Part shown: one piece after another, positions 1 to 64,000 of the stretch
Numbering within the stretch: position 1 is the first letter of the stretch
How the letters are laid out: every line of letters begins with the position of its first letter
Assembly: GCA_034434635.1 (NCBI GenBank)
Contig: DAOTYX010000184.1
Coordinates: forward strand, 3,880 to 67,879
From: Anaerolineae bacterium
GTDB taxonomy: Bacteria; Chloroflexota; Anaerolineae; B4-G1; DUEL01
Direction: 5' to 3'
Length of the DNA stretch: 64,000 bases
Translations under genes and position numbers: made by a program
Notes under the pieces: generated by a model
What the model was told of the DNA's origin: nothing
The model's database searches: none
What the model saw: only the letters and a program-made list of their open reading frames with translations

Positions 1-149
1 TGAAAACGATTAACCCGGTCTCGAAAGTTGTGCCCTGGCAGGGAAAGGAGGTGGTCCATCGCCCACGCACAGCAGAGTGATCCGTCACGGATCGCCAACT
101 GTCCAGTAGCAGCGTCGTCCGTACCCACAGGTTCAAGGAGGAACGCGAT

Positions 150-788
150 ATGTCGTCTAGGGCACCTGTAAACTATGGCCTCAAGTGGAACCCCAATCCA
201 CCGGTGACGGTGCCGCAGTTGGTGGCTTATGCCCTGGCTACCGGAATCTACACCATCCTCGCCTGGCTGGGGGTCATCGGCTTGCCCGTGGGGATTGCTG
301 GAGTCTCGGCCCTCTTCGTCGCCGTCGGCTTCGGGGTCCCCTTTGCGATGTGGTTTGGTCTCTGGGGCTTGGTGATGGGCTTCATCGGCACCACCGTCGG
401 CGCAGGGATCCTGACTGGCCTGCCCATCCCCATTGCCCTGGCCTTCGGTGTGGGGGACGTTATCCTTTATGGCAGCCTGTTGCTGCTGTATCGTGGATTG
501 GCCCCGCGCTTCGGTGTGGACCCCATCGGCCGGGATGTCTTCACCCCCAAAGGTTTTCTTTTCTTCTTCATCATGGCGGCCAATCTGCCCCACATCCTCG
601 GCGGCATCTACGGCACCTGGCTACTGTATACGGTCGGCTTTGTCCCGCCAGATGCGATCCTGCTGACCTTCTTGGGTTTCTGGTTGGGCAACGTGATTGT
701 TGTGACCGTGATTGCCCCGATCCTGCTGCGGCTCTTGGGGCCGGTGGTCGAGCGGTTCGGGCTGACCAACTACGGTTGGCTCACCTAG
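150..788 (+). CDS. Small polytopic membrane protein, paralog 1 of a tandem pair (about 5-6 TM; ECF-transporter S-component-like)
   Basis: 212-aa ORF, hydrophobic throughout with Gly-rich TM helices. About 55-60% identical to the ORF immediately downstream (shared YGLKWNPNPP, GVSALFVA.GFG.PFA.WFG.WGLV.G.IG motifs). Family assignment is only by size and topology. Confidence 0.55.
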   Translation: MSSRAPVNYGLKWNPNPPVTVPQLVAYALATGIYTILAWLGVIGLPVGIAGVSALFVAVGFGVPFAMWFGLWGLVMGFIGTTVGAGILTGLPIPIALAFGVGDVILYGSLLLLYRGLAPRFGVDPIGRDVFTPKGFLFFFIMAANLPHILGGIYGTWLLYTVGFVPPDAILLTFLGFWLGNVIVVTVIAPILLRLLGPVVERFGLTNYGWLT

Positions 789-808
789 CACTTCAGGAGG
801 GAGGAACG

Positions 809-1456
809 ATGTCCGAACGTATGTCAAAGATGACGACCTCTTACGGTCTGCGCTGGAACCCCAACCCGCCGATCACGGTGGTCAGCCTGGTGACCTACGC
901 TGTGGCCGCGGGGGTATACACGATCCTCTCCTGGTTGGGGGTGATCGCTCTGCCGGTGGGCATCGTCAGCGTTTCGGCGTTGTTCGTGGCCATCGGCTTT
1001 GGCATCCCCTTCGCCATCTGGTTTGGCGGCTGGGGACTGGTGATCGGCTACATCGGCTCCTTCATCGGCGCGGGCATCCTGGCTGGCACGCCGGTACTCT
1101 TGACCATTCCCTTCGCCTTCGTGGACTGGATCCAGTTCGGCATCCCGCTGCTGGCCTACCGTCTGCTGGCGCGACGCTTCGGCCTGCATCCGCTCGGCAA
1201 GGACGTCTACAGCCTGAAGGGTTTTCTGTTCTTCCTGGTATTCGCCGTCATCATCCCCAATGGCCTCGGCGCCCTGTACGGGATCACCATCCTCTACCTG
1301 GGCAACCTGGTGCCGCCGGATGCCTTCTGGCCCGCGGTCTCCGCCTGGTGGATCGGCAACATGATCGTCACCGTCATCATCGCCCCTATCCTCCTGCGTG
1401 TGTTGACGCCGGTGATCGAGCGGTACGGCCTGGCCACCCACGGTGTCATCTCCTAA
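809..1456 (+). CDS. Small polytopic membrane protein, paralog 2 (tandem duplicate of 150..788)
   Basis: ATG at 809 preceded by AGGAGGGAGG. Protein MSERMSKMTTSYGLRWNPNPP... aligns along its whole length to paralog 1. The ORF-track 185..1456 entry is a frame artefact over paralog 1. Confidence 0.6.
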   Translation: MSERMSKMTTSYGLRWNPNPPITVVSLVTYAVAAGVYTILSWLGVIALPVGIVSVSALFVAIGFGIPFAIWFGGWGLVIGYIGSFIGAGILAGTPVLLTIPFAFVDWIQFGIPLLAYRLLARRFGLHPLGKDVYSLKGFLFFLVFAVIIPNGLGALYGITILYLGNLVPPDAFWPAVSAWWIGNMIVTVIIAPILLRVLTPVIERYGLATHGVIS

Positions 1457-1462
1457 GCCAGC

Positions 1463-1509
1463 AACAGATCAGACCTCCGAGGTCCCCAGAGGCCTCGGAG
1501 GTCTGATTG
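1463..1509 (+). terminator. Perfect 15-bp-arm inverted repeat (ATCAGACCTCCGAGG...CCTCGGAGGTCTGAT) immediately after paralog 2; no U-tract
   Basis: Read directly: cagatcagacctccgaggtccccagaggcctcggaggtctgattg. Confidence 0.35.
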
Positions 1510-1562
1510 AGGCAACCGTTTGCCCTGTATCCTTCCGCAGGGCAGTTCTGACTGAGAGGTGA

Positions 1563-2561
1563 GTGATGTTGCGAGCGGATCGCGTCAAAGAGGCTCACAC
1601 GAAGATCGTACCACCCTTCTCCCTCGATGAGAGTATGACGTTTTTCTGCCCGCAGGAGAACCTGGAAGCGCTGGAGCATCCCCGCGTGCGCGCATTTCAG
1701 GAGTATCTGCTTAACGAATATCAGCCTCCGCTGCACGGAAAACGGGCGGTGATGCTGCTCCTGCCGTGCACCAAGACCAAGCCCTATATCCTGAGCGCGG
1801 AGCATCAGGCGATCAACGGCTTTCTGCTGGCGCAGGGGTTCGGTCCCCTGGAGGAGGCGCAGGTACCCGCGGGACTGGCCGAGGCGCTGCCGGCGTGGGC
1901 CGATCCCCGGCTGCTCAACAACGGCATCTGGGCGCGGGGCGATCTGTTGTTGCATCGCTTCGTTGTCTCCGAGCCGATGGCTCTGGTGCCCTATGAGCTG
2001 ATCTACACCTTCCAGGGCGGGGTCTCGCCGGCCAGCCAATATGACGACCCGGGCCTGTTCGAGCATCGCGGCACGGCGGTCTGTCCCTGGCGGGCTGACT
2101 ACACGGGCATCCCGGCCGCCGACGGTTACCGTTGGGGAGATCGGGAGAAGGCGGCCTACGTGGAGGTGCACAACCGGTTGGTGCGCATCATCGTGGCCTT
2201 GTTGGATCGCTTCGGTGACGCCTACGTGGCGCGGCTGGCCTATGTCAGCCCCGGCCTCACCCATCGCAGTTTCCTGACCAGCGTCGAGGAGAAGCGGCGG
2301 GCAGGACTCCCGCTGGGCCGACGCACGACAGCGGGCTTGCTGCGCCTGGAGGGGGTCAATGACCTGCGGCCGGGCCGGGTGCGCGTTATCCCCGACGAGG
2401 TGGAGATTGAGAAGATCCTCACCCGTCTGGGCAGGCGCATGCCCGGCGCCAGTTCGCGCCAGGTGCGTGGCTTCTTCGCCACTGGCGGCGGCGGGGCAAC
2501 CCCCTTGATCCTTCCGGAGACGCTGGAGGTCCTGCGCGAGCACCTGCTGGACTGGTGTTGA
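1563..2561 (+). CDS. DUF5591-like protein (ArcS C-terminal-domain-like; contains PC-x3-K-x-Y-x2-S motif)
   Basis: 332-aa ORF with LLLPCTKTKPYILS, resembling the conserved PCx3KYx2S motif of the archaeosine-synthase C-terminal/DUF5591 domain. Assigned from the motif only. Confidence 0.35.
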   Translation: MMLRADRVKEAHTKIVPPFSLDESMTFFCPQENLEALEHPRVRAFQEYLLNEYQPPLHGKRAVMLLLPCTKTKPYILSAEHQAINGFLLAQGFGPLEEAQVPAGLAEALPAWADPRLLNNGIWARGDLLLHRFVVSEPMALVPYELIYTFQGGVSPASQYDDPGLFEHRGTAVCPWRADYTGIPAADGYRWGDREKAAYVEVHNRLVRIIVALLDRFGDAYVARLAYVSPGLTHRSFLTSVEEKRRAGLPLGRRTTAGLLRLEGVNDLRPGRVRVIPDEVEIEKILTRLGRRMPGASSRQVRGFFATGGGGATPLILPETLEVLREHLLDWC

Positions 2562-2565
2562 ATCT

Positions 2566-2616
2566 CTTTTTTTGGAACCCTTTGGTATACAATATAATAT
2601 ATGAAAGAGAGGAACG
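2566..2616 (+). promoter_or_regulatory. AT-rich promoter island upstream of the first operon (TTGGAA ... TATAAT / TATAATATA, then GAGAGGAAC RBS)
   Basis: Only AT-rich stretch in about 20 kb. -35-like TTGGAA at 2572-2577, TATAAT at 2593-2598. Shares GTATA-CAAT-TATAATATA segments with the island at 21440-21500. Confidence 0.5.
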
Positions 2617-3849
2617 ATGGACGAAGCAACCCGGCAGGCCTATATCCAGATGGATCGCCGGTACATCTGCCGCACCACCCCCTTCCCCAAAGACATGGTC
2701 ATCGCTGAGTCGCACGGCTGCACCATCACCACCGTAGACGGACAGGAATACCTCGATCTGCTGGCCGGCATCGCCGTCTGCAATGTCGGTCACCGCAACC
2801 CTGAAGTGGTGGAGGCGGTCAAAGCGCAACTGGACCGCTCCATGCACGTGATGGTCTTCAGCAAGTTCATCATCCCGATCCAGGTCGACGCCGCGCGGCT
2901 GCTGGCCGAGGTCACCCCGCCAGGTCTGGAGACCACCTTCTTCACCAACAGCGGCTGTGAGGGGATCGAGGGGGCACTGAAGACGGCGCGCAAGTACACC
3001 GGACGCAGCCGCATCATCTCCTGCCAGCGCGCCTTCCACGGCCGGACCTTCGGCGCCCTCTCGGTGACCTGGCGCGAGACCTACCGCAAGCCCTTCGAGC
3101 CGCTCGTGCCCGACGTGCATTTCATCCCCTTCAACGACCTGGAGGCGGCCCGTGCGGCGATTGACGACCGCACCGCCGCGATCATCCTGGAGCCGGTACA
3201 GGGGGAGGGCGGGGTGCGCATCCCCGATGACGACTACCTGCCGGGCCTGCGGCAGATCTGTGACCAGACCGGGGCGCTGATGATCCTGGATGAAGTGCAG
3301 ACCGGCTTTGGGCGCACCGGGCGTTGGTTCGGCTGCGACCACTGGGGGGTGAGCCCCGACATCATGGTGCTGGCCAAGGCGCTCGGCGGCGGCATGCCCC
3401 TCGGCGCCTTCATCGGCCGGCCGGAGGTGATGGACACGCTGTGCGACCCCATGCTCTCCCACCTCACCACCTTCGGCGGTCACCCGGTCTGCTGTGCGGC
3501 GGCAGTGGCGGCGATCCGCTTCATGCAGCAGGAGGACCTCCCTGCACGCGCCGCGGAACGGGGGGGGCAGTTCATGGCCGGCCTGCGCCTGATGCAAGAA
3601 CGATACCCCGCGGTGATCAAAGAGGTGCGCGGCCTGGGGCTGATGATCGGCATCGAACTGCACAGTCGAGAGGTGATGGCCCGCTTCGTGGACGAGGTGC
3701 ACCGCCAGCATCTGATCATCGGCGACTCGATCAACGACGACCTCACCGCCCGTCTGGAGCCGCCGCTGACCATCACCCCGCAGGAGGTGGACGAGGCGCT
3801 CTCTCGCCTCGAGGCTGCCTGCCGGGCTACTGCACAGATGAAACCATGA
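2617..3849 (+). CDS. Class-III PLP aminotransferase (acetylornithine/omega-amino-acid aminotransferase family), paralog A
   Basis: 410 aa; Gly-rich PLP region, [11 protein letters not shown] motif, LAKALGGG (Schiff-base Lys region). Paralog of 28327..29547. Confidence 0.9.
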   Translation: MDEATRQAYIQMDRRYICRTTPFPKDMVIAESHGCTITTVDGQEYLDLLAGIAVCNVGHRNPEVVEAVKAQLDRSMHVMVFSKFIIPIQVDAARLLAEVTPPGLETTFFTNSGCEGIEGALKTARKYTGRSRIISCQRAFHGRTFGALSVTWRETYRKPFEPLVPDVHFIPFNDLEAARAAIDDRTAAIILEPVQGEGGVRIPDDDYLPGLRQICDQTGALMILDEVQTGFGRTGRWFGCDHWGVSPDIMVLAKALGGGMPLGAFIGRPEVMDTLCDPMLSHLTTFGGHPVCCAAAVAAIRFMQQEDLPARAAERGGQFMAGLRLMQERYPAVIKEVRGLGLMIGIELHSREVMARFVDEVHRQHLIIGDSINDDLTARLEPPLTITPQEVDEALSRLEAACRATAQMKP

Positions 3850-4322
3850 CTCCCCCGATGACCTTCCAGGTCCTCGCCAGCAGAGATGGGGAGGACAGAA
3901 CTTGGAGGCGGCAGATGTATCTCGTCCGGGAACACGAGGTGACCGGCGATCGCATGGACCCGCCCTACGCACGGGTGGTCAAGCACCTGGTGGCGGCGTG
4001 GAACGCCGGTGCAACCCATCTCTGGTTGGGTGTCTCGGTCATTGACCCGCTCAGCAGTTCGAACCTTCATGTCCACGAGGGTCAGGAGGAGGTCTTCTAC
4101 TGCCTGAGCGGCCGGGGGCGCATCCGCGTGGGTGACGAAGAGGCTTCCTTCGAGCCCGGCTGTTGCGTCTTCGTGCCTCCCGGGGTGGCACACCAGCTGA
4201 TCAATACCCAGAGTGACGAGGTGCTGCGCGTCCTCTCGGCGACTGCCCCCCCCTTCAGCCGTGAAGGCTGGTCCAACGTTCATGCCGCCGGTGGCGCGGA
4301 TGAAACGGTCCGAAAGGAGTAG
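3846..4322 (+). CDS. Cupin-domain protein
   Basis: ATG overlaps the upstream stop (ATGA). 159 aa with two-His cupin motifs (HVHEGQEEVFYCLSGRG...PPGVAHQ). Confidence 0.7.
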   Translation: MTPPMTFQVLASRDGEDRTWRRQMYLVREHEVTGDRMDPPYARVVKHLVAAWNAGATHLWLGVSVIDPLSSSNLHVHEGQEEVFYCLSGRGRIRVGDEEASFEPGCCVFVPPGVAHQLINTQSDEVLRVLSATAPPFSREGWSNVHAAGGADETVRKE

Positions 4323-4326
4323 AGAC

Positions 4327-6267
4327 ATGCGCGATGGTCGAGCAGTGGCGTTCACGCCGATCCTGATCGGCGGCATGACGGTGAAGAACCGTCTGGTGGC
4401 GGCGCCGATGGTGATGAACCACGCGACGGAGGATGGGCACGTCACTCCCCGGATGCTGGACTACTACGCCGCCAAGGCGGCCGGTGGCTACGGCCTGGTG
4501 CAGGTCGAAGCCTCCTACATCCGCCCCGATGGCCGGATGTTCGGGCGCATGCTGGGCATCTATGATGACCGGCAGATCCCGGGCCTGAGTGAACTGGTGG
4601 AGGCGATCCACCAGCAGGGGGCCAGATGCACGATTCAACTGGTGCACGGGGGACGGGTGGCCGCCCGCCGCTTCACTGGCGTGCAACCTGTCGCCCCTTC
4701 CGATGAGACGCCGCCGCTGAGCGAGAAGCCCCGTGGCCTGCGGGTGGACGAGATCGCCGCGCTGGTGCAGTGCTGGGTGGAGGCCGCCTTGCGTGCCCAG
4801 GCGGCTGGCTTCGATGGGGTGATGATCCACGGTGCCCACGGCTTCCTGCTCTCCCAGTTTGTCTCCCCGTACTGCAATCGCCGCACCGACGAGTATGGCC
4901 GCGATCGCTACCTGATCGTCAAGCAGGTGGTGCAGGCTGTGCGGCAGGCGGTGGGTCCCGACTACCCCATCCTCTACCGTGTCAGCGCTGACGAGTTTCT
5001 GGGGGATGCCGGCCTGACCATTGACGAGACGGCCAATGTGTACGCGCCGCTCCTGGAAAGCCTGGGCGTGGACTGCATTGACGTCTCCGCTGGGATCCAG
5101 GAGCGGGTCTTCTACAACATCCAGCCGCTCTACTCCCCCCGCGCGGCCATCCTCCACCTGGCCCAGCAGGTGCGTCAGAAGGTCACCATCCCGGTCATCG
5201 GTGTGGGACGGATCAACGACCCGCGGCTGATCGAGCATATCTTCGCGACCGACAAGGTGGATATGGTGTCCCTGGGGCGCCAGAGCCTGGCTGACCCCGA
5301 CCTGCCCAACAAGATGCGCGCCGGACGGTATGACGACGTGCGCCGATGCATTGCCTGTGACATTGGCTGCTCCTACCGCCACATCGTGCAGTGGGTGGCT
5401 GACTGCGCGATCAACTACGAGGTGACCCGCGAGCCGCAGTTCCGCCAGATGATGGAGCGAGCGACGAGCCCCAAGAAGGTCGTTGTCGTTGGCGGTGGGC
5501 CGGCCGGGTTGGAGGCGGCCCGCCTGGCAGCGCTCAAGGGGCACACCGTCACGCTCTACGAGAAGAACGAGACGCCCGGTGGGCTGCTCAACCTGGTCTC
5601 ACGCATGCCGCGGGTGTACATGGCCGAATTGCACAACATCGTCGAGTGGGAGATGCACGCGCTCGGCGCGCTGCCGGTGGAGGTGCGTTTGGGCGTGGAG
5701 GCGACGCCGGACATGCTGCGCGAAGTTCCGCCCGATGTGATTATCCTGGCCATGGGCGCGCGCATGCGCCGCCTCGACCTGCCCGGTGCGGACGATCCGC
5801 GAGTGATCAGCCTGCTGGATTATCTGCGGGATGGGGAGCACGTGGGAGAAAGAGTGGTGGTGATCGGCGGCCATGAGGGAGCAGAGGCGGCGCTCTCTTT
5901 GGCCCGCACTGGCCACAAGGTGGTCCTGCTCGAGGCGGATGACCACATCGCCGATGCGCCTTACCTCAAGTACGTTGGCCGTCAGATGTTGCTCAGGAAC
6001 ATGCTCTCCGAGGAAGGCATTGCGGTGAGCACCGGCGCGAAAGTGGTGGCAATTCGGGATGAAGGGGTGGTAGTGCGGACGGATGGCCGTGAAGGGTTGG
6101 TTCCTGCCGATACGGTGGTCGTGGCCCTGGGCCGCGAGGTGGACTCGCTGTCGCTGGCTGCCTGGCAGGGGGCGGCTCCCAAGGTCATCCTTGTCGGCGA
6201 CTGTGCTGAACCGGGAACGGTGCGCAACGCCATCCACACCGCCGCCCGTGCGGCGCTGAGCCTGTAG
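4327..6267 (+). CDS. Old-Yellow-Enzyme-like FMN oxidoreductase fused to an FAD/NAD(P)-binding domain (2,4-dienoyl-CoA-reductase / NADH:flavin oxidoreductase family, with Cys cluster)
   Basis: N-terminal OYE TIM-barrel motifs (VQVEASYIRPDG, HGAHGFLLSQF), CIACDIGC Cys motif, C-terminal VVVVGGGPAGLEAA Rossmann domain. ATG 4327 chosen over the track start at 4213. Confidence 0.85.
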   Translation: MRDGRAVAFTPILIGGMTVKNRLVAAPMVMNHATEDGHVTPRMLDYYAAKAAGGYGLVQVEASYIRPDGRMFGRMLGIYDDRQIPGLSELVEAIHQQGARCTIQLVHGGRVAARRFTGVQPVAPSDETPPLSEKPRGLRVDEIAALVQCWVEAALRAQAAGFDGVMIHGAHGFLLSQFVSPYCNRRTDEYGRDRYLIVKQVVQAVRQAVGPDYPILYRVSADEFLGDAGLTIDETANVYAPLLESLGVDCIDVSAGIQERVFYNIQPLYSPRAAILHLAQQVRQKVTIPVIGVGRINDPRLIEHIFATDKVDMVSLGRQSLADPDLPNKMRAGRYDDVRRCIACDIGCSYRHIVQWVADCAINYEVTREPQFRQMMERATSPKKVVVVGGGPAGLEAARLAALKGHTVTLYEKNETPGGLLNLVSRMPRVYMAELHNIVEWEMHALGALPVEVRLGVEATPDMLREVPPDVIILAMGARMRRLDLPGADDPRVISLLDYLRDGEHVGERVVVIGGHEGAEAALSLARTGHKVVLLEADDHIADAPYLKYVGRQMLLRNMLSEEGIAVSTGAKVVAIRDEGVVVRTDGREGLVPADTVVVALGREVDSLSLAAWQGAAPKVILVGDCAEPGTVRNAIHTAARAALSL

Positions 6268-6283
6268 AATTCAGGAGAGGGAG

Positions 6284-7636
6284 ATGTCCGAGAACAGCGA
6301 GCAACTGCAACGGAAAGCGCGTGAACATGTTATCTTCCCGGCGGTGACGCCGGCTCAGGTGGCCGAACTGGGCCCTATCGTCTTCACCCGCGGGGAGGGC
6401 ATCTACCTGTGGGACGCCGCCGGCAAGCGGTACATGGATTCGATGTCCAGTGGTGTCTACGCGGTGCACATCGGCTACGGGCGGGAGGAAATGGCCCGCG
6501 TGATGTACGATCAGGCGCGGACCATGCATTACTTCTGTCCTTACGGTTACATCTCTCCACCGCCGATCGGCTTCGCCGAGAAACTGGCCCAGTTGCTGCC
6601 CGGCGAGATGCCCTACGTCTTCTTCACCCAGGATGGCAGCGAGGCGGTGGAGTCGGCCTTCAAACTGGCCAGACAGTGGGCTTATCACAAGGGTTATCCG
6701 CGCAAGTACAAGATCATCTCCCGACAGCGCGCCTATCACGGTTCGACCATGGGGGCGCTGGCCGCCACGGGCACGATGGCCCCGTTGCGCCAGATCATGG
6801 AACCCCTGCCGCCTGGCTACTGTTTCGCCCCTCCACCGTATTGCTACCGTTGCCCCTTCGGCCTGAAATACCCCGCCTGCGACGTGCGCTGCGTCGAGGC
6901 GATTCGCCAGATGATCGAGTTCGAGGGCCCCGATTCGGTGGTGGCAGTCATCGGCGAGGTGGTGATGGCCGCTGGCGGCTGTATCGTCCCGCCACCAGAG
7001 TACTGGCCGCGCCTGCGCGACATCTGCTCCCGCTACGGTGTGTTGCTGATTGACGATGAGGTGGTCTGCGGTTTCGGGCGCACTGGCAGGATGTTCGCCA
7101 TCGAGCACTTCGGGGTAGAACCGGACATCGTGGTTATGGCCAAGGGGATCACCTCCGGCTACGCCCCGCTAGGGGCCACCGCCTGTCGGCGCTTCATCGT
7201 CGAGGAGATGCCGGTCTTCATGCACGTTCACACCTACAACAACCACCCTGTCACCACCGCTGTGGGGCTGCGCAATGTGGAGATCATCGAGCGGGAAGGG
7301 CTGGCGCAGAACGCTGCTGAGGTGGGTGACTACCTGCTGGATGGGCTGCGCTCCCTCTCCGGCCACCCCAGCGTGGGGGACGTGCGCGGGTTGGGACTGC
7401 TGACCGCCATCGAGTTCGTGCAGGACAAGGACAGCCGCGCCCGTTTCGACGAGAAGGCGGGCTTCTGCAACCGAATCATGGCTCTGGCGCTGGAGCAGGG
7501 GTTGATCCTGCGCCAGGTGGAGGACATCATCGAGTTCTGCCCGCCGCTGGTGGTCACCCGTAGCGAGGTGGACGAGATGATCCGCATCACCGACGCAGCC
7601 ATCACCCAGGCGGAGCAGGAGTTTGGCCTGCGGTGA
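6284..7636 (+). CDS. Class-III PLP aminotransferase (omega-transaminase / beta-alanine-pyruvate type), paralog B
   Basis: 450 aa; [13 protein letters not shown] motif, MAKGITSG Lys region. Confidence 0.9.
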
Positions 7637-9347
7637 GCGGAGCGAGACCGTGACCGCTGACTGGCCCAGCCGACAGGTGGTCTCCGGCCCGGAGCGGGCT
7701 GCTCAGCGCGGGTTGCTTCACGCGCTGGGGCTCTCCTCGGGCGATCTGGCGCGGCCGTTCATCGGCATCGTCAACACCTGGAGCGGTGCGCACCCCGGTC
7801 ACGTCCACCTGCGTGCGCTGGCGCGAGACGTGGCCGAGGGCGTGGCCGCTGCTGGCGGCACGCCCCTGGAGGTGAACACAATCAGCCTGTGCGACGGTCT
7901 GGCGATGGGGCATGCCGGCATGCGCTTTTCGCTGCCCAGCCGCGAACTGATCGCCGACTCCATCGAGACGGTGGCCGTGGCCCACGGTTTCGACGCTCTG
8001 GTTATCCTCACCTCCTGTGACAAGAGCCTGCCTGCCGCGCTGCTGGCCGCCGCCCGGCTGAACCGGCCCACGGTCGTTCTCCCCGGGGGGCCGATGCTCC
8101 CCGGCCTGCTGGATGGCCAGGAACTGGCGGTCTATCAGGCGCGGGAAGCGACGGCGCGCTTCCTCCGCGGAGAGCTGAGCGCGGACGGGCTGGCGGAGGT
8201 GGAGCGCTGTCTGTGCCCGGGCCCCGGTTCTTGTTCGATGATGGGCACGGCCAACAGCATGGCCTGTATCACTGAGGCGCTGGGGCTGGCCCTTCCTGGT
8301 AGCGCGACCAGCCATGCCGTCACAGCCACCAAGCGGGTCGAGGCCCGTCGTGCGGGGGAGCGGGCGGTGGCTCTGTTGCGCGAGGATCTGCGCCCACGTG
8401 ATATCCTCACCTCGCGCGCGCTGCGCAACGCCGTCATCGTCAACGCGGCCATCGGCGGCTCGACCAACGTCGTCCTGCACCTCCTGGCTCTGGCGAGCGA
8501 ACTGGGCCTGCCATTGAGCCTGACTGACTTCGACGCGCTCAGCCGACAGACTCCCTTCATCGCCGATGTCAGGCCCAGCGGCCGCCACTCGCTGCTGGCG
8601 TTCGACCAGGCTGGCGGCGTACCGGCGGTGCTGGCCGAACTGGGTGAGCGGCTGGAGTTGGATGGGCCGGTGGTGAGCGGCGGGACATGGCGGGACCATC
8701 TGCGCGAGGGAGTTCGCTGCGATCATGCCGTGATCCGCCCGCTGACGGAGCCACTGGCCGCAGAGGGAGGGCTGGCGGTACTCACCGGCAGCCTGGCGCC
8801 CGATGGGGCGGTGGTCAAACAGAGCGCTGTGGCGGAGGACATGCGCCGCCATCGCGGGCCGGCGCGGGTCTTCGATAGCGAGGCGGCGGCGGTGGCGGCG
8901 TTGCGCGCGGGCCGTGTGACCCCTGGTGATGTGGTGGTCATCCGCTACGAAGGGCCACGCGGCGGGCCGGGGATGCCGGAGATGCACGTCCCGGCCACGC
9001 TGTTATCTGGACAGGCACTGGGGCGCGCCGTCTCGTTGGTCACCGATGGACGCTTCTCTGGTGCATCGCGCGGCGCCTGCGTGGGCCATGTCTCGCCCGA
9101 AGCGGCTGCTGGCGGCCCTCTGGCGCTGGTGGAGGATGGGGACGAGATCGAGGTGGACATCCCGGCGCGGCGGATCGAACTGCACGTGGGGGTGGAGGAA
9201 CTGGCCCGACGCCGCGCCCGCTGGCAGCCGCCCGCCCGACGCCTCGATGGCTATCTGGCCCGCTACGCCGCACTGGTAGGTCCCAGCCACACGGGGTGTG
9301 TGCTCTCCGCCCCCCAATACTTGCCTGCGGCGGGAAGGGATGAGTGA
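7623..9347 (+). CDS. IlvD/EDD-family dehydratase (dihydroxy-acid / sugar-acid dehydratase)
   Basis: Motifs [18 protein letters not shown], and the Cys ligands of the FeS cluster in [16 protein letters not shown]. Start is TTG 7623 or GTG 7650; the 3' end overlaps the next gene. Confidence 0.85.
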
Positions 9348-10392
9348 GATGTGCCCGTCCGATAATGCCTATACCCTCCTGGATATGCTGACCGGCTATC
9401 AGGCTCCGGCGATCCTGATGGCGGCGCACCGTCTGGGCCTCTTCCGTGCCCTGGGTACAGGCCCGGCCACTCTCCAGGACCTGGCAGTGACCCTGTCGCT
9501 GCCCGAACGCTCCCTGGGCATTCTGCTGCGTGCTCTGGTGGCGCTGGGGTTGGTCCTTCAGGAAGACGGGCGGTATGCCAACGGCCCGCTGGTCGGGCAG
9601 ATGTTGGTCCCGGGTCGGCCTGGCTACCTGGGCCGCCTGGTAGACAAAGAGGCCTTCTTCTACAGTGCCTGGAGCCATCTGGCCGACTGCGTGCGCGAGG
9701 ACCACGCGGCGATTCCCCCTATCCGCGAGCGGGCCCGCCAGGACCCGCAGACGACGCACAACTTCCTGCTGGCTCTGGATGACATCGCCGCCTTGTTCGG
9801 CGAGATGTTCGTCCCCAGCGTGGAACTGGGCGATCGTCGGCGGCTGCTGGACGTGGGCGGCGGTGTGGGGAGTTACGCCGTCCGCCTGGCCCGCCGCTGG
9901 CCTGACCTGCGGGTGACCATCCTGGAGCTGCCAGAGGTGGTCCCGTGGGCGCAGCAGTTCGTCGCCGAGGCCGGCCTGGCCGACCGCATCGCCGTCGTGC
10001 CGGGGGATTTCCTGGTCGGTGGGTTCCCGTCGGGGCACGACGTTATCCTCTTCGCCAACATCTTCCACGACCAGCCGCCAGCGGTCAACCAGGGATTGCT
10101 GGTCGAAGCCTACCGCGCTCTGCCGCCAGGTGGACAGGTGCTGGTCTATGAGTTCCTGTTGGAGGAGAACCGCGTCGCTCCGGCAGCGAGCGCCCTCTTC
10201 GCGGTGATGATGCTGGTGGAGAACGAGGGCGGTAACGTCTATACCGCTCACGATATCGAGACCTGGCTGGCTGGGGCAGGGTTCGATGGCATCGCTACCA
10301 CTCCTCTGCCTGCTCCCAGCCCCATGGGCCTGATCGTTGGCCACAAGCCGCTGGCGCGGGCTGGAGGAGCCGTTCAGGCGTCTCAGCGGTAA
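9340..10392 (+). CDS. Class-I SAM-dependent O-methyltransferase (dimerisation domain + Methyltransf_2; ASMT/COMT-like)
   Basis: [16 protein letters not shown] motif and an N-terminal winged-helix dimerisation segment. ATG 9340 overlaps the upstream stop. Confidence 0.75.
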
Positions 10393-10423
10393 GCGCTTAT
10401 CAGATGACGGGAGGTTCTATTCT

Positions 10424-11431
10424 ATGGAATGGCCGATTGACTATCTACACTACGTGCCGGCCCCATCCAGTTTCATCGAGATGATGCGCGGCGCCATGCG
10501 GGCGATGGACTGCGCCGGGGCGCAGCCGGGGGAGAATGTGGTCATCTCCACCGACACCAACAAGATGCGCATCGCCGAAGCACTGGCCGCGGCGGCGCAC
10601 GCCGTGGGGGCTGTGCCGACGATCGTGGTCATCACCCCCACCGGCGCCCACGGGGCGCAGTTGCCCGCGCCGGTGGTGGCTGCCTGCCGCGAGTCGGACA
10701 TCTTCTTTCTGCCCAGCACCTTCTCCCAGACGCACACCGACGCGCGCATCCAGGCGATCCAGAACGGTGCACGCGGGGCGACGATGTGCGAAGTGACTGA
10801 GGATGCCCTGTGCGTCGGCGGTATCCTGGCCGACTTCGAGGCCTGCGATCGCCTGGGACATGCCTTGGGCGCGCTGGTGAGCCAGGCGGTCGAGTTGCGC
10901 ATCACCACCCCGAGCGGCACGGACGTGCGGGGCGTCATCCGGGGCCGCCCAGTGCAGTATGAGACCGGGCTATTCCGTCAGCCTGGGCAATTCGCCGCTC
11001 TGCCCAACAGCGAGATCAACATCTCTCCGGTCGAAGGGAGCGCTGAGGGAGTGGCGGTGGTGGACGTGCGGATCATGAGCGTCGGCATTACCCGCCGTGA
11101 ACCGGTGACCCTGGTGATCAGAGACGGGTTGGTGCGCGAGGTCACAGGGGGCGCGCTGGCTGACGATCTGGCACGCATCCTGGCCGGTTTCGGCGACCCA
11201 ACGGCCTATAACGTGGCCGAGTTCGGCATCGGCCTCAACCCACAGGCCCGTGAGTGCGCGACCAACCTGGAGGACCTGGGGCGGGCCGACCATGCGCATA
11301 TCGGCATTGGCTCCAACTATGCCATCGGTGGGAGTGTCAAGGCCCCCTGTCACATTGACGCGATCATGCGTCAGGCTACCATCTACCTGGACGGCCGCCC
11401 GGTTTACGAGTGTGGGACCTTGTTGGTGTAG
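10424..11431 (+). CDS. M29 aminopeptidase (AmpS)-fold protein; same fold family as 2,5-dihydroxypyridine dioxygenase NicX
   Basis: About 335 aa from ATG 10424 (GGGAGG RBS). Size and scattered Asp/His/Glu pattern fit the AmpS/NicX family. Peptidase versus dioxygenase cannot be distinguished from sequence alone. Confidence 0.4.
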   Translation: MEWPIDYLHYVPAPSSFIEMMRGAMRAMDCAGAQPGENVVISTDTNKMRIAEALAAAAHAVGAVPTIVVITPTGAHGAQLPAPVVAACRESDIFFLPSTFSQTHTDARIQAIQNGARGATMCEVTEDALCVGGILADFEACDRLGHALGALVSQAVELRITTPSGTDVRGVIRGRPVQYETGLFRQPGQFAALPNSEINISPVEGSAEGVAVVDVRIMSVGITRREPVTLVIRDGLVREVTGGALADDLARILAGFGDPTAYNVAEFGIGLNPQARECATNLEDLGRADHAHIGIGSNYAIGGSVKAPCHIDAIMRQATIYLDGRPVYECGTLLV

Positions 11432-11468
11432 AGCAGCCTCATCCTGATTCGAGGGAGAAGAAAACCTG

Positions 11469-13115
11469 ATGTCCGACTTCGACTACATCATCATCGGCGG
11501 CGGCCACAATGGCCTGGTCTGCGCCGCCTACCTGGCCCGCGCCGGCCAGCGGGTTGCTGTCCTGGAGCGTTACGCCATCCTGGGCGGTTACATCACCACC
11601 GAGGAGATTCCCGCGGCCCCGGGGTACAGGCTGAACATCGGGGCGATGGAGCACATCTCCATATTCGACACGCCGATCCTCTCTGACTTAGAACTGGAAA
11701 AGTATGGCCTGGAGTACCTGTTCCGCGAACCGCTGTATCTTTTTCCGTTTCCCGACGGCAGCGACCTGCCCGTCTACCGGAGCATCGAACGGACGGCAGC
11801 GGAGATCGCCCGCTTCAGCGCTCATGATGCGGCCGCGTACCGGCCGTTCATGGAGTTCTCGGCGGCCTTCCTGGGGATCCTCGGCGCGGTCAGTTTCGGC
11901 CCGCCGCCGACCTTCGGGGAACTGGCAGGGATGATGAGCGCGCAGGTGGGGCTGGACACCGACCGGGCGCTGCGTGTGCTGTTGACCGACCCGCGCACGG
12001 TGCTGAACGAGTGGTTCGACCACCCCAAGGTCAAAGCGGCGTTGGGCTACTATGGGGCGCACACGCAGACCGCACCCTCGCAGCCGGGAGCCGGTTTCGC
12101 GCCGATGATCATGGTCGGCTCGCATCTCTCCGGCGTGGCCCGTCCACGCGGCGGCTCCGGCCGGCTGAATGACGCCCTGGCCGCGGTCATCATCGCCCAC
12201 GGCGGTACGGTGCGCACCAACGCTGGCGTGCGCCGTGTGCGGGTCGAGAACGGACGGGCCGTGGGGGTCGTTCTGGAGAGCGGCGAGGGGATCACGGCCG
12301 AGAAGGGCGTGGTCTCCGCCGTTGACGCCGTCCGTCTGTTCCTTGACTTGGTGGACGAGGAGCACACCTCGCCCGAACTGCGCCGCGCGCTGCGCAACGT
12401 CCGTATCGCCGGCACGAACATCTCCGAGTTCAAGGTGGACTGTGCCCTGAGCGGCCCGCTGGATTGGAGTCGCTTCCCGCATGGCGAGGAGTTCAGCGTG
12501 GGCATGTACCTCATCTGCCCGTCGCTGGAGTATCTCGACCTGGCCTTCGCCGACATTCGCCGGGGTCTGCCGCCGGAGGAGCCGGCGATGATGGTCTGTA
12601 CCCCCTCAGCGCTCGATCCCACCCTGGCCCCGCCTGGCGGCCATACGCTGTGGCTGTCCGCTTTCGCCCCCTACGACCGCCGCGACGGGCGCTCGTGGGA
12701 CAAGACGAAGGAGAAATACGCCGACCTCCTCCTGGACCGGCTGGCGCAGTACGCCCCCAATGTCCGCGACGTGATCATCGCGCGCGAGGTCACCTCCCCG
12801 CTGGACTGGCATCGGCGCACCGGCAGCATCCGCGGCAACCCCAACCACCTGGACATGACCCTCGACCAGATCCTGGGGTATCGTCCCATCCCGGCGCTCT
12901 CCCGTTACCGCACGCCGATCCGCGGACTCTACCTGACCGGCAGCGGCACCCACCCTGGCGGGGGCTTGAGCGGCAATCCGGGCTACAACACCGCCCAGGT
13001 CGTCCTGCAGGACCTGGGGCTGGTGCCGCCGCCGGAGCGTAAGGGGTTGGTCGAGCGGGTCAGGCGGCTGACCAGCCTGTTCGACATCTACCGTCGCCTG
13101 CGTAAGTACCTCTAA
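11469..13115 (+). CDS. FAD-dependent oxidoreductase (phytoene-desaturase/CrtI-like amine-oxidase fold)
   Basis: N-terminal DYIIIGGGHNGLVCAAYLARAG dinucleotide-binding motif; 548 aa. Confidence 0.8.
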   Translation: MSDFDYIIIGGGHNGLVCAAYLARAGQRVAVLERYAILGGYITTEEIPAAPGYRLNIGAMEHISIFDTPILSDLELEKYGLEYLFREPLYLFPFPDGSDLPVYRSIERTAAEIARFSAHDAAAYRPFMEFSAAFLGILGAVSFGPPPTFGELAGMMSAQVGLDTDRALRVLLTDPRTVLNEWFDHPKVKAALGYYGAHTQTAPSQPGAGFAPMIMVGSHLSGVARPRGGSGRLNDALAAVIIAHGGTVRTNAGVRRVRVENGRAVGVVLESGEGITAEKGVVSAVDAVRLFLDLVDEEHTSPELRRALRNVRIAGTNISEFKVDCALSGPLDWSRFPHGEEFSVGMYLICPSLEYLDLAFADIRRGLPPEEPAMMVCTPSALDPTLAPPGGHTLWLSAFAPYDRRDGRSWDKTKEKYADLLLDRLAQYAPNVRDVIIAREVTSPLDWHRRTGSIRGNPNHLDMTLDQILGYRPIPALSRYRTPIRGLYLTGSGTHPGGGLSGNPGYNTAQVVLQDLGLVPPPERKGLVERVRRLTSLFDIYRRLRKYL

Positions 13116-13123
13116 GGTGAGAA

Positions 13124-14605
13124 ATGGACATCCTGATCGAAAACGTCACCCTCTTGAGCCCTGACCAGGAGCAGATACTGGCGGGGCAGAATGTAGTTAT
13201 CGAGGGCAACCGCATCGCCCAGGTTACCGCATCCCCCGTGGAGCCGGGGCCGGGGACGAAGCGCATCAACGGCCGGGACCGCCTGCTCATCCCCGGCCTC
13301 GTCAGCGCCCACGCCCACTCGCCGGAGAACTTCCTCAAGGGACGGATCGAGGCAGTGCCACTGGAGTTCTGGCTGGTGGACCTGTTCGGCTCCTCCTTCG
13401 CCTTCACCGAGCGGGAAATCTACCTGGCGGCGATGGTCGGCTGCATCGAGATGCTGAAGACCGGCACCACAGCGGTGGTGGATCACTTCTGGGTCAACGG
13501 GGCGATGAGTGAGCCAGCGCTGGACGCGGTGATGAGCGCCTACCGTGATGTGGGCATCCGCGCCGCCGTCGCGCCGCTGGTGGAGGATGATCACAAGATC
13601 AACGAGATGATCCTCCGCCAGAACCCCGATCTGGCCGGCGGGGCCATCTATGGCGCGGCGCCCCCCATCACCGCCGAGGAGTACCTCCAGGTGCTCGAGG
13701 GCTTCTTCCGCCGCTGGCATCGTGCTGAAGGAGGGCGCCTCCTGTGCATGGCCGGCCCTTCGGGCGCGCAGTGGTGTTCCGAGCGGCTGATGACCGGCAG
13801 CATGGAGATCGCCCAGCGCTACGGCGGCGGCTATCACATGCATGCCGAAGAGACCAAACTGCAGGCCGTCAGTTGCCGCCAGTTCTTCGGCCACTCGGCC
13901 GTGGCCCATCTGGATGCGTTGGGGCTGTTGGGCGAGCGGACCTCGCTGGCCCATTGCGTCTGGGTGGACGACCATGACATTGACCTGCTCGCCACCTCCG
14001 GGACAGCCGTGGCTCACAACTCGGTCTGTAACCTGAAACTGGGCAGCGGTTTCGCGCCCGTGCTCAAGATGGTCGAGCGGGGGGTGCACGTGGCGCTCTC
14101 GTGCGATGGCGCGGCCAGCAACGACAACCAGGTGATGTTCGATGTGATGAAGGTGGCCGGGCTGATGCACACGGTGCGCGACCCCCATCATCAGCGCTGG
14201 CTGCGCTCACGGCAGATCTTGCGCATGGCGACGATGGAAGGGGCGCGGGTGCTGGGGCTGGAGGGGAGCCTGGGGGTCATCCGTCCCGGCGCGTTAGCCG
14301 ACCTGACGCTGCTGGACATGACCACGCCGGCCTTCACTCCTCTCAATGACCCCTTCCAGCACCTCGTCTACGCTGAGACCGGTTCCTCGGTGCGCACAGT
14401 GCTGGTGGACGGTCGCGTGGTGGTGGAGGAGGGTCGCCTGCTCACCGTGGACGAGGCGGCGCTGCTGGCGGAGGCCCGTGACGTGTGGGCGCGCCGGCGG
14501 CAGGACATCCCGCCCGTTGGCCCCGAGGTGCAGGCCTTCCTGGCCGCCCAGGAGCGCTTCCAACAGCGCATCCTGGCGATGCCGTTTCCGGTGAACAGTT
14601 ACTGA
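13124..14605 (+). CDS. Amidohydrolase-superfamily enzyme (chlorohydrolase / deaminase / SsnA-like)
   Basis: LIPGLVSAHAHSPE metal-binding HxH motif; internal HMHAEE and C-terminal Asp region. Confidence 0.85.
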   Translation: MDILIENVTLLSPDQEQILAGQNVVIEGNRIAQVTASPVEPGPGTKRINGRDRLLIPGLVSAHAHSPENFLKGRIEAVPLEFWLVDLFGSSFAFTEREIYLAAMVGCIEMLKTGTTAVVDHFWVNGAMSEPALDAVMSAYRDVGIRAAVAPLVEDDHKINEMILRQNPDLAGGAIYGAAPPITAEEYLQVLEGFFRRWHRAEGGRLLCMAGPSGAQWCSERLMTGSMEIAQRYGGGYHMHAEETKLQAVSCRQFFGHSAVAHLDALGLLGERTSLAHCVWVDDHDIDLLATSGTAVAHNSVCNLKLGSGFAPVLKMVERGVHVALSCDGAASNDNQVMFDVMKVAGLMHTVRDPHHQRWLRSRQILRMATMEGARVLGLEGSLGVIRPGALADLTLLDMTTPAFTPLNDPFQHLVYAETGSSVRTVLVDGRVVVEEGRLLTVDEAALLAEARDVWARRRQDIPPVGPEVQAFLAAQERFQQRILAMPFPVNSY

Positions 14606-14609
14606 CAGG

Positions 14610-15746
14610 ATGGCGATGACAACCGGCTACGTGTATGACGTGCGCCATCGGGCGCATACTCATCCCGAGGCTCCTGAGTCGGCAGCCCGGCTGGACGCGC
14701 TGCTGGACACACTGCGAGCGCGCGGCGAGTTGGAGCCGCTGCTCCACCTGGAGGTGGAGCCGATCCCGTGGGAGTGGGTGGCCGCAGCGCACACCGCCGC
14801 TCACGTGGAGGCCGTACAACGGTTGTCCCAGACCGGCAAGCGCCGCATCAGTTTCGATACCTACCTCACCCCTGCCGGCGCGGAGGTAGCCCGCCTGGCT
14901 GCCTCCGCGGCGGTTCGGGCCACGCAGGCGGTGCTGGAGGGACAGGTGACGAACGCTTTCTCCCTGATGCGCCCTCCGGGTCACCATGCCCTCTCCACAC
15001 GGGCGATGGGCTATTGCATTTTCAACAACATCGCCATCGCCACGCACGCGGCCTTGCGCCAGCACGGCCTGGAGCGGGTGATGATCGTCGATCTCGACGC
15101 CCATCACGGCAACGGCACCGAAGAGATCTTCTACAGCAACCCGCAGGTATTGACGATTTCTTACCATCAGCACCCCTGGTTCCCCAACACGGGTGACTGG
15201 TTCCGCAACGGAGCGGAGGCCGGCCTGGGTTACAACTACAACATCGAGATGCCACAGTGGAGCGGCGACGCGGCCTACCTGCAGGCGTTGCAGGAACTGG
15301 TGGTCCCCCTGGCTGAACGGTACCAGCCGCAACTCGTCCTCGTTGCGGCCGGGTTCGATGCTCACTGGGTTGACCACTCCTCGGTGCTGGGCCTGAGCGT
15401 GCGGGGGTACTATGACCTGGTAGTGGGATTGCGCCGTCTGGCCGAGCGACACTGCGCAGGGCACATCGTTCTGTTCCTGGAGGGAGGGTACAACCTGGCT
15501 TCGCTGAGCGCCTGTGTCGCTGCAGCGCTGCGCGCGCTGCGCGGAGAGCCACCTCCGGCCGACCCTTTTGGCCCGTGCCCAGACGCACCGGTGGCCCCGG
15601 TGGATGGCGTGCTGGCGTTGCTCAAGGGCTTCGTGAGTCTGGTCGCCCCACCGGATGGCCCTGACTTCTTTGATCAACCGGCCCAGATTCCCTATCCGAT
15701 CCGGGCAGTAGGACCACGTGAAAAAGGAGGCGATATGGAGAGATGA
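14610..15746 (+). CDS. Histone-deacetylase-superfamily hydrolase (AcuC / acetylpolyamine amidohydrolase-like)
   Basis: HDAC signature ...RPPGHHA... and DLDAHHGNGTEEIF. Confidence 0.85.
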   Translation: MAMTTGYVYDVRHRAHTHPEAPESAARLDALLDTLRARGELEPLLHLEVEPIPWEWVAAAHTAAHVEAVQRLSQTGKRRISFDTYLTPAGAEVARLAASAAVRATQAVLEGQVTNAFSLMRPPGHHALSTRAMGYCIFNNIAIATHAALRQHGLERVMIVDLDAHHGNGTEEIFYSNPQVLTISYHQHPWFPNTGDWFRNGAEAGLGYNYNIEMPQWSGDAAYLQALQELVVPLAERYQPQLVLVAAGFDAHWVDHSSVLGLSVRGYYDLVVGLRRLAERHCAGHIVLFLEGGYNLASLSACVAAALRALRGEPPPADPFGPCPDAPVAPVDGVLALLKGFVSLVAPPDGPDFFDQPAQIPYPIRAVGPREKGGDMER

Positions 15747-15801
15747 GGAAGAGATCGGTTGCGTGGGTAGGAGAGAGCAAGAAACCTAAACGGGGGAAAA
15801 G

Positions 15802-16857
15802 ATGAAGAAGAGGACGTTCGTTGCTGCTGTGCTGGTCTGCCTTCTGGCGTTGATGCTGTCCGCGGGGTGCAGGGGAGGCGCACAGCCTACCGAGGCGCCC
15901 ACTGCGGCACCTACTGAAGCACCCACCGAAGCCCCGACAGAGGCCCCCACTGCAGCCCCGCTGCGCGTGGCGGCGGTCTTCCCTGGCTCCATCAGCGACC
16001 AGGGTTTCAACCAGGCCGGATATGAGGGGCTGATGATGATCCGTGACCAGTTGGGGGCCGAGGTGGCCTTCTCCGAGAACACCCCGGTCGCCAACTTCGA
16101 GCAGGTCTACCGCGACTTCGCCGAGCAAGGCTACAACGTGATCATCGGCCACGGCTTCGAGTTCGGCGATGTCGCCTTGGCGGTCGCCCCTGACTATCCC
16201 GACGTCCGCTTCATCGTGGACAGCAACCCTGTCGTCTCCGCGCCCAATGTCGCCGGCATCACCGGCAAGTCATGGGAGGCCGCTTACCTGTGCGGCGTGG
16301 TGGCTGGCCTGATGAGCGAGACCGGCCACATCGGCGGTATCGCTGGCTTCGACTTCCCCATTCTTGTCGCTCAGATGGAAGCCTTCCGCCTCGGCGCCCA
16401 GTCGGTGCGGCCGGACATCGAGGTCACCATCGTCTACATCGGCTCCTTCGAGGATGTGGCCAAGGCTAAGGAGGCGGCTCTGGCGCAGGCTGCCGCTGGC
16501 GTGGATGTCATCTTCCACATCGCCGACGCCGCTGGTGTTGGGGTGATCGAGGCCTGCCAGGAGTCGGGCATCTACGCCATCGGTTGGGGGTTGGACCAGA
16601 ACCATCTGGCGCCGGACACCGTCCTGACCAGCCTGCTCTTCAGCGGCGCGGAACTGCTGTTCCAGGACGTGCAGCGGGTGGTAGATGGCACGTGGACTGG
16701 CGAGGTGCGCCTGTACGGGCTGGAGACCGGCGTGGTGGACATCGCCGATTTCCACGGCCTGGTGCCAGATGACGTTGCGGCGCGGGTCGAGCAGGCGCGA
16801 CAGGACATCATCGCTGGCAACATCGTCGTGCCTTACATCACCGAGCCGTCCGAGTAA
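15802..16857 (+). CDS. BMP-family (PnrA/Med-like) ABC transporter substrate-binding lipoprotein
   Basis: Signal peptide plus lipobox LSAGC, then a Pro/Thr/Glu/Ala linker, then a BMP domain (AAVFPGSISDQGFNQ). Confidence 0.85.
   Translation: MKKRTFVAAVLVCLLALMLSAGCRGGAQPTEAPTAAPTEAPTEAPTEAPTAAPLRVAAVFPGSISDQGFNQAGYEGLMMIRDQLGAEVAFSENTPVANFEQVYRDFAEQGYNVIIGHGFEFGDVALAVAPDYPDVRFIVDSNPVVSAPNVAGITGKSWEAAYLCGVVAGLMSETGHIGGIAGFDFPILVAQMEAFRLGAQSVRPDIEVTIVYIGSFEDVAKAKEAALAQAAAGVDVIFHIADAAGVGVIEACQESGIYAIGWGLDQNHLAPDTVLTSLLFSGAELLFQDVQRVVDGTWTGEVRLYGLETGVVDIADFHGLVPDDVAARVEQARQDIIAGNIVVPYITEPSE
15886..15960 (+). repeat. Imperfect 12-bp tandem repeat encoding the (P-T-E/A-A) x6 linker of the lipoprotein
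   Basis: cctaccgaggcg/cccactgcggca/cctactgaagca/cccaccgaagcc/ccgacagaggcc/cccactgcagcc. Confidence 0.6.
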
Positions 16858-16864
16858 TCCGAAC

Positions 16865-16897
16865 GAGGTGCGACGCATGACCCATGCGTCGCACCTC
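16865..16897 (+). promoter_or_regulatory. Intra-operonic 15-bp-stem hairpin between the binding-protein gene and the ATPase gene (GACGCAT...ATGCGTC core, related to the REP family)
   Basis: gaggtgcgacgcatg-acc-catgcgtcgcacctc. Typical position for differential-expression hairpins in ABC operons. Confidence 0.5.
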
Positions 16898-16916
16898 CTC
16901 TAACAGGGGGTGAGGC

Positions 16917-18488
16917 GTGGACGCGCTGCTGCGGATGGATTCCGTGACCAAGTCGTTTCCCGGCGTGCTGGCCAACGACCGGATTTCCTTCGAGGTTGCG
17001 GAAGGGGAGGTCCATGCCCTGCTGGGTGAGAATGGCGCAGGCAAGACCACGCTCATGCGCATCCTTTACGGGATGACCTCGCCCGATAGCGGCACAATCT
17101 ACTGGCGCGGCAAGCCGGTGCGCATTCCCTCCAGCCATGTGGCGATCGGGTTGGGGATCGGCATGATCCATCAGCACTTCATGCTCATCCCGGAGTTCAC
17201 CGTGGCCGAGAATGTGGCTCTGGGTTTGCGTGGCGATCGCTCCCCCCTTCTGGATCTGAGGGGCACAGCGCAGCGGCTGGAGGCGCTCTCCGCACAGTTT
17301 GGCCTGCGGGTGGATCCCTGGGCGCGGGTGAAGGACCTCTCGACGGGCGAGCAACAGCGCGCCGAGATCGTCAAAGCGCTCTACCGTGGGGCCCATCTGC
17401 TGGTGCTGGACGAGCCGACGGCCGTCTTGACCCCCGGCGAGGCGGATGAACTGTTCGCGGTCCTCGACAGCCTGCGCGCGCAAGGCCGCGCCGTGGTCTT
17501 CATCAGCCACAAACTGAGAGAGGTCATGCAGATCAGTGACCGGGTGACGGTGTTGCGTCGCGGGCGTGCGGTGGCCACGGTGCCCACCTGCGAGACCTCC
17601 CAGGAGCAACTGGCAAACATGATGGTGGGTCGCCCGGTGGTGCTGCAGATCGAGCGCTCCCCCGCGCGCCCAGGGAAGGAGGTCATCCGCCTGGACGAGG
17701 TCGCCATTCGCTCCCGCGAACACCACCGTAACGAGGTCGAGGACATATCGCTCACCGTGCGGGAGGGGGAGATCGTCGCCCTGACCGGCGTGGCCGGCAA
17801 TGGCCAGCGCCCGCTGATTGAGGCGCTCTTTGGCCTGCGGCGGGTCTCCGCAGGGCACATCTCCATTCTTGGCCGAGACGTCACTGCCTGCCGCCCGTGT
17901 GACCTGGTAGCGCTCAACGTCGGGCGCATCCCGGAGGACCGCCAGACGATGGGGCTGGCGATGAGCCTGTCGGTCTATGAGAACCTGGCTCTGGAGACCT
18001 ATGATCGCGAGCCGACCTGCCGTTGGGGGGTGCTGCGGCGCGGGGAGTTGCGCCGACAGGCCCAGTTGTTGAGGGAGGAGTACGACATCCGCATGCCGTC
18101 CATTGACCTGCCGGTGGGAAAACTCTCCGGCGGCAACCAGCAGAAGGTGATCCTGGCGCGGGCGTTGCGCCGTCGTCCGCGGGCGATCATCGCTGTGGAC
18201 CCCACGCGCGGGTTGGATGTGGGGGCGACGGAGTTTGTCTACCGTCAGCTCCTGGCGGCTCGTGACCAGGGAGCGGCGGTCCTGCTCATCTCGACGGATC
18301 TGGAGGAAGTGCTTTGTCTGAGCGACCGGATCGGAGTGATCTACAACGGGCAAATCATGGGGGTATTGCCGGCGACGGAGGCGGACGAGACCCGGCTGGG
18401 GCTGATGATGGCCGGGATGCCGTTGGCGAACATGCCCGACGTACTCCCACCAACCCACACCTTCAGCAACTGCTCGCCCCAGCCCTGA
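16917..18488 (+). CDS. ABC transporter ATP-binding protein with two fused nucleotide-binding domains
   Basis: Two Walker A motifs (GENGAGKTT / GVAGNGQR), LSGGQQQ and LSGGNQQ signatures. GTG start. Confidence 0.9.
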   Translation: MDALLRMDSVTKSFPGVLANDRISFEVAEGEVHALLGENGAGKTTLMRILYGMTSPDSGTIYWRGKPVRIPSSHVAIGLGIGMIHQHFMLIPEFTVAENVALGLRGDRSPLLDLRGTAQRLEALSAQFGLRVDPWARVKDLSTGEQQRAEIVKALYRGAHLLVLDEPTAVLTPGEADELFAVLDSLRAQGRAVVFISHKLREVMQISDRVTVLRRGRAVATVPTCETSQEQLANMMVGRPVVLQIERSPARPGKEVIRLDEVAIRSREHHRNEVEDISLTVREGEIVALTGVAGNGQRPLIEALFGLRRVSAGHISILGRDVTACRPCDLVALNVGRIPEDRQTMGLAMSLSVYENLALETYDREPTCRWGVLRRGELRRQAQLLREEYDIRMPSIDLPVGKLSGGNQQKVILARALRRRPRAIIAVDPTRGLDVGATEFVYRQLLAARDQGAAVLLISTDLEEVLCLSDRIGVIYNGQIMGVLPATEADETRLGLMMAGMPLANMPDVLPPTHTFSNCSPQP

Positions 18489-18508
18489 CCTCGGCCCGGG
18501 CGGCCCTG

Positions 18509-19540
18509 GTGCCGCTGCTGGCGATCCTGGCCGCGCTGGCTGTTGGCGGTGGAGTGATGGCCATCAGCGGCATCAACCCCTGGGAGGGGTACGTGGCCAT
18601 GGCGAGAGGGGCGTTCGGTGGCCCCTCGCGGATCGGCGTCACGGTGACTAAGGCCACACCGCTCATTTTGGCCGGTCTGGGAGTGGCGCTACCGTTCCGC
18701 TGCGGCCTGCTGAACATCGGCGGCGAGGGGCAGATTTACATCGGCGCGCTGACGGCCACCCTGGTCGCCCTCGGGCTGCCTGGCCTGCCGCTGGCACTTC
18801 ACCTGCCCCTCGTCATCCTGGCCGGCTTTGTCGGCGGGGCGGTGTGGGGTGGAATCCCCGGCTTCCTGCGCGCCCGCTTCAAACTGAACGAACTCATCAC
18901 CACCATTATGCTCGGCTACATCGCCTTCTGGATCGTCAGTTATCTGGTGCACGGAGTGATGAAGGACCCGCAGGGGGGCGGTTACCCCTGGAGCGTGCGC
19001 ATTCCGGATTCGGCCATCCTGCCGATCATCCTGCGCGGTTACCGCATCAACCTGGGTTTCATCCTGGCGCTGGTATGTGCAGCGCTGGCCCACCTCGTCC
19101 TGTGGCACACCGCCTTCGGCTTCGAGATGCGCGCGGTGGGGGCTGGACCGCTGGCCGCGCGTCTGGCCGGCATCAATCCCGAACGCACCACCGTGTTGAC
19201 GTTCGCGCTGGGCGGCGGACTGGCCGGGCTGGCCGGAATGGCCGAGGTGATGGGGGTGCAGTACCGCCTGAGCGATTTCTTCTCGCCAGGGTATGGCTGG
19301 GATGCCATCGTGGTGGCGCTGGCAGGCCAGAGCAGCCCTGTCGGTGTCGTGCTGGTGGGGTTGTTCTTCGGCGCGCTGCGCAACGGTGCGGAGGGGGCAT
19401 CCCGTTCCATCGCTATGCCGACCTCGATCTCGCTGATCATCCAGGCGCTCACCCTGCTGTTCGTGGTGGGCAGCAACTCGGTGGTGCTGCGTCGCGCCTG
19501 GGAGAGGAGGGTGCGAAGACGTGTGGGAGATTCTGGCTAG
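18509..19540 (+). CDS. ABC transporter permease (BMP-system, first)
   Basis: Multi-TM protein. The start is uncertain: GTG 18509 is chosen as the first start after the ATPase stop; ATG 18557 is an alternative. Confidence 0.7.
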   Translation: MPLLAILAALAVGGGVMAISGINPWEGYVAMARGAFGGPSRIGVTVTKATPLILAGLGVALPFRCGLLNIGGEGQIYIGALTATLVALGLPGLPLALHLPLVILAGFVGGAVWGGIPGFLRARFKLNELITTIMLGYIAFWIVSYLVHGVMKDPQGGGYPWSVRIPDSAILPIILRGYRINLGFILALVCAALAHLVLWHTAFGFEMRAVGAGPLAARLAGINPERTTVLTFALGGGLAGLAGMAEVMGVQYRLSDFFSPGYGWDAIVVALAGQSSPVGVVLVGLFFGALRNGAEGASRSIAMPTSISLIIQALTLLFVVGSNSVVLRRAWERRVRRRVGDSG

Positions 19541-20456
19541 GCTGTTTCTCTCGATAGACTTCCTGTCGGCCAGCATTCGCTTCTCCACCCCCCTGCTCGG
19601 TGCGTCTCTGGGTGAGAGCATCTCCGAACGGGCAGGGGTGGTCAACGTCAGTCTGGAAGGGATGATGCTGTGCGGCGCGCTGGGCGGAGTTCTCGGATCG
19701 TACTACACCGGCAGTCCATGGGCCGGCATGCTCTGCGCCATCCTGGCCGGCATGCTGGTCGCCCTGATCCAGGCGGTGTTCAGCGTCACCCTGGCGGTCA
19801 ACCAGGTCGTCGTCGGCATCGCTCTGAACATCGGTAGCATAGGGCTGACCACATACGTCTCCCGCGCCGTCTTCGGTCTGACGGAGCGCGTGCAGGTAAC
19901 CGGCTTTGGACCGTTGCGCATCCCCTTCTTGAGCGACCTGCCGGTGGTGGGGCCGTTGTTGTTCAGCCAGAGCGCTCCGGTCTACATCACCTACTTCATG
20001 GTGCTCGTTTTGGGGTTCCTGCTGATGCGCACGGAGCACGGCCTGGGCCTGCGGGCGGTGGGTGAGCACCCGGAAGCAGCAGCCAGCGTGGGCATCTCGG
20101 TGACGCGCACCCGTTACCTGGCGGTATTGGTGTGCGGCGCGTTGAGTGGGCTGGCGGGCAGTTTCTTCTCCCTGGTGCAACTGAACACCTTCGTCGAGAG
20201 CATGACCGGCGGGCGGGGTTTCATCGCCCTGGCGGTGGTGGTGGTGGGCAAGTGGACGCCGTGGCGGTTGGCGCTGGTGGCGCTGCTGTTCGGGATGCTG
20301 GACGCCCTGGCGCTGCACGCCCAGGCGCTGGCCATCGGCCTGCCCTATCATCTGCTGTTGGCCCTGCCATACCTGGGGGCGCTGCTGGTCTACGCTGGCC
20401 TGGTGGGCCAGGCGCGGCCGCCAGCGGCGCTGGCTCAGCCCTTCATCCGCGACTGA
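19521..20456 (+). CDS. ABC transporter permease (BMP-system, second)
   Basis: Multi-TM protein; overlaps the upstream gene by 20 nt. Confidence 0.8.
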   Translation: MWEILARLFLSIDFLSASIRFSTPLLGASLGESISERAGVVNVSLEGMMLCGALGGVLGSYYTGSPWAGMLCAILAGMLVALIQAVFSVTLAVNQVVVGIALNIGSIGLTTYVSRAVFGLTERVQVTGFGPLRIPFLSDLPVVGPLLFSQSAPVYITYFMVLVLGFLLMRTEHGLGLRAVGEHPEAAASVGISVTRTRYLAVLVCGALSGLAGSFFSLVQLNTFVESMTGGRGFIALAVVVVGKWTPWRLALVALLFGMLDALALHAQALAIGLPYHLLLALPYLGALLVYAGLVGQARPPAALAQPFIRD

Positions 20457-20470
20457 CGGGAGGAAACGTC

Positions 20471-21427
20471 GTGGCAATCGAACGGGTCGCTGTCGTCGGG
20501 GCAGGGTTTATGGGGCACGCCATCGGCCAGGAGTTCGCCCTGGCCGGGCACCCCGTTGCGTTGCACGACCTGACCGAAGCCCACCTTCAGCAGGCAATGG
20601 CGCGAGTCGAGCGGAATCTGCAGGAGATGGCCCATTGGGGCATCGTCGCCGAAGAGGCCGTCTCGGAGGCGCTGGCACGTATCCGCACCACCACCGTGCT
20701 GGCCGATGCGGTCGGCAACGCCGACCTGGTGGTGGAGGCGGTTTTCGAGAACCTGGAGTTGAAGCGCGAGGTCTTCTCTGCCCTGGACCGTCTCTGTCCT
20801 CCGCACACCATCCTGGCCAGCAACACCTCCACGCTGATGCCCAGCCTTCTGGCGACGGCGACGCGTCGGCCTGAGCGGGTGCTGGTGACCCATTACTTCT
20901 ACCCGCCGTCGCTCCTGCCGCTGGTGGAGGTGGTGCGCGGGGAACGGACCGCTGAGGGTGTTGTGCAGGCGGTTTGTGCGCTGTTGCGCCGGATGGGCAA
21001 GAGTCCCATCGTGGTGCAGAAGGAGGCGCCGGGGTTCATCGCCAACCGGCTGCAGTTTGCCCTGCAGCGGGAGGCGTTGTACATCGTCGAGCAGGGGATC
21101 GCCACGGCGCAGGATGTGGATAGGGCGGTACGGGATGGTTTTGGGCGGCGGCTGGCCTTCGCCGGCCCCTTCGAGATCGCCGAACCGGTGGGCTGGGACC
21201 TGGAGTTGCAGATTCAGCGGTATCTCTTCCCCGACCTGGCGGGTTCCCTTACGCCTTCGCCACTGGTAGTGCAGAAGGTGGAGGGCGGGGAGTTGGGAGT
21301 CAAGACGGGGCGGGGATTCTATGATTGGACGCCTGAATCGGCCGAGGCCTGGCGGCGGAGGATGACGGAGGGGTTGCTGCGGCTGCGTCAGTGGCTGCAG
21401 AGCGGTGGCGAAAGGCTGGCGCTATGA
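20471..21427 (+). CDS. 3-hydroxyacyl-CoA dehydrogenase family (NAD-binding + C-terminal domain)
   Basis: VAVVGAGFMGHAIG Rossmann motif and ANRLQFAL C-domain. GTG 20471 chosen over the track start at 20132. Confidence 0.85.
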   Translation: MAIERVAVVGAGFMGHAIGQEFALAGHPVALHDLTEAHLQQAMARVERNLQEMAHWGIVAEEAVSEALARIRTTTVLADAVGNADLVVEAVFENLELKREVFSALDRLCPPHTILASNTSTLMPSLLATATRRPERVLVTHYFYPPSLLPLVEVVRGERTAEGVVQAVCALLRRMGKSPIVVQKEAPGFIANRLQFALQREALYIVEQGIATAQDVDRAVRDGFGRRLAFAGPFEIAEPVGWDLELQIQRYLFPDLAGSLTPSPLVVQKVEGGELGVKTGRGFYDWTPESAEAWRRRMTEGLLRLRQWLQSGGERLAL

Positions 21428-21439
21428 GGCGCAGACAGG

Positions 21440-21500
21440 GCTGTCCTTGACAGCCATTCTGTATATTGTATAATATACAATTGCCCGCCCGAACGGCAAA
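21440..21500 (+). promoter_or_regulatory. Consensus sigma70 promoter (TTGACA-16-TATAAT) with a perfect 15-bp palindrome TTGTATAATATACAA overlapping the -10, followed by AGGAGG RBS
   Basis: TTGACA 21447-21452, TATAAT 21469-21474, palindrome 21466-21480. Small hairpin GGCTGTC/GACAGCC at 21438-21455 may terminate the upstream operon. Confidence 0.65.
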
Positions 21501-21517
21501 CTCTCAGGAGGAAAAGC

Positions 21518-23221
21518 ATGGGAATCATTCGGCGACTGGATCTCTCGAACGGCACCTGGGCGACATCTCCCCTCGACCCGGCTCTGCGGCGGGACTTCCT
21601 GGGCGGGCTGGGACTGGCCGCCCGGCTGATGGCGGCCGAGGCCGACCTCTCCCTTTCCCCGCTCGACCCGAACCTCCCGTTGATCGTCACCGTCGGGCCG
21701 CTGACCGCGACCGGCTTCCCTGGCGCCAACCGCGTCTGCTTCTTCGGCGTCTCCCCGCTCACCGGATTGGTCGCTCCCAGTTGGATGGGCGGCGAATTCG
21801 GCACCGCCCTGGCCCGCAGCGACACGCAAGCCCTCATCCTGGAAGGGCGCGCCCCTCAACCCTCCATCATCATCCTCAGCGACCAGGGAAACCAACTCCT
21901 CCCCCGCCCTGATCTGTGGGGGCTGACGGCCTCCCAGACCCACGCCGCGCTCAAAAGGGACTATCCCGACCTGCACGCAGTGGTCATTGGTCCGGCGGGC
22001 GAGCGACAGGTGGCCTTCGCCAACGTCCGCGGCAACGAGTCCCACTCGGCAGGGCGATGCGGCATGGGCGCCGTGCTGGGCAGCAAGAACGTCAAGGCGA
22101 TCCTGGCCGGCGGTCAGGCCAGACCGGCCGTAGCCGATCCTGACGGGCTCAAGAAAGTCACGCGCCAGGCAACGCGGGCTGTCCAGGCTTCGGACTTCCT
22201 CCAAAATGTGCAGGGGCCCATCGGCACGCCCAACCTGGTCGCTCCCGTCAACGAGTTCCACGCCTTCCCCACCGCCAACCACCGCGAGCGTTTCTTCCCC
22301 ACCGCCGACCGGGTCTACGGCGAGCGCATCGCTCAGGACTTCGTCGTCCGCCGCAGCACCTGCCCCTTCTGCGCCGTTCGCTGTCGCCTGCACGTGCGCA
22401 TAGACGGCGAGGAGATGGATGCCGCTGAGTACGAGGCCCTCTGGGCCTTCAGCGGCGAGAACAACCTGGATGATTACCCGCAGATCGTCCGTGCGGTCAC
22501 CCTGTGCAACGACCTGGGCATGGACGCCATCTCCGCCGGGGTGACGGTGGCCTTCTACCGCGAACTCACCGGCACGCTGGACAACCCCGACAACATCCCC
22601 GACATCATCCGGCAGATCGCCTATCGCCAGGGGGATGGAGATATCCTGGCGCACGGCACCCGACACGCCGCGGCCCACTTCGGCGTGGACTACGCCATGC
22701 AGGTGAAGGGGCTGGAACTGGCCGCCTACGACCCGCGCAAACTGATCGGCATGGCCATCTCTTATTCCACCGCCAACCGCGGCGGCTGCCACAGCCGCGC
22801 CTGGACGGTGGGGGATGAACTGAGCGGGCGCGACTTCTCGGGCGCGGAACTGGCGGAGATGGTGGCCCGTTACCACGACGCTGGCTGCGTGCGCGACTCG
22901 CTCATCGAGTGCACCTTCCTCGATGGCACCGTGCGTCCCTTCTACGCCCCTGCGCTCACCTGCATCACCGGCGAGTCGTTCGACGACGAGGCGCTGGCCC
23001 GCACCGGCGAGCGGATCTACACCCTGGAACGGGCGCTGAATGTGCAACGCGGCGTCCATGCTGGGTTGGACACCCTCCCGCGCCGCCTGCTTGATGGCCT
23101 GGTCAGCCCCGTCAAGTACTACGACGGCATGCGGGTCTACTACCAACTGCGCGACTGGGACGACCAGGGCCGTCCCAGTCCTCGTCGGCTGCAGGCTCTG
23201 GGGTTGGACTTCCTCGCCTGA
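21518..23221 (+). CDS. Aldehyde:ferredoxin oxidoreductase (AOR) family tungsto/molybdo-pterin enzyme
   Basis: AOR N-domain (GPLTATGFPGANRVCFFGVSPLTG), FeS Cys motif CPFCAVRC, C-terminal AOR domains. Confidence 0.85.
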   Translation: MGIIRRLDLSNGTWATSPLDPALRRDFLGGLGLAARLMAAEADLSLSPLDPNLPLIVTVGPLTATGFPGANRVCFFGVSPLTGLVAPSWMGGEFGTALARSDTQALILEGRAPQPSIIILSDQGNQLLPRPDLWGLTASQTHAALKRDYPDLHAVVIGPAGERQVAFANVRGNESHSAGRCGMGAVLGSKNVKAILAGGQARPAVADPDGLKKVTRQATRAVQASDFLQNVQGPIGTPNLVAPVNEFHAFPTANHRERFFPTADRVYGERIAQDFVVRRSTCPFCAVRCRLHVRIDGEEMDAAEYEALWAFSGENNLDDYPQIVRAVTLCNDLGMDAISAGVTVAFYRELTGTLDNPDNIPDIIRQIAYRQGDGDILAHGTRHAAAHFGVDYAMQVKGLELAAYDPRKLIGMAISYSTANRGGCHSRAWTVGDELSGRDFSGAELAEMVARYHDAGCVRDSLIECTFLDGTVRPFYAPALTCITGESFDDEALARTGERIYTLERALNVQRGVHAGLDTLPRRLLDGLVSPVKYYDGMRVYYQLRDWDDQGRPSPRRLQALGLDFLA

Positions 23222-23281
23222 GCGACGAGCAGAACCCCGGCACGGGCAAGATGCCGGAGGTATAAGGATGGAGGATGAACG

Positions 23282-24586
23282 ATGAAGATCGGCGCACGTC
23301 TGGCAGTGACGATGACGGATCAGGGGGTGATCCGCAACCCCCTCATCGAGGTCGCCGGGGAGCGGATCGTCCGCGTTCAGGCAGAGGGTGCTGACGAGAA
23401 ACCCGACCTGTACGTGGATGGCATCATCATCCCCGGCCTGATCAGCAGCCATACCCATTTGCACGGCCTGGTGGCCTATGGCCACCCCGTGCCGGCGCCA
23501 GCGGGTTTCTGGCCCTTCCTCCGCGAGTACTGGTGGCCCTACGTCGAGGACGTGCTGCGTACAGATGACGTGGCCAGCCTGGCCGCCTACGCCGCGATCC
23601 TGCACCTGAAGAACGGCTACACCTGTTTCTGTGACGTGATGGAGGCCCCCTATGCCGAGCCGGGCTTCATGCTGGCCGAAGCGGAGGCGGTCGCCGCAAC
23701 CGGAGCGCGCGCGTTCGTCTCCAACGAGGCCACAGAACGGGCCGGCCCGGAGATCGCCCGCAAACTCTTGGCGGAGAACGAGCGCATTCTCTCCCTCGAC
23801 GGCCTGGTGCGCGGGGTGATGAGCGTGCACACCACCTTCTCCTGTAGCGGCCCCTACATCCAGCAGGCCAAGGAGATCGCCCGTCGCCACGGAGCGATCT
23901 TCCACCTGCACGTCTCCGAGGGGACCTACCACGTCGAGGATACCCTGCAGCGCTTCGGCCAGCGGCCCGTCCCCTATTTGCGCGATCTGGGCGTGCTGGA
24001 TGAGTACACCCTGGCCTCACAGTGTGTCCACCTGACCGATGAGGAGATCGCCATCATGGCGGAGACGGGGACGCGCATCAGCCACAACCCGGTGTCGAAC
24101 ATGGAGATCGGCACCGGCGCAGCCCCGCTGGCCAGGATGCTCAGGGCTGGCGCCGAGGTCAGCCTGGGGGATGATGGCTTCATCCGCGCCTTCGACCCCT
24201 TCGTCAACTTCAGCACCACCCTCCTGCTCCACTCGCTGATCAGTCCTGGCGAGGTTTCCGCTGCCGAAGTCTTCGCCCTGCACACGACCAGCGCAGCGCG
24301 GGCGCTTCACCTGGATGCGGGCCGGCTGGCCCCCGGCGCCCTGGCCGACCTGGTGATCCTGCGCGACCACTCTCCCTCCCCGCTGCTGCCGGAGAACGTC
24401 ATCTACCACCTGGTCGTCGGCGCGCTGAGCAGTGATGTGAGCCACGTGATGGTGAACGGACGCATGGTGGTGGCTGACGGCCGTGTGACCACAGCGGACG
24501 AGGAACAGGCGCGCGCCCGCGCTGCCGCCACGATCTCCCGTCTGTGGGAGGGGGCACGCCGCGGCCGGGCAGGAGGAGGAGTCTGA
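23282..24586 (+). CDS. Amidohydrolase-superfamily enzyme (second; deaminase / chlorohydrolase-like)
   Basis: IIPGLISSHTHLHG HxH motif, HLHVSE, and the C-terminal Asp. Confidence 0.85.
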   Translation: MKIGARLAVTMTDQGVIRNPLIEVAGERIVRVQAEGADEKPDLYVDGIIIPGLISSHTHLHGLVAYGHPVPAPAGFWPFLREYWWPYVEDVLRTDDVASLAAYAAILHLKNGYTCFCDVMEAPYAEPGFMLAEAEAVAATGARAFVSNEATERAGPEIARKLLAENERILSLDGLVRGVMSVHTTFSCSGPYIQQAKEIARRHGAIFHLHVSEGTYHVEDTLQRFGQRPVPYLRDLGVLDEYTLASQCVHLTDEEIAIMAETGTRISHNPVSNMEIGTGAAPLARMLRAGAEVSLGDDGFIRAFDPFVNFSTTLLLHSLISPGEVSAAEVFALHTTSAARALHLDAGRLAPGALADLVILRDHSPSPLLPENVIYHLVVGALSSDVSHVMVNGRMVVADGRVTTADEEQARARAAATISRLWEGARRGRAGGGV

Positions 24587-27500
24587 TGTGGCGCTCATAC
24601 CATCTGGCGACCTCGGTTGAGGATGCGCTGCAGGCTCTGCAACGGGAGCAGGGCCAGGCGCGGCTCGTCGCCGGCGGCACCGATCTGGTGTTGCAGGTGC
24701 GCGAGGGCAAGTTCACCCCTCAGTGTTTGGTGGACACCACGCGCATCCCCGAACTTGAGGAGATCGCTATCGAAGGGGATCGCATCCTGGTGGGGGCCAA
24801 CGTCACCTTCCATCGCCTGTGGACCTCGCCGCAGGTCAATGCAGCCGGCTTTGTGCTGGCCGAGGCGGCTCGCCACGTCGCCGCCTGGGCCATCCAGAAC
24901 GTGGGCACGCTGGCCGGCAACGTCGTCAGCGCGCAGCCGGCCGGCGATGGTAGCATCGCCCTGGTGGCCCTGGGAGCCGAGGCGGAGATTACCCGCCTCG
25001 ACGGCCGTCGCTGGGTGGCGGTCTCCAGCCTCTACGCCGGCCCTGGCCGCTCCCGCCTCGACCCGACGCGGGAGATGATCACCCGCTTCCGCTGGCGGCT
25101 CCCCGCGCCGCACCAGGCCTCAGCCTATGAGCGCATTGCCCGCCGCGAGGTGATGTCGCTTCCCATCGCCTGCTGCGGCGTGGACCTGGAACTCACGCCC
25201 GACCTGGAGCACATCGCCTGGGTGCGCATCGCCCTGGGGCCGGTGGCCGACACCCCCTTCCGCGCCACCTGCGCCGAGGACGCCCTGCGCGGCGCCCGCT
25301 GCGAGGAGGTGGACTACGCTTACGCTGCCGAACAGGCCGCCTTTGCCTGTACCCTGCGCAGCAGCCGTCTGCGCGCCAGCCGCGAGTACCGCGAGGAAGT
25401 GGTGGAGGTACTGGTGCGACGGGCGCTGCGGCGGGCGGTCGAAGCGGCGCGCAGCGGCGAGCCCCGCAGCGTGGCTGGCCGCTTCACCTGGGAGCGGCGC
25501 TGGGCGAATGGCGTGGCCAGTCCCCCGGAGGGTGGTCGCATCACCTTCACGCTCAACGGTCAGCCCTGTACTGTGAGGGTGGACCCGGCAAGGACGCTGG
25601 CCCAGGTGCTGCGCGAGGACCTGGGGTTGACCGGCACGAAGATCGGCTGCGACGAAGGGGACTGTGGCGCCTGTATGGTCCTCCTCGATGGCCAGCCCGT
25701 GACCTCGTGCATCCTCCCGGCCTTCAAGGTGCACGGACGACAGGTGCGGACCATCGAGGGAGTATCCGACGGAGAGCAACTGCATCCCATTCAGCAGGCT
25801 TTCCTCTACCACGACGCCATCCAGTGCGGCTACTGCACGCCGGGGATGGTGATGGCTGCCAATGCCCTGCTGGCCGACCTGCCCGACCCGACGCCGGAGG
25901 AGATCAAGATCGCTCTGGGGAGCAACTACTGCCGCTGCACCGGTTATGTGAAGATCGTGGACGCAGTACAGGATGCGGCTGCGGTCCTTCGCGGAGCCAG
26001 GCAGGAGATCACCCGTCGCGCCGCGCCGCGCAAGGGGGCCCTGGCCCGCGTGACCGGGCGTGAGGTCTACGCTGGAGACATGCGCCTGGACGGGATGCTT
26101 TATGGCCGTCTGGTCTGGAGCCAGCACCCCCACGCGGAGATTCTGAGCATAGATACGCGCGCGGCGGAGGAGACACCAGGGGTGGTGCGGGTGATTACCC
26201 ACCGCGACGTGCCTGGCACCAACGCCTTCGGCTCCTGGGGCTACGACCAACCAGCCCTGGCCGAGGGCAAGGTGCTCTACGTGGGTGAGGTGGTCGCTGC
26301 GGTCTTTGCCGAAACGCCGGAGGCGGCGGAGGCGGGCGCCGCGCGGGTGCGCGTCGAGTACCGTCCGTTGCCGGGGGTCTTCACCCCACAGGACGCGCTG
26401 CGGCCCGACGCCCCCGTCCTCAAGGGCGACGACAACATCTTCTACCGCTCGCGGGTGGAGAAGGGAGATGTGGAGGCAGGCTTCGCCCAGGCGGACGTGA
26501 TCATCGAGGATGACTACACCACCCCGGCCATCGAGCATGCCTTCCTGGAGACCGAGGCGGGGGTAGGGGTGATGGAGGGTGACGTCGTCACCATCTACCA
26601 GGCCACCCAGTGGCCGCCCGGTGACCGGCAACAGATCGCCGACATCCTCGGCCTGCCGCTGGAGCGGGTGCGCATCGTCCAGACGCCGGTAGGTGGGGCG
26701 TTCGGCGGCAAGATGGACCTGACCACTCAGCCGGTGCTGGCCCTGGGTACCTTCCTGACCGGTCGCCCGGTCAAGGTGGTGCTCTCGCGCCCAGAGTCCA
26801 TCCGCATGCACCAGAAACGCCACCCCTTCTGGTTACACTACAAGGTGGGGGCCACCCGCGATGGCCGTATCGTGGCCTTCGAGGGGCAATTGCTGCTCGA
26901 CGGCGGGGCCTACCGCTCCACGACCGATGACGTGCTCGAACAGGCAACGGTCTTCTCCTCCGGCCCTTACGCCATCCCCAACGTGCGCGTCACCGGCATG
27001 GCCGTGCGCACCAACAACGCCCCTTGTGGAGCCATGCGCGGCTTCGGCGCCAACCAGGTCTGCTTTGCGATGGAGTCCACCATTGACCAGCTGGCGCGGC
27101 GGCTGAACATGGACCCCTTTCAGATCCGCCGCATCAACATGTACGATGTGGGGTCGGAACTGGTCACTGGCCAGATCCTGCGGCACAGTGTGGGGGCGAA
27201 ACCCACACTGGATGCTGCGGAGGCGGCGTTGCGCCGCGAGCGGCTGCCTGCGCCACGCCCGGGCCGACGCATCGGGGTAGGGGTGGCCTCGGGGATGAAG
27301 AACGTGGGCCTGGGCATCGGCGGCGACGACAGCGTGCACGTGGCGATGTGCCTGCAACCGGACGGCAGGCTGCTCCTCCGAGAGGGAGCCATTGACCTGG
27401 GCCAGGGAGCCAACACGGTGATGGCCCGTATCGCTGCCAGCGCTGTAGGGGTGGAGGACGGGTTGGTGGCCGTCATCGCGGGCGATACGCGCGAGGGGGA

Positions 27501-28287
27501 GGACGGCGGCATTACCGCCGCCTCACGTCAGACCTTCGTCACGGGCCGCGCCTGCGCCGAGGTGGCGCAGCAGTTCCGCGCGCGCCTGCTGGAGGTCGCC
27601 GCCCGGACCTATCAGGTGGACCCGCGGCGGTTGACGTTGACGCCAGAAGGACGGTTTGTCGATCTGGAACAGGAAACGCCCGTGGCCACGCTGGAGGACC
27701 TGGCCCGCGTCCTTCACGAGCGTGGCGAAGACCTGGCCGTGACCTATCACCATCAACCCCCCCGCACCTATCGCATCCTTACCCCTGCCCAGCGGCAGGA
27801 GGCAGGCATCACCGAGGAGGACTACATCAACTATCCGGCGCTGTGCTACATGTGCCACGTCGTCATCGTGGAAGTGGACGAGGAGACGGGTCACGTGGAG
27901 GTGCTCAAGGTCATCGCCGCGCATGACGTGGGCCGGGCGATCATCCCCACAGCGGTCGAGGGCCAGATCGAGGGGGCTGTGGTGATGGGCCTGGGCTACG
28001 CGCTGACGGAGGAGTTCGTCCAGGAAGAGGGGCGCATCCTTTCCGACTCGCTGCACAAGATCGCGCTGCCGCGCAGCACGCTGCCAGTGCAGATCGTGCC
28101 GCTGATCGTGGAGGACCCCGACCCGGGCGGTCCTTTCGGCGCCAAGGGGTTGGCCGAAGCCGGCGCAGTCGCCACAGCGCCGGCGGTGACCAACGCCATC
28201 TTCGACGCGGTGGGGGTGCGCATCCGCAACCTGCCAGCGACGAAAGAGAAGGTGTTGTTGGGGATGCGGGGTGTGGAGACGCGGTGA
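24586..28287 (+). CDS. Single-polypeptide xanthine-dehydrogenase-family molybdenum hydroxylase: FAD (CoxM-like) + [2Fe-2S] (CoxS-like) + MoCo (CoxL-like) domains fused
   Basis: Continuous 1233-codon ORF. N-terminal FAD_binding_5 segment (GGTDLV), two 2Fe-2S motifs (CDEGDCGACMV, CGYCTPG...CRCTGY), then an aldehyde-oxidase/XDH Mo domain of about 750 aa. ATG overlaps the upstream stop (TGATG). Confidence 0.85.
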   Translation: MWRSYHLATSVEDALQALQREQGQARLVAGGTDLVLQVREGKFTPQCLVDTTRIPELEEIAIEGDRILVGANVTFHRLWTSPQVNAAGFVLAEAARHVAAWAIQNVGTLAGNVVSAQPAGDGSIALVALGAEAEITRLDGRRWVAVSSLYAGPGRSRLDPTREMITRFRWRLPAPHQASAYERIARREVMSLPIACCGVDLELTPDLEHIAWVRIALGPVADTPFRATCAEDALRGARCEEVDYAYAAEQAAFACTLRSSRLRASREYREEVVEVLVRRALRRAVEAARSGEPRSVAGRFTWERRWANGVASPPEGGRITFTLNGQPCTVRVDPARTLAQVLREDLGLTGTKIGCDEGDCGACMVLLDGQPVTSCILPAFKVHGRQVRTIEGVSDGEQLHPIQQAFLYHDAIQCGYCTPGMVMAANALLADLPDPTPEEIKIALGSNYCRCTGYVKIVDAVQDAAAVLRGARQEITRRAAPRKGALARVTGREVYAGDMRLDGMLYGRLVWSQHPHAEILSIDTRAAEETPGVVRVITHRDVPGTNAFGSWGYDQPALAEGKVLYVGEVVAAVFAETPEAAEAGAARVRVEYRPLPGVFTPQDALRPDAPVLKGDDNIFYRSRVEKGDVEAGFAQADVIIEDDYTTPAIEHAFLETEAGVGVMEGDVVTIYQATQWPPGDRQQIADILGLPLERVRIVQTPVGGAFGGKMDLTTQPVLALGTFLTGRPVKVVLSRPESIRMHQKRHPFWLHYKVGATRDGRIVAFEGQLLLDGGAYRSTTDDVLEQATVFSSGPYAIPNVRVTGMAVRTNNAPCGAMRGFGANQVCFAMESTIDQLARRLNMDPFQIRRINMYDVGSELVTGQILRHSVGAKPTLDAAEAALRRERLPAPRPGRRIGVGVASGMKNVGLGIGGDDSVHVAMCLQPDGRLLLREGAIDLGQGANTVMARIAASAVGVEDGLVAVIAGDTREGEDGGITAASRQTFVTGRACAEVAQQFRARLLEVAARTYQVDPRRLTLTPEGRFVDLEQETPVATLEDLARVLHERGEDLAVTYHHQPPRTYRILTPAQRQEAGITEEDYINYPALCYMCHVVIVEVDEETGHVEVLKVIAAHDVGRAIIPTAVEGQIEGAVVMGLGYALTEEFVQEEGRILSDSLHKIALPRSTLPVQIVPLIVEDPDPGGPFGAKGLAEAGAVATAPAVTNAIFDAVGVRIRNLPATKEKVLLGMRGVETR

Positions 28288-28326
28288 CGCGGAAAGGTTT
28301 TCTTGCAAGAGACAGGGAGGTAAACG

Positions 28327-29547
28327 ATGAACAGGAGTCCGCAGGAGATTCGTGAGATTGATCAGAAGTACGTGGCGCAGCTCTTCCCGACGCCCAAGTC
28401 CATCCTGGCAACGGAAGGGCGGGGTTGTATCCTCAAGACGGCTGAGGGACGGGAGTATCTCGACCTCATCGGGGGCATCGCCGTCACCGCCACCGGCCAC
28501 TCGCATCCCAAGGTGGTCGAGGCGATCTGCGAACAGGCCCGGCAGATCATCCACGGGAACGCCTTCGGCAACTTCATCTACCCCATCCAGGCCGAACTGG
28601 CGCAACTGATCGCCGAACGCGCCCCCGGCAACCTGGAGAGCACCTTCTTCTGCAACAGCGGGGCGGAGGCGGTGGAAGGGGCGATCAAACTGGCGGTCAA
28701 GGCCACACGCCGTCGCCGCCTCATCTACTTCAGCCGCGCCTTCCACGGCCGTACCTACATGACCCTCTCGGTCAGCGCCAAGCGGCTGTATAAGGACCCC
28801 TTCGAGCCGCTCTACCCCTGGGCGACGGAGGTGCCCTTCAATGACATCCGCACCACCCGGGCGATGATGAACGACGATGTCGCCGCGGTCATCGTCGAGC
28901 CGATCCAGGGCGAAGGCGGCATCCGCCCGTGCGATGATGACTTCCTGCCCGCCCTGCGTGAGGTGACCCGCGAGTTCGGGGCGATGCTGATCGTGGACGA
29001 GATCCAGACCGGCTTCGGGCGCACCGGAGCCTGGTTCGCCTGCGAGCACTACGGCGTGGTGCCCGACATCATGACGATGGCCAAGGGCATCGCCTCCGGC
29101 ATGCCGCTGGGCGGCTTCATCGCCTCGCGGGAACTGATGGCCGAGATGTCCGACCCGCCGCTGGTCCACTGCACCACCTACGGCGGCAACCCGGTCTGCT
29201 GCGCGGCGGCGGTGGCGACCATCAAGGTGATCGAGGAGGAGAACCTGCTCCAGAACGCGCGCGATCGTGGCGCGGAACTGATCGGCGGCATGAATGAACT
29301 GAAGCAGCGGTACCCTCATCGCATCAATGAGATTCGCGGACGTGGCCTGCTGACGGCGATGGATTTCCATCGCCCGGAGGACACCGCGGCCTTCGTCGGC
29401 AAGGTCAACGAACTGGGCGCGGTCGTCTGCTGGACCGTCAACTCGGGCACGACGGTGCGCGTCTCACCGCCGCTGGTGATCACCAAAGAACAGGTGGCGC
29501 GGGCGTTGGACATCTTCGACCGTGCCCTGGCGGCGCTGGACAGATAG
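28327..29547 (+). CDS. Class-III PLP aminotransferase, paralog C (closest paralog of 2617..3849)
   Basis: [20 protein letters not shown]; aligns to paralog A at roughly 50-55% identity. Confidence 0.9.
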
Positions 29548-29550
29548 ACG

Positions 29551-30684
29551 ATGAAAGCCTCCACAGCCATTCTTGTCGTCAACCTGCTGGTAGATATGGT
29601 GGAGCGGGGCAAGCCGTTCCCCATGCCGCCCGAATACGGCGAGATCGCCGCGCGCACCGTGGCCTTTGTCCGCCGGGCGCAGGAGGCCGGCTACCCGGTG
29701 ATCTTCATCCAGGACCAGCACCGTCCCGACGACAAGGAGTTCACCGATTTTGCTGTGGGCCAGCCGCACGCTGTGCGCGACACAGAAGGGGCGCAGTTGA
29801 TCGCCGGGTTGGAGCCAGTGGCGGGGCGGGACTACGCTGTGGGCAAGCGACGCTTCAGCGCCTTCTTCGGCACCGATCTGGACCTCTACCTGCGCGAGGA
29901 GGGCATCCGTCGGCTGGTGGTCGTCGGGCGCCCCAGCAACGTCTGTGCGCTCTACTCCGCCGCCGACGGCCTCTTCCGCCGCTACGAGATGATAGCCATC
30001 TCTGACTGCCTCTACTCGCGGGACGGGGCGATGCATGAGCGGAGCATGCGCGAGTTCGCGGCCACGCTGGGTGAGGTGATGACCTCGGAGGCCTTCCTGG
30101 CTGCCCCGCCGCCGGAGCCGCCCCCGTTCCCGGAGCGGTTGGCGGTGCTGGTGGTGAACGTCAACAAGGACCTGGTGGAGAACAACCTCCCCGAGAGCGG
30201 CGCGCGGGTCGCTGCCCGGTTGGGGGAGATGCGCGCGCTGCTGGAGGTGGCCCGCGGTGGCGGCCTCCCGATTCTGTACGCGATGGACGCCCACCTCCCC
30301 GACGACTGGGAGTTTCGCCGCCGCGTGCCGCACGGGATCGCCGGCACTCCCGGCGCAGCGGTGGTGGACCCGTTAGCGCCGTTGCCGGGGGACGTCCTCT
30401 TCTCGAAGCGCACCTACGACGCTTTCTATGAGACGGGTCTTGATCCCTGGCTGCGCGAGCGGGGGATCACCCGCCTGGTGGTCATCGGCGCGCCGACGAA
30501 CGTGGACCTGCGCTACACCGTCGTCTCGGCCTACAATGCCCGCTACCGCCCGATCGTGGTCAAGGACTGCACCGATGCCAGCACCGAGGAGTTCTACGCC
30601 GAGACCCTGCAGGACCTGTTCTTCTGTCGCCGCATGACCCTGGAGCAGTTCCGAGAATTCATCTCCGAGGCTTCCGAGGCTTGA
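29551..30684 (+). CDS. Tandem fusion of two isochorismatase-family (cysteine-hydrolase) domains; domain 2 has Asp in place of the nucleophilic Cys
   Basis: Domain 1 has D..K..C (VVVGRPSNVCALYSA). Domain 2 has the aligned segment VVIGAPTNVDLRYTV. Internal repeat of about 185 aa. Confidence 0.75.
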   Translation: MKASTAILVVNLLVDMVERGKPFPMPPEYGEIAARTVAFVRRAQEAGYPVIFIQDQHRPDDKEFTDFAVGQPHAVRDTEGAQLIAGLEPVAGRDYAVGKRRFSAFFGTDLDLYLREEGIRRLVVVGRPSNVCALYSAADGLFRRYEMIAISDCLYSRDGAMHERSMREFAATLGEVMTSEAFLAAPPPEPPPFPERLAVLVVNVNKDLVENNLPESGARVAARLGEMRALLEVARGGGLPILYAMDAHLPDDWEFRRRVPHGIAGTPGAAVVDPLAPLPGDVLFSKRTYDAFYETGLDPWLRERGITRLVVIGAPTNVDLRYTVVSAYNARYRPIVVKDCTDASTEEFYAETLQDLFFCRRMTLEQFREFISEASEA

Positions 30685-30720
30685 GAGGCCTCGGGAACCT
30701 GGAGAGGAGGAGAGACAAAA

Positions 30721-31875
30721 ATGGACCTGAGCATCCGTATCGGCAACCTGGAACTGGAGAATCCGTTCATCGTCGCTGCCGGCCCGCCTGGGGTGACCGG
30801 CGCCTCGCTCAAGCGCATGGCCTCTGGCCGCCCCGGCGCAGTGGTCACCAAGTCCATCGGGGTGGTCCCTTCGCCGGGCCAGCGGCTGAGCCTCTCCCAC
30901 GTCAAGGGGGACCGCCACAGCCTGATCCTCACCGATCCCTGGTCGGCGCACACCTTCGAGGAGTGGTGCGAGCGGGAGATGAAGGTCGCCAGGTCGGGTG
31001 GGGTGCCCGTCATCATGAACCTGCAGGCGGTGACGCACACCCCGGCAGAGGACATCGCCCGCATGGCTCCGCGCGCCGTGGAGGCCGGAGCCGACGCCAT
31101 CGAACTCTCGGCCTTCGGCTCCGCTCCCAACGTGGTGGAAGGGGCAGGGATCGGCGCGGTGCAGAGCCCCCAACGCACCTACGAAGTCGTCCGCGCCGCC
31201 AAACAGGCGGTGAAGGTGCCCGTGATCGCCAAACTGCTGCCGGAACCCTCCAACCTGATTGACCTGGTGCGGGCAGCGGAGGAGGCCGGGGCGGACGCGA
31301 TCGCCTCGCGGGACACCATCTTCCCGGCCATCTCGTTCGACATCTATACCCGCCGCCCCAAGGTGGCGCGCACCATCGGCACCTGGATGCCGGAACTCTC
31401 CGGGCGGGCCATCCGCGCCAACGCGGTCGGCTACGTCGTGGAGATTTATCGCCTCACCCGCCTGCCGATCATCGGTATCGGCGGCGTGGCGACCTGGGAG
31501 GACGCGGTGGAGATGATCATCGCCGGGGCCACGGCGGTAGGGGTCTGTACGGCGGCGATGGTCGAGGGGCCCAAGATCTTCCCCCGCCTGGTCAAAGGGC
31601 TGGCCACCTTCCTGGAGGAGCAGGGGGTAACGATGGAGGAACTGCGCGGCAGCGGCCTGGAAGGCATGCGCCAGGTCAATGAGATGGCCCTCCATCGCCT
31701 GCATGTGACGATTGACAAGGACCTGTGCACCCAATGCAATATCTGCGACACCGTCTGCCCGGTGCAGGCAGTGCGCCAGGGCGAGGGATATAACTTCATC
31801 GTAGACGAGGAGTGCATCAACTGCGGCTTCTGCGCCGCCAACTGCCCAGAGGAGGCGATCCGCGTGGCGGCCTAG
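30721..31875 (+). CDS. Dihydroorotate/dihydropyrimidine-dehydrogenase-fold FMN protein with C-terminal 2x[4Fe-4S] ferredoxin domain (PreA-like, copy 1)
   Basis: DHOD TIM-barrel N-terminus plus CTQCNICDTVCP / CINCGFCAANCP. Confidence 0.8.
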   Translation: MDLSIRIGNLELENPFIVAAGPPGVTGASLKRMASGRPGAVVTKSIGVVPSPGQRLSLSHVKGDRHSLILTDPWSAHTFEEWCEREMKVARSGGVPVIMNLQAVTHTPAEDIARMAPRAVEAGADAIELSAFGSAPNVVEGAGIGAVQSPQRTYEVVRAAKQAVKVPVIAKLLPEPSNLIDLVRAAEEAGADAIASRDTIFPAISFDIYTRRPKVARTIGTWMPELSGRAIRANAVGYVVEIYRLTRLPIIGIGGVATWEDAVEMIIAGATAVGVCTAAMVEGPKIFPRLVKGLATFLEEQGVTMEELRGSGLEGMRQVNEMALHRLHVTIDKDLCTQCNICDTVCPVQAVRQGEGYNFIVDEECINCGFCAANCPEEAIRVAA

Positions 31876-31901
31876 ACCTCCCGTGGGCGAGAGGTAGAAC
31901 A

Positions 31902-33290
31902 ATGAGCAAGACGATCAGCGAACAGATAGCCGACCTGACTCTCAACCTCCGTTACGAAGACCTGCCGGAACCGGCGCGTCGGCACGCCAGGAACCTGGTG
32001 TTGGACCTGCTGGGCTCGATGATCGGCTCCCGGCGCGTCCCCTCCAGCCGGATCGCCGCCGAGGCGGCGCTGGAGTTGGGCGGGCCGGAGGAGAGTACCG
32101 TCATCGGTCACAACCGCAAGGTGGCAGCCCCCAATGCCGCCTTCGCCAACGCCATTCAGTCCTACGCCTTCGACTTCGCCGACGACCACAATGAGTCCAA
32201 CGCCCACCCCAGCGTGGCGACCATCCCTGCCAGCCTGGCTCTGGGAGAGCATCTACACGCCAGCGGGCGAGAGGTGCTTACGGCCATTGCTCTGGGCAAC
32301 GAGGTGGTGTGTCGGCTCGGGGCGGCCTTCCTGGGTAAGACCTACTACCAGGGCTTTCACCCCTCCAGCACCTGCGGCACCTTCGGCGCGACGGTCTCTG
32401 CTGCCCGCCTCTTGGGTCTCGACTGGCAGCAGACGGTCTGGGCGCAGGGTATCGCTGGCAGCCAGGCCGCCGGGCTGATGGCCTGGAACACCGCTGGCTC
32501 GATCACCAAGCGGCTCCAGGCTGGCCATCCCGCGTGGGTGGGGATCATGTCCGCCCGGCTGGCGAAGAAGGGCTTCGACGGCCCACGGGAGATCATCGAG
32601 GGCACCGATGGCTTTATGCAGGCTTACTCCTACAACCGCCAGTACGACACTCGGCTCATCACCGAAGGCCTGGGCCAGGAGTGGACCTTCGCCCGCTCCA
32701 GCATCAAGGTCTACCCGTGCTGTCGCTACTCCGGCGGACATCTGGACGCCTGTCTGGACATCTACGCCCGTTATCGGCCCGATCCGCGGCGTATTCGCCG
32801 CATCTTCATCCGCTCTTCCGATTACACCATCCGCCTGCTGGCCGCGCCGCGCAAGCGTGACCCCCAGACGATCGTGGACACACAGTTCAGCATGCCCTGG
32901 CAGGCGGCTATCGCCCTGATTGACGGCAAGATTGACGTGGACACCTTCACCGAGGCGAACATCCACCGCCCCGACGTGCGCGAACTGATGAGCAAGGTAG
33001 AATGGGTGGTGGACGAGGAGTTCGAGCGGCGTTACCCTGCCCACTACTCCTGCGCCGTGACCGTGACGATGGACGACGGCACGGAGTACACCACCGTGGT
33101 GGATGACCCCAAGGGGGACTTCCGTAACCCGGTGACACAGGAGGAATTGGAGGCGAAGTTTACCAACCTGGCTCGCCGGGAGATCGCTGACGGGGAGCGG
33201 ATCGCCCGCATCATCGCCTTCGTGCGTGACCTGGAACAGGCGCCGGATATCGGCGCGCTTTTTGCGCTGCTCCAGACTTCCGATGTCTGA
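31902..33290 (+). CDS. MmgE/PrpD-family protein (2-methylcitrate-dehydratase-like)
   Basis: Collinear with PrpD N- and C-domains. ATG 31902 chosen over the track start at 31812. Confidence 0.85.
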   Translation: MSKTISEQIADLTLNLRYEDLPEPARRHARNLVLDLLGSMIGSRRVPSSRIAAEAALELGGPEESTVIGHNRKVAAPNAAFANAIQSYAFDFADDHNESNAHPSVATIPASLALGEHLHASGREVLTAIALGNEVVCRLGAAFLGKTYYQGFHPSSTCGTFGATVSAARLLGLDWQQTVWAQGIAGSQAAGLMAWNTAGSITKRLQAGHPAWVGIMSARLAKKGFDGPREIIEGTDGFMQAYSYNRQYDTRLITEGLGQEWTFARSSIKVYPCCRYSGGHLDACLDIYARYRPDPRRIRRIFIRSSDYTIRLLAAPRKRDPQTIVDTQFSMPWQAAIALIDGKIDVDTFTEANIHRPDVRELMSKVEWVVDEEFERRYPAHYSCAVTVTMDDGTEYTTVVDDPKGDFRNPVTQEELEAKFTNLARREIADGERIARIIAFVRDLEQAPDIGALFALLQTSDV

Positions 33291-33336
33291 AAGACATCGG
33301 AAGTCCGAATGGGAAGAGAATGAGGAGGAATTGACG

Positions 33337-34329
33337 ATGGACCTGTCTCTGCGACGCCGCGCCAGCCTGAAAGGGCGCGACTTCATCACCCTGGCCGACT
33401 ACGACCAGGAGGACCTGTACTTCCTGTTGGACACCGCCGAAGAACTCAAGCGGGCTCAGGCGATGGGCGCACCTCATCGCTGGCTGGAGGGCAAGAGCCT
33501 CGGCATGCTCTTCGGCAAACCCTCTACTCGCACGCGCATATCCTTCGAGACCGGCATGACCCAGTTGGGCGGCCACGCCCAGTTCTACACCGCCGACGAC
33601 CTGCAACTGGCGCACAAGGAGAGCTGGGTGGACACCGCGCGGGCGATGGATCGTTACCTGGATGGCATCGCCGTCCGTCTCTACAACATCCAGCCCTATG
33701 GCGAGTCGCGCCGGGTGCTGAACACCCTGGCCGAAGCGGCGCGCATCCCGGTCATCAACATGCTCGACGACGGTGAGCACCCCTGCCAGGTGCTGTGTGA
33801 TGTGATGACGGTGCGCGAGAAACTGCGCACCTTCGAGGGCAAGAAGATCGTCGTCTCCTGGGCTTACTCCCCGCGTGACAAGTCGGCCGGTGTGCCGCAG
33901 GGTTGGGTGGTGGCTGCCGCGATCCTGGGCATCAACCTGACCCTGGCCTACCCGGAGGGGTTCGACCTGGACCCGGAGTACATGGAGAAGGCTCGTGGCT
34001 TCGCCGCGATGAGCGGCGCTCGCCTGGAGATCGTCCACGACATGGCCGAGGCCGCCCGCGATGCCCACATCTTCTACGCCAAGTCCTGGGGTAGTTTCAC
34101 CCTCCCGCCCGAAGAGGTAAAGCGGCGTGACGCGGAACTACGGCAGTGGATCGTTACGGATGAGTTGTTGGATCGGGCCGATCGGACGGTGAAGTTCATG
34201 CACTGCCTGCCGGCCGACCGCAACCTGGAGGTCACCGACGCGGTGATAGACGGTCCCCGTTCCATCGTCTATGACCAACTAGAGAATCGGCTGCACGCAC
34301 AGAAGGCGATCCTGGCCCTCACGCTGTGA
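33337..34329 (+). CDS. Ornithine/aspartate-carbamoyltransferase-fold enzyme (OTC/YgeW-like transcarbamylase)
   Basis: STRTR carbamoyl-phosphate motif, HCLP motif. ATG 33337 after GAGGAGG. Confidence 0.85.
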   Translation: MDLSLRRRASLKGRDFITLADYDQEDLYFLLDTAEELKRAQAMGAPHRWLEGKSLGMLFGKPSTRTRISFETGMTQLGGHAQFYTADDLQLAHKESWVDTARAMDRYLDGIAVRLYNIQPYGESRRVLNTLAEAARIPVINMLDDGEHPCQVLCDVMTVREKLRTFEGKKIVVSWAYSPRDKSAGVPQGWVVAAAILGINLTLAYPEGFDLDPEYMEKARGFAAMSGARLEIVHDMAEAARDAHIFYAKSWGSFTLPPEEVKRRDAELRQWIVTDELLDRADRTVKFMHCLPADRNLEVTDAVIDGPRSIVYDQLENRLHAQKAILALTL

Positions 34330-34354
34330 GCAGCGCCCGGAGAGACAAGAAGCA

Positions 34355-35629
34355 ATGGGCATGACCTTGACCGAGAAGATCCTCGCCCGCGCCTGCGGGC
34401 GAGAACAGGTCCGGGCGGGGGAGATCATCCGCGCGGCTGTGGATCTGGTCTTCGCCAGCGATGTGACCATGCCGTTGGCAGCCATCGAACTGGAGCGCAT
34501 GCAGGTCGAGCGACTCTTCGACCCGGAGCGGGTGGCCATCATCTGCGACCACTTCACGCCGAATGCTACGGTGGAGGGGGCGCAGAGGGTGAAGCAGTTG
34601 CGCGACTTCGCCCGCCGATACGGAGTGCACCACTTCTATGAGCCGGGGTGCGGGGGGAACTTCGGCGTCGAGCACACCCTGCTGCCAGAAGAGGGGTTGG
34701 TCCGCCCCGGCATGGTCATCGTCGGCGGTGACTCGCACACGACCTCTTACGGGGCGCTGGGGGCCTTCGCTTCCGGCTTCGGCAGCACCGACATCGCTGC
34801 AGCGATGGCCCTCGGCGAGTTGTGGCTGCGGGTACCTGCGACGATGCGCTTCGTCTTCTCGGGCGCGCTGCCCCGGTGGGTGGGCGGCAAGGACCTCATC
34901 CTCCACACCATCGGGCGCATCGGCGTTGCCGGCGCGCTCTACCGGGCCATGGAATTCGACGGTCCGGCTATCGCCGCGTTGAGCGTAGAGCAGCGGCTGA
35001 CGATGTGCAATATGGCCGTCGAAGCCGGGGCGAAGAACGGTTTGATGCCGGTGGATGAGGAGACCTGCCGCTATCTGGCGGCACACGGTGTTGGCGAAGC
35101 ACCTTCTCTTTCCAGTGATCCCGATGCCAACTTCTACTCTGTGACCGAGATAGACGTCAGCGACCTGGAGCCGCAAGTGGCCTGTCCCTTCTCCCCCGAT
35201 AACGTGCAACCGGTCAGTGCCCTGCGGGACACGCGGCTGGATGCCGTCTTCATCGGGTCCTGCACCAACGGCCGCATCGAGGACCTGCGCGTGGCCGCGT
35301 CTATCCTGGGCGGCAGGCGCATCTACCCCGGCGTTCGCCTCCTGGTCATTCCGGCCACGCAGCGAGTCTACCAGCAGGCGCTGCGGGAGGGCTTGCTGAT
35401 GGCCTTCGTACAGGCCGGGGCGGCGGTTGGCGCGCCTACCTGTGGGCCATGCTTCGGCGGACACACCGGGCTGCTTGCCGCTGGCGAGCGGGCGCTCTCC
35501 ACCTCCAACCGCAACTTCGTCGGGCGTATGGGGCACCCGCAGAGCCAGGTCTACCTGGCCTCGGCGGCAGTGGCGGCGGCCTCCGCCGTGCTGGGCCGCA
35601 TTGCCCATCCTGAGGAGGTGATGGGATGA
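34355..35629 (+). CDS. Aconitase-family hydro-lyase large subunit (LeuC / dimethylmalate-dehydratase-like)
   Basis: 424 aa; Cys ligands of the aconitase FeS cluster (GSCTNGR, CGPCFG). Confidence 0.85.
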   Translation: MGMTLTEKILARACGREQVRAGEIIRAAVDLVFASDVTMPLAAIELERMQVERLFDPERVAIICDHFTPNATVEGAQRVKQLRDFARRYGVHHFYEPGCGGNFGVEHTLLPEEGLVRPGMVIVGGDSHTTSYGALGAFASGFGSTDIAAAMALGELWLRVPATMRFVFSGALPRWVGGKDLILHTIGRIGVAGALYRAMEFDGPAIAALSVEQRLTMCNMAVEAGAKNGLMPVDEETCRYLAAHGVGEAPSLSSDPDANFYSVTEIDVSDLEPQVACPFSPDNVQPVSALRDTRLDAVFIGSCTNGRIEDLRVAASILGGRRIYPGVRLLVIPATQRVYQQALREGLLMAFVQAGAAVGAPTCGPCFGGHTGLLAAGERALSTSNRNFVGRMGHPQSQVYLASAAVAAASAVLGRIAHPEEVMG

Positions 35630-36147
35630 TCGTGCAGGGACGCGCCTGGAGGCTTGGCGACAACGTGGACACTGACCAGTTGCTGCCAGGCCGCTACCTT
35701 AGCCTGACCGAGCCGGCAGAACTGGCCCGCCACTGCCTGGAGGATGTGCGTCCCGACTTCTGCGTCGGCGTGAAAGCGGGCGATCTCCTGGTGGCTGGCG
35801 AGAACCTGGGCTGCGGCAGTTCGCGGGAGCATGCCCCGTTGGCGCTCAAAACGTTGGGCATCTCATGCCTGGTGGCGGCCTCCTTCGCGCGCATCTTCTT
35901 CCGCAACAGCATCAACCTGGGGCTGCCGGCCCTGACCTGCCCGGAGGCCGTGGCGGGCATCGCCGATGGGGATTTGCTGCGCATTGACCTGGAGAGCGGC
36001 GAGATCGAGAACCTCACCCACCCCGCGCGCTTCCAGGCCCCGCCGCTGCCCGACTTTCTGACCGAGATTATCCGCGCCGGCGGGATGACGGCTTACGTGC
36101 GCGGGGCCCTCGCCCGCCGACAGGCGGACCATCGTCTGGGGAGGTGA
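35626..36147 (+). CDS. Aconitase-family hydro-lyase small subunit (LeuD-like)
   Basis: 173 aa swivel domain; start overlaps the upstream stop. Confidence 0.85.
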   Translation: MIVQGRAWRLGDNVDTDQLLPGRYLSLTEPAELARHCLEDVRPDFCVGVKAGDLLVAGENLGCGSSREHAPLALKTLGISCLVAASFARIFFRNSINLGLPALTCPEAVAGIADGDLLRIDLESGEIENLTHPARFQAPPLPDFLTEIIRAGGMTAYVRGALARRQADHRLGR

Positions 36148-36148
36148 G

Positions 36149-37318
36149 ATGACCTTCTACGGCGAACAGAAACCCATCCGCTGCGTGATCATGCGCGGCG
36201 GCACCAGTCGGGCGCTCTTCATCATGCGCAATGACCTGCCTGCCGACCCGGCGCTGCGTGATGCGGTCATCCTGCGCCTCTACGGCAGCCCTGACGTGCG
36301 CCAGATTGATGGCCTGGGGGGCGCAGACCCGCTGACCAGCAAACTGGCCATCATCGGTCCGCCCACCCGTCCTGACGCGGACGTGGACTACACCTTCGGC
36401 CAGGTGAGCATCACCACGCCCTTTGTGGACACGGCGGGCAACTGCGGCAACATCTCCGCCGCTGTTGGCCCCTTCGCCATTGACGAGGGGTTGGTGGACG
36501 CGGTCGAGCCGGTGACGAACGTGCGCATCCACCAGACCAACACCCGCTGCATCCTTGTCGCTGAAGTGCCGGTGCGCGGCGGCAAGGCGGCGGTGGAGGG
36601 GGACTACCACATTGATGGCGTGCCGGGCAGCGGCGCGTTGATTCGCCTGGACTTCTCCGATACCGCTGGTGCGGTCACCGGGCGTCTGCTCCCTACCGGC
36701 AACCCAGTGGATCGCCTGGAGGTGCCTGGCGTGGGCGTGGTGGAGGCTTCTCTCGTAGATGCCGGGACGCCCTGTGTCTTCGTCCGTGCCGCCGACCTGG
36801 GCCTGCGGGGCGTGGAAACCCCGGCGGAGATCGACGCTGACCGCGCGCTGAACGAGCGCATCGAGCGCATCCGCGGCACGGCGGCGGTGATGATGGGGCT
36901 GGTCGAGACCTGGTCCGAAGCGGCCACACGCAGCCCCTATCTCCCTTTCTTTGCCATCATTGCCCCGCCAGCGGACTACGTGGACTTCACCACCGGGCGC
37001 ACGGTACGGGCGGATGAGGTGGATTTCCTCTCCCGTCTGCTGTTTATGCTGAAGATGCACAAGGCCTACCCTGTGACCGGCTCGGTCTGCACCGGCGCGG
37101 CGGCGCGCATACCCGGCACCATTGTCCACGAAGCGGCGAGCGCCTCCTCGCGTGAGCGCTCACTGGTGCTCATCGGCCACCCTGCCGGCGTGCTGGATGT
37201 GGAAGTGTCGGTGGAAGCGGAGGGCGCAGGCTACCGCCTGCGGCGCGCGGCGATCGGCCGTACTGCCCGCCGTCTGATAGAAGGATACGCCTTTGTCCCC
37301 TGGAGCACATTCGAGTGA
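36149..37318 (+). CDS. PrpF/AcnD-accessory family isomerase (methylaconitate / methylitaconate isomerase fold)
   Basis: 389 aa; conserved CVIMRGGTSR N-terminus and Cys/Gly-rich catalytic segments typical of PrpF. Confidence 0.8.
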   Translation: MTFYGEQKPIRCVIMRGGTSRALFIMRNDLPADPALRDAVILRLYGSPDVRQIDGLGGADPLTSKLAIIGPPTRPDADVDYTFGQVSITTPFVDTAGNCGNISAAVGPFAIDEGLVDAVEPVTNVRIHQTNTRCILVAEVPVRGGKAAVEGDYHIDGVPGSGALIRLDFSDTAGAVTGRLLPTGNPVDRLEVPGVGVVEASLVDAGTPCVFVRAADLGLRGVETPAEIDADRALNERIERIRGTAAVMMGLVETWSEAATRSPYLPFFAIIAPPADYVDFTTGRTVRADEVDFLSRLLFMLKMHKAYPVTGSVCTGAAARIPGTIVHEAASASSRERSLVLIGHPAGVLDVEVSVEAEGAGYRLRRAAIGRTARRLIEGYAFVPWSTFE

Positions 37319-37377
37319 CCGTCTCTTCCTCCGTGCGACGAGACGTGATGATTTCCTGAAAAAGAGGTACATGACCT

Positions 37378-38652
37378 GTGACTCGACTACTGGAGCATCA
37401 AGGCAAGGAACTGCTGCGACGATTCAAGATTCCCACGCCAGAGGGACGGATTGTCGGCAGCCTGGAAGAGGCGCACGAGGCTGCCCGGCAGATTGGCTAC
37501 CCTCTGTTGGTCAAGGCCCAGGTCTACACCGGCAAGCGCGGCAAGTCCGGCGGCGTGCGCCCGGCTGAGAATGAGGCGGAACTGGAGACCGCAGTGCGTG
37601 AGATGCTCAGCACGCCCATCCGCGGGCTGCTGGTGGAGAGCCTGCTGATCGAGCAACTCATCCCTCTGCGCCGCGAACTCTACGTCGCTGTCACCGCCGA
37701 TCCCAGCCTGCGCCAGCCGGTGCTGATCTTCTGCGCCAACGGCGGAGTGGACATCGAGGAGACATTTCATGACCGCCCCGAAACGGTGCTGCGGCTGCCG
37801 GTGGACATCCTGCGCGGCGTCTACCTGTACGACGCGCTCAACCTGCTGCGCGACGCACCTGAACTCTCCTCGCGCGACCGGTTGGAGGTGGCGCAGGTTC
37901 TCTGTCGCCTGTACGAACTCTACCGCGCCTGCGACGCGAAACTGGCGGAGATCAACCCGCTGGCGCTGACTGACAACGGCCCGGTGGCGCTCGATGCGCG
38001 GATAGACATTGACGGTGACGCCCTCGGCCGTCACCCCGAACTGAGCCTGGCCCTGGCGGAGGAGGCGGGAGAGCGCCACCCCACGCGCCTGGAGCAGATC
38101 GCCGCGACGATTGACCAGGGCGACCACCGCGGCACGGTGCACTTCGTGCAGATTGACCCCGATCTCTCCTATGCCCGTCAGCACCAGAAGGTGCCCATCG
38201 GCTTCGACTGCGTCGGCGCCGGTGTCAGCCTGACGATGATGGACGAACTGGTGCCGCTGGGCTTCTACCCGGTCAACTTCTGCGACAGTTCCGGCAACCC
38301 TGTGGCTTCGAAACTGTACCGTATTACCCGCGTCATCTTCTCCCAGCCGGGTATCGCTGGCTACGTCTTCGTCTCCTGCGTCTCCAGCCAGCAGCTGGAC
38401 AACACCGCGCGGGGGATCATTAAGGCGTTCAAGGAACTCTTCCCTCAAACTGGTGGGCAGCCGGACATCCCCACTGTGCTGGCCTTCCGTGGGGCATGGG
38501 ATGAGGAGGCCATCCGTCTGTTGGCCGACCACGGCATCAGCGCCGGGCGATGGGTCCGTGTGCTGGGCCGGGAGGCCACAGAACAGGAGGTCGCCGAGAC
38601 CTTCCAGGCGTTGCACAGCGCCTGGGTTGCTGAAAGGGGGGAGGCGGCATGA
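37378..38652 (+). CDS. ADP-forming acyl-CoA ligase beta subunit (SucC-like ATP-grasp)
   Basis: [10 protein letters not shown]...[24 protein letters not shown]-grasp N-terminus. Confidence 0.8.
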
Positions 38653-38933
38653 ACGACGGACGATTGGAATTCGCGGTCCGCTCCGGCGGTACGGTCAGCA
38701 TAACCCTTGAGCGCTGCGTTGATTGTGAGACCAAGGCCTGCATCAAGGTCTGCCAGGCCCAGGGAGGGCCGCTGGTGCTCGATGAGGAGCGAGGGCTGCC
38801 GGCGCTGCGCTGGTCTCTTGAGGAGATCACCCGTGGCGGCTGTGTGGAGTGTCTGGGCTGCGAGTTGGACTGTGAACTCTACGGTCGGCAGGCGGTGAAG
38901 ATCACCCTGCCGCTGGCGGGGCTGGAGGTGTAG
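38649..38933 (+). CDS. Small 2x[4Fe-4S]-ferredoxin-like protein inserted between the ligase beta and alpha genes
   Basis: 94 aa; [13 protein letters not shown] and [11 protein letters not shown] Cys clusters. Confidence 0.6.
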
Positions 38934-38934
38934 G

Positions 38935-39843
38935 GTGTCCATCCTGGTTGACCAGAACACAAGGGTCGTGGTACAGGGGGCTACCGGTCGCGAGGCCATC
39001 CTGCGCATCCGTCTGATGAAGGAGTACGGCACGAAGGTCGTCGCCGGGGTGACGCCAGGCAAGGGTGGGGAGACGGTCGAGGGGGTGCCGGTTTACAACA
39101 CGGTTTTGGAGGCCCGTGAACATCATCCGGAGATCAACACCGCCACCATCTTCGTGCCGGCGATGGTGGCGAAGGTCGCGGCGCTGGAGGCGCTGGACGC
39201 CGGAATCTCGGTGATCACGCTGCACCCGGAACGGGTGCCACAGCAGGACATGCTGGAGGTGATCGCCTACGCCCGGCGCTGCGGAGGCTACGTCATCGGC
39301 CCCAACACCATCGGCCTGATCAGCCCTGGCAAGGCGCTGGTGGGGATGATCGGCGGTAATGCCACTTCGGCGCGCGAGTTCTTCCGCCCAGGGCCGGTGG
39401 GGATCCTCTCCCGTAGCGGCGGGAACACCACCACGCTGGCCTTCTATATCAACCAGGCAGGGCTGGGACAGACCACAGCCATCGGTATGGGCGGCGATGC
39501 CTTTGTCGGCACGACGCTGCGCGATCTTCTGGCCCTGTTCGAGCAGGACCCGGAGACGCAAATGGTCGCTTTCTTTGGCGAGATCGGCACGAGCATGGAG
39601 GAGGATGCAGCCACCTTCATCCGCGATGGCGGCTTCACAAAACCGATGGTGGCCTATGTCTCCGGCGTCCATGCCCGCCCGGACGTCCGCTTTGGCCATG
39701 CCGGGGCGATGATCAGCCGGGGAGTAGGCTCAGCGCAGGCCAAGCGGGAGGCGCTACGTGCCGCTGGGGTCCATGTGGTGGAGCACTTTGGCGAGATCGG
39801 CCGCGTGGCCCGCGAGATTCTGGGCGGACTGGGCCCGCGATAG
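38935..39843 (+). CDS. Acyl-CoA ligase alpha subunit (SucD-like CoA-binding / His-phosphorylation subunit)
   Basis: CoA-binding N-terminus ([11 protein letters not shown]). GTG start. Confidence 0.85.
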
Positions 39844-39866
39844 TCCAGAGGGATCGGAGGAACGGC

Positions 39867-40814
39867 ATGGAGCCATCATCCACACTCTGGGAGGCGCTTC
39901 TGCCGTCGGCGGTGGAGATCATCGAGGTGGGGCCGCGTGACGGCTTCCAGAACCTGCCCGACTTCATCCCGACGGCGGACAAGGTTCGCATCATCAACGC
40001 GCTTATCCGCGCGGGCATTCGCCGCATGGAGGTGACCTCTTTTGTCCACCCCAAGGCGGTGCCGCAGATGCGCGATGCCGCCGAGGTGCTGCAGGGGATC
40101 ACCCGCAATGGTTGCCAGTGTTTCGCCATGGCCCCTAACCTCAAAGGGGCGGAGCGTGCGATTGAGGCTGGTGCCGACATGCTCAATCTGGTCGTCTCGG
40201 CCAGCGATGCCCACAACCGCAGCAACGTGCGTATGGACGTGGAGGAGTCCCTGGCTGGCTTCCCGCCCGTGCTGGCTCTGGCCAGGGAGGCCGGAGTGCC
40301 GGTACGCGCCAGCATCGCCACGGTCTTCGGCTGCCCCTTTTCTGGGGAGGTACCGCTGACGCGGGTGATCGGGGTGGGTCAGCGGCTGGTGGAGATGGGA
40401 TGTGTCGAGTTGAACCTCTGCGATACGACCGGGATGGCCAATCCTCGCCAGGTGGCCCGCGTGGCCCAGGCGGTGCGGGCGGCTTTCCCCGCCACAAGAC
40501 TGACGATGCACTTTCACAACACCCGAGGCGCAGGCGCCGCTAACCTGCTGGCGGCCTTGCAGAATGGCATCACCTCTTTCGAGGCATCCTTCGGAGGCCT
40601 TGGCGGCTGTCCGTTCGCCCCGGGGGCCACGGGTAACGTCTGCACCGAGGACATGGTGCACATGTTGCACGAGATGGGCATAGCGACAGGAATTGACCTG
40701 CCAGCGCTGCTGGCGGCAGTGCAGGAGGCGGAACCGTTGCTCCACGTGCCACTGAGCGGGCAGGTCATCCGCGCTGGCCGCACCTGTGACCTTCATCCTC
40801 TCCCCACGGCTTGA
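39867..40814 (+). CDS. HMG-CoA-lyase-like DRE-TIM metallolyase (citramalyl-CoA / hydroxymethylglutaryl-CoA lyase family)
   Basis: EVGPRDGFQN...HFHNTRG motifs. Confidence 0.85.
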   Translation: MEPSSTLWEALLPSAVEIIEVGPRDGFQNLPDFIPTADKVRIINALIRAGIRRMEVTSFVHPKAVPQMRDAAEVLQGITRNGCQCFAMAPNLKGAERAIEAGADMLNLVVSASDAHNRSNVRMDVEESLAGFPPVLALAREAGVPVRASIATVFGCPFSGEVPLTRVIGVGQRLVEMGCVELNLCDTTGMANPRQVARVAQAVRAAFPATRLTMHFHNTRGAGAANLLAALQNGITSFEASFGGLGGCPFAPGATGNVCTEDMVHMLHEMGIATGIDLPALLAAVQEAEPLLHVPLSGQVIRAGRTCDLHPLPTA

Positions 40815-40850
40815 GTGGGGACAGCAATCCATGATGGGAAGGAGGAAGAT

Positions 40851-42206
40851 ATGAGTGTAGGGATGACAGCCACCCGCCTGACGGTGGCCGAGCGGCTCAA
40901 GGGGTTCGACGAGGTGGAGCAGGCTTTCAACCCCACCCAGGCTACCCTTGAGGCCAACCGCTGCCTGCTGTGCGACAACGCTCCCTGTAGCCAGGGTTGT
41001 CCGGCAGGCATTGACGTGCGCGGCTTCATCCGCAAGATCCGCTTCGGCGAGTACCGGGGCGGTGTCCGCTTGCTGCGGGAGGAGAACATCTTCGCCGGCA
41101 CCTGTGGGCGGGTCTGCCCTACCGAGGCGCTGTGCGAGCAGGCCTGCCGTAGCCAGGCGCTGACCGACCCCATCCGTATCGGCGCACTGCAACGTTTTCT
41201 GACCGACTGGGAGATGGCTGTAGGGCGGCGTCCGTTCGATCTGCCCCCAGCAACCCTCAAACCGGTCGCCGTCATCGGTGCCGGGCCGGCCGGGCTCTCC
41301 GCCGCTGCTCTCCTGCGGCAACTGGGCCACCCGGTCACCGTCTTCGAGAAAGAGGGATACGCTGGCGGGGCGTTGGTGAACAGCATTCCTGCCTTCAAAC
41401 TCCCCCGCGCCGTGGTAGACTACGAGGTCGGCCTGGTGCGCGATATGGGGGTGGACATCCGCCTCAATACCCCGGTTGATGAGCAGCGCACGCCGCAGCA
41501 GTTGCTGGAGCAGGGCTTCGGCGCGGTGCTGCTGGCCGTGGGGCTGCAGGAGTCCTACTCACTGGGCATCCCTGGGGAGGAGTTGGAAGGCGTGATCACT
41601 GCCCTCGAGGTGCTGCGGCTGGCCAACGGCCTCACCCCACAGCGACCGGTGCGTATCGGTCGGGACGTGGTGGTCATTGGTGGCGGCAGCGCCTCGATCA
41701 ATGCTGCCTGCGCCGCGCTCCGACTGGGAGCGGAGACCGTGACGGTCACCGCGCTGGGCACCCCGGCGGAGATGGACGCTTTCGAGAAGGACAAGCAGCA
41801 AGGGCTCGAGGAAGGCATCCAGTTCCTCTCCCGTGTGCGCCCCTTCCGCTTCCTGGGAGAGGGCGGCCGTGTAACGGGTGTGGAACTGAGACGTGTGACC
41901 TGGCGGGAACCGGGCCGCTTCACCCCAGATAACGCTGTGGATCTGCCCGCACCGTCGCTGGTATTGCTCGCCGACACTGTGGTCATCGCCATCGGCCAGC
42001 GGCCAGATGAGGGCTTCCGGCGTTGTATCCCCGAATTGCAAGCCGCAGCCAACGGTTGTCTCCTGGTAGATCCGGAGACGAAGGCCACGTCTCTGGAGGG
42101 CATCTTCGCTGCTGGCGACATCCTGGTGGGACGGCACACCGTGGTGCAGTCGGTGGCCGAAGGCAAGGCCGCGGCCCGCGCCATTCACGAGTACCTGAGC
42201 GCGTAG
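40851..42206 (+). CDS. preT: GltD/PreT-family FAD/NAD(P)H oxidoreductase with N-terminal FeS domain (dihydropyrimidine dehydrogenase PreT-like)
   Basis: CLLCDNAPCSQGCP / CGRVCP FeS motifs and VAVIGAGPAGLSAA Rossmann. ATG 40851 after GGAGG. Confidence 0.8.
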   Translation: MSVGMTATRLTVAERLKGFDEVEQAFNPTQATLEANRCLLCDNAPCSQGCPAGIDVRGFIRKIRFGEYRGGVRLLREENIFAGTCGRVCPTEALCEQACRSQALTDPIRIGALQRFLTDWEMAVGRRPFDLPPATLKPVAVIGAGPAGLSAAALLRQLGHPVTVFEKEGYAGGALVNSIPAFKLPRAVVDYEVGLVRDMGVDIRLNTPVDEQRTPQQLLEQGFGAVLLAVGLQESYSLGIPGEELEGVITALEVLRLANGLTPQRPVRIGRDVVVIGGGSASINAACAALRLGAETVTVTALGTPAEMDAFEKDKQQGLEEGIQFLSRVRPFRFLGEGGRVTGVELRRVTWREPGRFTPDNAVDLPAPSLVLLADTVVIAIGQRPDEGFRRCIPELQAAANGCLLVDPETKATSLEGIFAAGDILVGRHTVVQSVAEGKAAARAIHEYLSA

Positions 42207-42217
42207 AGGAGGTAGAC

Positions 42218-43432
42218 ATGTCTCTCTATAAACTACCTGCAGTGGACCTGTCTGTCGAATACGCGGGTCTCCGCTTCGATAGTCCCTTCATCCTGGCCTC
42301 TGCGCCTCCTACCGACACCTACGAGATGGTGCGTGATGCCTTCCGCGCTGGCTGGGCCGGGGCGGTGCTCAAGACGACCTCGATGGAGGACTACGTCGTG
42401 GACATCGCCTACCCTTGCATCGCCGGCGTGCGCCACCAGGGCAGCCTCTTCGGCCTGGGCAACATTGACAACATCTCCGAGTTTCATATGGACAAGATGG
42501 AACAGGCCGTGCGGCTTCTGAAGGAGGAGTTTCCGGAGAAGATCGTGGCCACCAGCATCTGGGGCACCGACAAGGCTTCCTGGCAGATGCTGACCCGTCG
42601 CTCCATCGCTGCGGGGGCGGATTACCTGGAGGTCTCCATGTCCTGCCCCACCGACTCCCCCTTCGAGGGGACGCACCTGATGATCGGTCAGGTGCCGGAT
42701 GAAGCCTACAAGATCGTCCGATGGATCGTCGAGGCGGCGGATGGCCTGCCGGTGGTGCCCAAACTGACGTCGCAGGTCACCGACATCCTCTCCATCACCC
42801 GTGCGGTCAAAGAGGCCGGAGCCGCGGCGTTGACCGCCTGTGACTCGGTGCACGGCATCATCGGCATTGACCTGGAGACCTTCGCCCCGCTGCCGATCAT
42901 CGAGGGCAAGGGCACCTTCGCCGGCATGGTTGGCCCCATCCTCAAGCCGTTCGAACTGCGGGTGCTGGCGACCCTTGGCATGGGACAGGGGCTCAAGGTG
43001 GCTGCCAGCGGTGGCGCGACCACCTGGCAGGATGCCGCCGAGTATATGGCGGCGGGGGCCACGCTGGTGCAGTTCTGCACGGCGGTGATGCTCTATGGCG
43101 TGGGCATCATTGACGACCTGAAAGAAGGCCTGGCCTACTTCCTGGAGTCGAAAGGAATGCGTTCGGCGCAGGAACTGGTGGGGCGGGCACTGCCCAACAT
43201 TGTCCCTCAACCCGACCTGAACCCCATCAAGCATGCGGTGGCCTTCGTGGACCGCGAACGGTGTACTCGTTGTGGTCGGTGTGTGATCTCCTGCCAGGAT
43301 GGCGGTCATCGCGCCTATATCATCACCGCCGACGGCTACCCGGAGGTAGACAAAGACAAGTGCTACGGCTGCGGGCTGTGTCCTGACGTCTGCCCGGCGC
43401 AGTGTATCTCCCTGCTGCCGCGCCAGGTCTGA
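42218..43432 (+). CDS. preA: PreA-like DHOD-fold FMN / 2x[4Fe-4S] subunit (copy 2), partner of PreT
   Basis: DHOD-like barrel plus CTRCGRCVISC / CYGCGLCPDVCP. ATG 42218 after AGGAGG. Confidence 0.8.
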   Translation: MSLYKLPAVDLSVEYAGLRFDSPFILASAPPTDTYEMVRDAFRAGWAGAVLKTTSMEDYVVDIAYPCIAGVRHQGSLFGLGNIDNISEFHMDKMEQAVRLLKEEFPEKIVATSIWGTDKASWQMLTRRSIAAGADYLEVSMSCPTDSPFEGTHLMIGQVPDEAYKIVRWIVEAADGLPVVPKLTSQVTDILSITRAVKEAGAAALTACDSVHGIIGIDLETFAPLPIIEGKGTFAGMVGPILKPFELRVLATLGMGQGLKVAASGGATTWQDAAEYMAAGATLVQFCTAVMLYGVGIIDDLKEGLAYFLESKGMRSAQELVGRALPNIVPQPDLNPIKHAVAFVDRERCTRCGRCVISCQDGGHRAYIITADGYPEVDKDKCYGCGLCPDVCPAQCISLLPRQV

Positions 43433-43466
43433 GGGTCGGGCAGTAAGGGCCTATCCGAATGACCCT

Positions 43467-43499
43467 GTAACCGACGCATCCCTATGCGTTGGCGGGCGG
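43467..43499 (+). repeat. Solitary REP-like palindromic element (GTAACCGACGCATCCCTATGCGTTGGCGGGCGG), same family as the array at 49.8 kb
   Basis: Direct sequence identity to the array unit core. Confidence 0.7.
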
Positions 43500-43620
43500 T
43501 TCTTGGGAGACCGCCCTCTGGCGCTTCGGATGGGCGGTAGGAGCGCCGGCCGGCCTGTGTACCTGGTGATGGAGCGCCAGGTGTGTCGTGACCGTGTCTT
43601 CCGTCACCTCGAGCCGTGCG

Positions 43621-43657
43621 CAGAAAAAAGAGAGGGCCGGGATACCCCCGGCCCTCT
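43621..43657 (-). terminator. Rho-independent terminator for the sigma/anti-sigma operon (11-bp GC stem AGAGGGCCGGG/CCCGGCCCTCT followed by T-run on minus strand)
   Basis: On the minus strand the hairpin is followed by CTTTTTTCTG. It also lies 3' of the convergent + operon. Confidence 0.7.
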
Positions 43658-43671
43658 TGCTGTCGTGCGCT

Positions 43672-44688
43672 CTACGGGTTGGACTCGGTGGGGCCTTCCC
43701 CTGCCTCTGCCGGCACCATTGACATGGCAATCCTGAGCATCTCTTCCTCCGGCAGGTTCGAGAGCATCTCGATCCGGATGTTGCCAGTATACCAGATGAG
43801 CTGCTTGCCATCTGTGTAGGAGACGGTCTCGGCAGACCCAACCCCCGGTTCCAAAGCCACCACCTGGTCCGGCCCGGACGGCGAGGCGACAGGAGCCGAG
43901 GGAGTTGGCGGGATGGAGACGAAAGAGACCTGCCCTTCCAGACCGGTGATCAACACCGCTGGCTGGCCGTTGACCGTCACGTTTGCGCCAGCAGGCAAGG
44001 ATCTGTCGTCATCAGGGGACGACAACCGCTCATCAATGATGAGAATCTGATGGGTGGCGCTGTTCCAGTAGTTCAGGCTTGCCGCTTCCGGATTCAATCC
44101 TACGGCCATCGCCTCAAAACCATCCGGCAGATAGGCCGGACGCAGCGGCGTGAACTCCACCGAACCTGGGATAGATGCTACCGAACTTGGGACGGACACC
44201 TCTTCCCCCCCCGCAGGGCTCTCAAAGCGGAACCACCTGAGGAGCTCTCCCACCTGCGCCCGCACCGACGGAACGAAACCCGCCGTCCCGAGGACGATGA
44301 GCAGGGCTGCGATAGCGACCAGAGCAAGCCTTTTCTTCATCATCACACCTCCGAGGATTTGATTGATGTGGCCAACACCTTTCGACAGGCTCAGGGTACC
44401 GCCTGGCGCCAGACGGTGAAGCCATGTCGGGAGCCATGATGGTGAGGGGCGCGCTTCCCTCGCCAGCCTCGCCCGCAGGCGGCTCCAGACCTGTGGCGAA
44501 GGGACTGCCTGGGCAGCCCTGACTTGAAGGGACCGGCTGATGCGGCTCTGCAGCGCCGATAGAGCAGCCAGTTCCCGCTGACAGGCATCACACCCGGCCA
44601 GGTGAGCCTGGATCAATGCACGCTCTGAAGGGGTCACCTCATGATCCAGATAGGCAACCAGCAACTTGTTCACTTCCTGACATGTCAT
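43672..44688 (-). CDS. Anti-sigma factor (N-terminal zf-HC2, TM segment, extracytoplasmic domain)
   Basis: MTCQEVNKLLVAYLDHEV...HLAGCDACQ zinc-finger motif, hydrophobic segment, Pro/Ser-rich C-terminus. Confidence 0.85.
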   Translation of the reverse strand: MTCQEVNKLLVAYLDHEVTPSERALIQAHLAGCDACQRELAALSALQSRISRSLQVRAAQAVPSPQVWSRLRARLAREARPSPSWLPTWLHRLAPGGTLSLSKGVGHINQILGGVMMKKRLALVAIAALLIVLGTAGFVPSVRAQVGELLRWFRFESPAGGEEVSVPSSVASIPGSVEFTPLRPAYLPDGFEAMAVGLNPEAASLNYWNSATHQILIIDERLSSPDDDRSLPAGANVTVNGQPAVLITGLEGQVSFVSIPPTPSAPVASPSGPDQVVALEPGVGSAETVSYTDGKQLIWYTGNIRIEMLSNLPEEEMLRIAMSMVPAEAGEGPTESNP

Positions 44689-45254
44689 TTCGCCACCTCT
44701 CTTTGGGACACAGCGCGCAGGACTGGGGCATCTTCTGTCAGCGTTCCCAGTTCTTTGTGCAGGGTCTTGAGAGCCAGATCGAGCCGTGATTTGACCGTAC
44801 CCACAGGGATATTCAGGATTTGCGCGATGTCAGCGTATGAGAGTTCCAGGTAGTAGCGCAGGATCACGACCGCGCGCAGTTTGTCGCTCAACCGCCTCAG
44901 TGCCTGCTGGATCACCTCCTCATCCTCCAGTCGGTTCTGGAAGAAGGATGGTCGGTCTGGCGACATGGGCGGAACTTTGTCCAGCGAGATGAAGGGAAGA
45001 CGGCGCTTTCGCCGCCAACTGACGCAACGGTTCACCGTAATGCGATACAGCCATGTCGTGAAGGAGCCTTTTGACGGTTCAAAAGTGGAGAGAAACCTGT
45101 GTACCTGGAGGAAGACCTCCTGGAGCACATCCTCGGCTTCCTCAGCGCTGCCCAGCATCAGGTAGGCGGTCTTGTAGACCAGGTTTTTGTACTGATGGAA
45201 GAGAGTGGCGAAAGCCTCTTCATCCCCTGTCTGGCAGCGGCGTATCAGGTCCAC
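44685..45254 (-). CDS. ECF-subfamily RNA polymerase sigma-70 factor
   Basis: Sigma region 2 (LVYKTAYLMLGSAEEAEDVLQEVFLQV) and region 4 (LSYADIAQILNIPVGTVKSRL). Stop overlaps the anti-sigma start (ATGA). Confidence 0.9.
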   Translation of the reverse strand: MDLIRRCQTGDEEAFATLFHQYKNLVYKTAYLMLGSAEEAEDVLQEVFLQVHRFLSTFEPSKGSFTTWLYRITVNRCVSWRRKRRLPFISLDKVPPMSPDRPSFFQNRLEDEEVIQQALRRLSDKLRAVVILRYYLELSYADIAQILNIPVGTVKSRLDLALKTLHKELGTLTEDAPVLRAVSQREVAK

Positions 45255-45297
45255 GCTCTTGTCTCCTTGAGGTCGCGGTTCTGCTAAATTATACGCC

Positions 45298-45328
45298 GTT
45301 TTCGAATCGGAAGTTCGGAAACATACGC
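45298..45328 (-). promoter_or_regulatory. ECF-type autoregulatory promoter candidate (minus strand: CCGAACTT -17- CGTATAAT)
   Basis: GAAC...CGT spacing matches ECF -35/-10 architecture; 44-nt leader with AAGGAG RBS. Confidence 0.5.
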
Positions 45329-45490
45329 AGGTCGTAACCGCTCAGGCTGGCCGTTGAAACCGCGCCCGCTCTCTGCCTCCGAACGTTCGTAGGGCGGGAC
45401 CCTACGTGTCAAGTCAAATGATAATGTCACTGTGGCGTCCGTACTCTTTTCGTAGGACTTGCGCAGTTGGCGGATAAACCTTTGAAATTC

Positions 45491-45568
45491 GCCACGAATT
45501 TCACGAATGGACACGAATTTCGCCTCTCTCCATCCGTGAAATTCGCGCAATTCGTGGCAATAAAGATC
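45491..45568. promoter_or_regulatory. Compound repeat/operator-like element: three tandem CACGAAT(T/G) decamers plus nested inverted repeats (GCCACGAATT...AATTCGTGGC; CGAATTTCACG...CGTGAAATTCG)
   Basis: Read directly from 45488-45570; lies about 240 bp upstream of the sigma gene. Confidence 0.45.
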
Positions 45569-45654
45569 AACTGCGTAACTTCTATCGTTAAGGTTAGGGG
45601 CCTGGCGCGACTCAAAGTCGGCCCCACGTCGGAATGAACGACAGCCAGATGCTT

Positions 45655-45695
45655 GCCGTGTCAAGGGCACAGAGCGAAGCGTCCCTTGACACGGC
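45655..45695. other. 13-bp-arm inverted repeat (GCCGTGTCAAGGG...CCCTTGACACGGC)
   Basis: Direct observation; function unknown. Confidence 0.4.
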
Positions 45696-46035
45696 CAAGC
45701 ACCTGGCTAAAGTGAAAGAGGCGTTGGGCCGCCGGTGAGCAGGTCGGGCCTTGTTGTGACCGGCTACCGTTTGAGTTCGGTACGCTCGAAAGCCAATTGC
45801 AGTTCATCGTCTCCTTTCGGCCGATTGTGGGCCAAGGTTAAGCGAACGTCCTCGGTGTGGTCAGAGGAGATGCCAGGGAGGAGGAAGACCTGCTCGATGG
45901 CGTCGTAGATTTCTTGGCGCAGGCGGCGCGGGTTGGTGGCATCACGTTAGTGAATACGTGGCATGGCTGAACAGTCCGGATGTGCTATAATTGGAACCTG
46001 CGGAAGGGGAGGGTGAGAGGGGGGCTGAGGAGGCT

Positions 46036-47022
46036 ATGAAGGGACGACAGGTTCTGGCTGCTGTGATGGTCGCTGCTGCGCTGGCGCTGAGTGGCTGCGG
46101 CTTCCTGATCACGCCGGAAGGGACCCCTGGCCCGTCCGTCGCGCCGACGGGGGGCGCGCCGCCGGCCACGCCGCTGGCGTCGCCGGTGGAAGAGTCCTAC
46201 GTGCCGCCGCCGGCCACCGCTGCGCCCACCGTCACGCCGACGCCCATCTTTTACGAGGTGCAGTCGGGGGACACCCTGGGGGGCATCGCCCTGGCCTACG
46301 GGGTCAGCGTGCAGGCGCTGCAGGTTGCCAACGGCATTGACAACCCGCTCCTCTTGCAGCCAGGGCAGGTGCTCATCATCCCCACGGGGGACGAGGCGGC
46401 CGGGCTGTCGCCAGGCCTGCTCCTGCCTACGCCCACCCCGATGACCTTCGTCATTCGTGGGGTGAGCTTCTACGAGACTCCAGTGGGCAGCCTGTGGTGC
46501 CTGGGGGAGGTGTTCAACGGCACCGCCATCACGCTCACCAACGTGCAGGTGCAGGTGACGCTGTACGATGCCGCCGGGGTGCCGCTCGTCAGCGGCGACG
46601 CCTTTGCGGCGGCTGACCTCGTGCCTCCTGAGGGACGGGCCCCCTTCAGCCTGCTGTTCAGTTCACCGCCCCCTGGCTTTGTCAGCCATAGCGCGCTGCC
46701 TCTGCGCGGGGAGCCGGCGGGGGAACTGGTCGCCAACTACCTGTCCATTGCTGTAGAGGGGGTCAGCGGCGCACCCTCTGGCCCGCAGTTTCGGGTGAGC
46801 GGGACGGTGCGCAATGGCGACCCCGTGCGCACGGCGACGGAGGTGACCGTCGTCGCTACGACCTATGACGCGGAAGGGCGGGTCAGCGGCTACCGTCAGC
46901 AGCGGCTGGAGGTGGGCGAGGGCCTGGCTCCGGGAGCGACGATCCCCTTCGAGTTGCTGTTCAGCGTCTACGGGGGCGAGCCGGCCGATTTCTCGGTGAT
47001 CGCCTTCGGGCGCACAACGTAA
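46036..47022 (+). CDS. LysM-domain lipoprotein with C-terminal beta-rich domain
   Basis: Signal peptide plus LSGC lipobox, Pro-rich linker, LysM (YEVQSGDTLGGIALAYGVSVQALQVANGI). ATG 46036 after GAGGAGG. Confidence 0.8.
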   Translation: MKGRQVLAAVMVAAALALSGCGFLITPEGTPGPSVAPTGGAPPATPLASPVEESYVPPPATAAPTVTPTPIFYEVQSGDTLGGIALAYGVSVQALQVANGIDNPLLLQPGQVLIIPTGDEAAGLSPGLLLPTPTPMTFVIRGVSFYETPVGSLWCLGEVFNGTAITLTNVQVQVTLYDAAGVPLVSGDAFAAADLVPPEGRAPFSLLFSSPPPGFVSHSALPLRGEPAGELVANYLSIAVEGVSGAPSGPQFRVSGTVRNGDPVRTATEVTVVATTYDAEGRVSGYRQQRLEVGEGLAPGATIPFELLFSVYGGEPADFSVIAFGRTT

Positions 47023-47062
47023 CCAACCCCACAAGTGCCTGGCACCTTCGGGAGGAGTCGAG

Positions 47063-47686
47063 ATGTTACGCGTGCTGAAAGCCATCGTCCGCCTGCTCTT
47101 GCCCCTGCTGATGCGGATCGAGGTCGTGGGGAGAGAGAACTTCCCGCCGCAGGGGCCGTACATCCTGGTCACCAATCATCTGTCGGCCTATGACACGCCG
47201 TTGCTCCTGGTGGTCTGCCCGCACCCCATCCGCGCCTTTGCCGCCTCCAAACATCGGCGCAACCCGTTCTACTTTGTGGTGCTGAGCATGGCCGGTTCCA
47301 TCTGGGTGCGGCGGGGGGAGATTGACCGGCAGGCGCTGCGGGGGGCGATGGGGGTGCTCGGACGGGGCGAGGTGCTGGGGATGGCACCAGAGGGGACGCG
47401 GGCGCGCCAGGTTTACGCCCTGGGTCCGGGGAAGACCGGGGCGGCTTACCTGGCCACTCGCGCGGACGTGCCCATCGTCCCCGTTGGCCTGACCGGGACG
47501 GAGAAGATCAAGCAGAACCTGCCTCGCCTGAGGCGCACGCCGGTGCGCGTGGTGATCGGCGAGCCGTTCCGCCTGCCCGCGAGCGGGCGGGTGCGCGGCC
47601 CCGCGCTGGATGAGTACACTGACCTCATCATGCGGCGCATCGCCGCGCTGCTGCCGCCCGAGTATCGCGGGGTGTATGGGCCGTAG
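47063..47686 (+). CDS. 1-acyl-sn-glycerol-3-phosphate (lysophospholipid) acyltransferase, PlsC-like
   Basis: NHLSAYD (HxxxxD) and PEGTR motifs. Confidence 0.85.
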   Translation: MLRVLKAIVRLLLPLLMRIEVVGRENFPPQGPYILVTNHLSAYDTPLLLVVCPHPIRAFAASKHRRNPFYFVVLSMAGSIWVRRGEIDRQALRGAMGVLGRGEVLGMAPEGTRARQVYALGPGKTGAAYLATRADVPIVPVGLTGTEKIKQNLPRLRRTPVRVVIGEPFRLPASGRVRGPALDEYTDLIMRRIAALLPPEYRGVYGP

Positions 47687-47742
47687 GGCTGGTGCCCCCT
47701 GCCCCCCTGTCGTCCGTGGTCTGTTGTCTGTGGTCCGCTGGT

Positions 47743-49158
47743 CTAATCCGCCAGCCCCTCGATGTCCCCCAGCGCGGCGGTGACGCCGAAGTCGGCGGGG
47801 GTCTTGTGGATTTCCGGTGCCTGCACGTGGCGGGTCACCATCTCCCGCGTCCCGACGATGCCCAGTTGCTCGAACAGGAAGCCGAACTGTGCCTCCAGGT
47901 CGCGGCCCATGTTGACGCGGATCTCCGGCGGCAGGCTCCAGAACTCCCGCTTGAAGGGCCCCAACCCCTTCTTGCGCGTCTCGTAGAGGAATTGCTCCTC
48001 GGTCTTGCCCTCTTTCCACTCGTTGGCGTGATGCTCTTTGATGTAGGCGTAGATTTCGTCGCGCAGTGAGGCCGGCAGGAGGGGGTGGTCGTAGATCAGG
48101 TTCTGGAAGCCGGTGGCCAGGTGGACCTCGCAGGCTTCGGCCTCAGGGAAGGTGTGGAAGGCCTCGTCGGGCAGGGTGGACGCGCCGTGCTGTACTGCGC
48201 CGGCCAGGCCGTATTCCTCGCGGGCGACGCGGCTGAGCCGGGCCAGGGTGTCGAAGTCAATCTTCACCCGCGCCAGCGTGCCGTCGGGCAGCACCACACC
48301 GCCGTGCGAGGTGCCGGTCTGGATGCTCAGTTTGCTCAGGCCAGCCATCCCCGGCGGGAGAGAGGCGTTGTAGCCGTCCATGAAGGCGCGCAATTCTTCT
48401 TCCGTGGAGTTCTTGCCCCCCACCTCGCCGATCTCGCCACCGACGGAGATGGTCACTCCGGCGGGTTGCTTCTGGCGGATGACCTCGGTGAAGCGAGCGC
48501 AGATGGTGAAGTTGGCCCGCTGTTGCTCCTCCACGGTAGGCTGTGCCAGGTCCACCAGGGTTGAGGAGTCAATGTCAATGTTGAAGAAACCGGCCCCGAT
48601 CGCCTCGCCGATCAGGTCGTCCACAGCCCGAAGTTCGGAGCCCGGGTCGCTGGCGTACTTCTTGGCGTTCATCTGGAAGTGGTCGCCCTGGATGAACAGC
48701 GGGCCGTGGTAGCCCTCGCGCATGGCGGCGCCGATGATGACGGCGGCGTACTCCGCCGGGCGCTGGTTGGTGTAACCGATCTCCGAGCGGGCGATCTCGA
48801 AAATGAAGGCGGCGGCGTCGCGGGCCAGCGCGGCGCGGAAGACGGCGCGGGCCATGTCGTAGGTGAGCAGCCGCAGGTTCATCGCCGGCACGGTCCAGCC
48901 GCCGGGCGTCTCCCCACGCCCGCGGGCCATATACAGGTCGTGGATCGAGGCCGGGCGCACGCCGACGGCCTGTCCCATCTCCCAGAGCAGGTAGCGGGCC
49001 ATGGCCTGCGTCTCGCCGGTGGCGAAAACGGCGTGTTCTACCAGTTCATCCAACGCCGGCCCGCGCAGATGGGACTCATCCACCTGTACCCGCCCTTTCT
49101 CCAGGGTCACGATGCTCTTCACCTGCTGCAACAGTTCTGTCGGGCTTGTTGCGGTCAT
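47743..49158 (-). CDS. Class-II (metal-dependent) aldolase-family protein, FBA-like, long form
   Basis: Motifs resemble class-II FBA zinc sites (IQGDHF; SVGGEIGEVGG; IQTGTSHGGV). At 471 aa it is longer than canonical FbaA. Confidence 0.4.
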   Translation of the reverse strand: MTATSPTELLQQVKSIVTLEKGRVQVDESHLRGPALDELVEHAVFATGETQAMARYLLWEMGQAVGVRPASIHDLYMARGRGETPGGWTVPAMNLRLLTYDMARAVFRAALARDAAAFIFEIARSEIGYTNQRPAEYAAVIIGAAMREGYHGPLFIQGDHFQMNAKKYASDPGSELRAVDDLIGEAIGAGFFNIDIDSSTLVDLAQPTVEEQQRANFTICARFTEVIRQKQPAGVTISVGGEIGEVGGKNSTEEELRAFMDGYNASLPPGMAGLSKLSIQTGTSHGGVVLPDGTLARVKIDFDTLARLSRVAREEYGLAGAVQHGASTLPDEAFHTFPEAEACEVHLATGFQNLIYDHPLLPASLRDEIYAYIKEHHANEWKEGKTEEQFLYETRKKGLGPFKREFWSLPPEIRVNMGRDLEAQFGFLFEQLGIVGTREMVTRHVQAPEIHKTPADFGVTAALGDIEGLAD

Positions 49159-49194
49159 CTCCTTTCCTCCTTGCCTTTACCACCAAAGGTAATG

Positions 49195-49653
49195 TTACTT
49201 GATCGCCGGGCCTGCCGTCCAATCGTAGCCGATGGTTGGGTCGTCGTGAGGGATGCGCCCCTCGTCCGAACCGTCGTACTCGTGAGAGACGATGTAGAAA
49301 ACGTGAGCGGGTCCCTGCAGCACGCGGTAGCCATGCGCCACGCCGGGCGGAATCTTCAGCAGGACTGGCGGGTGGCCATCCCCCATCAGCAACTCCTGGA
49401 TCTGGCCGTAGGTGGGCGACTCCGGACGGGTGTCGTAGAGCGCGGCCTTGACCGTGCCGCAGGCCACGTACCACCAGTCGGTCTGCCGGTGGTGGACATG
49501 CCAGGCCTTGGCGGCCCCGGTGTGGGTCATCGTGTGGCTCCACTGGCCGAAGCCTTCCGGGAAGATGGGGTCGCTGGCGCGCAGGACCTCGCGGAAGAAG
49601 CCCCGTTCGTCGCTGTGGGTGACCAGTTGCTTGATTTCGACGCCGTGAATCAT
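49195..49653 (-). CDS. rfbC: dTDP-4-dehydrorhamnose 3,5-epimerase (RmlC cupin)
   Basis: MIHGVEIKQL...ERGFFRE...HGYRVL motifs. True start is ATG at 49653 after GGAGG; the longer track ORF (to 49968) reads through the repeat array. Confidence 0.85.
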   Translation of the reverse strand: MIHGVEIKQLVTHSDERGFFREVLRASDPIFPEGFGQWSHTMTHTGAAKAWHVHHRQTDWWYVACGTVKAALYDTRPESPTYGQIQELLMGDGHPPVLLKIPPGVAHGYRVLQGPAHVFYIVSHEYDGSDEGRIPHDDPTIGYDWTAGPAIK

Positions 49654-49778
49654 GGGCAGCACCTCCTGAGATGGGCGACAGAGGAGATTATAGCGCAAGT
49701 GGGGCGGCTGTCCAGTCGCCTTGAGGGACTTTTTGTCTGCTGTGGGCGGTGGGGTATAATCAACACCTGTCGGGCTAT

Positions 49779-50325
49779 GGTTACCCGTAGCCGACGCATC
49801 CCGATGCGTTGGCGGGGCGGCATAGGATGCCGCCCCTACGGTAAGCCCCGTAGCCGACGCATCCCTATGCGTCGGCGGGGCGGCATCGGGATGCTGCCCT
49901 ACGGTGGTCACCCGTAGCCGACGCATCCCTATGCGTCGGCGCATCCCTATGCGTCGGCAGGGCGGCATAGGGGCGGGCCGGGATGGCGGACGGCATAGGG
50001 ATGCCGCCCTATGGTGGTCACCCGTAGCCGACGCATCCCTATGCGTCGGCGCATCCCTATGCGTCGGCGCATCCCGATGCGTCGGCAGGGCGGCATAGGG
50101 GCGGGCCGGGATGGCGGGGCGGCATCGGGATGCCGCCTTACGGTGGTCACCCGTAGCCGACGCATCCCTATGCGTCGGCGCATCCTATGCGTCGGCGGGC
50201 GGCGTTGGGATGGCGGGCGGCATCGGGATGCCGCCCTACGGTGGTCACCCGTAGCCGACGCATCCCGATGCGTCGGCGCATCCCGATGCGTCGGCGGGGC
50301 GGCATCGGGATGCCGCCCCTACGGC
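49779..50325. repeat. BIME/REP-like array: about 6 composite units (60-130 bp) of two palindrome types
   Basis: Units share CCGTAG...CTACGG flanks and are separated by GGTGGTCA linkers. P1 is GCCGACGCATCCC(T/G)ATGCGTCGGC, in 1-3 copies per unit. P2 is GGGCGGCAT(C/A)GGGATGCCGCCC. Confidence 0.85.
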
Positions 50326-50412
50326 GTCGGCGGGCGGTGTTGGGGGTTGCCCTGCGATGATGCGGGCATGCTCTGAGTGGTCAAGATGTGCGGGGAAAAC
50401 AGGGGGAAGCGA

Positions 50413-51621
50413 ATGGGGTATTTGACGCATCTGGAATGCTCCTGCTGCGGCGCGGTGTACGATGCCGACGAGCGGCATAACCTGTGCCCAGTCTGCGACC
50501 GTCCCTTGCTGGCGCGCTACGACCTGGCGGCAGTCGCCGCGCGCCCGCGCCGGGCGGTCATCGGCTCCGAGCCGACGCTCTGGCGTTACCGGGCGCTGCT
50601 GCCGGTGCGCGACTCGCGTCACGAGGTCAGCCTGGGGGAAGGGTTCACTCCGCTCCTGCAAGCCCGGCGGCTGGGGGAGGCGCTGGGACTCTCCCATCTG
50701 TACATCAAGGAAGAAAGCCTCAATCCCACCGGCTCCTTCAAGGCCCGTGGGATGGCGGTGGCCATCTCCCGCGCCCGCGAGTTGGGCGTGAGGGAGGTGG
50801 TCATCCCTTCGGCGGGGAACGCTGCTGGCGCGGCCGCCGCCTATGCAGCCCGTGCTGGCATGCGGGTCCACGTCTTTATGCCCCGCGACGTTCCCGCGCC
50901 TTTCCTCCAGGAGTGCCGCGCCCTGGGGGCGGAGGTGACGCTGGTGGACGGGCTGATCGGCGACTGTGGCCGGGAGGCGCGGCGGGTCGCTGCTGCCTCC
51001 GGTGCGTTCGACCTCTCGACGCTCAGGGAACCGTACCGCCTGGAGGGGAAAAAGACCATGGGGTACGAACTGGCCGAGCAGTTCGGCTGGTGGCTGCCCG
51101 ACGTCATCATCTACCCCACCGGCGGCGGTACCGGCCTGGTGGGGATGTGGAAAGCGTTCGCAGAGATGGCCGCCTTGGGCTGGATTGGCGAGGGGCGCCC
51201 GCGGATGGTCGCCGTGCAGGCGGAGGGGTGCGCCCCCATCGTCCGTGCCTTTCACGCTGGCGAAGAGACCGCCACGCCGTGGGCCGATGCGCATACCGTG
51301 GCGGCGGGACTGCGCGTCCCTTCTGCCGTGGGCGACCGGCTGATCCTGCAGGCGCTGCGCCAGAGCGGCGGCACGGCGGTCGCCGTCAGCGACGCGGCGC
51401 TGCTGGCCGCGCAGGGCCGTCTCTCCCGTCTGGAGGGGGTCTTCGCCTGCCCGGAGGGCGGGGCGGCCCTGGCGGCGCTGGAGGTGCTGTTGGCCCAGGG
51501 TTGGCTCGCCCCCGATGAGCGCATCGTCCTTTTCAATACCGGCAGCGGGCTGAAGTACCCGGACTGTGGGGGGCAGGAAGTGGGCGGCGCTGGGACGACG
51601 CCCTGCGGTGGTCACCCGTAG
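50413..51621 (+). CDS. thrC: Threonine synthase
   Basis: N-terminal Cys4 zinc-ribbon (LECSCCG...CPVCD), PLP-fold-II SFKARG Lys motif. ATG 50413 after AGGGGGAAG. The last 7 codons (TPCGGHP*) are supplied by a REP copy. Confidence 0.9.
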   Translation: MGYLTHLECSCCGAVYDADERHNLCPVCDRPLLARYDLAAVAARPRRAVIGSEPTLWRYRALLPVRDSRHEVSLGEGFTPLLQARRLGEALGLSHLYIKEESLNPTGSFKARGMAVAISRARELGVREVVIPSAGNAAGAAAAYAARAGMRVHVFMPRDVPAPFLQECRALGAEVTLVDGLIGDCGREARRVAAASGAFDLSTLREPYRLEGKKTMGYELAEQFGWWLPDVIIYPTGGGTGLVGMWKAFAEMAALGWIGEGRPRMVAVQAEGCAPIVRAFHAGEETATPWADAHTVAAGLRVPSAVGDRLILQALRQSGGTAVAVSDAALLAAQGRLSRLEGVFACPEGGAALAALEVLLAQGWLAPDERIVLFNTGSGLKYPDCGGQEVGGAGTTPCGGHP

Positions 51622-51650
51622 CCGACGCATCCCTATGCGTCGGCGGGTGG
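51606..51650 (+). repeat. REP-like element copy overlapping the thrC stop
   Basis: GGTGGTCACCCGTAGCCGACGCATCCCTATGCGTCGGCGGG is identical to the array unit. Confidence 0.8.
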
Positions 51651-51652
51651 GG

Positions 51653-51688
51653 CTTTGTAGGACAACTGCGAGCAGTTGTCCTACAAAG
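51653..51688 (+). terminator. 17-bp perfect-stem hairpin (CTTTGTAGGACAACTGC...GCAGTTGTCCTACAAAG) downstream of thrC
   Basis: Direct observation; no strong U-tract. Confidence 0.5.
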
Positions 51689-51801
51689 CGGCCGGCCCCA
51701 CTGGCTCCCGACGGTTCTGGGGCACACCTCCTCAGATTGAGGTCTTGTCACCGTCGGGGAGGTGTGGTAGAATAACGCCACTCTCTTGCTGAGGAGCGCT
51801 C

Positions 51802-52818
51802 GTGTACAACCTGATGGTCACCGGTGGGGCCGGGTTCATCGGCTCCAACTTTACCCGCTACGTTCTACACCGCTACCCCCAAAGCCGCGTGGTGGTCTAT
51901 GACAAACTGACCTACGCCGGCAATCTGGCCAACCTCGCTGACGTGGCCCGCGACTTCCCCGACCGCTATGCCTTCGTCCAGGGGGACATCTGCGACGCGC
52001 CGCGGGTGCGGCAAACGATCCAGACGTATGGCGTGGAGGCCATCGTCAACTTCGCCGCCGCCACCCACGTTGACCGGTCGCTGATGGAGCCGGACGAGTT
52101 CATCCGCACCGACGTCTACGGCACGTATGTCCTCCTGGAAGCGGCAAAGGACCTGGGATCCCTGCGCTATCATCAGGTCAGTACCGATGAGGTCTACGGC
52201 GAGGTGCTGGAAGGGCGCTCGCGGGAGACCGATCCTCTGCGTCCGCGCAGCCCTTACTCCGCGGCGAAGGCGGGCGGCGACATGCTGTGCCTGGCCTACC
52301 ACACCAGTTTCGGCCTGCCGGTGACGATCACTCGCGGTTCCAACAACATCGGCCCCTACCAGTACCCCGAGAAGGTACTGCCGCTGTTCATCACCAACGC
52401 CATTGACGGCAAGCCGCTGCCGCTCTACGGCGATGGTTCGCAGATGCGCGATTACCAATACGTGCTCGACCACTGCGAGGGGATTGACCTGGTGCTGCAG
52501 CGCGGCCAACCGGGGGAGGTCTACAACCTGGGCACCGGCGTGGAGACGCGCAACATAGACATGGCCCATGCTATCCTCGACCTGCTGGGCAAGCCCTACT
52601 CGCTGATCCAGCCGGTGCGCGACCGGCCCGGCCACGACCGCCGCTATGCGCTGGACATCAGCAAGATTTGCGCCCTGGGCTGGGAGCCGGCGACGACCTT
52701 CGAGGAAGCGTTGCGGCAGACGGTGCGCTGGTACGTGGAGCACGAGGACTGGTGGCGCCCGATCAAGTCCGGCGAGCATTACCAGGAATACTACAGGAGG
52801 CAGTACGAAGGACGCTGA
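51802..52818 (+). CDS. rfbB: dTDP-glucose 4,6-dehydratase
   Basis: VTGGAGFIGSNF Rossmann, YSAAKAGGD (YxxxK) catalytic motif. Confidence 0.9.
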   Translation: MYNLMVTGGAGFIGSNFTRYVLHRYPQSRVVVYDKLTYAGNLANLADVARDFPDRYAFVQGDICDAPRVRQTIQTYGVEAIVNFAAATHVDRSLMEPDEFIRTDVYGTYVLLEAAKDLGSLRYHQVSTDEVYGEVLEGRSRETDPLRPRSPYSAAKAGGDMLCLAYHTSFGLPVTITRGSNNIGPYQYPEKVLPLFITNAIDGKPLPLYGDGSQMRDYQYVLDHCEGIDLVLQRGQPGEVYNLGTGVETRNIDMAHAILDLLGKPYSLIQPVRDRPGHDRRYALDISKICALGWEPATTFEEALRQTVRWYVEHEDWWRPIKSGEHYQEYYRRQYEGR

Positions 52819-52830
52819 TCCTCGACGTGT

Positions 52831-55800
52831 ATGAGCAGCCCGCCCATCCTCACCCGGCTCTCCGTCCCACCCATCTCCCCCGATCTGCTTCACCGTGAGC
52901 GGCTGACGGACTTCCTCCATGAACAGATCGCCCGGCGCCTGATCGTCGTCGCCGCGCCGGCGGGTTACGGCAAGACGAGCCTGCTGGCCGATTTCGCCCG
53001 CGAGACCGATCTGGTCACCTGCTGGTACTCCCTCGCCCCTCTTGATAACGACCCCTCTGTCTTTCTGGAGCACCTGCTGACCAGCCTGGCGAATCACTTC
53101 CCTGGCTTCGGCAAGAAGACGCGCAGCGTGCTGACCGCGGCCTTGCCTCACGGTGACCCCCTGACCGTGGTGGGCGCGCTGGTCAACGAGATGGTCAGCA
53201 CGATCCCCGAATGGTTCGTCCTGGTGCTTGACGACTTTCACTACGTCGAGGATTCCCCCCCGGTGGTGTCACTGCTTTCTTCCTTGCTGGCCTATCAGCC
53301 AGAGAATTGTCACCTGATCATCTCCTCACGCACCGTTCCCCAAGGTCTGCCGCTGTTTTCTATGATGGCGAGGGGCACAGCGGCCGGCCTGGGAGTTGAC
53401 GCGTTACGCTTCACCGCTGATGAGGTGGAATCGCTGTTCTGGCGCTCTGGCTGTCGCATCTCGCCTCAGGAAGCGCAACGGCTGGTTGCCGAGACCGAGG
53501 GCTGGATTATGGCCATCCGTCTCACCGGCGGCCTTTGGCGCCAGGCCTGGAAGGGGTTGGAGCAGGGGAGCCTGGACGCCCAGCCGCTGTACGATTACCT
53601 GGCCGGGGAGGTGCTCAGTTGCCAGGAGGCGGAGGTACAACAGTTCCTCCTCTTGTCCTCCACGCTGGCGGAGATGACCGCCGAAACGTGTCAGCAGGCG
53701 TTGGGGATAAGAGATGCGGTGCATTGGTTGGGGGAGGTTGAACGGCGCAACCTGTTCGTGACGCGATCGGAAGCGGAGAAGAGGGGGCAGCGTTACCATG
53801 CCCTCTTCCGCGAGTTCCTGCAGGCGCGATTGAGAGAGGCTTCGCCGGAGGCGTTCTCCCTTCTTCATCGCCAGGCAGCGGCCTGGTTCGAGGCGCATGC
53901 CGCGCCGGAGCAGGCCGTCGAGCATTACCTGATGGCGGGGGCGGCCTTCGAGGCGGCGCAGGTGATGGATCGCGCCGCGCCGGAGTTGCTCAGGGTCGGC
54001 TACTTCCAGACGCTGGTCACCTGGGCGGAGCAGTTGCCGGAGGATGTGCTGTGTGCTGTACCCTCCCTCCTGCTCAACGCGGCCAAGGCTGCCTCCCGCA
54101 TTGGCTGCCCAGAACAGACGGAGCGTTGGCTGGAGATGGCGGAGGCTGGATCGCGGGCGCGGGGAGATACGGATGTGCTGGGCATGGTTCTCTCTGCCCG
54201 GGCGCTGGTGCGCCTGAACGAGGGGCACCACGCCGAGAGCCTGCGCCTCGTTGAAGAGGTGCTCTCCCTGGCCCCTCCCGACCAGGAGGGGATGGCTGAG
54301 GCGACCATTGAAAGCCGCCGGGTCCAGGCGGCTTGCCTGACGCACCTGGGTCGCTTCTCGGAGGCCCGCCAGCGCTTCCAGGAGGCTCTGGAGGCGAGCC
54401 AGGCGGCCGGGGCAGTGGACCGTGAGTTGCTGAGCCGTGAGGGGTTGGCCTGGTGCCTGCACTGCCAGGGACACCTGGAGGAGGCGGTCTCCCTGTATCG
54501 TACCCTGACCGCCACCTGCCGTAGCCTGGGGCGGCCAGCCCAGCTCTCTGGCGTACTGAATGACCTGGCCTACAGCCTCTACCTGCTCGGTCAGTACGAG
54601 GAAGCCCTCCAGGCTGTAGGTGAGGCGATGGAGGTGGCCCGCTCCATCGGCCATCGCCACCTGGAGGCTGTCGCCAGGGTGAGCCTGGGTGAGATGCTGC
54701 GTGACCTGGGAGACCCGCTCGGGGCGGTGGCCGAAATCGGACGGGGTCTGGAGGTCGCCGAACGTCTGGGCCTGACTTCCCTGCGCGTCTCTGCACAGGA
54801 TGCTCTGGCCCTGGCTCACCTCTGCAAGGGGGACCCCTGCATGGCAGTGGCGCTCTCCCGTGCGGCGGTGGAACTGGCCGAGAGACAGAGCGCGACATGG
54901 CTGATCGGGCATTGCTGTGCTACGTTGGGACTGGCGCAGGTGGAAGGCGGGGCCGTCGAAGAGGGGTTGGCCAGCCTGGAACAGGCCTGTGCCAGCCTGG
55001 AGCGGAGCGAGTCGGCGCAGGAACTGGCGCGTGCACGGCTCTTTCTCGCTGCGAGCCTGTGGCGAAGCGGGTGGCATGAGCGGGCGAAGGAGGTATTAGT
55101 ACAGAGCCTCCAATCCTGCCCGGACGCTGACCGTCGGCGGCGCCTGCTGGTCGAAGGGCAACCTGTGCTTTCCTTTCTGCAAGAGGCTCTCCCGCAGACG
55201 GCCAATGGGGGCGAATGGGCCACGCTGTTGGCGGATGGGGAGAAGGCCCGGGTACACGCGCGGGAGGCCCTTCCGCAGCCGAAGAATCTGCCATCTCCGC
55301 CACCGACCCTGCGCGCCTACGGCTTTGGCGTGAGCCGGGTGGAGCGGGACGGGGAGACGATCCCCGCTGCCCGGTGGCGTACTGCTACCGCCCGTCACCT
55401 TTTCTTCTACATCCTGAATCACCCGCTGCGCACGCGGGAGCAGATCGGCGCCGATATGTGGCCCGACCTGTCCCCCAGCCGGCTTTCAGGCACGTTCCAC
55501 AACACCCGATACCGCATGCAGCAGGCGCTGGGGGTGAATCCCATTGCCTGCCAGGACGGGTTGTATGCCATCCGCGAGGACCTGGAGGTCTGGTATGACG
55601 TGCACGAGTTCGAGCAGTTGCTGGATCGCGCCGCCGGCCGGTCGGACGATCGGGCCATCCGCGACCTGCGTCGGGCCATCGCCCTCTACCGCGGCGACTT
55701 CCTGGAGGATTGTTACGCTGACTGGTGCGTCACCCGCCGCGAGGCGCTGCGCGCGCGCTTCCTTGAGGCTCTGGAGCGTCTGGCGGACTATCTGCTGGAG

Positions 55801-56058
55801 CGTGGGGAGACGGGTGAGGCGATCGGCCTGCTATGCCGGGGGGTGGAGGCTGACCCCTTCCGTGAGAGCCTTCGCTGCAAGATGATGCGGGCCTATGCGC
55901 TCATCGGTCGGGTTGACGAGGCCGTCGCCCACTACCGGCGCTATGCCCGCCTCCTCCGGGAGGAACTGCAGGCCGAGCCGGAGCCGCAGACGCAGGCGCT
56001 GCTGACGGCCATTCGTCGGGGCCACGTGCCGATCGCCAGCCATGACCGCCTTTCATAA
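52831..56058 (+). CDS. STAND-class NTPase transcriptional regulator: MalT-like N-terminal ATPase, central TPR repeats, C-terminal OmpR-type wHTH + BTAD (SARP) module
   Basis: N-terminus aligns to the MalT P-loop region (VVAAPAGYGKTSLLADFA...CWYSL). C-terminal 260 aa have a DnrI/AfsR-like winged helix plus BTAD. 1075 aa. Confidence 0.8.
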   Translation: MSSPPILTRLSVPPISPDLLHRERLTDFLHEQIARRLIVVAAPAGYGKTSLLADFARETDLVTCWYSLAPLDNDPSVFLEHLLTSLANHFPGFGKKTRSVLTAALPHGDPLTVVGALVNEMVSTIPEWFVLVLDDFHYVEDSPPVVSLLSSLLAYQPENCHLIISSRTVPQGLPLFSMMARGTAAGLGVDALRFTADEVESLFWRSGCRISPQEAQRLVAETEGWIMAIRLTGGLWRQAWKGLEQGSLDAQPLYDYLAGEVLSCQEAEVQQFLLLSSTLAEMTAETCQQALGIRDAVHWLGEVERRNLFVTRSEAEKRGQRYHALFREFLQARLREASPEAFSLLHRQAAAWFEAHAAPEQAVEHYLMAGAAFEAAQVMDRAAPELLRVGYFQTLVTWAEQLPEDVLCAVPSLLLNAAKAASRIGCPEQTERWLEMAEAGSRARGDTDVLGMVLSARALVRLNEGHHAESLRLVEEVLSLAPPDQEGMAEATIESRRVQAACLTHLGRFSEARQRFQEALEASQAAGAVDRELLSREGLAWCLHCQGHLEEAVSLYRTLTATCRSLGRPAQLSGVLNDLAYSLYLLGQYEEALQAVGEAMEVARSIGHRHLEAVARVSLGEMLRDLGDPLGAVAEIGRGLEVAERLGLTSLRVSAQDALALAHLCKGDPCMAVALSRAAVELAERQSATWLIGHCCATLGLAQVEGGAVEEGLASLEQACASLERSESAQELARARLFLAASLWRSGWHERAKEVLVQSLQSCPDADRRRRLLVEGQPVLSFLQEALPQTANGGEWATLLADGEKARVHAREALPQPKNLPSPPPTLRAYGFGVSRVERDGETIPAARWRTATARHLFFYILNHPLRTREQIGADMWPDLSPSRLSGTFHNTRYRMQQALGVNPIACQDGLYAIREDLEVWYDVHEFEQLLDRAAGRSDDRAIRDLRRAIALYRGDFLEDCYADWCVTRREALRARFLEALERLADYLLERGETGEAIGLLCRGVEADPFRESLRCKMMRAYALIGRVDEAVAHYRRYARLLREELQAEPEPQTQALLTAIRRGHVPIASHDRLS

Positions 56059-56060
56059 CC

Positions 56061-57188
56061 TCACAGCCTTCGGCTGTAGACGCGGTGGTTCTTGTAGGGC
56101 TTCCCGCCCAGGTTGACCAGGTCGCTGCGCATCTGCACCGCCGTCTCCGCCACCTGGGTCAGATCGGCGTGCTGGAAGTGGAACTCGCGCAGTGTCTTCT
56201 CGATCTCCGAGTAGAGCAGGGCGTTGCCCCCGCGCCCCTGAAACTCCGGCAGGATGCCCGCGCCGTTGAGCGCCACCCAACGCGTGCGGCGCATCTCCAG
56301 CAGCAGGTCGAACAGGCCGAAGGGGAAGAGACGTCCCCGCGCCCGTTGCAGCGCGGCGGAGAGGTCGTGAAAGGCGAACAGAAACCCCACCACCTTCTCC
56401 CCGTGGGTGATGATCTTGATCAGCCGCGGATCGGCGATGGTGAGCAGGTTCTGGAGCAGGAACTGAATCTCCCGCTCGGTGAGCGGGTAGTACTCCCAGT
56501 TGTCCACGAAGGCGCGGTTGTACGCCTCACCGATGCGCTCCGCCCAGGCGACCAGTTCCCGTTTGCTGCGGAAGCGCTTCACCGTCAGCGTGCCGCGCTG
56601 TTGTACCCGCTCGGCGATGCGGTGGATGCGCTCCGGCATGCGGAAGGCGGTGGCGTCCAGATAACAGGAGACAAAGTCCACCTCTTTCTCGAAGCCCAGC
56701 CCCTCAACCAGGCGGGGGTAGTATTCGTAGTTGTAGTTCATCATCGTCATCAGCTGACGGTGCTCGAACCCCTCCACCAGCAACCCGTAGCCGTCGAGCA
56801 CGCCGAAGCCCTTGGGGCCGACCATCTGATCCAGGCCCCGCGCCCGCGCCCACTCGAAGGCTCGCTCGAACAGCGCCGCTGCGGCTTCGGGGTCGTCCTC
56901 GCACTCGAACAGGTAGAACTGCGCCTGGCATGTGCCGTGGTAGGCGTTGAAGCGGCGGTTCTGCAGCACGGCCAGCCGCCCCACGTCGCGCCCATCCCGC
57001 GTGGCGATGAAGAAGTCGGCTTCTGAGTGCTCGAAGAAGGGGTGCTTCTGCCGGTTGAGGAAGGTCTCGGCATCCATCCGCAGGGGCGGGACCCACTGCG
57101 GGTGGCCGGCGTAGAGCCGGTAGGGGATGTCCACAAAGCGACGCACCTGCGCTTTCGATTCGGTGTCCACCTGCTGAATGGTGAGCAT
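56061..57188 (-). CDS. GNAT-fold acyltransferase-like protein (function uncertain)
   Basis: 375 aa; conserved C-terminal GILPEFQGRGGNALL-type acetyl-CoA-binding segment. Converges on the regulator gene with a 2-bp gap. Confidence 0.4.
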   Translation of the reverse strand: MLTIQQVDTESKAQVRRFVDIPYRLYAGHPQWVPPLRMDAETFLNRQKHPFFEHSEADFFIATRDGRDVGRLAVLQNRRFNAYHGTCQAQFYLFECEDDPEAAAALFERAFEWARARGLDQMVGPKGFGVLDGYGLLVEGFEHRQLMTMMNYNYEYYPRLVEGLGFEKEVDFVSCYLDATAFRMPERIHRIAERVQQRGTLTVKRFRSKRELVAWAERIGEAYNRAFVDNWEYYPLTEREIQFLLQNLLTIADPRLIKIITHGEKVVGFLFAFHDLSAALQRARGRLFPFGLFDLLLEMRRTRWVALNGAGILPEFQGRGGNALLYSEIEKTLREFHFQHADLTQVAETAVQMRSDLVNLGGKPYKNHRVYSRRL

Positions 57189-57218
57189 GGGGTCTCCTTG
57201 GGGGAGCGCCGCAAGGGG

Positions 57219-58646
57219 TCACTCCACAGGGTTGAAGTAGTTGTAGACCGCCGTGGCGATGTCGCCGATCAGAGGGTCTGACGTTTCCGGCTCCGCGCCC
57301 AGGGGGTTGTAGAGAAAGACGACCAAAATGAAGTCACCGCCAGGACTGGAGAGGATGGCCCCGTCGGCGGCGACGGTGGCGGTACGGGCGGAGCGGCTGG
57401 CGACTCCAGCCGCTGCCGGCAGTCCGCCGCCGATAGGGCTGGCGGCCCGGTTGGTGGCCAGCGTCTCCATCATCTGCTGGCACTCGTCGGGCGTGAACGC
57501 GCCGGGGTAGGCCACCAGCAGCGCGCCACCGCCCCGGCTGCACTGGTAGACCATCTCCAGCAGCAGCCCGATGTCCTGCGCCGTCGTCTGCCCACGGAGG
57601 TCGGGCTGGGTGTCCACGTCGCTGCGGGAGTTCGCCGGGGTGACGATGGTGGGGGGCACGGCGGTGTCGCCGTAGGGCACGGCGAGGAAGGAGTTTTGCA
57701 GTCCCAGGTAGCGCAGTGCGCCGTTGAGGTTTTCCAGTCCCTGATAGACGTCACCACCGCCGCTCAGGTCACGCAGCAGGTCGTTGGCCGCGCCATCGTC
57801 GGTGCCGGTTACCGTCTGCGTCAGCAACGTGGTCTGTGCGGCGGTAGGGGGGCCATCCAGCGCGCGGTAGGCTTCGACCGCGACGGCCAGCCGCAGCACG
57901 TCCATCCCGCTGAAGGCCACATCGGCGTTGAGGGCCAGCTCTTCACCAGTTTCCAGGCCCTTCACGAACACAGCGGCGACGCCGGGGAAGTCGGCCAGGA
58001 GGCCGTTCAGCATCTCCCCCAGTTGCGCCATGCGCAGGGGTTCTGCTTCCTCCACCAGCACGGCCAGTTCCGCCCGCCGGTCCACCGCTGAGAGGAGCGC
58101 TGCTCCCACCCGCTGCGCGGAGACCTGGCGGTCCATCCGATAGCCCGGCAGGCCAGCGCGGAAGGTGAGGCGTTCCAGCAGGGGGACGGGCGGTTGTGCC
58201 GGCCGGTCGTACTGTTGCGCCACGCGGGCCAGAAAGCCGTCCAGCCGCTCCGCGGAGTAAGTGGCCGCGGGTGGGAGGAAGATCGGCGCCACAGGTCGGC
58301 GCAGCAGGTAGGCCATGAAGCCGTTCAGGCTGCGCCGGGCGGCAGCAGCGGCCTCCAGCGTCGCGCGCATCTCCGCAGGGTCGAAGCGGAACTCCACGAC
58401 GTCAGGGGAGAGGGAGAGCATCTCTCCCTGGTAGGAGACCTCGACCGGCTGGGCGAAGGCCGATTCCAGGCGCGCCGTTGCCTCTTCGGCGCTCATCCCG
58501 CCGACGTCCAGGCCGGCCACGGTCATGCCAGGGGGTAACAGCCGCAGGCTGGCGCGATAGCCCACGAACTGCCAGCCCAGCAGGGCCAGCAACACGCCGC
58601 CCAGCGCTACCAGTAGCCATGCCAGCACGCCCGATTCTCTGCGCAC
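57219..58646 (-). CDS. Membrane-anchored protein with peptidoglycan-binding-like N-domain and serine-hydrolase (beta-lactamase-class-A-like) C-domain
   Basis: N-terminal TM, PG_binding_4-like segment, C-terminal region with a GDF-type motif. Weak assignment. Confidence 0.35.
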   Translation of the reverse strand: MRRESGVLAWLLVALGGVLLALLGWQFVGYRASLRLLPPGMTVAGLDVGGMSAEEATARLESAFAQPVEVSYQGEMLSLSPDVVEFRFDPAEMRATLEAAAAARRSLNGFMAYLLRRPVAPIFLPPAATYSAERLDGFLARVAQQYDRPAQPPVPLLERLTFRAGLPGYRMDRQVSAQRVGAALLSAVDRRAELAVLVEEAEPLRMAQLGEMLNGLLADFPGVAAVFVKGLETGEELALNADVAFSGMDVLRLAVAVEAYRALDGPPTAAQTTLLTQTVTGTDDGAANDLLRDLSGGGDVYQGLENLNGALRYLGLQNSFLAVPYGDTAVPPTIVTPANSRSDVDTQPDLRGQTTAQDIGLLLEMVYQCSRGGGALLVAYPGAFTPDECQQMMETLATNRAASPIGGGLPAAAGVASRSARTATVAADGAILSSPGGDFILVVFLYNPLGAEPETSDPLIGDIATAVYNYFNPVE

Positions 58647-58774
58647 GGGATGATCTCCGGGCGGGGATTATAACACAGGCGGGGGAGAGCGCCAACCGCC
58701 AACGAGACAAAGCGAACGGGCTTGCGCGTTTCTGGCAGGTATGATATGATTTCCGTTGTAGTTGCTTACCCTTC

Positions 58775-58857
58775 ACCCTCCCGCAGGTTAGAAAGTGGCT
58801 GGCAACGGAGCGAAGGCAGCCTGTTGTGGCTTACCATGCCCAAACCTGCGCGAGGGT
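58775..58857. promoter_or_regulatory. Conserved hairpin motif copy A (ACCCTCCCGCAGGTT ... AACCTGCGCGAGGGT; 54-nt structured loop)
   Basis: Same arms as copies at 60510-60553 and 63309-63347; one mismatch. Confidence 0.55.
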
Positions 58858-59043
58858 AGGCAGTTACGTTCCATCAAGGTTGTTTCCGTTCTACAGCAGT
58901 GTCCGAAGGAGTAGCGGTCATGTTTTACTGTCGCCGCACCTGAGACGTAGCCCGTGGCGCCGGTTGGCGCCTTCAGGCCGGGCTGCACATGCCAGGGGGC
59001 GGCGAGATGACCGACCCCTGAGTCCGGGCACGGGTCCCCTCTG

Positions 59044-59094
59044 TTTGGGCGACACGCCGCCACTGGTATGTGCAGTGGCGGCTTTTTGTCGCCC
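59044..59094 (+). terminator. Terminator/attenuator-like structure in the yeeE-like leader: GCCGCCACTG-gtatgtg-CAGTGGCGGC followed by TTTTT, enclosed by GGGCGACA/TGTCGCCC
   Basis: Lies about 60 nt upstream of the start codon. The outer 8-bp arms could give an alternative longer helix. Confidence 0.45.
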
Positions 59095-59156
59095 AATGCG
59101 TGTCCCTGTTGAGGCGGAGGACACGTTTGGAGACCATATTTCCAGGAGGTGGACCT

Positions 59157-60281
59157 ATGTCCGAAAAACTGACCCGCTTCTTTGCCTCGCGCTGGGGCAT
59201 CATCGTGGCTGGGGCCGTCATCGGCATCCTGGCCCCGCTGCTCCAGAGGCTGGGCAACCCGCCCAACATGGGCATCTGCGTGGCCTGCTTCGAGCGGGAC
59301 ATCGCCGGCGCCCTGGGGCTGCACCGGGCGGACGTCGTCCAGTATCTCCGGCCGGAGATCATCGGCTTCGTGCTGGGCGCGACGGTCGCGGCGCTCTTGT
59401 TCCGCGAGTTCAAGGCCCGCGCCGGCTCCGCCCCCATCGTCCGCTTCGTGCTCGGCGTTTTCGCCATGATCGGCGCCCTGGCCTTCCTGGGCTGCCCCTG
59501 GCGGGCGCTGCTGCGCTTCTCGGCGGGCGACCTGAACGCCCTGGTCGGCCTGCTCGGTCTGACCTTCGGCATCTTCATCGGCGTGCTCTTCCTCAAAGCC
59601 GGCTACAGCCTGGGCCGCTCCTACAAGACCCACACTGCGGTTGGCTGGATCATGCCGGCCATCATGGTGGTGTTGCTTCTCCTGCTCGTCTTCCGCGTCA
59701 AGGTGAGCGACACCGGCGCCCTCTTCTTCAGCACGAGCGGTCCCGGCTCCATGCACGCGCCGCTGATCATCTCGTTGGTCGTCGGGCTGGTGATCGGCTT
59801 CCTGGCCCAGCGGACGCGCTTCTGCACCATGGGCTCGATCCGCGACGTGATCCTGATGGGCGACACGCACCTGATCAGTGGTGTGGGCGCGCTGTTCGTG
59901 TTCGCCGTCCTCACCAACTTGATCCTGGGGCAGTTCCGCACCCCTGCCTTCTTCGGCCAGCCGATCGCCCACAGCCAGCACCTGTGGAACTTCCTGGGAA
60001 TGACCCTGGCCGGGTTGGCCTTTGCCCTGGCCGGCGGTTGCCCGGGACGGCAGCTCTTCCTGGCTGGCGAGGGGGACGGCGATGCCGCCGTCTTCGTGCT
60101 GGGGATGATCACCGGCGCGGGGATTTCTCATAACTTCGCCCTGGCGGGCCGGCCCGACAGCGTGGTGGAAGGCGTGCAGACGGTCGGCGGCATCACCCCC
60201 TACGGGATGGCTGCGGTCGTCCTGGGGTTGGTGGTCTGCATCGTCATCGGCCTGACGATGCGCCAGAAGATGGAGGGATAA
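59157..60281 (+). CDS. YedE/YeeE-family membrane protein (sulfur/selenium-compound transporter family)
   Basis: 374 aa, about 9 TM, two internal repeats each with the conserved Cys (GICVACF...; FCTMGSIRD) typical of YeeE/YedE. ATG 59157 after CAGGAGGTGG. The track ORF 58826..60133 is in the wrong frame. Confidence 0.8.
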   Translation: MSEKLTRFFASRWGIIVAGAVIGILAPLLQRLGNPPNMGICVACFERDIAGALGLHRADVVQYLRPEIIGFVLGATVAALLFREFKARAGSAPIVRFVLGVFAMIGALAFLGCPWRALLRFSAGDLNALVGLLGLTFGIFIGVLFLKAGYSLGRSYKTHTAVGWIMPAIMVVLLLLLVFRVKVSDTGALFFSTSGPGSMHAPLIISLVVGLVIGFLAQRTRFCTMGSIRDVILMGDTHLISGVGALFVFAVLTNLILGQFRTPAFFGQPIAHSQHLWNFLGMTLAGLAFALAGGCPGRQLFLAGEGDGDAAVFVLGMITGAGISHNFALAGRPDSVVEGVQTVGGITPYGMAAVVLGLVVCIVIGLTMRQKMEG

Positions 60282-60285
60282 TGCC

Positions 60286-60495
60286 ATGGCTCAGACAGTA
60301 GATGCGCGCGGGCTTTCGTGCCCCCAACCGGTCATCCTGACACGCCAGGCCATTCAGACCGGGCAGTTCCCTATCGAGGTGCTGGTGGACACCGTGACCT
60401 CGCGGGAGAACGTCCGGCGTCTGGCGAAGAGCCTGGGCTACAAAGTGCAGGTGAAGGAGGAGGGGGGCGAGTTCAGGCTGACGCTGACGAAATGA
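60286..60495 (+). CDS. TusA/SirA/YedF-like sulfur(selenium)-carrier protein
   Basis: 69 aa; LDARGLSCPQPV (CPxP) motif. Confidence 0.85.
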   Translation: MAQTVDARGLSCPQPVILTRQAIQTGQFPIEVLVDTVTSRENVRRLAKSLGYKVQVKEEGGEFRLTLTK

Positions 60496-60509
60496 GCAAC
60501 TAGACCCTG

Positions 60510-60553
60510 TACCCTCCCGCAGGCTAGAGAGCACCCAAACCTGCGGGAGGGTA
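60510..60553. promoter_or_regulatory. Conserved hairpin motif copy B (TACCCTCCCGCAGG -16 nt- CCTGCGGGAGGGTA, perfect 14-bp arms)
   Basis: Intergenic between the TusA-like and desulfurase genes. Confidence 0.6.
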
Positions 60554-60581
60554 CAAAGGTCATTTTCTTCAGGAGAGTTGA

Positions 60582-61736
60582 ATGATCTACTTCGACAACG
60601 CAGCCACCTCCTGGCCCAAGCCGCCGGGAGTGGCTGAGGCGATGGTGCGTTTCCTGGAGGCCGTCGGGGCCAACCCCGGCCGTGCTGCCCACCGTCTGGC
60701 CGTGGAATCTGGGCGGATCCTCTACGACGCCCGCGAGGCAGTGGCGGACCTTTTCCACGCCCCCGACCCGCTGCGCGTGGTCTTCACCAAGAACGTGACC
60801 GAGGCGCTGAACCTGGCTCTGCGGGGCCTGCTGCGTCCAGGCGACCACGTGGTCACCAGTTCGATGGAGCACAACTCGGTGATGCGTCCCCTGCGCGCCT
60901 TGGAGCGCGACGGCGTCCAGGTGACGGTGGTGACCTGCTCGCCGCAGGGGGTGTTGGCTCCCGCTGACGTGGCAGCAGCCATCCGGCCCGCCACCCGTCT
61001 GGTTGTGCTCAACCATGCCTCTAACGTGGTGGGCACGCTGCTGCCGGTGGCTGAGGTGGGCGCGATCTGTCGCCAGCGCGGCGTGCTGCTGCTGGTGGAC
61101 GCTGCCCAGACCGCTGGCGCCTACCCTATTGACGTAGAGGCCGCACGAGTTGACCTGCTCGCCTTCACCGGCCACAAGTCTATGGGCGGCCCGATGGGCA
61201 CGGGAGGGTTGATCATAGGAGAGCGGGTGGAGGAGAGACAACTGGAGCCGCTGGTGCGCGGCGGCACGGGCAGCCGTTCGGAGTACGAAGTGCAGCCGGA
61301 TTTCCTGCCCGACATGTGCGAGAGCGGCACCCCGAACGTGGTAGGGTTGGCCGGATTGGAGGCAGGGGTACGCTGGGTTTTGGAACAGGGCGTGGAGACG
61401 ATCCGTGCCCATGAGGTGACGCTGGCCCGTGCGTTGATCGAGGGGTTGCTGGTCATTCCCGGTGTGACCGTCTATGGCACGCTGGATGCCGAACGGCAGA
61501 CGGCGACCGTCTCGTTCAACATCATCGGGATGGAGCCTTCGGAGGTGGGCCTGCGCCTGGACGACGAGCACGAGATCATGTGCCGGGTGGGGTTGCACTG
61601 CGCGCCGGCGGCTCACAGGACTATGGACACGTTCCCCGACGGCACGGTACGCTTCGGCCTGGGCGCTTTCAACACGATGGCCGAGGTGGAGGCCGCGCTG
61701 GCCGCCGTAGAGGCACTGGCCAGGGAGGTCCGATGA
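60582..61736 (+). CDS. Class-V aminotransferase: cysteine desulfurase / selenocysteine-lyase-like
   Basis: IYFDNAATS, HKSMGGPMGTGGL (PLP-Lys in HK), ...CESGTPN... Cys loop. Confidence 0.85.
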   Translation: MIYFDNAATSWPKPPGVAEAMVRFLEAVGANPGRAAHRLAVESGRILYDAREAVADLFHAPDPLRVVFTKNVTEALNLALRGLLRPGDHVVTSSMEHNSVMRPLRALERDGVQVTVVTCSPQGVLAPADVAAAIRPATRLVVLNHASNVVGTLLPVAEVGAICRQRGVLLLVDAAQTAGAYPIDVEAARVDLLAFTGHKSMGGPMGTGGLIIGERVEERQLEPLVRGGTGSRSEYEVQPDFLPDMCESGTPNVVGLAGLEAGVRWVLEQGVETIRAHEVTLARALIEGLLVIPGVTVYGTLDAERQTATVSFNIIGMEPSEVGLRLDDEHEIMCRVGLHCAPAAHRTMDTFPDGTVRFGLGAFNTMAEVEAALAAVEALAREVR

Positions 61737-61960
61737 CCACCGGCCAGTACACGGTCATTCTTCTACACTCCACCAGCCACGCCATCCACGCCGAGAGGCT
61801 GCTCAACAGGGCGGGCATCCCGTCGAAGATGATCCCCGTCCCGCGCCATATCAGTTCGAGTTGTGGTGTCTGCATCCGTGTTGGTCGGCCCGACCGGGAG
61901 GCGGCCCAGCGGGTGCTGCAGGTGGCGGGCGTGGAGATCGAGGGAACTCACGACATCTAG
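61733..61960 (+). CDS. DUF3343-family small protein (putative Se/S-carrier-like)
   Basis: 75 aa; ILLHSTSHAIHAERLL...PVPRHISSSCGVCIRV conserved pattern. ATG overlaps the upstream stop (ATGA). Confidence 0.7.
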   Translation: MTTGQYTVILLHSTSHAIHAERLLNRAGIPSKMIPVPRHISSSCGVCIRVGRPDREAAQRVLQVAGVEIEGTHDI

Positions 61961-62090
61961 AAGCCGTAACGGCCTGCGATGTCTGCGATCCACGCCGGCA
62001 GGGGAGAAGGGAACAGGTGGATGGGGGCTGGCGGCCGGCCGCCGGGCGGAGTGGGACGCCGGTCTGGCCAGCCTGATGGAGAAACGCCAG

Positions 62091-62164
62091 CGCCCCCGGT
62101 GGGACTCGAACCCACAACCACCGGATTAGAAGTCCGATGCGCTGTCCACTTGCGCCACGGGGGC
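62091..62164 (-). tRNA. tRNA-Arg(TCT): tRNA-Arg (anticodon TCT)
   Basis: 74 nt cloverleaf: acceptor GCCCCCG/CGGGGGC, D-stem GCGC, anticodon stem TCGGA/TCCGG with loop CTTCTAA, T-arm GTGGG-TTCGAGT-CCCAC, discriminator G. CCA is not encoded. Confidence 0.85.
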
Positions 62165-62174
62165 AGGTGACCCT

Positions 62175-62202
62175 ATTGTAACCCGCCCTGACCGGCTGTC
62201 AA
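62175..62202 (-). promoter_or_regulatory. Consensus sigma70 promoter for the tRNA (minus strand TTGACA-16-TACAAT, 10 nt before tRNA 5' end)
   Basis: Reverse complement of 62175-62202 read directly. Confidence 0.65.
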
Positions 62203-62221
62203 CCCCTCCAGGCCGGCCACT

Positions 62222-63289
62222 TCAAGGCAGATGGTCCAGTATCTGCTGCGTTGAGGGGCGGTCGTCCGCCGCCCGGCCCACATACGACCACGCGATCCGC
62301 CCGTCCCGGCCAATGACGAATACCGCCGGCGCGGCGTAGCCATCCTCCAGCAGATTGTAGACGCCGTAAGCCTCGGCAACCCGATGGTCGGCATCGGCCA
62401 GCATCGGGAAGGGGGCCTGCACAGCGCTCATGGCCCCCGCCACCGCCTCCCGCGAGGCGACCGCTACCGCCACCACCTCCGCCCCACGCGCCTGAAACTC
62501 CGGGTAGGCCTGGCGCAGCTCGACGAGCTGCGTGCGGTCAGGCCCTCAAGAGCACCTCTGGAAAAAGACCACCACCACCGGCCCCCGCGCCAGGCTCGTG
62601 GAGAGGGTGAAAGTGCCCGTATCCGCGCGCGCCAGAGCGAAGTCGGGCGCGGGAGGGGGGAGAGGGGTGGGTGTGGGAGGGGGTGAGGGCGGGGGCGACG
62701 GCACAACGGCCGCAGTGGGCAGACCGCTCGCGGCAAGCCCTTCTTGATTCACCTGGATCTCGGCCCGTTCCCGCGCCTGCGCCAGCCAGTCGTCCACCGC
62801 GACGCCCTGCGCCTGTAGCGCCTGCTGCGCCCGCTGCACCATCAGCAACCGGCCGATCGTCCGCTCCAACGCCGCCCGCTCCAACCCCGCGTCCCTCAGC
62901 GCGGCGACCAGTTCCTCGTCCCCGATCCCCAACGAGGCCTCGAGGTTGCCCAGGTAGGCCTCGACCTCTCCCGCCGTGGGGGTTGCCTGGGGCAACTCCT
63001 GGAGCAGCAGCACCCCGTTGATCAACCGCTCCAGGCTTTCTTCGGCCGTGGGCTCCGGCACGCCAGCCAGGCGGCTCATCACCCCATCTACACCCGCTGC
63101 CTCCAGCCAGAGGGCGCGGCTGATCGGTTGCCCGTTGACGATAGCCACCACCGTCTCCGTTGTCACAGGGATGGCTGTCGGCGGCTGGCTTTCGTGGCTC
63201 AACAGCAGGATAACCACCACCAGCAGCACGAGGGCCACCCCTCCCGCCGCCGCCATCGCCGCCCAGCGGCTGGTAGACCTTTGTTCCAT
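62222..63289 (-). CDS. Candidate selenoprotein: membrane-anchored SurA-N-like + Pro-rich linker + peroxiredoxin/redoxin-fold domain, with single in-frame TGA (62546-62548) in the active-site segment
   Basis: Track ORFs 62546..63289 and 62222..62476 are in the same frame and separated only by one TGA. The readthrough gives a collinear Bcp-like Prx domain. A stable hairpin follows 13 nt downstream. Confidence 0.5.
62514..62532 (-). promoter_or_regulatory. SECIS-like hairpin (mRNA CGCAGCUCG-U-CGAGCUGCG) starting 14 nt 3' of the in-frame UGA, apical G/U about 22-24 nt from UGA
   Basis: Read from the reverse complement; geometry fits bacterial SECIS spacing. Confidence 0.4.
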
Positions 63290-63308
63290 AACCCGCCTCC
63301 CAACTGCC

Positions 63309-63347
63309 TACCTCCCGCAGGTTTGGGCGCACCTGACCTGCGGGAGG
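63309..63347. promoter_or_regulatory. Conserved hairpin motif copy C (TACCTCCCGCAGGT -13 nt- ACCTGCGGGAGG) in the divergent region between the selenoprotein candidate and a thioredoxin-like gene
   Basis: Same arms as copies A and B. Confidence 0.55.
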
Positions 63348-63447
63348 AGTTGCCCGGCCTCCTCAAGTGGATGTAGACGATAGCACGACTTGGCCTGGAT
63401 GTCAACCGCCGGCCCGGCACCCTGCGCCTCTGCGGCAGACGGACACC

Positions 63448-63476
63448 TTTACAATCTGTCGCGATTGTGGGATAAT
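63448..63476 (+). promoter_or_regulatory. sigma70-like promoter (TTTACA-17-GATAAT) with dyad ACAATC-TGTCGC-GATTGT in the spacer
   Basis: Direct reading; 41 nt upstream of ATG 63518. Confidence 0.5.
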
Positions 63477-63517
63477 CGTCCCGCCTGATACTCAGACCGA
63501 TGAGATGCATGAGGGAT

Positions 63518-64000
63518 ATGCGTAGAACCCTGTTCGCCATCCTTACCGCCACGCTGGTCTTGTTCGGCGTCACCGCCATGGTCCATGCTCAGGGGACCCC
63601 CCCACTGGATGGGCCAGTGGTCCGCATCCTCTATTTCTACTCTGTGGACTGCGTCCACTGCCAGGCAGTGCAGGAAGAGGTGTTGGCCCCCCTTCAGGAA
63701 CAGTACGGGTCGCGGTTGGACCTGCGGATGCTGGAGATCAGCGATCCGACCAACTACGAACTGTTGGTGCGTGTCGAGGAATACTTCGGCGTGGGCGCGG
63801 AGGAGCGCGGCCTGCCGACGCTCGTGCTCGACGGCCAGGTGCTCATCGGTGAGGAGGAAATCCGTCAGCAGTTGTCCTGCCTGCTGGAGAGCTGTCTGGC
63901 TGCGGGCGGGTCGGGCTGGCCGCCCATCCCCGGCCTGGAAGAGGGGCTGCCGTCTGGTTCGACTGGCCCCCTGGTGGGGCCGCCGGGCGGCCCGGGGCTG
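63518..64000 (+). CDS. Secreted thioredoxin-fold protein with CxxC (YFYSVDCVHCQ), 3'-partial at window end
   Basis: Signal-peptide-like N-terminus (MRRTLFAILTATLVLFGVTAMVHA) and CVHC motif. No stop before the window end; alternative in-frame ATGs at 63500 and 63509. Confidence 0.6.
   Translation, partial: MRRTLFAILTATLVLFGVTAMVHAQGTPPLDGPVVRILYFYSVDCVHCQAVQEEVLAPLQEQYGSRLDLRMLEISDPTNYELLVRVEEYFGVGAEERGLPTLVLDGQVLIGEEEIRQQLSCLLESCLAAGGSGWPPIPGLEEGLPSGSTGPLVGPPGGPGL

Follow-up and report, generated by a model that had tools for sequence, protein, structure and literature searches.

An acyl-CoA synthetase with a putative iron-sulfur domain in an Anaerolineae operon that may break down itaconate-type dicarboxylic acids

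The genes that an initial annotation had named for positions 31902-40814 of the window (the whole stretch of 64,000 nucleotides analyzed here) were all found there, on the plus strand and in one tightly packed operon, namely a PrpD/MmgE-type gene, a transcarbamylase, a LeuCD-like pair, a PrpF-type gene, the SucC-ferredoxin-SucD triad and an HMGL-like lyase, with their Pre-type flanks (Table 1). The operon additionally contains an XDH-family hydroxylase, amidohydrolases, PreT/PreA-type ene-reductases and an aldehyde:ferredoxin oxidoreductase. The hairpin behind its last gene, the sole strong stem-loop detected across 27000-46000, is likely to be the terminator.

Table 1. Genes and features of the operon core and its flanks, with the basis of each assignment.
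Feature	Position	Strand	Basis or remark
PreA-like flavoenzyme, DHODH fold + 2x[4Fe-4S]	30721..31875	+	directly upstream; Pfam DHO_dh + Fer4
MmgE/PrpD family protein, not PrpD	31902..33290	+	PF03972 + PF19305
Transcarbamylase, non-canonical OTC-branch, 'YAKSWGS' subfamily	33337..34329	+	motifs
Aconitase-family hydro-lyase large subunit (LeuC/HacA/DmdA type)	34355..35629	+	PF00330
Hydro-lyase small subunit (LeuD/DmdB type)	35626..36147	+	TIGR02087, specificity loop YLSL
PrpF-family isomerase, nearest 3-methylitaconate delta-isomerase (Mii)	36149..37318	+	PF04303
SucC-like beta (ATP-grasp) subunit, ADP-forming acyl-CoA synthetase, SCS/CCS/ACL superfamily	37378..38652	+	ATP-grasp_2
94-aa, 8-Cys ferredoxin-like protein	38649..38933	+	Cys motifs, homologues, ligase adjacency
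SucD-like alpha subunit (CoA-binding, phosphohistidine)	38935..39843	+	CoA_binding + Ligase_CoA
HMG-CoA-lyase-family (DRE-TIM) CoA-ester lyase, HMGL-like	39867..40814	+	PF00682
PreT/GltD-like NAD(P)H-binding Fe-S flavoprotein	40815..42206	+	same operon; Fer4_20 + Pyr_redox_2
PreA, dihydropyrimidine-dehydrogenase catalytic subunit type; last gene of operon	42203..43432	+	NF006183
12-bp GC-rich hairpin between operon end and convergent anti-sigma gene	43631..43657	.	stem-loop scan

By comparison, the SucC-like, 8-Cys and SucD-like proteins together make up one enzyme, a predicted acyl-CoA synthetase (ADP-forming) from the superfamily of succinyl-/citryl-CoA synthetase and ATP-citrate lyase. Its ferredoxin-like domain is a polypeptide of its own, with coupled translation, in the lineage studied here, and in most others it is fused to the C-terminus of the beta subunit. 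Both subunits stayed below the NCBIfam cut-offs for succinyl-CoA synthetase (SCS), with 207 and 202 bits for the beta subunit against the SucC models (cut-offs 370 and 376) and 294-295 bits for the alpha subunit against the SucD models (cut-offs 336-353). The C-terminal, acid-binding half of the beta subunit matched no Pfam family and so lacks Ligase_CoA (PF00549), by which the ligase differs from SCS; a Pfam Citrate_bind match of its own was not found in the beta subunit either. This half instead resembles Hydrogenobacter citryl-CoA synthetase, sharing with its CcsA subunit the motifs PTxxExxAxxIDxxDHRG and SGNPxAxKxYxITxxIxSxPGI. In a neighbor-joining tree that held only four reference sequences (three SCS-beta sequences and CcsA) and carried no support values, the beta subunit lay on a branch apart from all of them. 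An assignment as bona fide SCS, with which the initial annotation had allowed that the ligase might cluster, is disfavored by the missed cut-offs, the CcsA motifs and the separate branch.

The 94-aa open reading frame (ORF) between the two ligase genes encodes eight cysteines in the pattern CxxCxxxxCxxxC ... CxxCxxCxxxC. As read from the sequence, its ATG start overlaps the stop codon of the SucC-like gene (ATGA) and is preceded by the Shine-Dalgarno sequence GGGGGGAGG, and the GTG start of the SucD-like gene lies 2 nt past its own stop. Searches against Pfam returned no family at threshold, and the sub-threshold matches all belonged to the Fer4 clan (best match 18.7 bits, cut-off 35). The protein has 131 close homologues, its cysteine positions are invariant, and the copy in the window lacks a 13-aa C-terminal tail that most homologues carry. 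The 8-Cys family is rare (in 1.84 billion proteins it forms 122 representative clusters) and keeps both cysteine motifs in 175 of 211 members; 22 members show a Cys-to-Asp variant, a change that also occurs in some genuine [4Fe-4S] ferredoxins. In every one of 80 species-level loci, which cover about 10 phyla and span Chloroflexota, Clostridia, Syntrophaceae, Xanthobacteraceae, Trueperaceae, Planctomycetota, Gemmatimonadota, Spirochaetota, Acidobacteriota and Rhodothermales, the 8-Cys protein adjoins a SucC-like gene. Since it has these homologues, invariant cysteines and a constant SucC-like neighbor, the ORF is, judged by its conservation, a real gene far beyond a chance ORF. The initial annotation had looked to co-occurrence of the triad in other genomes and to conservation of the ORF for a decision, and both turned out in its favor.

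The majority architecture of the triad is an in-frame fusion of the 8-Cys domain to the C-terminus of the SucC-like protein, found at 49 of the 80 loci. Such fusions also occur in at least 10 representative proteins, of 471-541 aa and composed of ATP-grasp_2, Citrate_bind and the Cys domain. In the AF2 model of one fusion the C-terminal domain was compact (pLDDT about 88-92) and followed a linker of low confidence; the free 94-aa protein was modeled with a pLDDT of 69.5, and a Foldseek search with this model gave no significant match. Because the 8-Cys protein always lies beside the SucC-like gene and is mostly fused to it, it is on comparative grounds part of the ligase, as a domain or subunit probably of the 2x[4Fe-4S] type, and not a free electron carrier. 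The initial picture of a ferredoxin gene placed between the two ligase genes therefore holds insofar as the small gene is real, but the arrangement in the window seems better understood as a SucC-like::Fe-S-domain fusion that is split here. As a conserved small gene that is mostly fused to the large subunit of the ligase, it appears to mark a branch of the succinyl-/citryl-CoA synthetase family that is undescribed and putatively carries iron-sulfur clusters.

The lyase gene next to the triad scores as an ordinary HMG-CoA lyase (NF004283, 356, cut-off 246; best PDB matches HMG-CoA lyases with 288 and 278 bits). In class A, every locus has an HMGL-like gene beside the ligase, and a CoA-ester lyase lies at most 7 kb from the ligase in 24 of 48 well-flanked loci; 11 of these lyases are HMGL-like and 13 citrate-synthase-C-terminal-only (citryl-CoA-lyase-like), that is, they come from two unrelated families. 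The ligase presumably works with the lyase: it would activate not succinate but a citrate-like 2-hydroxy-2-alkyl-succinate, the neighboring lyase would cleave the resulting CoA ester, and the pair would amount to an 'ATP-dependent lyase' acting in two steps, comparable to citryl-CoA synthetase with citryl-CoA lyase. For the use of citramalyl-CoA by this lyase we assume the R-citramalyl-CoA lyase of Chloroflexus as precedent.

It is unlikely, but has to be considered, that the triad is a genuine SCS after all, either as a lineage-specific housekeeping enzyme or dedicated to the pathway, with the Fe-S domain as an accessory. Such an enzyme would regenerate succinyl-CoA for a family III CoA-transferase activating the branched acid, and in the known itaconate and Chloroflexus citramalate pathways a CoA-transferase does activate the acid with succinyl-CoA. 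In loci L084, L086, L007 and L008 the lyase gene is followed by one for a CoA-transferase III, an arrangement which in L084 and L086 presumably mirrors the Chloroflexus pair of citramalate CoA-transferase and R-citramalyl-CoA lyase; no such gene is present in the window or in the annotated A1 and A2 loci. The alpha subunit is near-standard SucD, retaining the phosphohistidine motif GHAGA with the catalytic His, and its best PDB matches are all SCS alpha subunits (Aeropyrum first, 278 bits). The phmmer total score of the beta subunit is likewise slightly higher with Thermus SCS-beta (176 bits) than with CcsA (161 bits), but both subunits miss the SCS cut-offs and the acid-binding half of beta carries CcsA motifs in place of PF00549. 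Many class B1 loci contain the ligase without a nearby lyase, which favors SCS, whereas the adjacency of the two is constant in class A. The presence of 2-3 paralogous triads in some genomes (a tandem pair in L005; L018 and L021 in one metagenome-assembled genome, MAG) fits diversified specificity and counts against SCS.

The likeness of the isomerase to methylitaconate isomerase, as initially proposed, was borne out: it matched the 3-methylitaconate isomerase of Eubacterium barkeri (Mii, 3g7k) with 440 bits (E 8e-131), compared with 293 bits for PrpF and 233 bits for oxalomesaconate isomerase, and it stayed under the PrpF and OMA-tautomerase equivalog cut-offs. The same applies to the likeness to dimethylmalate dehydratase, since the LeuCD-like pair falls within the LeuD/DmdB-type subfamily. 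Its large subunit scored 597 with NF001614 (cut-off 385) and 580.6 with the LeuC equivalog (610.65), with homoaconitase and isopropylmalate/citramalate isomerase large subunits as best PDB matches; its small subunit scored 193 with TIGR02087 (109) and 205 with the LeuD equivalog (246), with the isopropylmalate/citramalate isomerase small subunit of M. jannaschii as best match (188 bits). The specificity loop of the latter subunit, kept across class A loci, reads YLSL, compared with YLVY in the M. jannaschii isomerase and YLRT in homoaconitase, and thus lacks the Arg that homoaconitase uses for tricarboxylates. The MmgE/PrpD protein reached 32-73 bits with the PrpD equivalog models (cut-offs 458-950) and was nearer to IDS epimerase (153 bits) and cis-aconitate decarboxylase (136 bits), its best solved relatives, so that its initial naming as PrpD had to be given up; it is a candidate for a decarboxylase or an isomerase with a tri- or dicarboxylate as substrate.

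Genes for PrpD-, PrpF- and aconitase-type proteins are also the hallmark trio of the methylcitrate cycle, and the module could handle tricarboxylates, its three enzymes interconverting (methyl)citrate, (methyl)aconitate and (methyl)isocitrate and the ligase and lyase acting on (methyl)citryl-CoA in either direction, possibly with conservation of ATP. This would suit the CCS-like ligase, distant relatives of which adjoin a citryl-CoA-lyase-like gene, an Iso_dh gene and 2-oxoacid:ferredoxin oxidoreductase genes. The Clostridia and Syntrophaceae modules are coupled to the tripartite tricarboxylate transporter (TctABC inside the module and TctC, respectively) and not to heterocycle genes, and a PrpR-type sigma-54 activator is found at the Clostridia locus. 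We nevertheless regard a tricarboxylate route as rather improbable, given the isomerase much nearer to Mii than to PrpF, the low PrpD scores, the loop without Arg for a third carboxylate and a lyase of the HMGL and not the citrate synthase type; in addition, neither the window nor the class A loci contain a methylisocitrate lyase or isocitrate dehydrogenase gene.

The operon, in a genome of the Anaerolineae type of Chloroflexota, is best explained as most likely breaking down itaconate-type branched dicarboxylic acids, the presumed substrates being those of the nearest characterized homologues; for this explanation as a whole, in which a non-succinate ligase with an Fe-S domain plus a lyase form the center of a long catabolic operon, we see about even chances. 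Branched C5/C6 dicarboxylates would also suit the Tct transporter genes of the Clostridia and Syntrophaceae modules and the CoA-transferase beside the lyase in L084 and L086. An itaconate-type methylene-succinate, possibly formed from an aconitate-type acid by the MmgE/PrpD protein in the manner of cis-aconitate decarboxylase or IDS epimerase, would be isomerized to citraconate (or dimethylmaleate) by the Mii-like enzyme and hydrated to (R)-citramalate (or 2,3-dimethylmalate) by the Fe-S hydratase of the LeuCD/Dmd type. The ligase would convert this acid to its CoA thioester, which the HMGL-family lyase would split into acetyl-CoA (or propionyl-CoA) and pyruvate. Most tentatively of all, the Fe-S domain may serve the ligase as a structural element or as a regulatory one (redox- or O2-sensing); a role as electron carrier of the pathway, and with it the redox-coupled ligase or reductase complex suggested initially, is disfavored, since no electrons are required for ligation and the domain accompanies the ligase irrespective of neighboring genes.

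At the level of enzyme families, the initial picture of the downstream half of nicotinate fermentation with citramalyl-CoA-like CoA steps is a fair one, as a Mii homologue adjoins a Dmd-type hydratase like in E. barkeri and ligase and HMGL-family lyase stand in for dimethylmalate lyase, which is missing here. That the module is in fact the tail of nicotinate (pyridine) breakdown (3-methylitaconate to dimethylmaleate, dimethylmalate and then propionyl-CoA plus pyruvate), with the ferredoxin linking the ligase to PreA, AFOR, LeuCD or a similar redox partner, is very doubtful even with the hydroxylase, amidohydrolases, ene-reductases and aldehyde:ferredoxin oxidoreductase in the same operon, for neither the window nor the annotated related loci hold 2-methyleneglutarate mutase or any other carbon-skeleton mutase, or 2-(hydroxymethyl)glutarate dehydrogenase or dehydratase, the Fe-S domain accompanies and fuses to the ligase independently of redox neighbors, and degradation of pyridines has no use for the conserved transcarbamylase.

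This transcarbamylase, interleaved in the carbon module, has its true start at 33337, comprises 330 aa and is identical to a public protein (P0242). It keeps the motifs STRTR, HPCQ and HCLP, while AKSWGSF replaces the ornithine motif DxxxSMG of the 240s loop (motif definitions from PMC4581275); the altered motif is kept in all 84 homologues, among 120 listed, in which a pattern search located the region. The protein thus appears to represent a non-canonical, catabolic-type subfamily. No proposed chemistry of the enzymes present in the window joins a ureido compound to itaconate-type acids. In other phyla the transcarbamylase gene adjoins carbamate kinase and cyclic amidohydrolase genes, with carbamate kinase beside it in three unrelated loci. 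Together with PreT/PreA, and with a dihydropyrimidinase-like amidohydrolase present in sister loci, the enzyme would most likely phosphorolyze a ureido acid, most likely the product of reductive opening of a cyclic ureide. The downstream PreA exceeds the cut-off of NF006183 (363 vs 335); the upstream PreA-like protein scores under the PreA and PyrD cut-offs of NCBIfam and has orthologues of 80-83% identity at the same position in L001, L004, L009 and L010, and the PreT-like gene is kept in L001, L009 and L010.

The gene inventory and the coordinates of the initial annotation, which had described a dicarboxylate module with a ferredoxin gene inserted into a sucCD-like pair, were found to be correct. 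The genes concerned belong to a nearly uninterrupted run of plus-strand genes extending from about 2.6 kb to 43.4 kb of the window, the G+C content of which is 66%, and they follow each other with gaps of 0-59 nt or with overlaps (see the table below). A PreA-like gene is located directly upstream, and a PreT-like gene and a PreA gene follow downstream, with the latter scoring 363 against a cut-off of 335. Farther upstream, a Bmp/PnrA-type ABC transporter, a protein of the 3-hydroxyacyl-CoA dehydrogenase family, an aldehyde:ferredoxin oxidoreductase (AFOR), an SsnA-like amidohydrolase, a 1247-aa fused enzyme of the XDH family, a class III aminotransferase and a double isochorismatase are encoded. 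A scan for promoters and terminators revealed no internal terminator above background; the sole strong hairpin of the stretch 27000-46000 is found at positions 43631-43657, 3′ of the PreA gene.

Table. Genes of the proposed branched-dicarboxylate and ligase stretch, in window coordinates.
Gene product	Position (nt)	Strand	Model
MmgE/PrpD-family protein	31902-33290	+	PF03972, PF19305
Transcarbamylase	33337-34329	+	
LeuC-like protein	34355-35629	+	
LeuD-like protein	35626-36147	+	
PrpF-family protein	36149-37318	+	PF04303
SucC-like protein (ligase beta)	37378-38652	+	
94-aa 8-Cys ORF	38649-38933	+	
SucD-like protein (ligase alpha)	38935-39843	+	
HMGL-like lyase	39867-40814	+	PF00682

The ATG of the 94-aa ORF overlaps the stop codon of the SucC-like gene and is preceded by a strong Shine-Dalgarno sequence, and the SucD-like gene starts with a GTG two bases past the stop of the ORF. 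Its cysteines are arranged as C23xxC26xxxxC31xxxC35 and C65xxC68xxC71xxxC75, of which the second motif is canonical and the first contains a second spacer of four residues, with neither of them being followed by a proline. No Pfam or NCBIfam model reached its threshold for this protein. All sub-threshold Pfam matches were to 4Fe-4S dicluster families of the Fer4 clan, the best one being Fer4_21 (18.7 bits versus a gathering score of 35), and a search of the PDB with the family profile yielded only NdhI/NuoI and OGOR-delta at E values of about 0.05. A word-indexed search retrieved 131 homologues, most of which have 107-109 aa and hardly any of which carry an annotation. When 24 of these were aligned, six cysteines were invariant and the seventh nearly so, with the eighth position being occupied by Cys or, in one subclade, by Asp. 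Both motifs were kept by 175 of the 211 family members with a length of 85 aa or more, and 22 showed the Cys-to-Asp variant. The family is rare, since an exhaustive profile search found only 122 clusters among 1.84 billion representative proteins. The copy in the window and a 94%-identical relative (P0001) end 13 residues early and lack the C-terminal tail DEYLxxLxEPVVY that is present in almost all other homologues. The predicted structure of the free protein had a pLDDT of 69.5 and gave no significant match with Foldseek, the best real one being the FwdF polyferredoxin at a non-significant TM score of 0.55. A chance ORF is ruled out by the conservation, the invariant cysteines, the Shine-Dalgarno sequences and the existence of fused forms.

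These fused forms came from a comparative scan covering one genome per GTDB species, which yielded 80 loci. Most of them are from Anaerolineae; the other hosts are Clostridia, Syntrophaceae, Xanthobacteraceae, Trueperaceae, Planctomycetota, Gemmatimonadota, Spirochaetota, Acidobacteriota and Rhodothermales. A Cys-rich sequence is located at the 3′ end of the SucC-like gene in each of the 80 loci, and in 49 of them it is an in-frame C-terminal domain of the SucC-like protein and not a separate gene. A missing conservation of the ferredoxin ORF in orthologous clusters, which had been named as a reason to abandon the initial interpretation, can therefore be dismissed. A SucD-like gene comes next wherever the contig continues, except in two 20-kb loci (L042 and L043), in which a fused beta::Fe-S gene lacks a SucD-like gene downstream. 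Independent fused representatives (471-541 aa) consist of an ATP-grasp_2 domain, often an ATP-citrate lyase (ACL) Citrate_bind domain, and then the Cys domain. The AlphaFold model of one such fusion has a mean pLDDT of 84 and places a compact C-terminal domain of alternating beta and alpha elements (pLDDT about 88-92) behind a linker of low confidence. With Foldseek, only about the first 400-460 columns of the fusion aligned to structures of the beta subunit of succinyl-CoA synthetase (SCS), of CcsA, the large subunit of citryl-CoA synthetase (CCS), and of ACL, and none of the matched SCS, CCS or ACL chains contained the 8-Cys domain. Given the comparative results across the 80 loci, the fusions and the models, we conclude with high confidence that the presumed ferredoxin belongs to the ligase as one of its domains or subunits and that the window contains the split form. 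Its being an ordinary soluble ferredoxin serving LeuCD, PreA or AFOR was rejected as the main reading, because the domain accompanies the ligase in three neighbourhoods of very different gene content and is in most cases fused to it.

Paralogous triads within single genomes were observed as well, namely a tandem pair in L005 (5269-12000) and the loci L018 and L021 on two contigs of one MAG (GCA_030603665.1). They fit diversified substrate specificities within the family.

With regard to the identity of the ligase, it shares fold and gene order with SucCD, the ATP-grasp half of its beta subunit resembles Thermus SCS-beta, and the SucD-like alpha subunit keeps the phosphohistidine loop GHAGA (RFGHAGAMI aligns with the SCS-alpha motif). 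However, both subunits score below the cut-offs of the SucC models (NF001913, 206.7 versus 370; TIGR01016, 201.5 versus 375.55) and of the SucD models (TIGR01019, 295.3 versus 353.2; NF004230, 293.9 versus 336), and residues 211-424 of beta yielded no Pfam match even at E ≤ 10, so that the CoA-ligase domain (PF00549, Ligase_CoA) is unrecognisable there. The putative Fe-S domain and the location in a catabolic operon with an adjoining lyase further distinguish it from SucCD. Residue-level alignments revealed that PTxxExxAxxIDxxDHRG and SGNPxAxKxYxITxxIxSxPGI are common to the beta subunit of the window and Hydrogenobacter CcsA, and that both long motifs are missing from the SCS-beta of Thermus, Francisella and E. 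coli. In a neighbour-joining tree with few references and without support values, 75 beta subunits linked to the Fe-S domain lie outside the group formed by CcsA and these three SCS-beta references; CcsA sits with the SCS references, apart from all of the Fe-S-linked sequences. The clustering with bona fide SCS that had been considered to speak against an unusual ligase is thus contradicted by this separation and by the sub-cut-off scores. An ordinary SucCD is unsupported in view of these scores, the unmatched C-terminal half of beta, the CcsA motifs and the position in the tree. Taken as a structural conclusion, these comparisons argue strongly that the enzyme should not be regarded as a succinyl-CoA synthetase in the strict sense.

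A second known system to which the ligase can be compared is the citryl-CoA synthetase CcsA/CcsB of Hydrogenobacter thermophilus with its citryl-CoA lyase (6hxq), together with ACL. In common with these, the ligase of the window is ADP-forming and built of two subunits, of which beta contains the ATP-grasp domain and alpha the phosphohistidine; CcsA-specific motifs are found in the C-terminal half of beta, and the ligase is followed by a CoA-ester lyase gene, the product of which is Ccl-like in 13 distant loci. The ACL citrate-binding domain (PF16114) was not matched by the beta subunit of the window; it was matched by 6 of the 10 fused or fragment relatives scanned. Unlike CCS and ACL, the ligase contains the additional 8-Cys domain or subunit. 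In contrast to CCS, the lyase of the window belongs to the HMGL family rather than to the citrate synthase family, the beta subunits form a branch apart from CcsA, and the partner enzymes point to a methyl- and not a carboxymethyl-substituted substrate.

The association of ligase and lyase was evaluated for the 48 loci that are flanked by 5 kb or more in either direction, in which a lyase was sought within 7 kb. A CoA-ester lyase gene was found in half of them (24/48); 11 of these lyases are HMGL-like and 13 consist only of the C-terminal part of citrate synthase, which is the architecture of citryl-CoA lyase. LeuC-like (20), PrpF-like (11) and MmgE/PrpD-like genes (11) co-occur in the same 48 loci. 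The recurrence of this pairing with two unrelated lyase folds speaks most strongly for a system of two steps comparable to CCS and citryl-CoA lyase, in which the ligase would form a CoA ester and the neighbouring lyase would cleave it. Three types of neighbourhood were distinguished. Class A, defined by a beta subunit at least 54% identical to that of the window, contains LeuCD, a PrpF-family gene, the split ligase and an HMGL-like lyase, and optionally an MmgE/PrpD protein, a transcarbamylase, PreT/PreA and amidohydrolases. In class B2 a fused ligase, a Ccl-like lyase, LeuCD, an Iso_dh gene and an MmgE/PrpD gene are divergent from genes for a 2-oxoacid:ferredoxin oxidoreductase (OFOR) and an HdrA/MvhD-like protein. 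In class B1 a fused ligase is found beside a LacI regulator, a sugar-type ABC transporter and ADP-ribosylglycohydrolases, with no lyase gene nearby.

The class B2 loci L062, L066, L075, L079 and L082 (about 2000-17000) comprise three gene groups: an HdrA/MvhD-like protein of 1152 aa with four OFOR subunits; the fused ligase, the citryl-CoA-lyase-like gene and a conserved protein of 185-197 aa without Pfam match; and LeuCD (loop GKYTYT), the Iso_dh gene and the MmgE/PrpD gene. Taken together, these genes of Anaerolineae look like a set for a reductive-TCA-like pathway or for changing the chain length of 2-oxoacids. Class B1 (L029, L032, L038-L048 and others) is the largest group of fused ligases. 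Here the ligase is directly downstream of the LacI regulator, two to three genes of the ADP-ribosylglycohydrolase family and the sugar-type ABC transporter; one of the ADP-ribosylglycohydrolase-family proteins has about 711-758 aa, and a gene for a secreted esterase often follows.

The ADP-forming acyl-CoA synthetases of the SCS/CCS/ACL group are textbook non-redox enzymes, and the ligase reaction itself involves no redox chemistry. The redox-coupled ligase proposed in the initial annotation is without support so far, as the reaction is non-redox, the 8-Cys domain is tied to the ligase through three unrelated neighbourhoods, and it is also found in lineages with aerobic members (Trueperaceae, Xanthobacteraceae, Gemmatimonadota). 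A structural or regulatory domain at the C-terminus of beta, sensitive to the redox state or to O2, has in our estimation roughly an even chance of being the correct explanation; this terminus is the site of the flexible beta-alpha linker in fused ATP-citrate lyases. An electron relay or a docking site for a partner such as OFOR, AFOR or PreA appears less likely.

The partner enzymes were examined for hints to the substrate. The PrpF-family domain is of full length (PF04303, 425.6 bits, residues 8-384) and the protein is most similar to the 3-methylitaconate isomerase (Mii) of Eubacterium barkeri (3g7k; 439.6 bits, E 8e-131), as compared to 293 bits for PrpF and 233 bits for oxalomesaconate isomerase; it stays below the equivalog cut-offs for PrpF (334 versus 440.55) and OMA tautomerase (360 versus 440). 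The LeuCD-like pair exceeds only the cut-offs of subfamily models (NF001614, 597.5 versus 385; TIGR02087 for LeuD/DmdB, 193.2 versus 108.95) and misses the leucine-biosynthetic equivalogs (TIGR02083, 580.6 versus 610.65; TIGR02084, 204.9 versus 245.85). Its small subunit is nearest to the isopropylmalate/citramalate isomerase of M. jannaschii, with the loop YLSL at the position of YLVY in that enzyme and of YLRT in homoaconitase. YLSL is kept across class A, and the homoaconitase-type Arg for the distal carboxylate is absent. The loop and the nearest small-subunit relative favour an alkyl-substituted maleate or malate over a tricarboxylate as probable substrate. The MmgE/PrpD protein scores 73, 33.6 and 32.1 bits against PrpD equivalogs with cut-offs of 950, 575 and 458, and its nearest solved relatives are IDS epimerase and cis-aconitate decarboxylase; by these scores it is not a PrpD. 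The lyase (PF00682, 169 bits; NF004283, 356.4 versus 246; 288 and 278 bits to HMG-CoA lyases of the PDB) is by these scores a typical member of the HMG-CoA lyase (DRE-TIM) family. Since it is surrounded by the ligase, Mii and LeuCD, and since leucine, ketone-body and isoprenoid catabolic genes are absent, the context argues for a malyl-type substrate rather than HMG-CoA.

As to the reactions of these families, CAD/IRG1 enzymes of the MmgE/PrpD family convert cis-aconitate to itaconate, Mii catalyses a slow interconversion of itaconate with citraconate, the hydration of citraconate by enzymes of the LeuCD type yields (R)-citramalate, and the R-citramalyl-CoA lyase of Chloroflexus is a member of the HMG-CoA lyase family. 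The most economical chemistry would be a route of five compounds, in which an itaconate-type acid would be isomerised to citraconate (or dimethylmaleate) and hydrated to (R)-citramalate (or 2,3-dimethylmalate), and the latter would be activated to its CoA ester and cleaved to acetyl-CoA (or propionyl-CoA) and pyruvate. For this assignment of substrate and pathway we would put the chances at slightly below even. The C5 version with itaconate and citraconate is favoured over the C6 version, because no carbon-skeleton mutase able to make 3-methylitaconate was seen anywhere. A free organic acid as probable substrate is supported by the context of related loci. In the clostridial locus L025 the gene order is PrpD-like, TctC, TctB, TctA, an OYE-type reductase, LeuCD, the ligase triad, HMGL, Mii-like, a PrpR-type activator, a fumarate-reductase-like flavoprotein and an MFS transporter; TctC is also present in a Syntrophaceae locus, and in two loci from Anaerolineae (L084, L086) a family III CoA-transferase gene lies directly 3′ of the lyase gene.

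In L084 (13595-20316), L086 (13634-20330) and L085 (15179-17350), five genes absent from the window trail the carbon module tightly on the same strand. They encode an MtmB-like protein, a corrinoid protein (B12-binding_2 plus B12-binding), a DAO/FAO_M/GCV_T fusion, a protein of the Asp/Glu racemase family and an MttB-family methyltransferase, which suggests that the carbon module of these loci is co-expressed with methylated-amine demethylation.

The tail of nicotinate fermentation in E. barkeri (Mii, DmdAB, Dml) is similar in that a close Mii homologue adjoins a hydratase of the LeuD/DmdB subfamily. It differs in that a Dml of the PEP mutase/isocitrate lyase type is absent from the window, its position being taken by the ligase and the HMGL-type lyase, and in that cleavage is proposed to proceed through a CoA ester. 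Neither the B12-dependent 2-methyleneglutarate mutase nor 2-(hydroxymethyl)glutarate dehydrogenase/dehydratase was found in the Pfam annotations of the window or the related loci, further enzymes of the upper part of nicotinate fermentation were not identified either, and the B12-binding proteins of L084-L086 are methyltransferase-type corrinoid proteins beside MtmB-like genes. A glutaconate-type, B12-free nicotinate route, leading from 2-methyleneglutarate via 2-methylglutaconate and 3-hydroxy-2-methylglutaryl-CoA to acetyl-CoA and methylmalonate semialdehyde, was set aside on mechanistic grounds, since hydratases of the aconitase family act on maleate-type substrates and require that the carbon bearing the hydroxyl group also carries a carboxylate. 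Chloroflexus aurantiacus uses a succinyl-CoA:D-citramalate CoA-transferase and an R-citramalyl-CoA lyase of the HMG-CoA lyase family. The proposed route shares with this system an HMGL-family lyase in a member of the Chloroflexota, a family III CoA-transferase beside the lyase in sister loci and the R-stereochemistry expected from a LeuCD-type citraconate hydratase; it departs from it in the proposed activation by an ATP-dependent ligase, instead of or besides CoA transfer, and in its catabolic context outside the 3-hydroxypropionate bi-cycle. With the known C5 branched-dicarboxylate pathway via citramalyl-CoA, the proposed route would share the end products acetyl-CoA and pyruvate. In contrast to this pathway, isomerisation and hydration are proposed to take place on the free acids by Mii-like and LeuCD-like enzymes, with CoA being introduced last; moreover, the lyase is from another family, and the stereochemistry is likely to be the opposite one.

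The transcarbamylase encoded within the carbon module has the unknotted fold of the OTC branch and keeps the carbamoyl-phosphate motifs KPSTRTR, HPCQ and HCLP, conforming to STRTR, HPxQ and HCLP of the ornithine, putrescine and YgeW-type enzymes. It differs from them in the second-substrate loop, in which DxxxSMG, the ornithine-loop motif of OTCases, is replaced by AKSWGSF, with Lys in place of Asp. The loop also differs from the motifs listed for PTCase, DPTCase and ATCase in a transcarbamylase review (PMC4581275), and by the criteria of this review the protein of the window fits none of the groups. With respect to the OTC cut-offs, it is above that of TIGR00658 (295.4 versus 280.85) and below that of NF001986 (299.2 versus 306). 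The AKSWGS-type motif is present in all 84 of those among 120 listed homologues in which the region was found by pattern search, with the homologues extending down to about 53% identity and coming from several phyla; class A2 loci contain the related form YAKNWTS. Hosts of the YAKSWGS subfamily are Chloroflexota, Clostridiaceae, Fraserbacteria, Acetothermia, Thermoanaerobacteraceae and Spirochaetales.

Like the known catabolic transcarbamylases of arginine deiminase, agmatine deiminase and purine fermentation pathways, the YAKSWGS enzyme has catabolic neighbours including carbamate kinase, which adjoins it in three unrelated loci. The further partners are three amidohydrolases, a second transcarbamylase, a Bmp-type ABC transporter and a PALP enzyme in L087, a second transcarbamylase, an amidohydrolase, PALP enzymes and an M20 peptidase in L088, and a DHOase-like amidohydrolase, a PreA-like enzyme and an MmgE/PrpD-family gene in L089; the clusters of L087 and L088 are purine-fermentation-like. 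As a presumptive signature, the pairing with carbamate kinase indicates that a ureido compound is phosphorolysed in a catabolic reaction with a gain of ATP. That the gene is a stray argF, accompanied by an argD in the form of the class III aminotransferase gene, was rejected, as the ornithine loop is replaced, AKSWGS is kept across phyla and carbamate kinase is a neighbour elsewhere. The partners in the window and its sister loci are PreT/PreA and the SsnA-like amidohydrolase, and the sister loci also contain a dihydropyrimidinase-like amidohydrolase that is absent from the window; on account of the PreT/PreA and amidohydrolase partners, a reductive cyclic-ureide pathway is likely.

The XDH-family polypeptide of the window (24544-28287, plus strand, 1247 aa) is a fusion of all three modules, arranged as FAD, 2x[2Fe-2S] and Moco; it is nearest to selenium-dependent XDH, yet below the cut-off (645 versus 830 bits), and the gene of the SsnA-like amidohydrolase (23282-24586) adjoins it. 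The tandem double isochorismatase (29551-30684, plus strand, 377 aa) is weakly similar to RutB, biuret amidohydrolase and nicotinamidase and is kept at 70-73% identity just 5′ of the PreA-like gene in the closest loci. A CN_hydrolase gene is found in sister loci and is absent from the window.

A real link between the ureido and carbon modules can be argued for, because in class A1 the transcarbamylase gene lies among the genes of the carbon module and because in class A2 a divergent IclR regulator is shared by both modules. Three substrates from which such a link could be derived, namely 5-carboxymethyluracil (via 2-(aminomethyl)succinate to itaconate), 5-methylorotate (via 3-methylaspartate to mesaconate) and citrazinate (to tricarballylate), were set aside since neither an enzyme present for the amine elimination nor a known natural substrate supports any of them. 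In the most far-reaching interpretation, which we consider doubtful as a whole, the triad would be the first Fe-S member of the SCS/CCS/ACL group, with an HMG-CoA-lyase partner and a link to cyclic ureides. The ligase would then be an ATP-dependent acyl-CoA synthetase gated by, or electronically coupled through, a ferredoxin-like domain, and together with its lyase partner it would constitute a new ATP-dependent (R)-citramalate (or dimethylmalate) lyase. A new free-acid route for acids of the itaconate or aconitate type would be completed by this system, which in Anaerolineae would be wired to ATP-yielding cyclic-ureide breakdown via a new transcarbamylase subfamily.

Full-text searches of the literature yielded no paper in which SCS or CCS was described with an Fe-S subunit or domain, and none on the cluster. 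The ligase is accordingly presented here as a putative distinct, Fe-S-domain-bearing branch of a well-known superfamily that has not been described before, and the gene cluster is an unreported arrangement of known enzyme families that probably form a branched-dicarboxylate pathway. The ferredoxin-like domain poses the question of redox or oxygen control of ATP-consuming C-C cleavage versus docking versus electron relay, and the combination of one type of ligase with two unrelated lyase folds bears on the assembly of ATP-citrate lyase in evolution. For uncultured Anaerolineae, Clostridia and Syntrophaceae, the operon suggests a route in which CoA would be added last to branched C5/C6 dicarboxylates such as itaconate, citraconate and dimethylmaleate, and it exposes a widespread subfamily of catabolic transcarbamylases. 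In public databases, proteins of the cluster are named FixX, succinyl-CoA synthetase beta subunit, PrpF and ornithine carbamoyltransferase, names that would mislead metabolic reconstructions.

Outside of this operon part, the region 2617-15746 (plus strand) encodes a two-domain OYE+FAD flavoenzyme of the TMADH/FadH architecture, an IlvD/Edd dehydratase, an O-methyltransferase, a flavin amine oxidase, a deaminase-like amidohydrolase and an HDAC-like amidohydrolase, and may be a separate block for amine or polyamine catabolism. Three class III aminotransferases are present across the window as a whole. At the other end, an ECF sigma factor and a zf-HC2 anti-sigma factor are encoded as a pair on the minus strand (43672-45254), convergent on the end of the operon, and the G+C content falls to 58% at 44-46 kb.

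Follow-up and report, generated by a model that had tools for sequence, protein, structure and literature searches.

The extragenic BIMEs of E. coli, as described by Gilson, Bachellier and Hofnung, are said to combine two REP types in alternating orientation with short variable linkers, to vary in copy number, and to carry an IHF site (BIME-1/RIP) or bind gyrase or Pol I. The IS5 family, PIF-Harbinger and the Tourist-type MITEs are DDE elements that duplicate TWA. The GTAG REP superfamily comprises mostly extragenic, GC-rich stem-loops of 20-40 bp that end in GTAG, a tag described as unpaired; head-to-head dimers are favored in this superfamily, its clusters consist of dimers and flanking DNA reiterated in tandem, and some of its units run into genes (PMC3733652). 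In the Chloroflexi, the GTAG-23 REPs of Thermomicrobium roseum and Roseiflexus castenholzii are clustered in large blocks (Di Nocera, De Gregorio & Rocco 2013, PMC3733652), while the GTAG-15 dimers of Anabaena variabilis are embedded in long palindromes, target duplication being unreported (PMC3733652). REPINs are formed by two inverted related REPs which, together with a short spacer, constitute one hairpin-like mobile unit of high copy number (Bertels & Rainey 2011, PMC3116915, PMC3337134), and modular MITEs with a variable tandem internal module include the pneumococcal BOX, boxA-boxB(n)-boxC (PMC3049150), and BrickBuilt of P. gingivalis (PMC4596501). Here we describe a 550-bp tract of two interlocked palindromes, P1 and P2, found between rmlC and thrC in the 64,000-nucleotide stretch of Anaerolineae DNA that was analysed (the window). 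The tract is ordinary REP/MITE-like bacterial selfish DNA in a lineage from which it had not been described, and not a new type of system. The first-pass annotation had proposed that no comparable family was characterized in a Chloroflexi-type genome, a claim of novelty which is overstated because GTAG REPs have already been catalogued there (PMC3733652); what stands is that a search of the accessible literature did not turn up the P1/P2 family of Anaerolineae, or any paper on such repeats in this group.

To the left of the array lies an rmlC-like gene on the minus strand (49195-49653), a gene call for a dTDP-sugar isomerase of 152 aa which is assigned to PF00908 on the identical contig L001 and whose ribosome-binding site and ATG were read directly. 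To its right, on the plus strand, thrC (50413-51621; PF00291) encodes a threonine synthase of 402 aa. A consensus scan predicts two sigma-70-like promoters standing back to back, TGGACA-16-TATAAT for rmlC (49687-49714, minus strand, 11/12), which is kept in the relative L213, and TTGTCT-16-TATAAT toward thrC (49733-49760, plus strand, 10/12), whose TTTG...TATAAT block aligns with the same relative. The array starts approximately 12-25 bp 3' of the -10 box of the predicted plus-strand promoter, and consequently would form part of the thrC leader.

Direct reading of the sequence, together with P1 and P2 scans, confirmed the six composite units over about 550 bp, each with one to three P1 copies and one P2, that had first been annotated. 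The units span positions 49785-50324 on the plus strand, and their GTAG heads (49787, 49850, 49914, 50024, 50153 and 50251) are successively 63, 64, 110, 129 and 98 bp apart, the basic unit measuring 63-64 bp with the linker counted in. P1 occurs once in units 1 and 2, twice in unit 3, three times in unit 4 and twice in units 5 and 6, and one good P2 is present in all six. Unit 1 (49785-49841) contains variants of both palindromes, as judged from the sequence and the P1 scan, and unit 2 (49848-49904) is the canonical 57-bp doublet with a Y fold, recognized by both scans, DNA folding and the covariance model. The P1/P2 scans further delineate unit 3 (49912-50014), with a GC linker hairpin and a P2 carrying the CATAGGGATG loop, unit 4 (50022-50143), with a GC linker, and unit 5 (50151-50241), in which a degenerate P2-like hairpin precedes P2; additional degenerate GC hairpins are found throughout units 3-5. 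In unit 6 (50249-50324), defined by the scans and by its fold, both P1 copies have CCCG loops. The proposed CCGTAG...CTACGG boundaries hold in general, the closing motif being degenerate in unit 3 (CTATGG) and in unit 4 (TTACGG). The extra P1 copies are built from an 18-bp sub-repeat, CGCATCCCTATGCGTCGG, and the second P1 of unit 5 lacks one C, which results in a 17-bp period. Past the sixth unit the array extends to about position 50356 as a partial terminal unit (50325-50356, plus strand, read from the sequence), made of the 3' half of P1 (CGTCGGC), a degenerate P2 (GGGCGGTGTTGGGGGTTGCCC) and CTGCG. The same CGTCGGC-plus-P2 module is found again in other arrays, and the idea that this segment is a retained right outer arm was rejected accordingly. 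At the opposite end, direct comparison with GGGCCTATCCGAATGAC of a solitary element described below suggests, weakly, a decayed left outer arm (GGGCTATGG TTAC; 49772-49784, plus strand). The array units themselves keep only the 5-6 bp of CCGTAG/CTACGG, with neither outer inverted repeats nor target duplication.

Allowing up to three mismatches, the window holds 13 matches to P1 and nine to P2, compared with 0.00 for either in shuffled sequence. In the array, P1 in the plus orientation alternates with inverted P2, and the recurring linkers are TGGTCACCC and GC hairpins. Because its two hairpin types face opposite ways and are joined by linkers that vary, the tract deserves the name of BIME-like mosaic that it had been given, and is formally like a BIME or a REP cluster. 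The P1/P2 cluster shares with the E. coli BIMEs the alternating types, the short variable linkers, the extragenic position and the variable copy number, but the likeness is one of form alone, with no sequence homology, and the P1/P2 units differ in having 18-bp sub-repeats and in existing also as MITEs with target duplications. A link to IHF, as in BIMEs, was not borne out either: the IHF consensus WATCAANNNNTTR, which is of the E. coli type and may not be that of the host phylum, has no site in the whole window.

P1 corresponds to CCGACGCAT-CCCT-ATGCGTCGG, with a stem of 9-10 bp and a loop of 4 nt. Including its tag, P1 reads GTAG-CCGAC-GCATCCCNATGC-GTCGG, and P2, taken on the other strand, GTAG-GGGCG-GCATCCCNATGC-CGCCC; the central 12 nt are common to the two palindromes and the outer stems differ. 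P2 is thus a diverged inverted copy of P1, making the unit a doublet with the GTAG tags on the outside. Judged by its sequence, the unit joins two related hairpins with GTAG tags head to head; in the terms of Di Nocera et al. 2013 it is a head-to-head dimer of GTAG REPs, and in those of Bertels and Rainey a REPIN. The loops are reverse complementary, as had been noticed, CATCCCTATG pairing with CATAGGGATG and CATCCCGATG with CATCGGGATG. GTAG is present on every P1 of the window, CTAC follows P2, and GTA pairs with the TAC of the partner. Since CCGTA/TACGG closes the unit, each single strand is expected to fold into a Y-shaped, REPIN-like structure with a closing stem of 5 bp, a P1 stem of 10 bp, in which the G of GTAG is included, and a P2 stem of 9 bp. 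Single array units fold as predicted (z of -5 to -6), for instance unit 2 (-25.3 kcal/mol as DNA, z=-5.2), which is also the best covariance-model match in the window (75 bits), and unit 6 (-37.9 kcal/mol, z=-6.3). Like REPINs, the P1/P2 doublet consists of two related inverted hairpins, yet each of these is a perfect hairpin and the result is a Y fold instead of a single long hairpin; the doublet further differs from REPINs in the TWA duplication seen in relatives and in the lack of a cognate RAYT in the 1.55 Mb sampled. The pairing test and the covariance model were based on 43 distinct units (A1/R1), among which the four outermost pairs of P2 show compensatory changes (AU/GC/CG). The last base of the tag likewise covaries with the base 3' of P1 (A-T in 20 units, G-C in 18). 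Paired cells amount to 94%, compared with 22-42% once the 3' partners are slid by 1-3 columns. Pairing in P1 is uninformative either way, because P1 was fixed by how the copies were found.

The number of units at the rmlC-thrC locus varies between assemblies, as the first-pass annotation had suggested checking: five in contig L001, which lacks unit 3 of the window, six in the window and eight in L212, all in short-read assemblies and with identical flanks. The array of L212 displays a two-unit higher-order repeat. In the fetched DNA, at least 24 arrays possess three or more heads, with periods ranging from 29 to 141 bp, those made of head plus P1 only having periods of 29-32 bp. Approximately 10 nt located 5' of GTAG are near-constant inside one array and different between arrays, which argues for local amplification of a locus-specific unit and not for repeated insertion. 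We infer that the unit number changed when the units and the 18-bp sub-repeats slipped or recombined unequally with one another. The relative L213 shares 92% identity in ThrC; its intergenic region is 300 bp long and contains both predicted promoters and no array. L213 was also considered as a clean empty site, a reading that was rejected since its intergenic DNA is too diverged for insertion boundaries to be placed.

The position of the array between a predicted promoter and thrC would be in accordance with a dedicated cis-regulatory leader RNA of this gene, namely an attenuator, a riboswitch or an sRNA array. The predicted leader of 652 nt folds strongly (z=-9.9), with alternative P1:P2 pairings, and the extra P1 copies contain sense-strand G-U pairs. 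Nevertheless, the array is absent from L213 although the promoter is kept, its units number five, six or eight among assemblies, the same units adjoin unrelated genes in both orientations, and no Rfam family matches the array, one tRNA alone reaching the gathering score in the window. A strand bias, which would indicate a function as RNA, is not clear either (19 sense versus 13 antisense). We therefore disfavor a regulatory leader of this kind and regard it as very improbable.

With the search filters off, significant covariance-model matches are restricted to three loci in the whole window, i.e. 43445-43541, the array and 51596-51672, and these also enclose all of the 11 sites in the window at which GTAG is followed by a perfect hairpin. 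Solitary P1 copies had been annotated at 43467 and at 51606, the latter overlapping the thrC stop codon; both copies and the overlap were verified, and their positions are corrected to 43470-43493 and 51621-51644. The first copy belongs to a full-length 91-bp element (43447-43537, plus strand; 46.6 bits, E=2.7e-12) composed of GTAA-P1 and a diverged P2 between outer inverted arms GGGCCTATCCGAA / TTCGGATGGGCGG. This element begins 15 bp past the stop codon of the upstream gene and is flanked by an imperfect pair, TAA (43444-43446) and TAG (43538-43540). The second copy is part of a composite at the 3' end of thrC (51582-51704, plus strand; 33.3 bits, E=3.6e-8), which comprises, in this order, a P2-like hairpin, CTGCGG, TGGTCACCC, GTAG, P1 and a split P2-like stem (GTGGGGC...GCCCCAC). 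Nested in the split stem is a palindrome designated P3, CTTTGTAGGACAACTGC GAG CAGTTGTCCTACAAAG (51653-51688), with a perfect stem of 17 bp, which is a member of a second GTAG...CTAC repeat family present at about 50 further loci of the fetched relatives; P4, another GTAG-headed palindrome, occurs at 16 loci in these genomes. In the composite, the TAG of the GTAG head is the stop codon of thrC (51619-51621), and repeat-derived sequence encodes this codon and the final ~16 codons of the gene. ThrC homologues are 383-390 aa long and end ahead of the tail GQEVGGAGTTPCGGHP; those sharing 75-80% identity come from sources named as Thermoflexia, Anaerolineales or Anaerolineae, and the window is assigned to this section of the Chloroflexota accordingly. 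A further P1 variant claimed at 16865 was not upheld: the hairpin at 16871-16891 has only the 8-bp stem CGACGCAT in common with P1, its covariance-model E value is 0.23, and no second copy was found in 1.5 Mb of related DNA.

The P1 core, CGACGCATCCCNATGCGTCG, is found in at least 109 stretches of one-genome-per-species contigs. Nearly all of the listed matches fall in a single MAG, "Anaerolineae bacterium H23_299" (DAOTYA01), which has more than 100 loci, and further listed matches belong to three more MAGs of Anaerolineae, Anaerolineales or Thermoflexales. Among the matches listed there are also a few isolated, chance-like ones in unrelated phyla. A GTAG-P1 pattern retrieved 97 stretches from JGI metagenomes, at loci of 53-70% GC, and the fetched DNA contains more than 300 P1 copies. 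BLAST of the 90-bp consensus gave no match in plasmids, nor did the P1 pattern in viral contigs. Based on the three loci of the window, the H23_299 MAG and the metagenomes, the repeat is a genome-dispersed family, as first claimed, and the element is not unique to the rmlC-thrC locus because its P1 core is dispersed within the window and elsewhere. If no dispersed family existed and the tract were simply a tandem duplication at this locus or an artefact of assembly, it would be understandable that the linkers are locus-specific and that short-read contigs (L002, L003 and L211) end within the array, but this reading is refuted as to uniqueness by the hundreds of copies elsewhere and by the two additional loci of the window, and five assemblies yielded the array independently with identical flanks; we give this explanation next to no credence.

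In the H23_299 MAG, the core is contained in a uniform element of about 90 bp, GTGCCTATCCGAAAAACGTAAC-P1-GTATAA-P2-TTGTACGGTTTTTCGGATAGGCTC, with inverted ends GWGCCTATCCGAAAAAC. Inverted ends of approximately 20 bp are shared by the solitary copy at 43447-43537 and by about 100 copies in relatives. Identical 3-bp flanks are observed in 82 of 101 copies of the relatives (46 TTA/TTA and 36 TAA/TAA), discordant TTA/TAA pairs in only three, and the target context is YTWAR. The type of flank is independent of the end variant and of the orientation of the element, and TTA and TAA both accompany the same orientation and end variant; a 2-bp TA duplication of the IS630 type, or an element-encoded end, was rejected on these grounds. 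Nine copies directly precede another copy, the duplication being common to both. Most copies are intergenic (55 of 58 in a rough ORF test). In the 30 copies that had played no part in ascertainment, conservation is highest at the inverted ends; a greater conservation of P1 than of the termini, which had been proposed, is not supported, the ends being at least equally conserved, and the invariance of P1 across lineages is partly artefactual because P1 was the search query.

The terminal inverted repeats and the 3-bp TWA duplication of the relatives point to a DDE-type MITE mechanism over a Y1 (RAYT) one. Members of the IS5/Harbinger group typically duplicate 3 bp of their target (PMC12730594). 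The P1/P2 elements resemble IS5 and PIF-Harbinger in the TTA/TAA duplication, the inverted ends of ~20 bp and the palindromic YTWAR context, and depart from them in that the internal hairpins, and not the termini alone, are conserved across P1/P2 lineages. No parent IS for the MITE form was found among inverted-end pairs 0.3-3.5 kb apart, which enclose housekeeping genes only and no transposase, and no such ends flank an IS630-like gene on L001. Likewise, the P1/P2 elements share with BOX and BrickBuilt their non-coding, dispersed and intergenic nature, a variable number of internal modules, length variation between strains and transcription with the neighboring genes, here a prediction; in contrast to these, what is repeated in them is a doublet of GTAG hairpins, at thrC the terminal modules have decayed or are missing, and phylum and GC content are different. 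In Anabaena variabilis GTAG-15, a GTAG doublet is similarly placed at the center of a longer conserved palindrome, but the arm sequences are not the same.

An alternative, which we consider unlikely, is a REP/BIME-RAYT system, in which a single-copy Y1 (HUH) transposase would recognize the GTAG heads, spread the doublets and build the clusters, the MITE form being secondary and due to insertion of a doublet at the tip of a palindromic MITE that already existed. The GTAG palindrome, the head-to-head doublets and the reiterated clusters match the GTAG REP superfamily (PMC3733652), the P1/P2 repeats being likewise short, GC-rich and GTAG-ended, and partly extending into genes. Three GTAG-tagged palindrome families co-occur, and all 11 GTAG-plus-perfect-hairpin sites of the window, as stated above, lie within element loci. 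Moreover, the P1/P2 core is also found with unrelated outer arms (e.g. CTAGCAGCCTGTCGGAG... and ACAATACGGTTCAG...), P3 is located at the apex of a P2-like hairpin, and one palindrome consists of the arms alone. In contrast, P1 and P2 differ from the superfamily in stem and loop sequence, and head-to-tail arrays, which are rare in the published survey (PMC3733652), are frequent here. In the superfamily the tags are described as unpaired, whereas the G of the P1/P2 tag is paired and covaries in the units tested, and the largest P1/P2 subfamily carries GTAA in place of GTAG. The doublet of the relatives, in addition, is enclosed by inverted ends and, outside these, by a true duplication of the TWA target, and no RAYT is linked to it. 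To our knowledge, such a duplication is not expected from IS200/IS605-type enzymes. The suggestion that the repeat is targeted by a RAYT found no support: phmmer with the E. coli RayT and strict and relaxed HUH...Y motif scans, in six frames over 1.55 Mb comprising the window and 210 loci around more than 300 copies, returned no candidate (PF01797, Y1/HUH), and the ORFs enclosed by inverted P1 pairs have housekeeping functions. Coming from the window and sampled loci rather than from complete genomes, the RAYT, IHF and Rfam negatives reduce the probability of a REP/RAYT system without removing it.

The presence of one core in unrelated outer arms raises the possibility that the core possesses mobility or a function of its own. 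We may hypothesize, as a doubtful proposition, that the P1/P2 doublet is an independently mobile element of REPIN type, which, recognized at its GTAG-tagged hairpins by an HUH/Y1-like or other enzyme, would insert preferentially at palindrome apices, colonize unrelated MITEs and hitch-hike on DDE transposases.

Taken as a whole, the data are probably best explained by a dispersed non-coding palindromic element of Anaerolineae/Thermoflexia-type Chloroflexota, with MITE-like spread and local expansion at thrC. New loci would be reached through trans-mobilization as a MITE, and the 3-bp TWA duplication suggests a putative mobilizing DDE transposase of the IS5/Harbinger type. At thrC, the array may go back to a single insertion just 3' of the predicted promoter, which multiplied on the spot as units, and likewise the 18-bp P1 sub-repeats, slipped during replication or recombined unequally. 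Transcripts of thrC are predicted to include the array as a long, structured leader; the array would be essentially selfish or neutral, at most modulatory on the thrC mRNA. Several observations count against this explanation. The searches yielded no transposase whose ends match, and the array units are devoid of outer repeats and duplication. The existence of at least three GTAG-headed palindromes (P1/P2, P3 and P4) and of arrays made of head plus P1 only is a better fit to a REP/RAYT system. The same core is associated with unrelated outer arms, the promoter and the co-transcription are predictions, and the unit counts derive from short reads.

With this family, Anaerolineae/Thermoflexia-type Chloroflexota join the lineages that possess GTAG-type palindromic repeats. 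Mildly unusual is the occurrence of one conserved doublet both in BIME-like arrays and in a TWA-duplicating MITE, which bears on the relation between the REP and MITE classes. Should the doublet turn out to be independently mobile, it would represent a two-layer parasite that bridges REPs and MITEs, and no REPIN-type system would have been worked out earlier beyond the Proteobacteria. In practical terms, the arrays disrupt short-read assemblies and mislead gene prediction, a 217-aa "gene" within the array of L212 being an example, and their hypervariability (five, six or eight units) might make them useful for telling strains apart in metagenomes. For the host, the consequence is a remodelling of thrC, whose predicted leader lengthens from some 150 nt to some 650 nt, while ThrC acquires a 16-residue tail and a stop codon encoded by the repeat.

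At the 3' end of thrC (51571-51621 in the window), the repeat sequence has become part of the protein. The encoded ThrC carries a C-terminal tail of 16 residues, GQEVGGAGTTPCGGHP, that none of the nine homologues in the alignment (383-390 aa) has. The DNA coding for this tail consists of a P2-like hairpin, CTGCGG and TGGTCACCC, and the TAG of the GTAG head serves as the thrC stop codon. In L213, a relative whose ThrC is 92% identical, the protein terminates in ...DCGVV*, and a P2-like hairpin (...CCGCCTAC) is found there too, in the 3' flank of the gene.

Two isolated look-alikes are present elsewhere in the window. The 16-mer GGTGGTCACCCGTAGC, which corresponds to an array linker plus head, has one exact extra occurrence at 7549-7564, inside an aminotransferase-like ORF (6284-7636), where 0.00 matches were expected from shuffles. 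A hairpin with a 15-bp stem, GAGGTGCGACGCATG-ACC-CATGCGTCGCACCTC, lies between two genes at 16866-16896, has the stem sequence CGACGCAT in common with P1 and is preceded by TCCGAA; its covariance-model E-value is 0.23, and it could be a decayed relative or else a plain terminator-like hairpin.

Among the contigs sharing the rmlC-thrC locus, L001 encodes a ThrC identical to that of the window and also matches it in the upstream DNA. Comparison of L001 12440-20168 with the window from 52831 showed that divergence begins downstream of the epimerase gene, beyond which L001 carries an ABC-transporter block together with an IS630-like gene (DDE_3). L002, L003, L211 and L212 agree with the window rather than with this arrangement. 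The switch in L001 reflects either a rearrangement at the strain level or chimerism of the contig. One gene call of the source pipeline in L212 (2240-2893, 217 aa) lies wholly within the repeat array and has no Pfam match. This call is likely to be spurious, as are the mechanical ORFs that cross the array in the window (49195-49968, minus strand; 50011-50376, plus strand).

Two further GTAG-tagged palindromes were identified. P3, a second dispersed family of the form TGTAGGRCAACTGC-NNN-GCAGTTGYCCTACA with GTAG/CTAC at both ends, has a copy at 51653-51688 in the window, nested at the apex of a P2-like stem, and others in L006, L012, L022, L029, L031, L033, L036, L049, L052, L053, L057 and additional loci. 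In the MAG DAOTYA01 it is frequently found at contig ends, adjoining longer common sequence. P4, GTAGGGGCGCAGCG-NN-CGCTGCGCCCC, is absent from the window and occurs in 16 fetched loci (L030, L094, L180 and others), including L125, where it is interleaved with P1/P2 in arrays at 1787-2100 and 12742-13160. P4 appears similar to what back-translation gives for the peptides published for intragenic GTAG-23 copies in Roseiflexus.

The MITE that holds the P1/P2 core in relatives also exists in altered forms. In L020 (2236-2750) its P1 is split by an insert of approximately 165 bp flanked by a 9-bp duplication (CCGACGCAT), and the interrupted element is followed by an array of about 240 bp of a 14-bp tandem repeat (GGATGTGCCCRCC); parts of this arrangement are common to L046 and L068. 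A palindrome in L150 (5522-5560) comprises the arms only, GCCTATCCGAAAAACCGTTACGTTTTTCGGATAGG, without either hairpin, and four copies (L014, L036, L069, L102) keep P1 and are missing P2. These may be deletion derivatives or, alternatively, "empty" precursors.

Whole MITE copies arranged head to tail, with one TWA target duplication common to neighbors, account for 9 of the 101 copies in DAOTYA01 (L011, L036, L083, three in L097, L098, L102 and L103). A MITE end together with the TWA duplication restores the YTWAR target context, and consequently self-targeted insertion of the MITE could seed arrays.

Follow-up and report, generated by a model that had tools for sequence, protein, structure and literature searches.

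Selenium utilization loci of the kind analyzed here have been described before. Lin et al. (2015) reported the association of YedE, a SirA-like protein, a Sec lyase and DUF3343, co-localized with SelD-dependent selenium utilization (PMC5322559; TIGR04112; PF11823), and our locus has the same four families and the same co-localization. Selenium transport activity has been demonstrated for no member of the Se-type YedE family; in M. maripaludis the yedE transcript rises 5.3 log2-fold under selenium starvation and a yedE deletion had no clear phenotype (PMC11097638). E. coli YedE, from a different subfamily, is a reported zero-valent sulfur transporter (PMC10812762). In TsuA-TsuB (YeeE-YeeD; structures 6LEO and 8J4C) a membrane protein of the same superfamily is likewise followed by a TusA-like CPxP protein. 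The founder of the lyase family found here, E. faecalis EF2568/SclA, is Sec-specific in vitro (bioRxiv 10.1101/2020.02.07.939272). With respect to regulation, the relevant precedents are the SECIS of E. coli fdhF, where a hairpin whose tetraloop contains G/U lies downstream of an in-frame UGA; the E. coli selAB 5'UTR with its SECIS-like hairpin, an untranslated element that regulates selenium genes by repressing translation initiation; and the trp, his and pheA attenuators, which combine a short leader ORF, three mutually exclusive helices (1:2, 2:3, 3:4) and a terminator before the first structural gene.

The window, the whole 64-kb stretch of DNA that was analyzed, had been read from its sequence alone as carrying a YedE permease, a CPxP carrier, a class-V enzyme and an ATGA-coupled DUF3343 protein. 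Each of the four ORFs was found on the + strand at the positions given in that reading, and we confirm that they form one array:

59157-60281, + strand: yedE, 374 aa, membrane protein of the Se-type YedE family, putative selenium transporter
60286-60495, + strand: single-domain TusA/SirA-like carrier, 69 aa, with a CPxP motif (Cys12)
60582-61736, + strand: group II class-V PLP enzyme of the EF2568/SclA family (selenocysteine lyase/cysteine desulfurase), 384 aa
61733-61960, + strand: DUF3343/Se_S_carrier small protein, 75 aa, with a single conserved Cys44

An AGGAGG lies 8 nt 5' of the yedE ATG, the gap between the yedE stop and the TusA-like start is 4 nt, and the DUF3343 ATG shares an ATGA overlap with the lyase TGA, indicative of translational coupling. 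The locus, with an identical in-frame TGA in the neighboring redoxin gene, recurs in at least nine independent metagenome contigs, which excludes an assembly artefact. The cassette is an already catalogued selenium uptake/trafficking operon and is not new as such; public annotation gives its proteins these same family names already.

The sequence-only reading had linked the permease-carrier pair to selenium and had also mentioned its characterization as the thiosulfate importer TsuA-TsuB. The window YedE matches the Pfam family Sulf_transp, and it scores 485 bits against the NCBIfam model TIGR04112, 'YedE family putative selenium transporter' (cutoff 200), over profile positions 2-336 of 337, and so lies within this equivalog, defined by at least 200 bits across the whole protein. 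The TsuA models NF052577 and NF041049 returned 39.9 bits (cutoff 400) and 21.5 bits (cutoff 645), respectively, which rules out its being the TsuA thiosulfate transporter. The selenium side of that reading is thus supported and the thiosulfate side is not; clear TsuAB orthology, which it had named, jointly with a lack of Se-utilization genes, as grounds for giving up selenium, is absent by a wide margin. The relation to the solved YeeE/TsuA structure 6LEO is remote (E = 3e-5, 27 bits, ~100 residues only) and the two proteins align with their halves in swapped order; the three central cysteines of StYeeE are aligned and kept. C41, C44, C113, C223 and C295 of the window protein are at least 95% conserved among 83 relatives. 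The cassette differs from TsuA-TsuB also in its genomic partners, which are selenium genes and not cysteine-synthesis genes.

The TusA-like protein scores 62.3 bits against PF01206 (gathering score 28.6) and carries its CPxP motif as C12-P13-x-P15, with C12, P13 and P15 at least 95% conserved among 77 relatives. One annotation source calls it 'tRNA 2-thiouridine synthesizing protein A'. Its earlier designation as TusA/YedF-like is accurate in the first half: it is a TusA-like CPxP carrier but not YedF in the sense of TIGR03527, which has two domains, a SirA-like N-terminus and a C-terminal domain with a CGxC motif. The 69-aa protein reaches 56.7 bits against that model (cutoff 110) and covers profile positions 1-63 of 194 only, so that identity was rejected for the missing second domain and the score below cutoff. 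The locus thereby departs from the neighborhoods of Lin et al., whose partner is the two-domain YedF and whose published description contains no cis-regulatory leader.

The class-V enzyme scores 313 bits against PF00266 and 452.5 bits against TIGR01977 (cutoff 377), which makes it a member of the EF2568/SclA family. It has a conserved PLP lysine (K199) and a conserved group II loop motif, R335-x-G-x-H-C340-A. The PLP lysine, the RxGxHCA loop and a small single-cysteine partner directly downstream recall both E. faecalis SclA and the SufS-SufE and CsdA-CsdE pairs. It differs from SclA in its score against the exception-level model NF040779 (394 bits, below the cutoff of 525) and in having Asn at the position equivalent to SclA His100, and its best solved relatives are SufS-type desulfurases. 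The DUF3343 protein scores 83.6 bits against PF11823, Se_S_carrier (threshold 25), and its C44-G45 pair is at least 95% conserved among 26 relatives; a sequence-based search for a solved structure returned none. DUF3343 shares no sequence relationship with SufE and CsdE, its acceptor role here is putative, and the family is also present in organisms without SelD (PMC5322559).

We compared related metagenome YedE loci, about 80 in number (~82), across which the gene order of the cassette is kept. A TusA-like gene follows yedE in 75 of the 76 loci with enough downstream sequence, while among those with enough flank 31/53 have the lyase and 29/50 have DUF3343. Half of the loci with at least 5 kb of downstream sequence (16/32) have selD no more than a few kb away, and a UGA is in frame at the GUxK active site in each of the 24 selD copies observed. 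At one locus (L137) the order is tRNA-Sec (selC), selB, leader, yedE. Searches of the 64-kb window and an extra 10 kb of flank for selD, selA, selB and tRNA-Sec found none of them, so the proposal that the genomic context of selD be checked gave a positive answer in the related loci and a negative one within the stretch searched here. We infer the Sec machinery of this genome from its selenoprotein gene: the redoxin belongs to a genuine selenoprotein family, which implies that the organism decodes Sec. The selenium reading of the cassette is supported by its synteny with selD and with selC-selB. The recurrent linkage to selD, the conserved partner, points to a cassette that feeds selenophosphate synthesis generally.

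As to substrates and transfer steps, we infer a route with two branches. By analogy with the distant thiosulfate channel YeeE/TsuA, with which it shares the three central cysteines, YedE would move a selenium species across the membrane via its conserved cysteines, and the TusA-like protein would accept selenium on the CPxP cysteine. In the other branch, the SclA-type PLP lyase may mobilize selenium from free selenocysteine (or cysteine-like substrates) as a Cys340 perselenide, which DUF3343 would take over on its single conserved cysteine in a manner resembling SufE and CsdE with group II desulfurases. Both branches would feed SelD and, through it, all selenium-dependent products, of which the redoxin would be just one.

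Upstream of yedE lies a leader of ~180 nt (58906-59087), conserved in 32-34 of the related loci, that seems to be a previously undescribed RNA element. Its parts are:

58906-58943, + strand: leader uORF, with Shine-Dalgarno sequence (SD) AAGGAG at 58906-58911, ATG at 58920, peptide MFYCRRT and TGA at 58941-58943
58956-58971, + strand: SECIS-like hairpin GGCGCC-GGTT-GGCGCC, starting 12 nt after the TGA, with its tetraloop at +19 to +22
58982-59004, + strand: region 2, the switching strand, GCTGCACATGCCAGGGGGCGGCG
59019-59021, + strand: second in-frame TGA, closing a 25-codon read-through frame, inside the conserved motif GACCGCACCCTGAG
59056-59087, + strand: intrinsic terminator, GCCGCCACTG-GTATGTG-CAGTGGCGGC then TTTTT, ~70 nt 5' of the yedE ATG

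The uORF has seven codons and ends in an invariant UGA. Its 3' part (58929-58942) constitutes region 1, which pairs with region 2 as an anti-antiterminator; alternatively, region 2 pairs with the 5' arm and loop of the terminator as an antiterminator. The terminator is the only such site within 58600-62300, and homologous terminators are present in most related loci. The read-through peptide is not conserved as a protein: covariation in the hairpin alters its residues, and some loci carry frame-shifting indels.

Conservation at the DNA level spans ~250 nt 5' of yedE, and a uORF ending in TGA is found in 31-32 related loci. The columns T28, G29 and A30 belong to just 10 that are invariant in the alignment (A4). 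Pairing reaches 98.6% in the SECIS-like helix, where 6/7 pairs show compensatory changes and the loop is GGTT, AGTT, GGTC, GGGT or AGGG; in the terminator helix it reaches 96.8%, and 8/12 pairs show such changes (32 loci). The antiterminator is 85-87% paired with eight compensatory pairs, some of them involving terminator-loop columns (79-210: CG 12, UA 6), and column 83 (A/G) fits U28 of the UGA as well as column 206. The P1 helix is mostly conserved, with little covariation. For the leader overall, 89.8% of cells are paired and 20/34 pairs are compensatory, values reached by 0 of 500 shuffles. A covariance model of the leader gave 34 matches in 917 kb, all of them 5' of yedE, and none with E < 0.1 on 679 kb of control DNA. 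When the window was compared with Rfam 15, tRNA alone reached the gathering score, and a scan of 58640-59200 at E <= 10 gave nothing beyond chance-level matches.

The leader has the geometry of a bacterial SECIS, with an in-frame UGA and an apical loop with G/U inside ~16-37 nt downstream; its GGUU tetraloop occupies the same position as the GGUC of fdhF (+19 to +22), and SelB binding is putative. It also has the architecture of an attenuator, namely a leader ORF over region 1, alternative 1:2, 2:3 and 3:4 helices and a terminator before the first gene. Unlike the fdhF and selAB elements, it sits in a seven-codon uORF and is coupled to a terminator/antiterminator. Unlike trp, his and pheA, it would sense through one UGA accompanied by a SECIS-like hairpin and not through a run of sense codons, and the signal would be the availability of Sec-tRNA(Sec)/SelB in competition with RF2. 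We therefore lean, with a modest degree of confidence, toward a Sec-sensing transcription attenuator of the trp type, in which a short uORF ending at a UGA with a functional SECIS would control the operon and competition between SelB·Sec-tRNA(Sec) and RF2 would select antiterminator or terminator.

A possible but less probable reading is that the leader is a riboswitch for a ligand or protein, or that it binds SelB as the E. coli selAB 5'UTR does, and that the short ORF is incidental. The closed multi-helix 5' domain, with P0/P1 around a hairpin, would suit such an element, SelB repression of selAB through an untranslated SECIS-like hairpin provides a precedent (summarized in PMC13449736), and the UG of the UGA pairs within P1b, so that its conservation could be structural. 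However, an SD and start codon share the reading frame of the UGA in 25/31 loci, whereas the other two frames have them in 3/31 and 1/31, and the UGA is invariant even among AT-rich relatives whose region 1 is otherwise different. The UGA-hairpin spacing is 12 nt in 30/31 loci though the spacer sequence varies, and two reading frames of the region 1' motif contain UGA codons that halt translation ahead of the terminator. These features argue against an incidental ORF.

In the direction of attenuation that we favor, though only somewhat, the operon would be on when Sec-tRNA(Sec)/SelB is limiting. A ribosome dwelling at the UGA would mask region 1, region 2 would pair with the terminator 5' arm and loop, and transcription would continue into yedE; were Sec inserted, the ribosome would proceed over region 2 to the second stop and the terminator would form. 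Constrained folds of the leader display the switch, and masking the ribosome footprint on the window sequence lowers the terminator probability from 0.78 to 0.00. Across loci, the terminator probability averages 0.50 for the free leader, 0.39 when a ribosome sits at the first UGA (UGA1) and 0.63 when one sits at the second stop, and equilibrium folding is ambiguous in this respect. RF2 release could also be too quick for the proposed stalling.

The opposite sign is somewhat less probable, and a reading that joins it to the handling of excess selenium is unlikely, in our view. The operon would then handle excess selenium through export, detoxification or breakdown of free Sec, and the leader would be on when Sec-tRNA(Sec)/SelB is abundant. 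In the corresponding mechanism, slow decoding by SelB would hold the ribosome on region 1, and fast RF2 release under starvation would lead to the terminator. The architecture fits either sign, YedE was proposed as a possible exporter by Lin et al. (PMC5322559), and at some loci (L128 and L139) folds with the ribosome at UGA1 do not favor antitermination. Yet the terminator probability is lower with the ribosome at UGA1 than at the second stop in 9 loci and the opposite holds in 2, the linkage to selD, selB and selC suggests supply and not disposal, and the M. maripaludis yedE transcript rises, as noted above, on selenium starvation.

The sequence-only reading had further proposed a route dedicated to the adjacent candidate selenoprotein or to one particular cofactor. 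The features that bear on this lie mostly downstream of the cassette:

62222-63289, - strand: membrane-anchored thioredoxin-fold selenoprotein gene (the redoxin), outside the operon, TGA at 62548-62546, motif CS-U-GPD
62090-62164, - strand: tRNA-Arg(TCT), between DUF3343 and the redoxin, not mentioned in the earlier reading
60509-60555, + strand: palindromic hairpin GTACCCTCCCGCAGG...CCTGCGGGAGGGTAC in the tusA-lyase spacer, z = -6.6

The candidate proved to be a genuine selenoprotein family. Its close database homologs are all truncated at the TGA site and distant ones align Cys with U; orthologs at two other loci (L215 and L216) keep the TGA, and the hairpin that follows it (GCAGCTC-GTC-GAGCTGC, 62531-62515) shows a compensatory G-C to A-U change. 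A supply line dedicated to it, or to one cofactor, is nonetheless very unlikely. The gene lies 262 bp past DUF3343, and the L128 cassette contains a homolog of the protein encoded beside it, a 528-aa thioredoxin-like membrane protein, but the redoxin gene is on the opposite strand and convergent, with the tRNA gene between. It is absent from all of the about 82 related YedE loci in which it was sought, adjoining the cassette in this genome only, and the L215 and L216 orthologs reside in unrelated neighborhoods. The three palindrome copies (the others at 58766-58860 and 63308-63350) are the only ones in the 64 kb and flank yedE, the lyase and the redoxin; however, the palindrome is a generic Chloroflexota repeat that is not cassette-specific, found beside unrelated genes in more than 119 loci of GTDB genomes with neighbors from 168 Pfam families and no cassette genes near them.

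Likewise very unlikely is a sulfur system, in which a TsuA/TsuB-like thiosulfate or persulfide importer, together with a cysteine desulfurase and its acceptor, would serve Fe-S, thio-cofactor or tRNA thiolation pathways. In its favor, YedE shares the Pfam superfamily and the three central cysteines of TsuA, sulfur is the classic cargo of TusA-like proteins and group II desulfurases, one annotation links the small protein to 2-thiouridine and DUF3343 occurs without SelD. Against it, the TsuA models fail where the Se-type model succeeds, linkage of the cassette to Sec-containing selD recurs among the related loci and one of them adds selC-selB, and the operon leader is built on a UGA/SECIS-like unit.

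We conclude that the locus is probably a selenium acquisition and trafficking operon of a Sec-decoding, high-GC Chloroflexota bacterium (Anaerolineae/Thermoflexia-like), equipped with an attenuator-like leader. If the proposed mode of control is correct, the leader would represent the first case of a cis-acting element that senses cellular selenium status and controls transcription, and would provide the first regulatory evidence for YedE, TusA-like, SclA-like and DUF3343 proteins in selenium homeostasis.

Between 59157 and 61960 on the forward strand lie four tightly packed open reading frames, and the four-gene array outlined there by the sequence-only reading, including the ATGA coupling of its last two genes, is confirmed. 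The genes, with the residues conserved in at least 95% of relatives, are:

59157-60281, +, yedE: ATG at 59157 with AGGAGG 8 nt upstream; Pfam Sulf_transp; conserved C41, C44, C113, C223 and C295
60286-60495, +, TusA-like gene (69 aa): ATG 4 nt after the yedE stop; Pfam TusA; conserved C12-P-x-P15
60582-61736, +, PLP-enzyme (lyase) gene (384 aa): after an 86-nt spacer; Pfam Aminotran_5; conserved K199 and R335-x-G-x-H-C340 (group II loop)
61733-61960, +, DUF3343 gene (75 aa): ATG overlapping the lyase TGA as ATGA; Pfam Se_S_carrier (formerly DUF3343); conserved C44

In NCBIfam, YedE clears the cutoff of TIGR04112, "YedE family putative selenium transporter" (485 versus 200 bits). It stays far below the cutoffs of the two TsuA models for thiosulfate transporters (40 versus 400 and 21 versus 645 bits), and the model for YedE/FdhT of E. 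coli and Campylobacter gives it 21 bits. The lyase passes TIGR01977 (EF2568 family; 452 bits, cutoff 377) and falls below, though it approaches, the exception-level model for SclA (394 versus 525 bits). The CPxP carrier had been labeled YedF. Its match to the two-domain YedF model is confined to the N-terminal third (56.7 bits, cutoff 110), and it is thus a SirA/TusA-like single-domain protein rather than YedF. Public records already carry the names "YedE family putative selenium metabolism protein" and "cysteine desulfurase/selenocysteine lyase", and at least nine metagenome contigs, drawn from several samples, carry the identical locus. A gene at 52831-56058 (+), 3 kb ahead of the cassette, encodes a 1075-aa MalT/BTAD-type regulator (domains AAA, WHD_MalT, TPR and BTAD) and keeps this position on all contigs of this organism. 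The GC content of the window is uniformly high, at about 66%, with a local fall to 0.58 at 44001-46000.

The gene neighborhood was compared across about 80 related metagenome loci (YedE 65–87% identical) and three further loci found by exact look-up, with partner genes located by tblastn. The TusA-like gene follows yedE in 75 of the 76 loci with room for it, the lyase is present in 31 of 53 and DUF3343 in 29 of 50. Among loci with at least 5 kb downstream, selD was found in 16 of 32 (TIGR00476, 354 bits versus 125). In each of the 24 selD genes seen, the U of the active-site G-U-x-K is an in-frame TGA, which indicates that Sec is decoded in this lineage. In one related locus, L137, the order is tRNA-Sec, selB, leader, yedE, tusA, lyase, DUF3343. 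A tblastn and ARAGORN search of the window plus 10 kb of extra flank did not find selD, selA, selB or tRNA-Sec; we infer their presence in this genome from its selenoprotein gene. The assignment of the cassette to selenium holds, supported by the TIGR04112 score, the Sec-containing selD and, in one locus, the selC-selB linkage. The refuting case named by the sequence-only reading, TsuAB orthology with all Se-utilisation genes missing, did not arise: YedE scores far below the TsuA cutoffs, and the cassette is linked to selD in relatives and to selB and selC in one of them.

Wherever selD adjoins a YedE-TusA pair among the related loci, it encodes a selenoprotein of its own (…SAAG-U-AAKxGP…): at ~13990-14989 in locus L126, at ~16870-17891 in locus L128 and in 22 further loci. 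Gene callers cut these genes short, to 313–321 aa, because of their own UGA. The Anaerolineae-type selD has two consecutive hairpins after the UGA.

The conserved cysteines allow a selenium relay to be proposed. YedE aligns remotely (27 bits) with the solved YeeE/TsuA structure, and its C223, C295 and C113 align with the three central cysteines of that structure; for DUF3343 a PDB sequence search returned no solved relative. Import would proceed by a cysteine relay from YedE to the TusA-like protein, while in a salvage branch the lyase perselenide would be passed to DUF3343, analogous to SufS-SufE, and both branches would converge on SelD. SclA of E. faecalis, on which this lyase family was founded, acts specifically on Sec and is competitively inhibited by Cys (bioRxiv 10.1101/2020.02.07.939272). 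The window lyase has Asn at the position equivalent to SclA His100 and may or may not share this selectivity.

Upstream of yedE is a 510-nt gap without a called gene; its last ~250 nt show 67–81% DNA conservation across more than 20 related loci. The leader in this gap begins with a Shine-Dalgarno sequence and start codon, 5–9 codons (consensus ..Y-H-R-R-T) and a TGA that never varies. A variable stretch of exactly 12 nt then precedes a 6-bp hairpin with a GGUU, AGUU, GGUC, GGGU or AGGG tetraloop, followed by a purine-rich region 2, the motif GACCGCACCCUGAG with UGA in two reading frames, and a strong intrinsic terminator 50–150 nt ahead of the yedE ATG. The window elements, read from the sequences, are:

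58906-59087, +, entire leader
58941-58943, +, TGA (UGA1) ending the uORF (MFYCRRT), whose 3' part is region 1
58982-59004, +, region 2, the switching strand; its pairing with region 1 is P1
59019-59021, +, second stop, TGA
59056-59087, +, terminator, the sole terminator-like site within 58600-62300

In 25 of 31 loci a Shine-Dalgarno sequence and start codon share the frame of the TGA, compared with 3 and 1 for the other two frames. The uORF TGA is retained in AT-rich relatives despite differing flanks; the alignment has just ten invariant column groups, this TGA among them. Counted from the UGA, the GGUU tetraloop of the leader falls at +19 to +22, exactly where GGUC lies in the E. coli fdhF SECIS.

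Covariation was assessed in a 32-sequence alignment guided by a covariance model, against 500 shuffles and shifted registers. Across the leader 89.8% of cells are paired and 20 of 34 pairs changed on both sides; none of the 500 shuffles reached these pairing or covariation values, and shifted registers were only 35–58% paired. The hairpin is 98.6% paired, with compensatory changes in 6 of 7 pairs, and the terminator helix 96.8% paired (8 of 12 pairs compensatory). Region 2 has two mutually exclusive partners: the 3' end of the uORF, including the U and G of the UGA (76–89% paired), and the 5' arm and loop of the terminator (85–87% paired, 8 compensatory pairs). As the terminator-loop columns are free of stem constraint, their covariation (for example pair 79-210, CG in 12 sequences and UA in 6) is independent evidence for an antiterminator. 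The A/G alternation at column 83 is compatible with both U28 of the UGA and column 206. The covariance model returned 34 matches at E < 1e-4 in 917 kb, exclusively immediately 5' of yedE, and nothing at E < 0.1 in 679 kb of other Chloroflexota DNA. The leader had no match in Rfam 15 at gathering or permissive thresholds.

Several variations surround this core. Two loci (L149 9771-9943 and L144 68-234) have a uORF with two in-frame TGAs one codon apart, …CGC TGA ATT TGA… and …TAC TGA ATC TGA…, the extra TGA standing in place of the usual CGN/CAA codon. Between the terminator and the yedE Shine-Dalgarno sequence, 59088-59156 and homologous positions hold a further conserved segment, GUUGCCCAA…CGUGUCC-loop-GGACACG-UUUGGAGAUCAUAU. 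Upstream of the terminator, GGGCGAC could pair with GUUGCCC downstream of the U-run, and a conserved CCCUCC box could pair with a GGAG-containing segment. These potential pairings suggest an additional control layer, possibly translational. The leader is absent from the more distant YedE-TusA loci L167-L213 (YedE 65–68% identical), many of which have an AT-rich segment, e.g. TTCAATTTGACATAT…TATA, ~60–120 nt upstream of yedE, a possible promoter or operator. Evidently the cassette is not regulated in the same way in all lineages.

The architecture is most likely that of a trp-type attenuator in which the Sec codon would serve as the sensing codon. Equilibrium folding with ribosome-footprint masks was used to probe the direction of control. 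In these constrained runs the window RNA, left free, folds into P1 and the terminator; with a footprint masked at UGA1, a long antiterminator takes the terminator's place, and a ribosome over region 2 brings the terminator back. Across loci the mean terminator probability, from a noisy equilibrium model, is 0.50 for free RNA, 0.39 with the ribosome at UGA1 and 0.63 with it at the second stop; nine loci show the window's pattern and two the reverse. The modeling thus only leans toward a stall producing antitermination. When Sec-tRNA(Sec)/SelB is scarce the ribosome would dwell at the UGA and the operon would be on; when Sec is inserted, read-through would turn it off. This direction is somewhat favored, and it agrees with the finding that M. 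maripaludis induces yedE when starved of selenium (PMC11097638). Less probably, the sign is the opposite, with slow SelB-dependent decoding as the stall and fast RF2 release under starvation, or the switch is independent of translation and binds SelB or a ligand. A small selenoprotein made by read-through was rejected: the peptide changes along with the covarying hairpin, and in some loci indels put it out of frame, so it is not conserved as a protein and the element is a leader.

The neighboring redoxin gene, 63289..62222 (-), contains a TGA at 62548-62546 in the motif FFQRCS-U-GPDR. Its ~35 closest homologs (47–70% identity) are all ~100-aa fragments beginning just past the U position, which is the signature of a conserved in-frame stop; in all records seen, automated annotation breaks the gene at the TGA. 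In more distant full-length homologs, the U position is taken by the leading Cys of a CxxC motif. The TGA is kept in two orthologous loci, L215 (9248-10300; FFQRCG-U-GPDR) and L216 (8993-10297; FFRTTG-U-GPCR), and the hairpin that follows it changes from GCAGCUC/GAGCUGC in the window to GCAACUC/GAGUUGC in both, a compensatory replacement. Given the conserved TGA, truncated homologs, Cys at the U position and compensatory hairpin, the redoxin is a real selenoprotein family. Its members, from Anaerolineae/Thermoflexia, are anchored in the membrane at the N terminus and have a SurA_N-like domain, a linker rich in Pro and a thioredoxin fold. In the active site, the window and L215 proteins have U-G-P-D and the L216 protein U-G-P-C; a Cys two residues ahead of U (C-S-U; RCG-U in the L215 motif) occurs only in the window and L215.

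The redoxin lies outside the cassette. The two are convergent with a tRNA-Arg in between, the redoxin is absent from 82 of 82 related cassette loci, and its orthologs in L215 and L216 sit in unrelated contexts. The suggestion of a route dedicated to the adjacent selenoprotein is therefore unsupported.

Divergent from the redoxin, a gene at 63509-64000 runs off the window end; its full-length counterpart (L001 12928-14514) encodes a 528-aa protein with two CxxC domains of thioredoxin type and, at the C terminus, a membrane domain (motifs GLNPCAF and ELACTGQ). It matched no Pfam family above threshold and gave a weak ArsG-family match. A 43%-identical homolog lies inside the cassette in L128 (11718-13358) and L143, between tusA and DUF3343, where it replaces the lyase. 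This thiol-redox membrane protein may be a second link to the selenium cassette.

Three copies of a GC-rich palindrome, CCTCCCGCAGG..CCTGCGGGAGG, flank yedE, the lyase gene and the redoxin gene:

58766-58860, palindrome copy
60509-60555, palindrome copy
63308-63350, palindrome copy

The core is CCTCCCGCAGG..loop..CCCAAACCTGCGGGAGG, the copies are oriented with local transcription, and all lie within 4.6 kb, with none elsewhere in the 64 kb. A shared operator or RNA element of a selenium regulon was considered and rejected. The palindrome occurs at more than 119 loci in GTDB genomes, mostly Anaerolineae/Thermoflexales with a few Latescibacterota, Planctomycetota and Zixibacteria, and none of these loci encodes cassette proteins; the adjoining genes are unrelated (168 Pfam families among 139 proteins), and the related YedE loci, 853 kb in all, hold no copy. 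The GTDB copies are intergenic, often with stems of 15–23 bp, and are commoner at gene 3' ends (111 versus 70). By these features the palindrome looks like a REP-like repeat family.

No selenium-dedicated transporter has been established in any organism, according to a 2024 study (PMC11097638), and YedE, its TusA-like partner and DUF3343 have been comparative-genomics candidates only, since 2015. The cassette association itself is already published from comparative genomics (PMC5322559), and the window cassette is a further member of it, already captured by curated models. It differs modestly from published cassettes in having a single-domain TusA-like partner instead of YedF, and in the very tight linkage to selD(U), selB and selC, which is unusually clear in this lineage. 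The leader is the more useful result. As far as Rfam 15 and the searchable literature go, it appears undescribed: we found no report of a Sec-dependent leader or attenuator, or of a selenium riboswitch, in the literature searched, and the combination of leader-peptide attenuation with SECIS-dependent recoding (or with a selAB-type SelB-binding SECIS-like regulator) is unreported. If the leader senses Sec-tRNA(Sec)/SelB through its UGA, the operon would be tied to selenium status by mechanism, beyond co-occurrence. Leader-peptide attenuation would then extend to a recoded stop codon, and the element would offer a compact, portable reporter of intracellular selenium availability. The leader makes both YedE-type function and bacterial selenium sensing directly testable.
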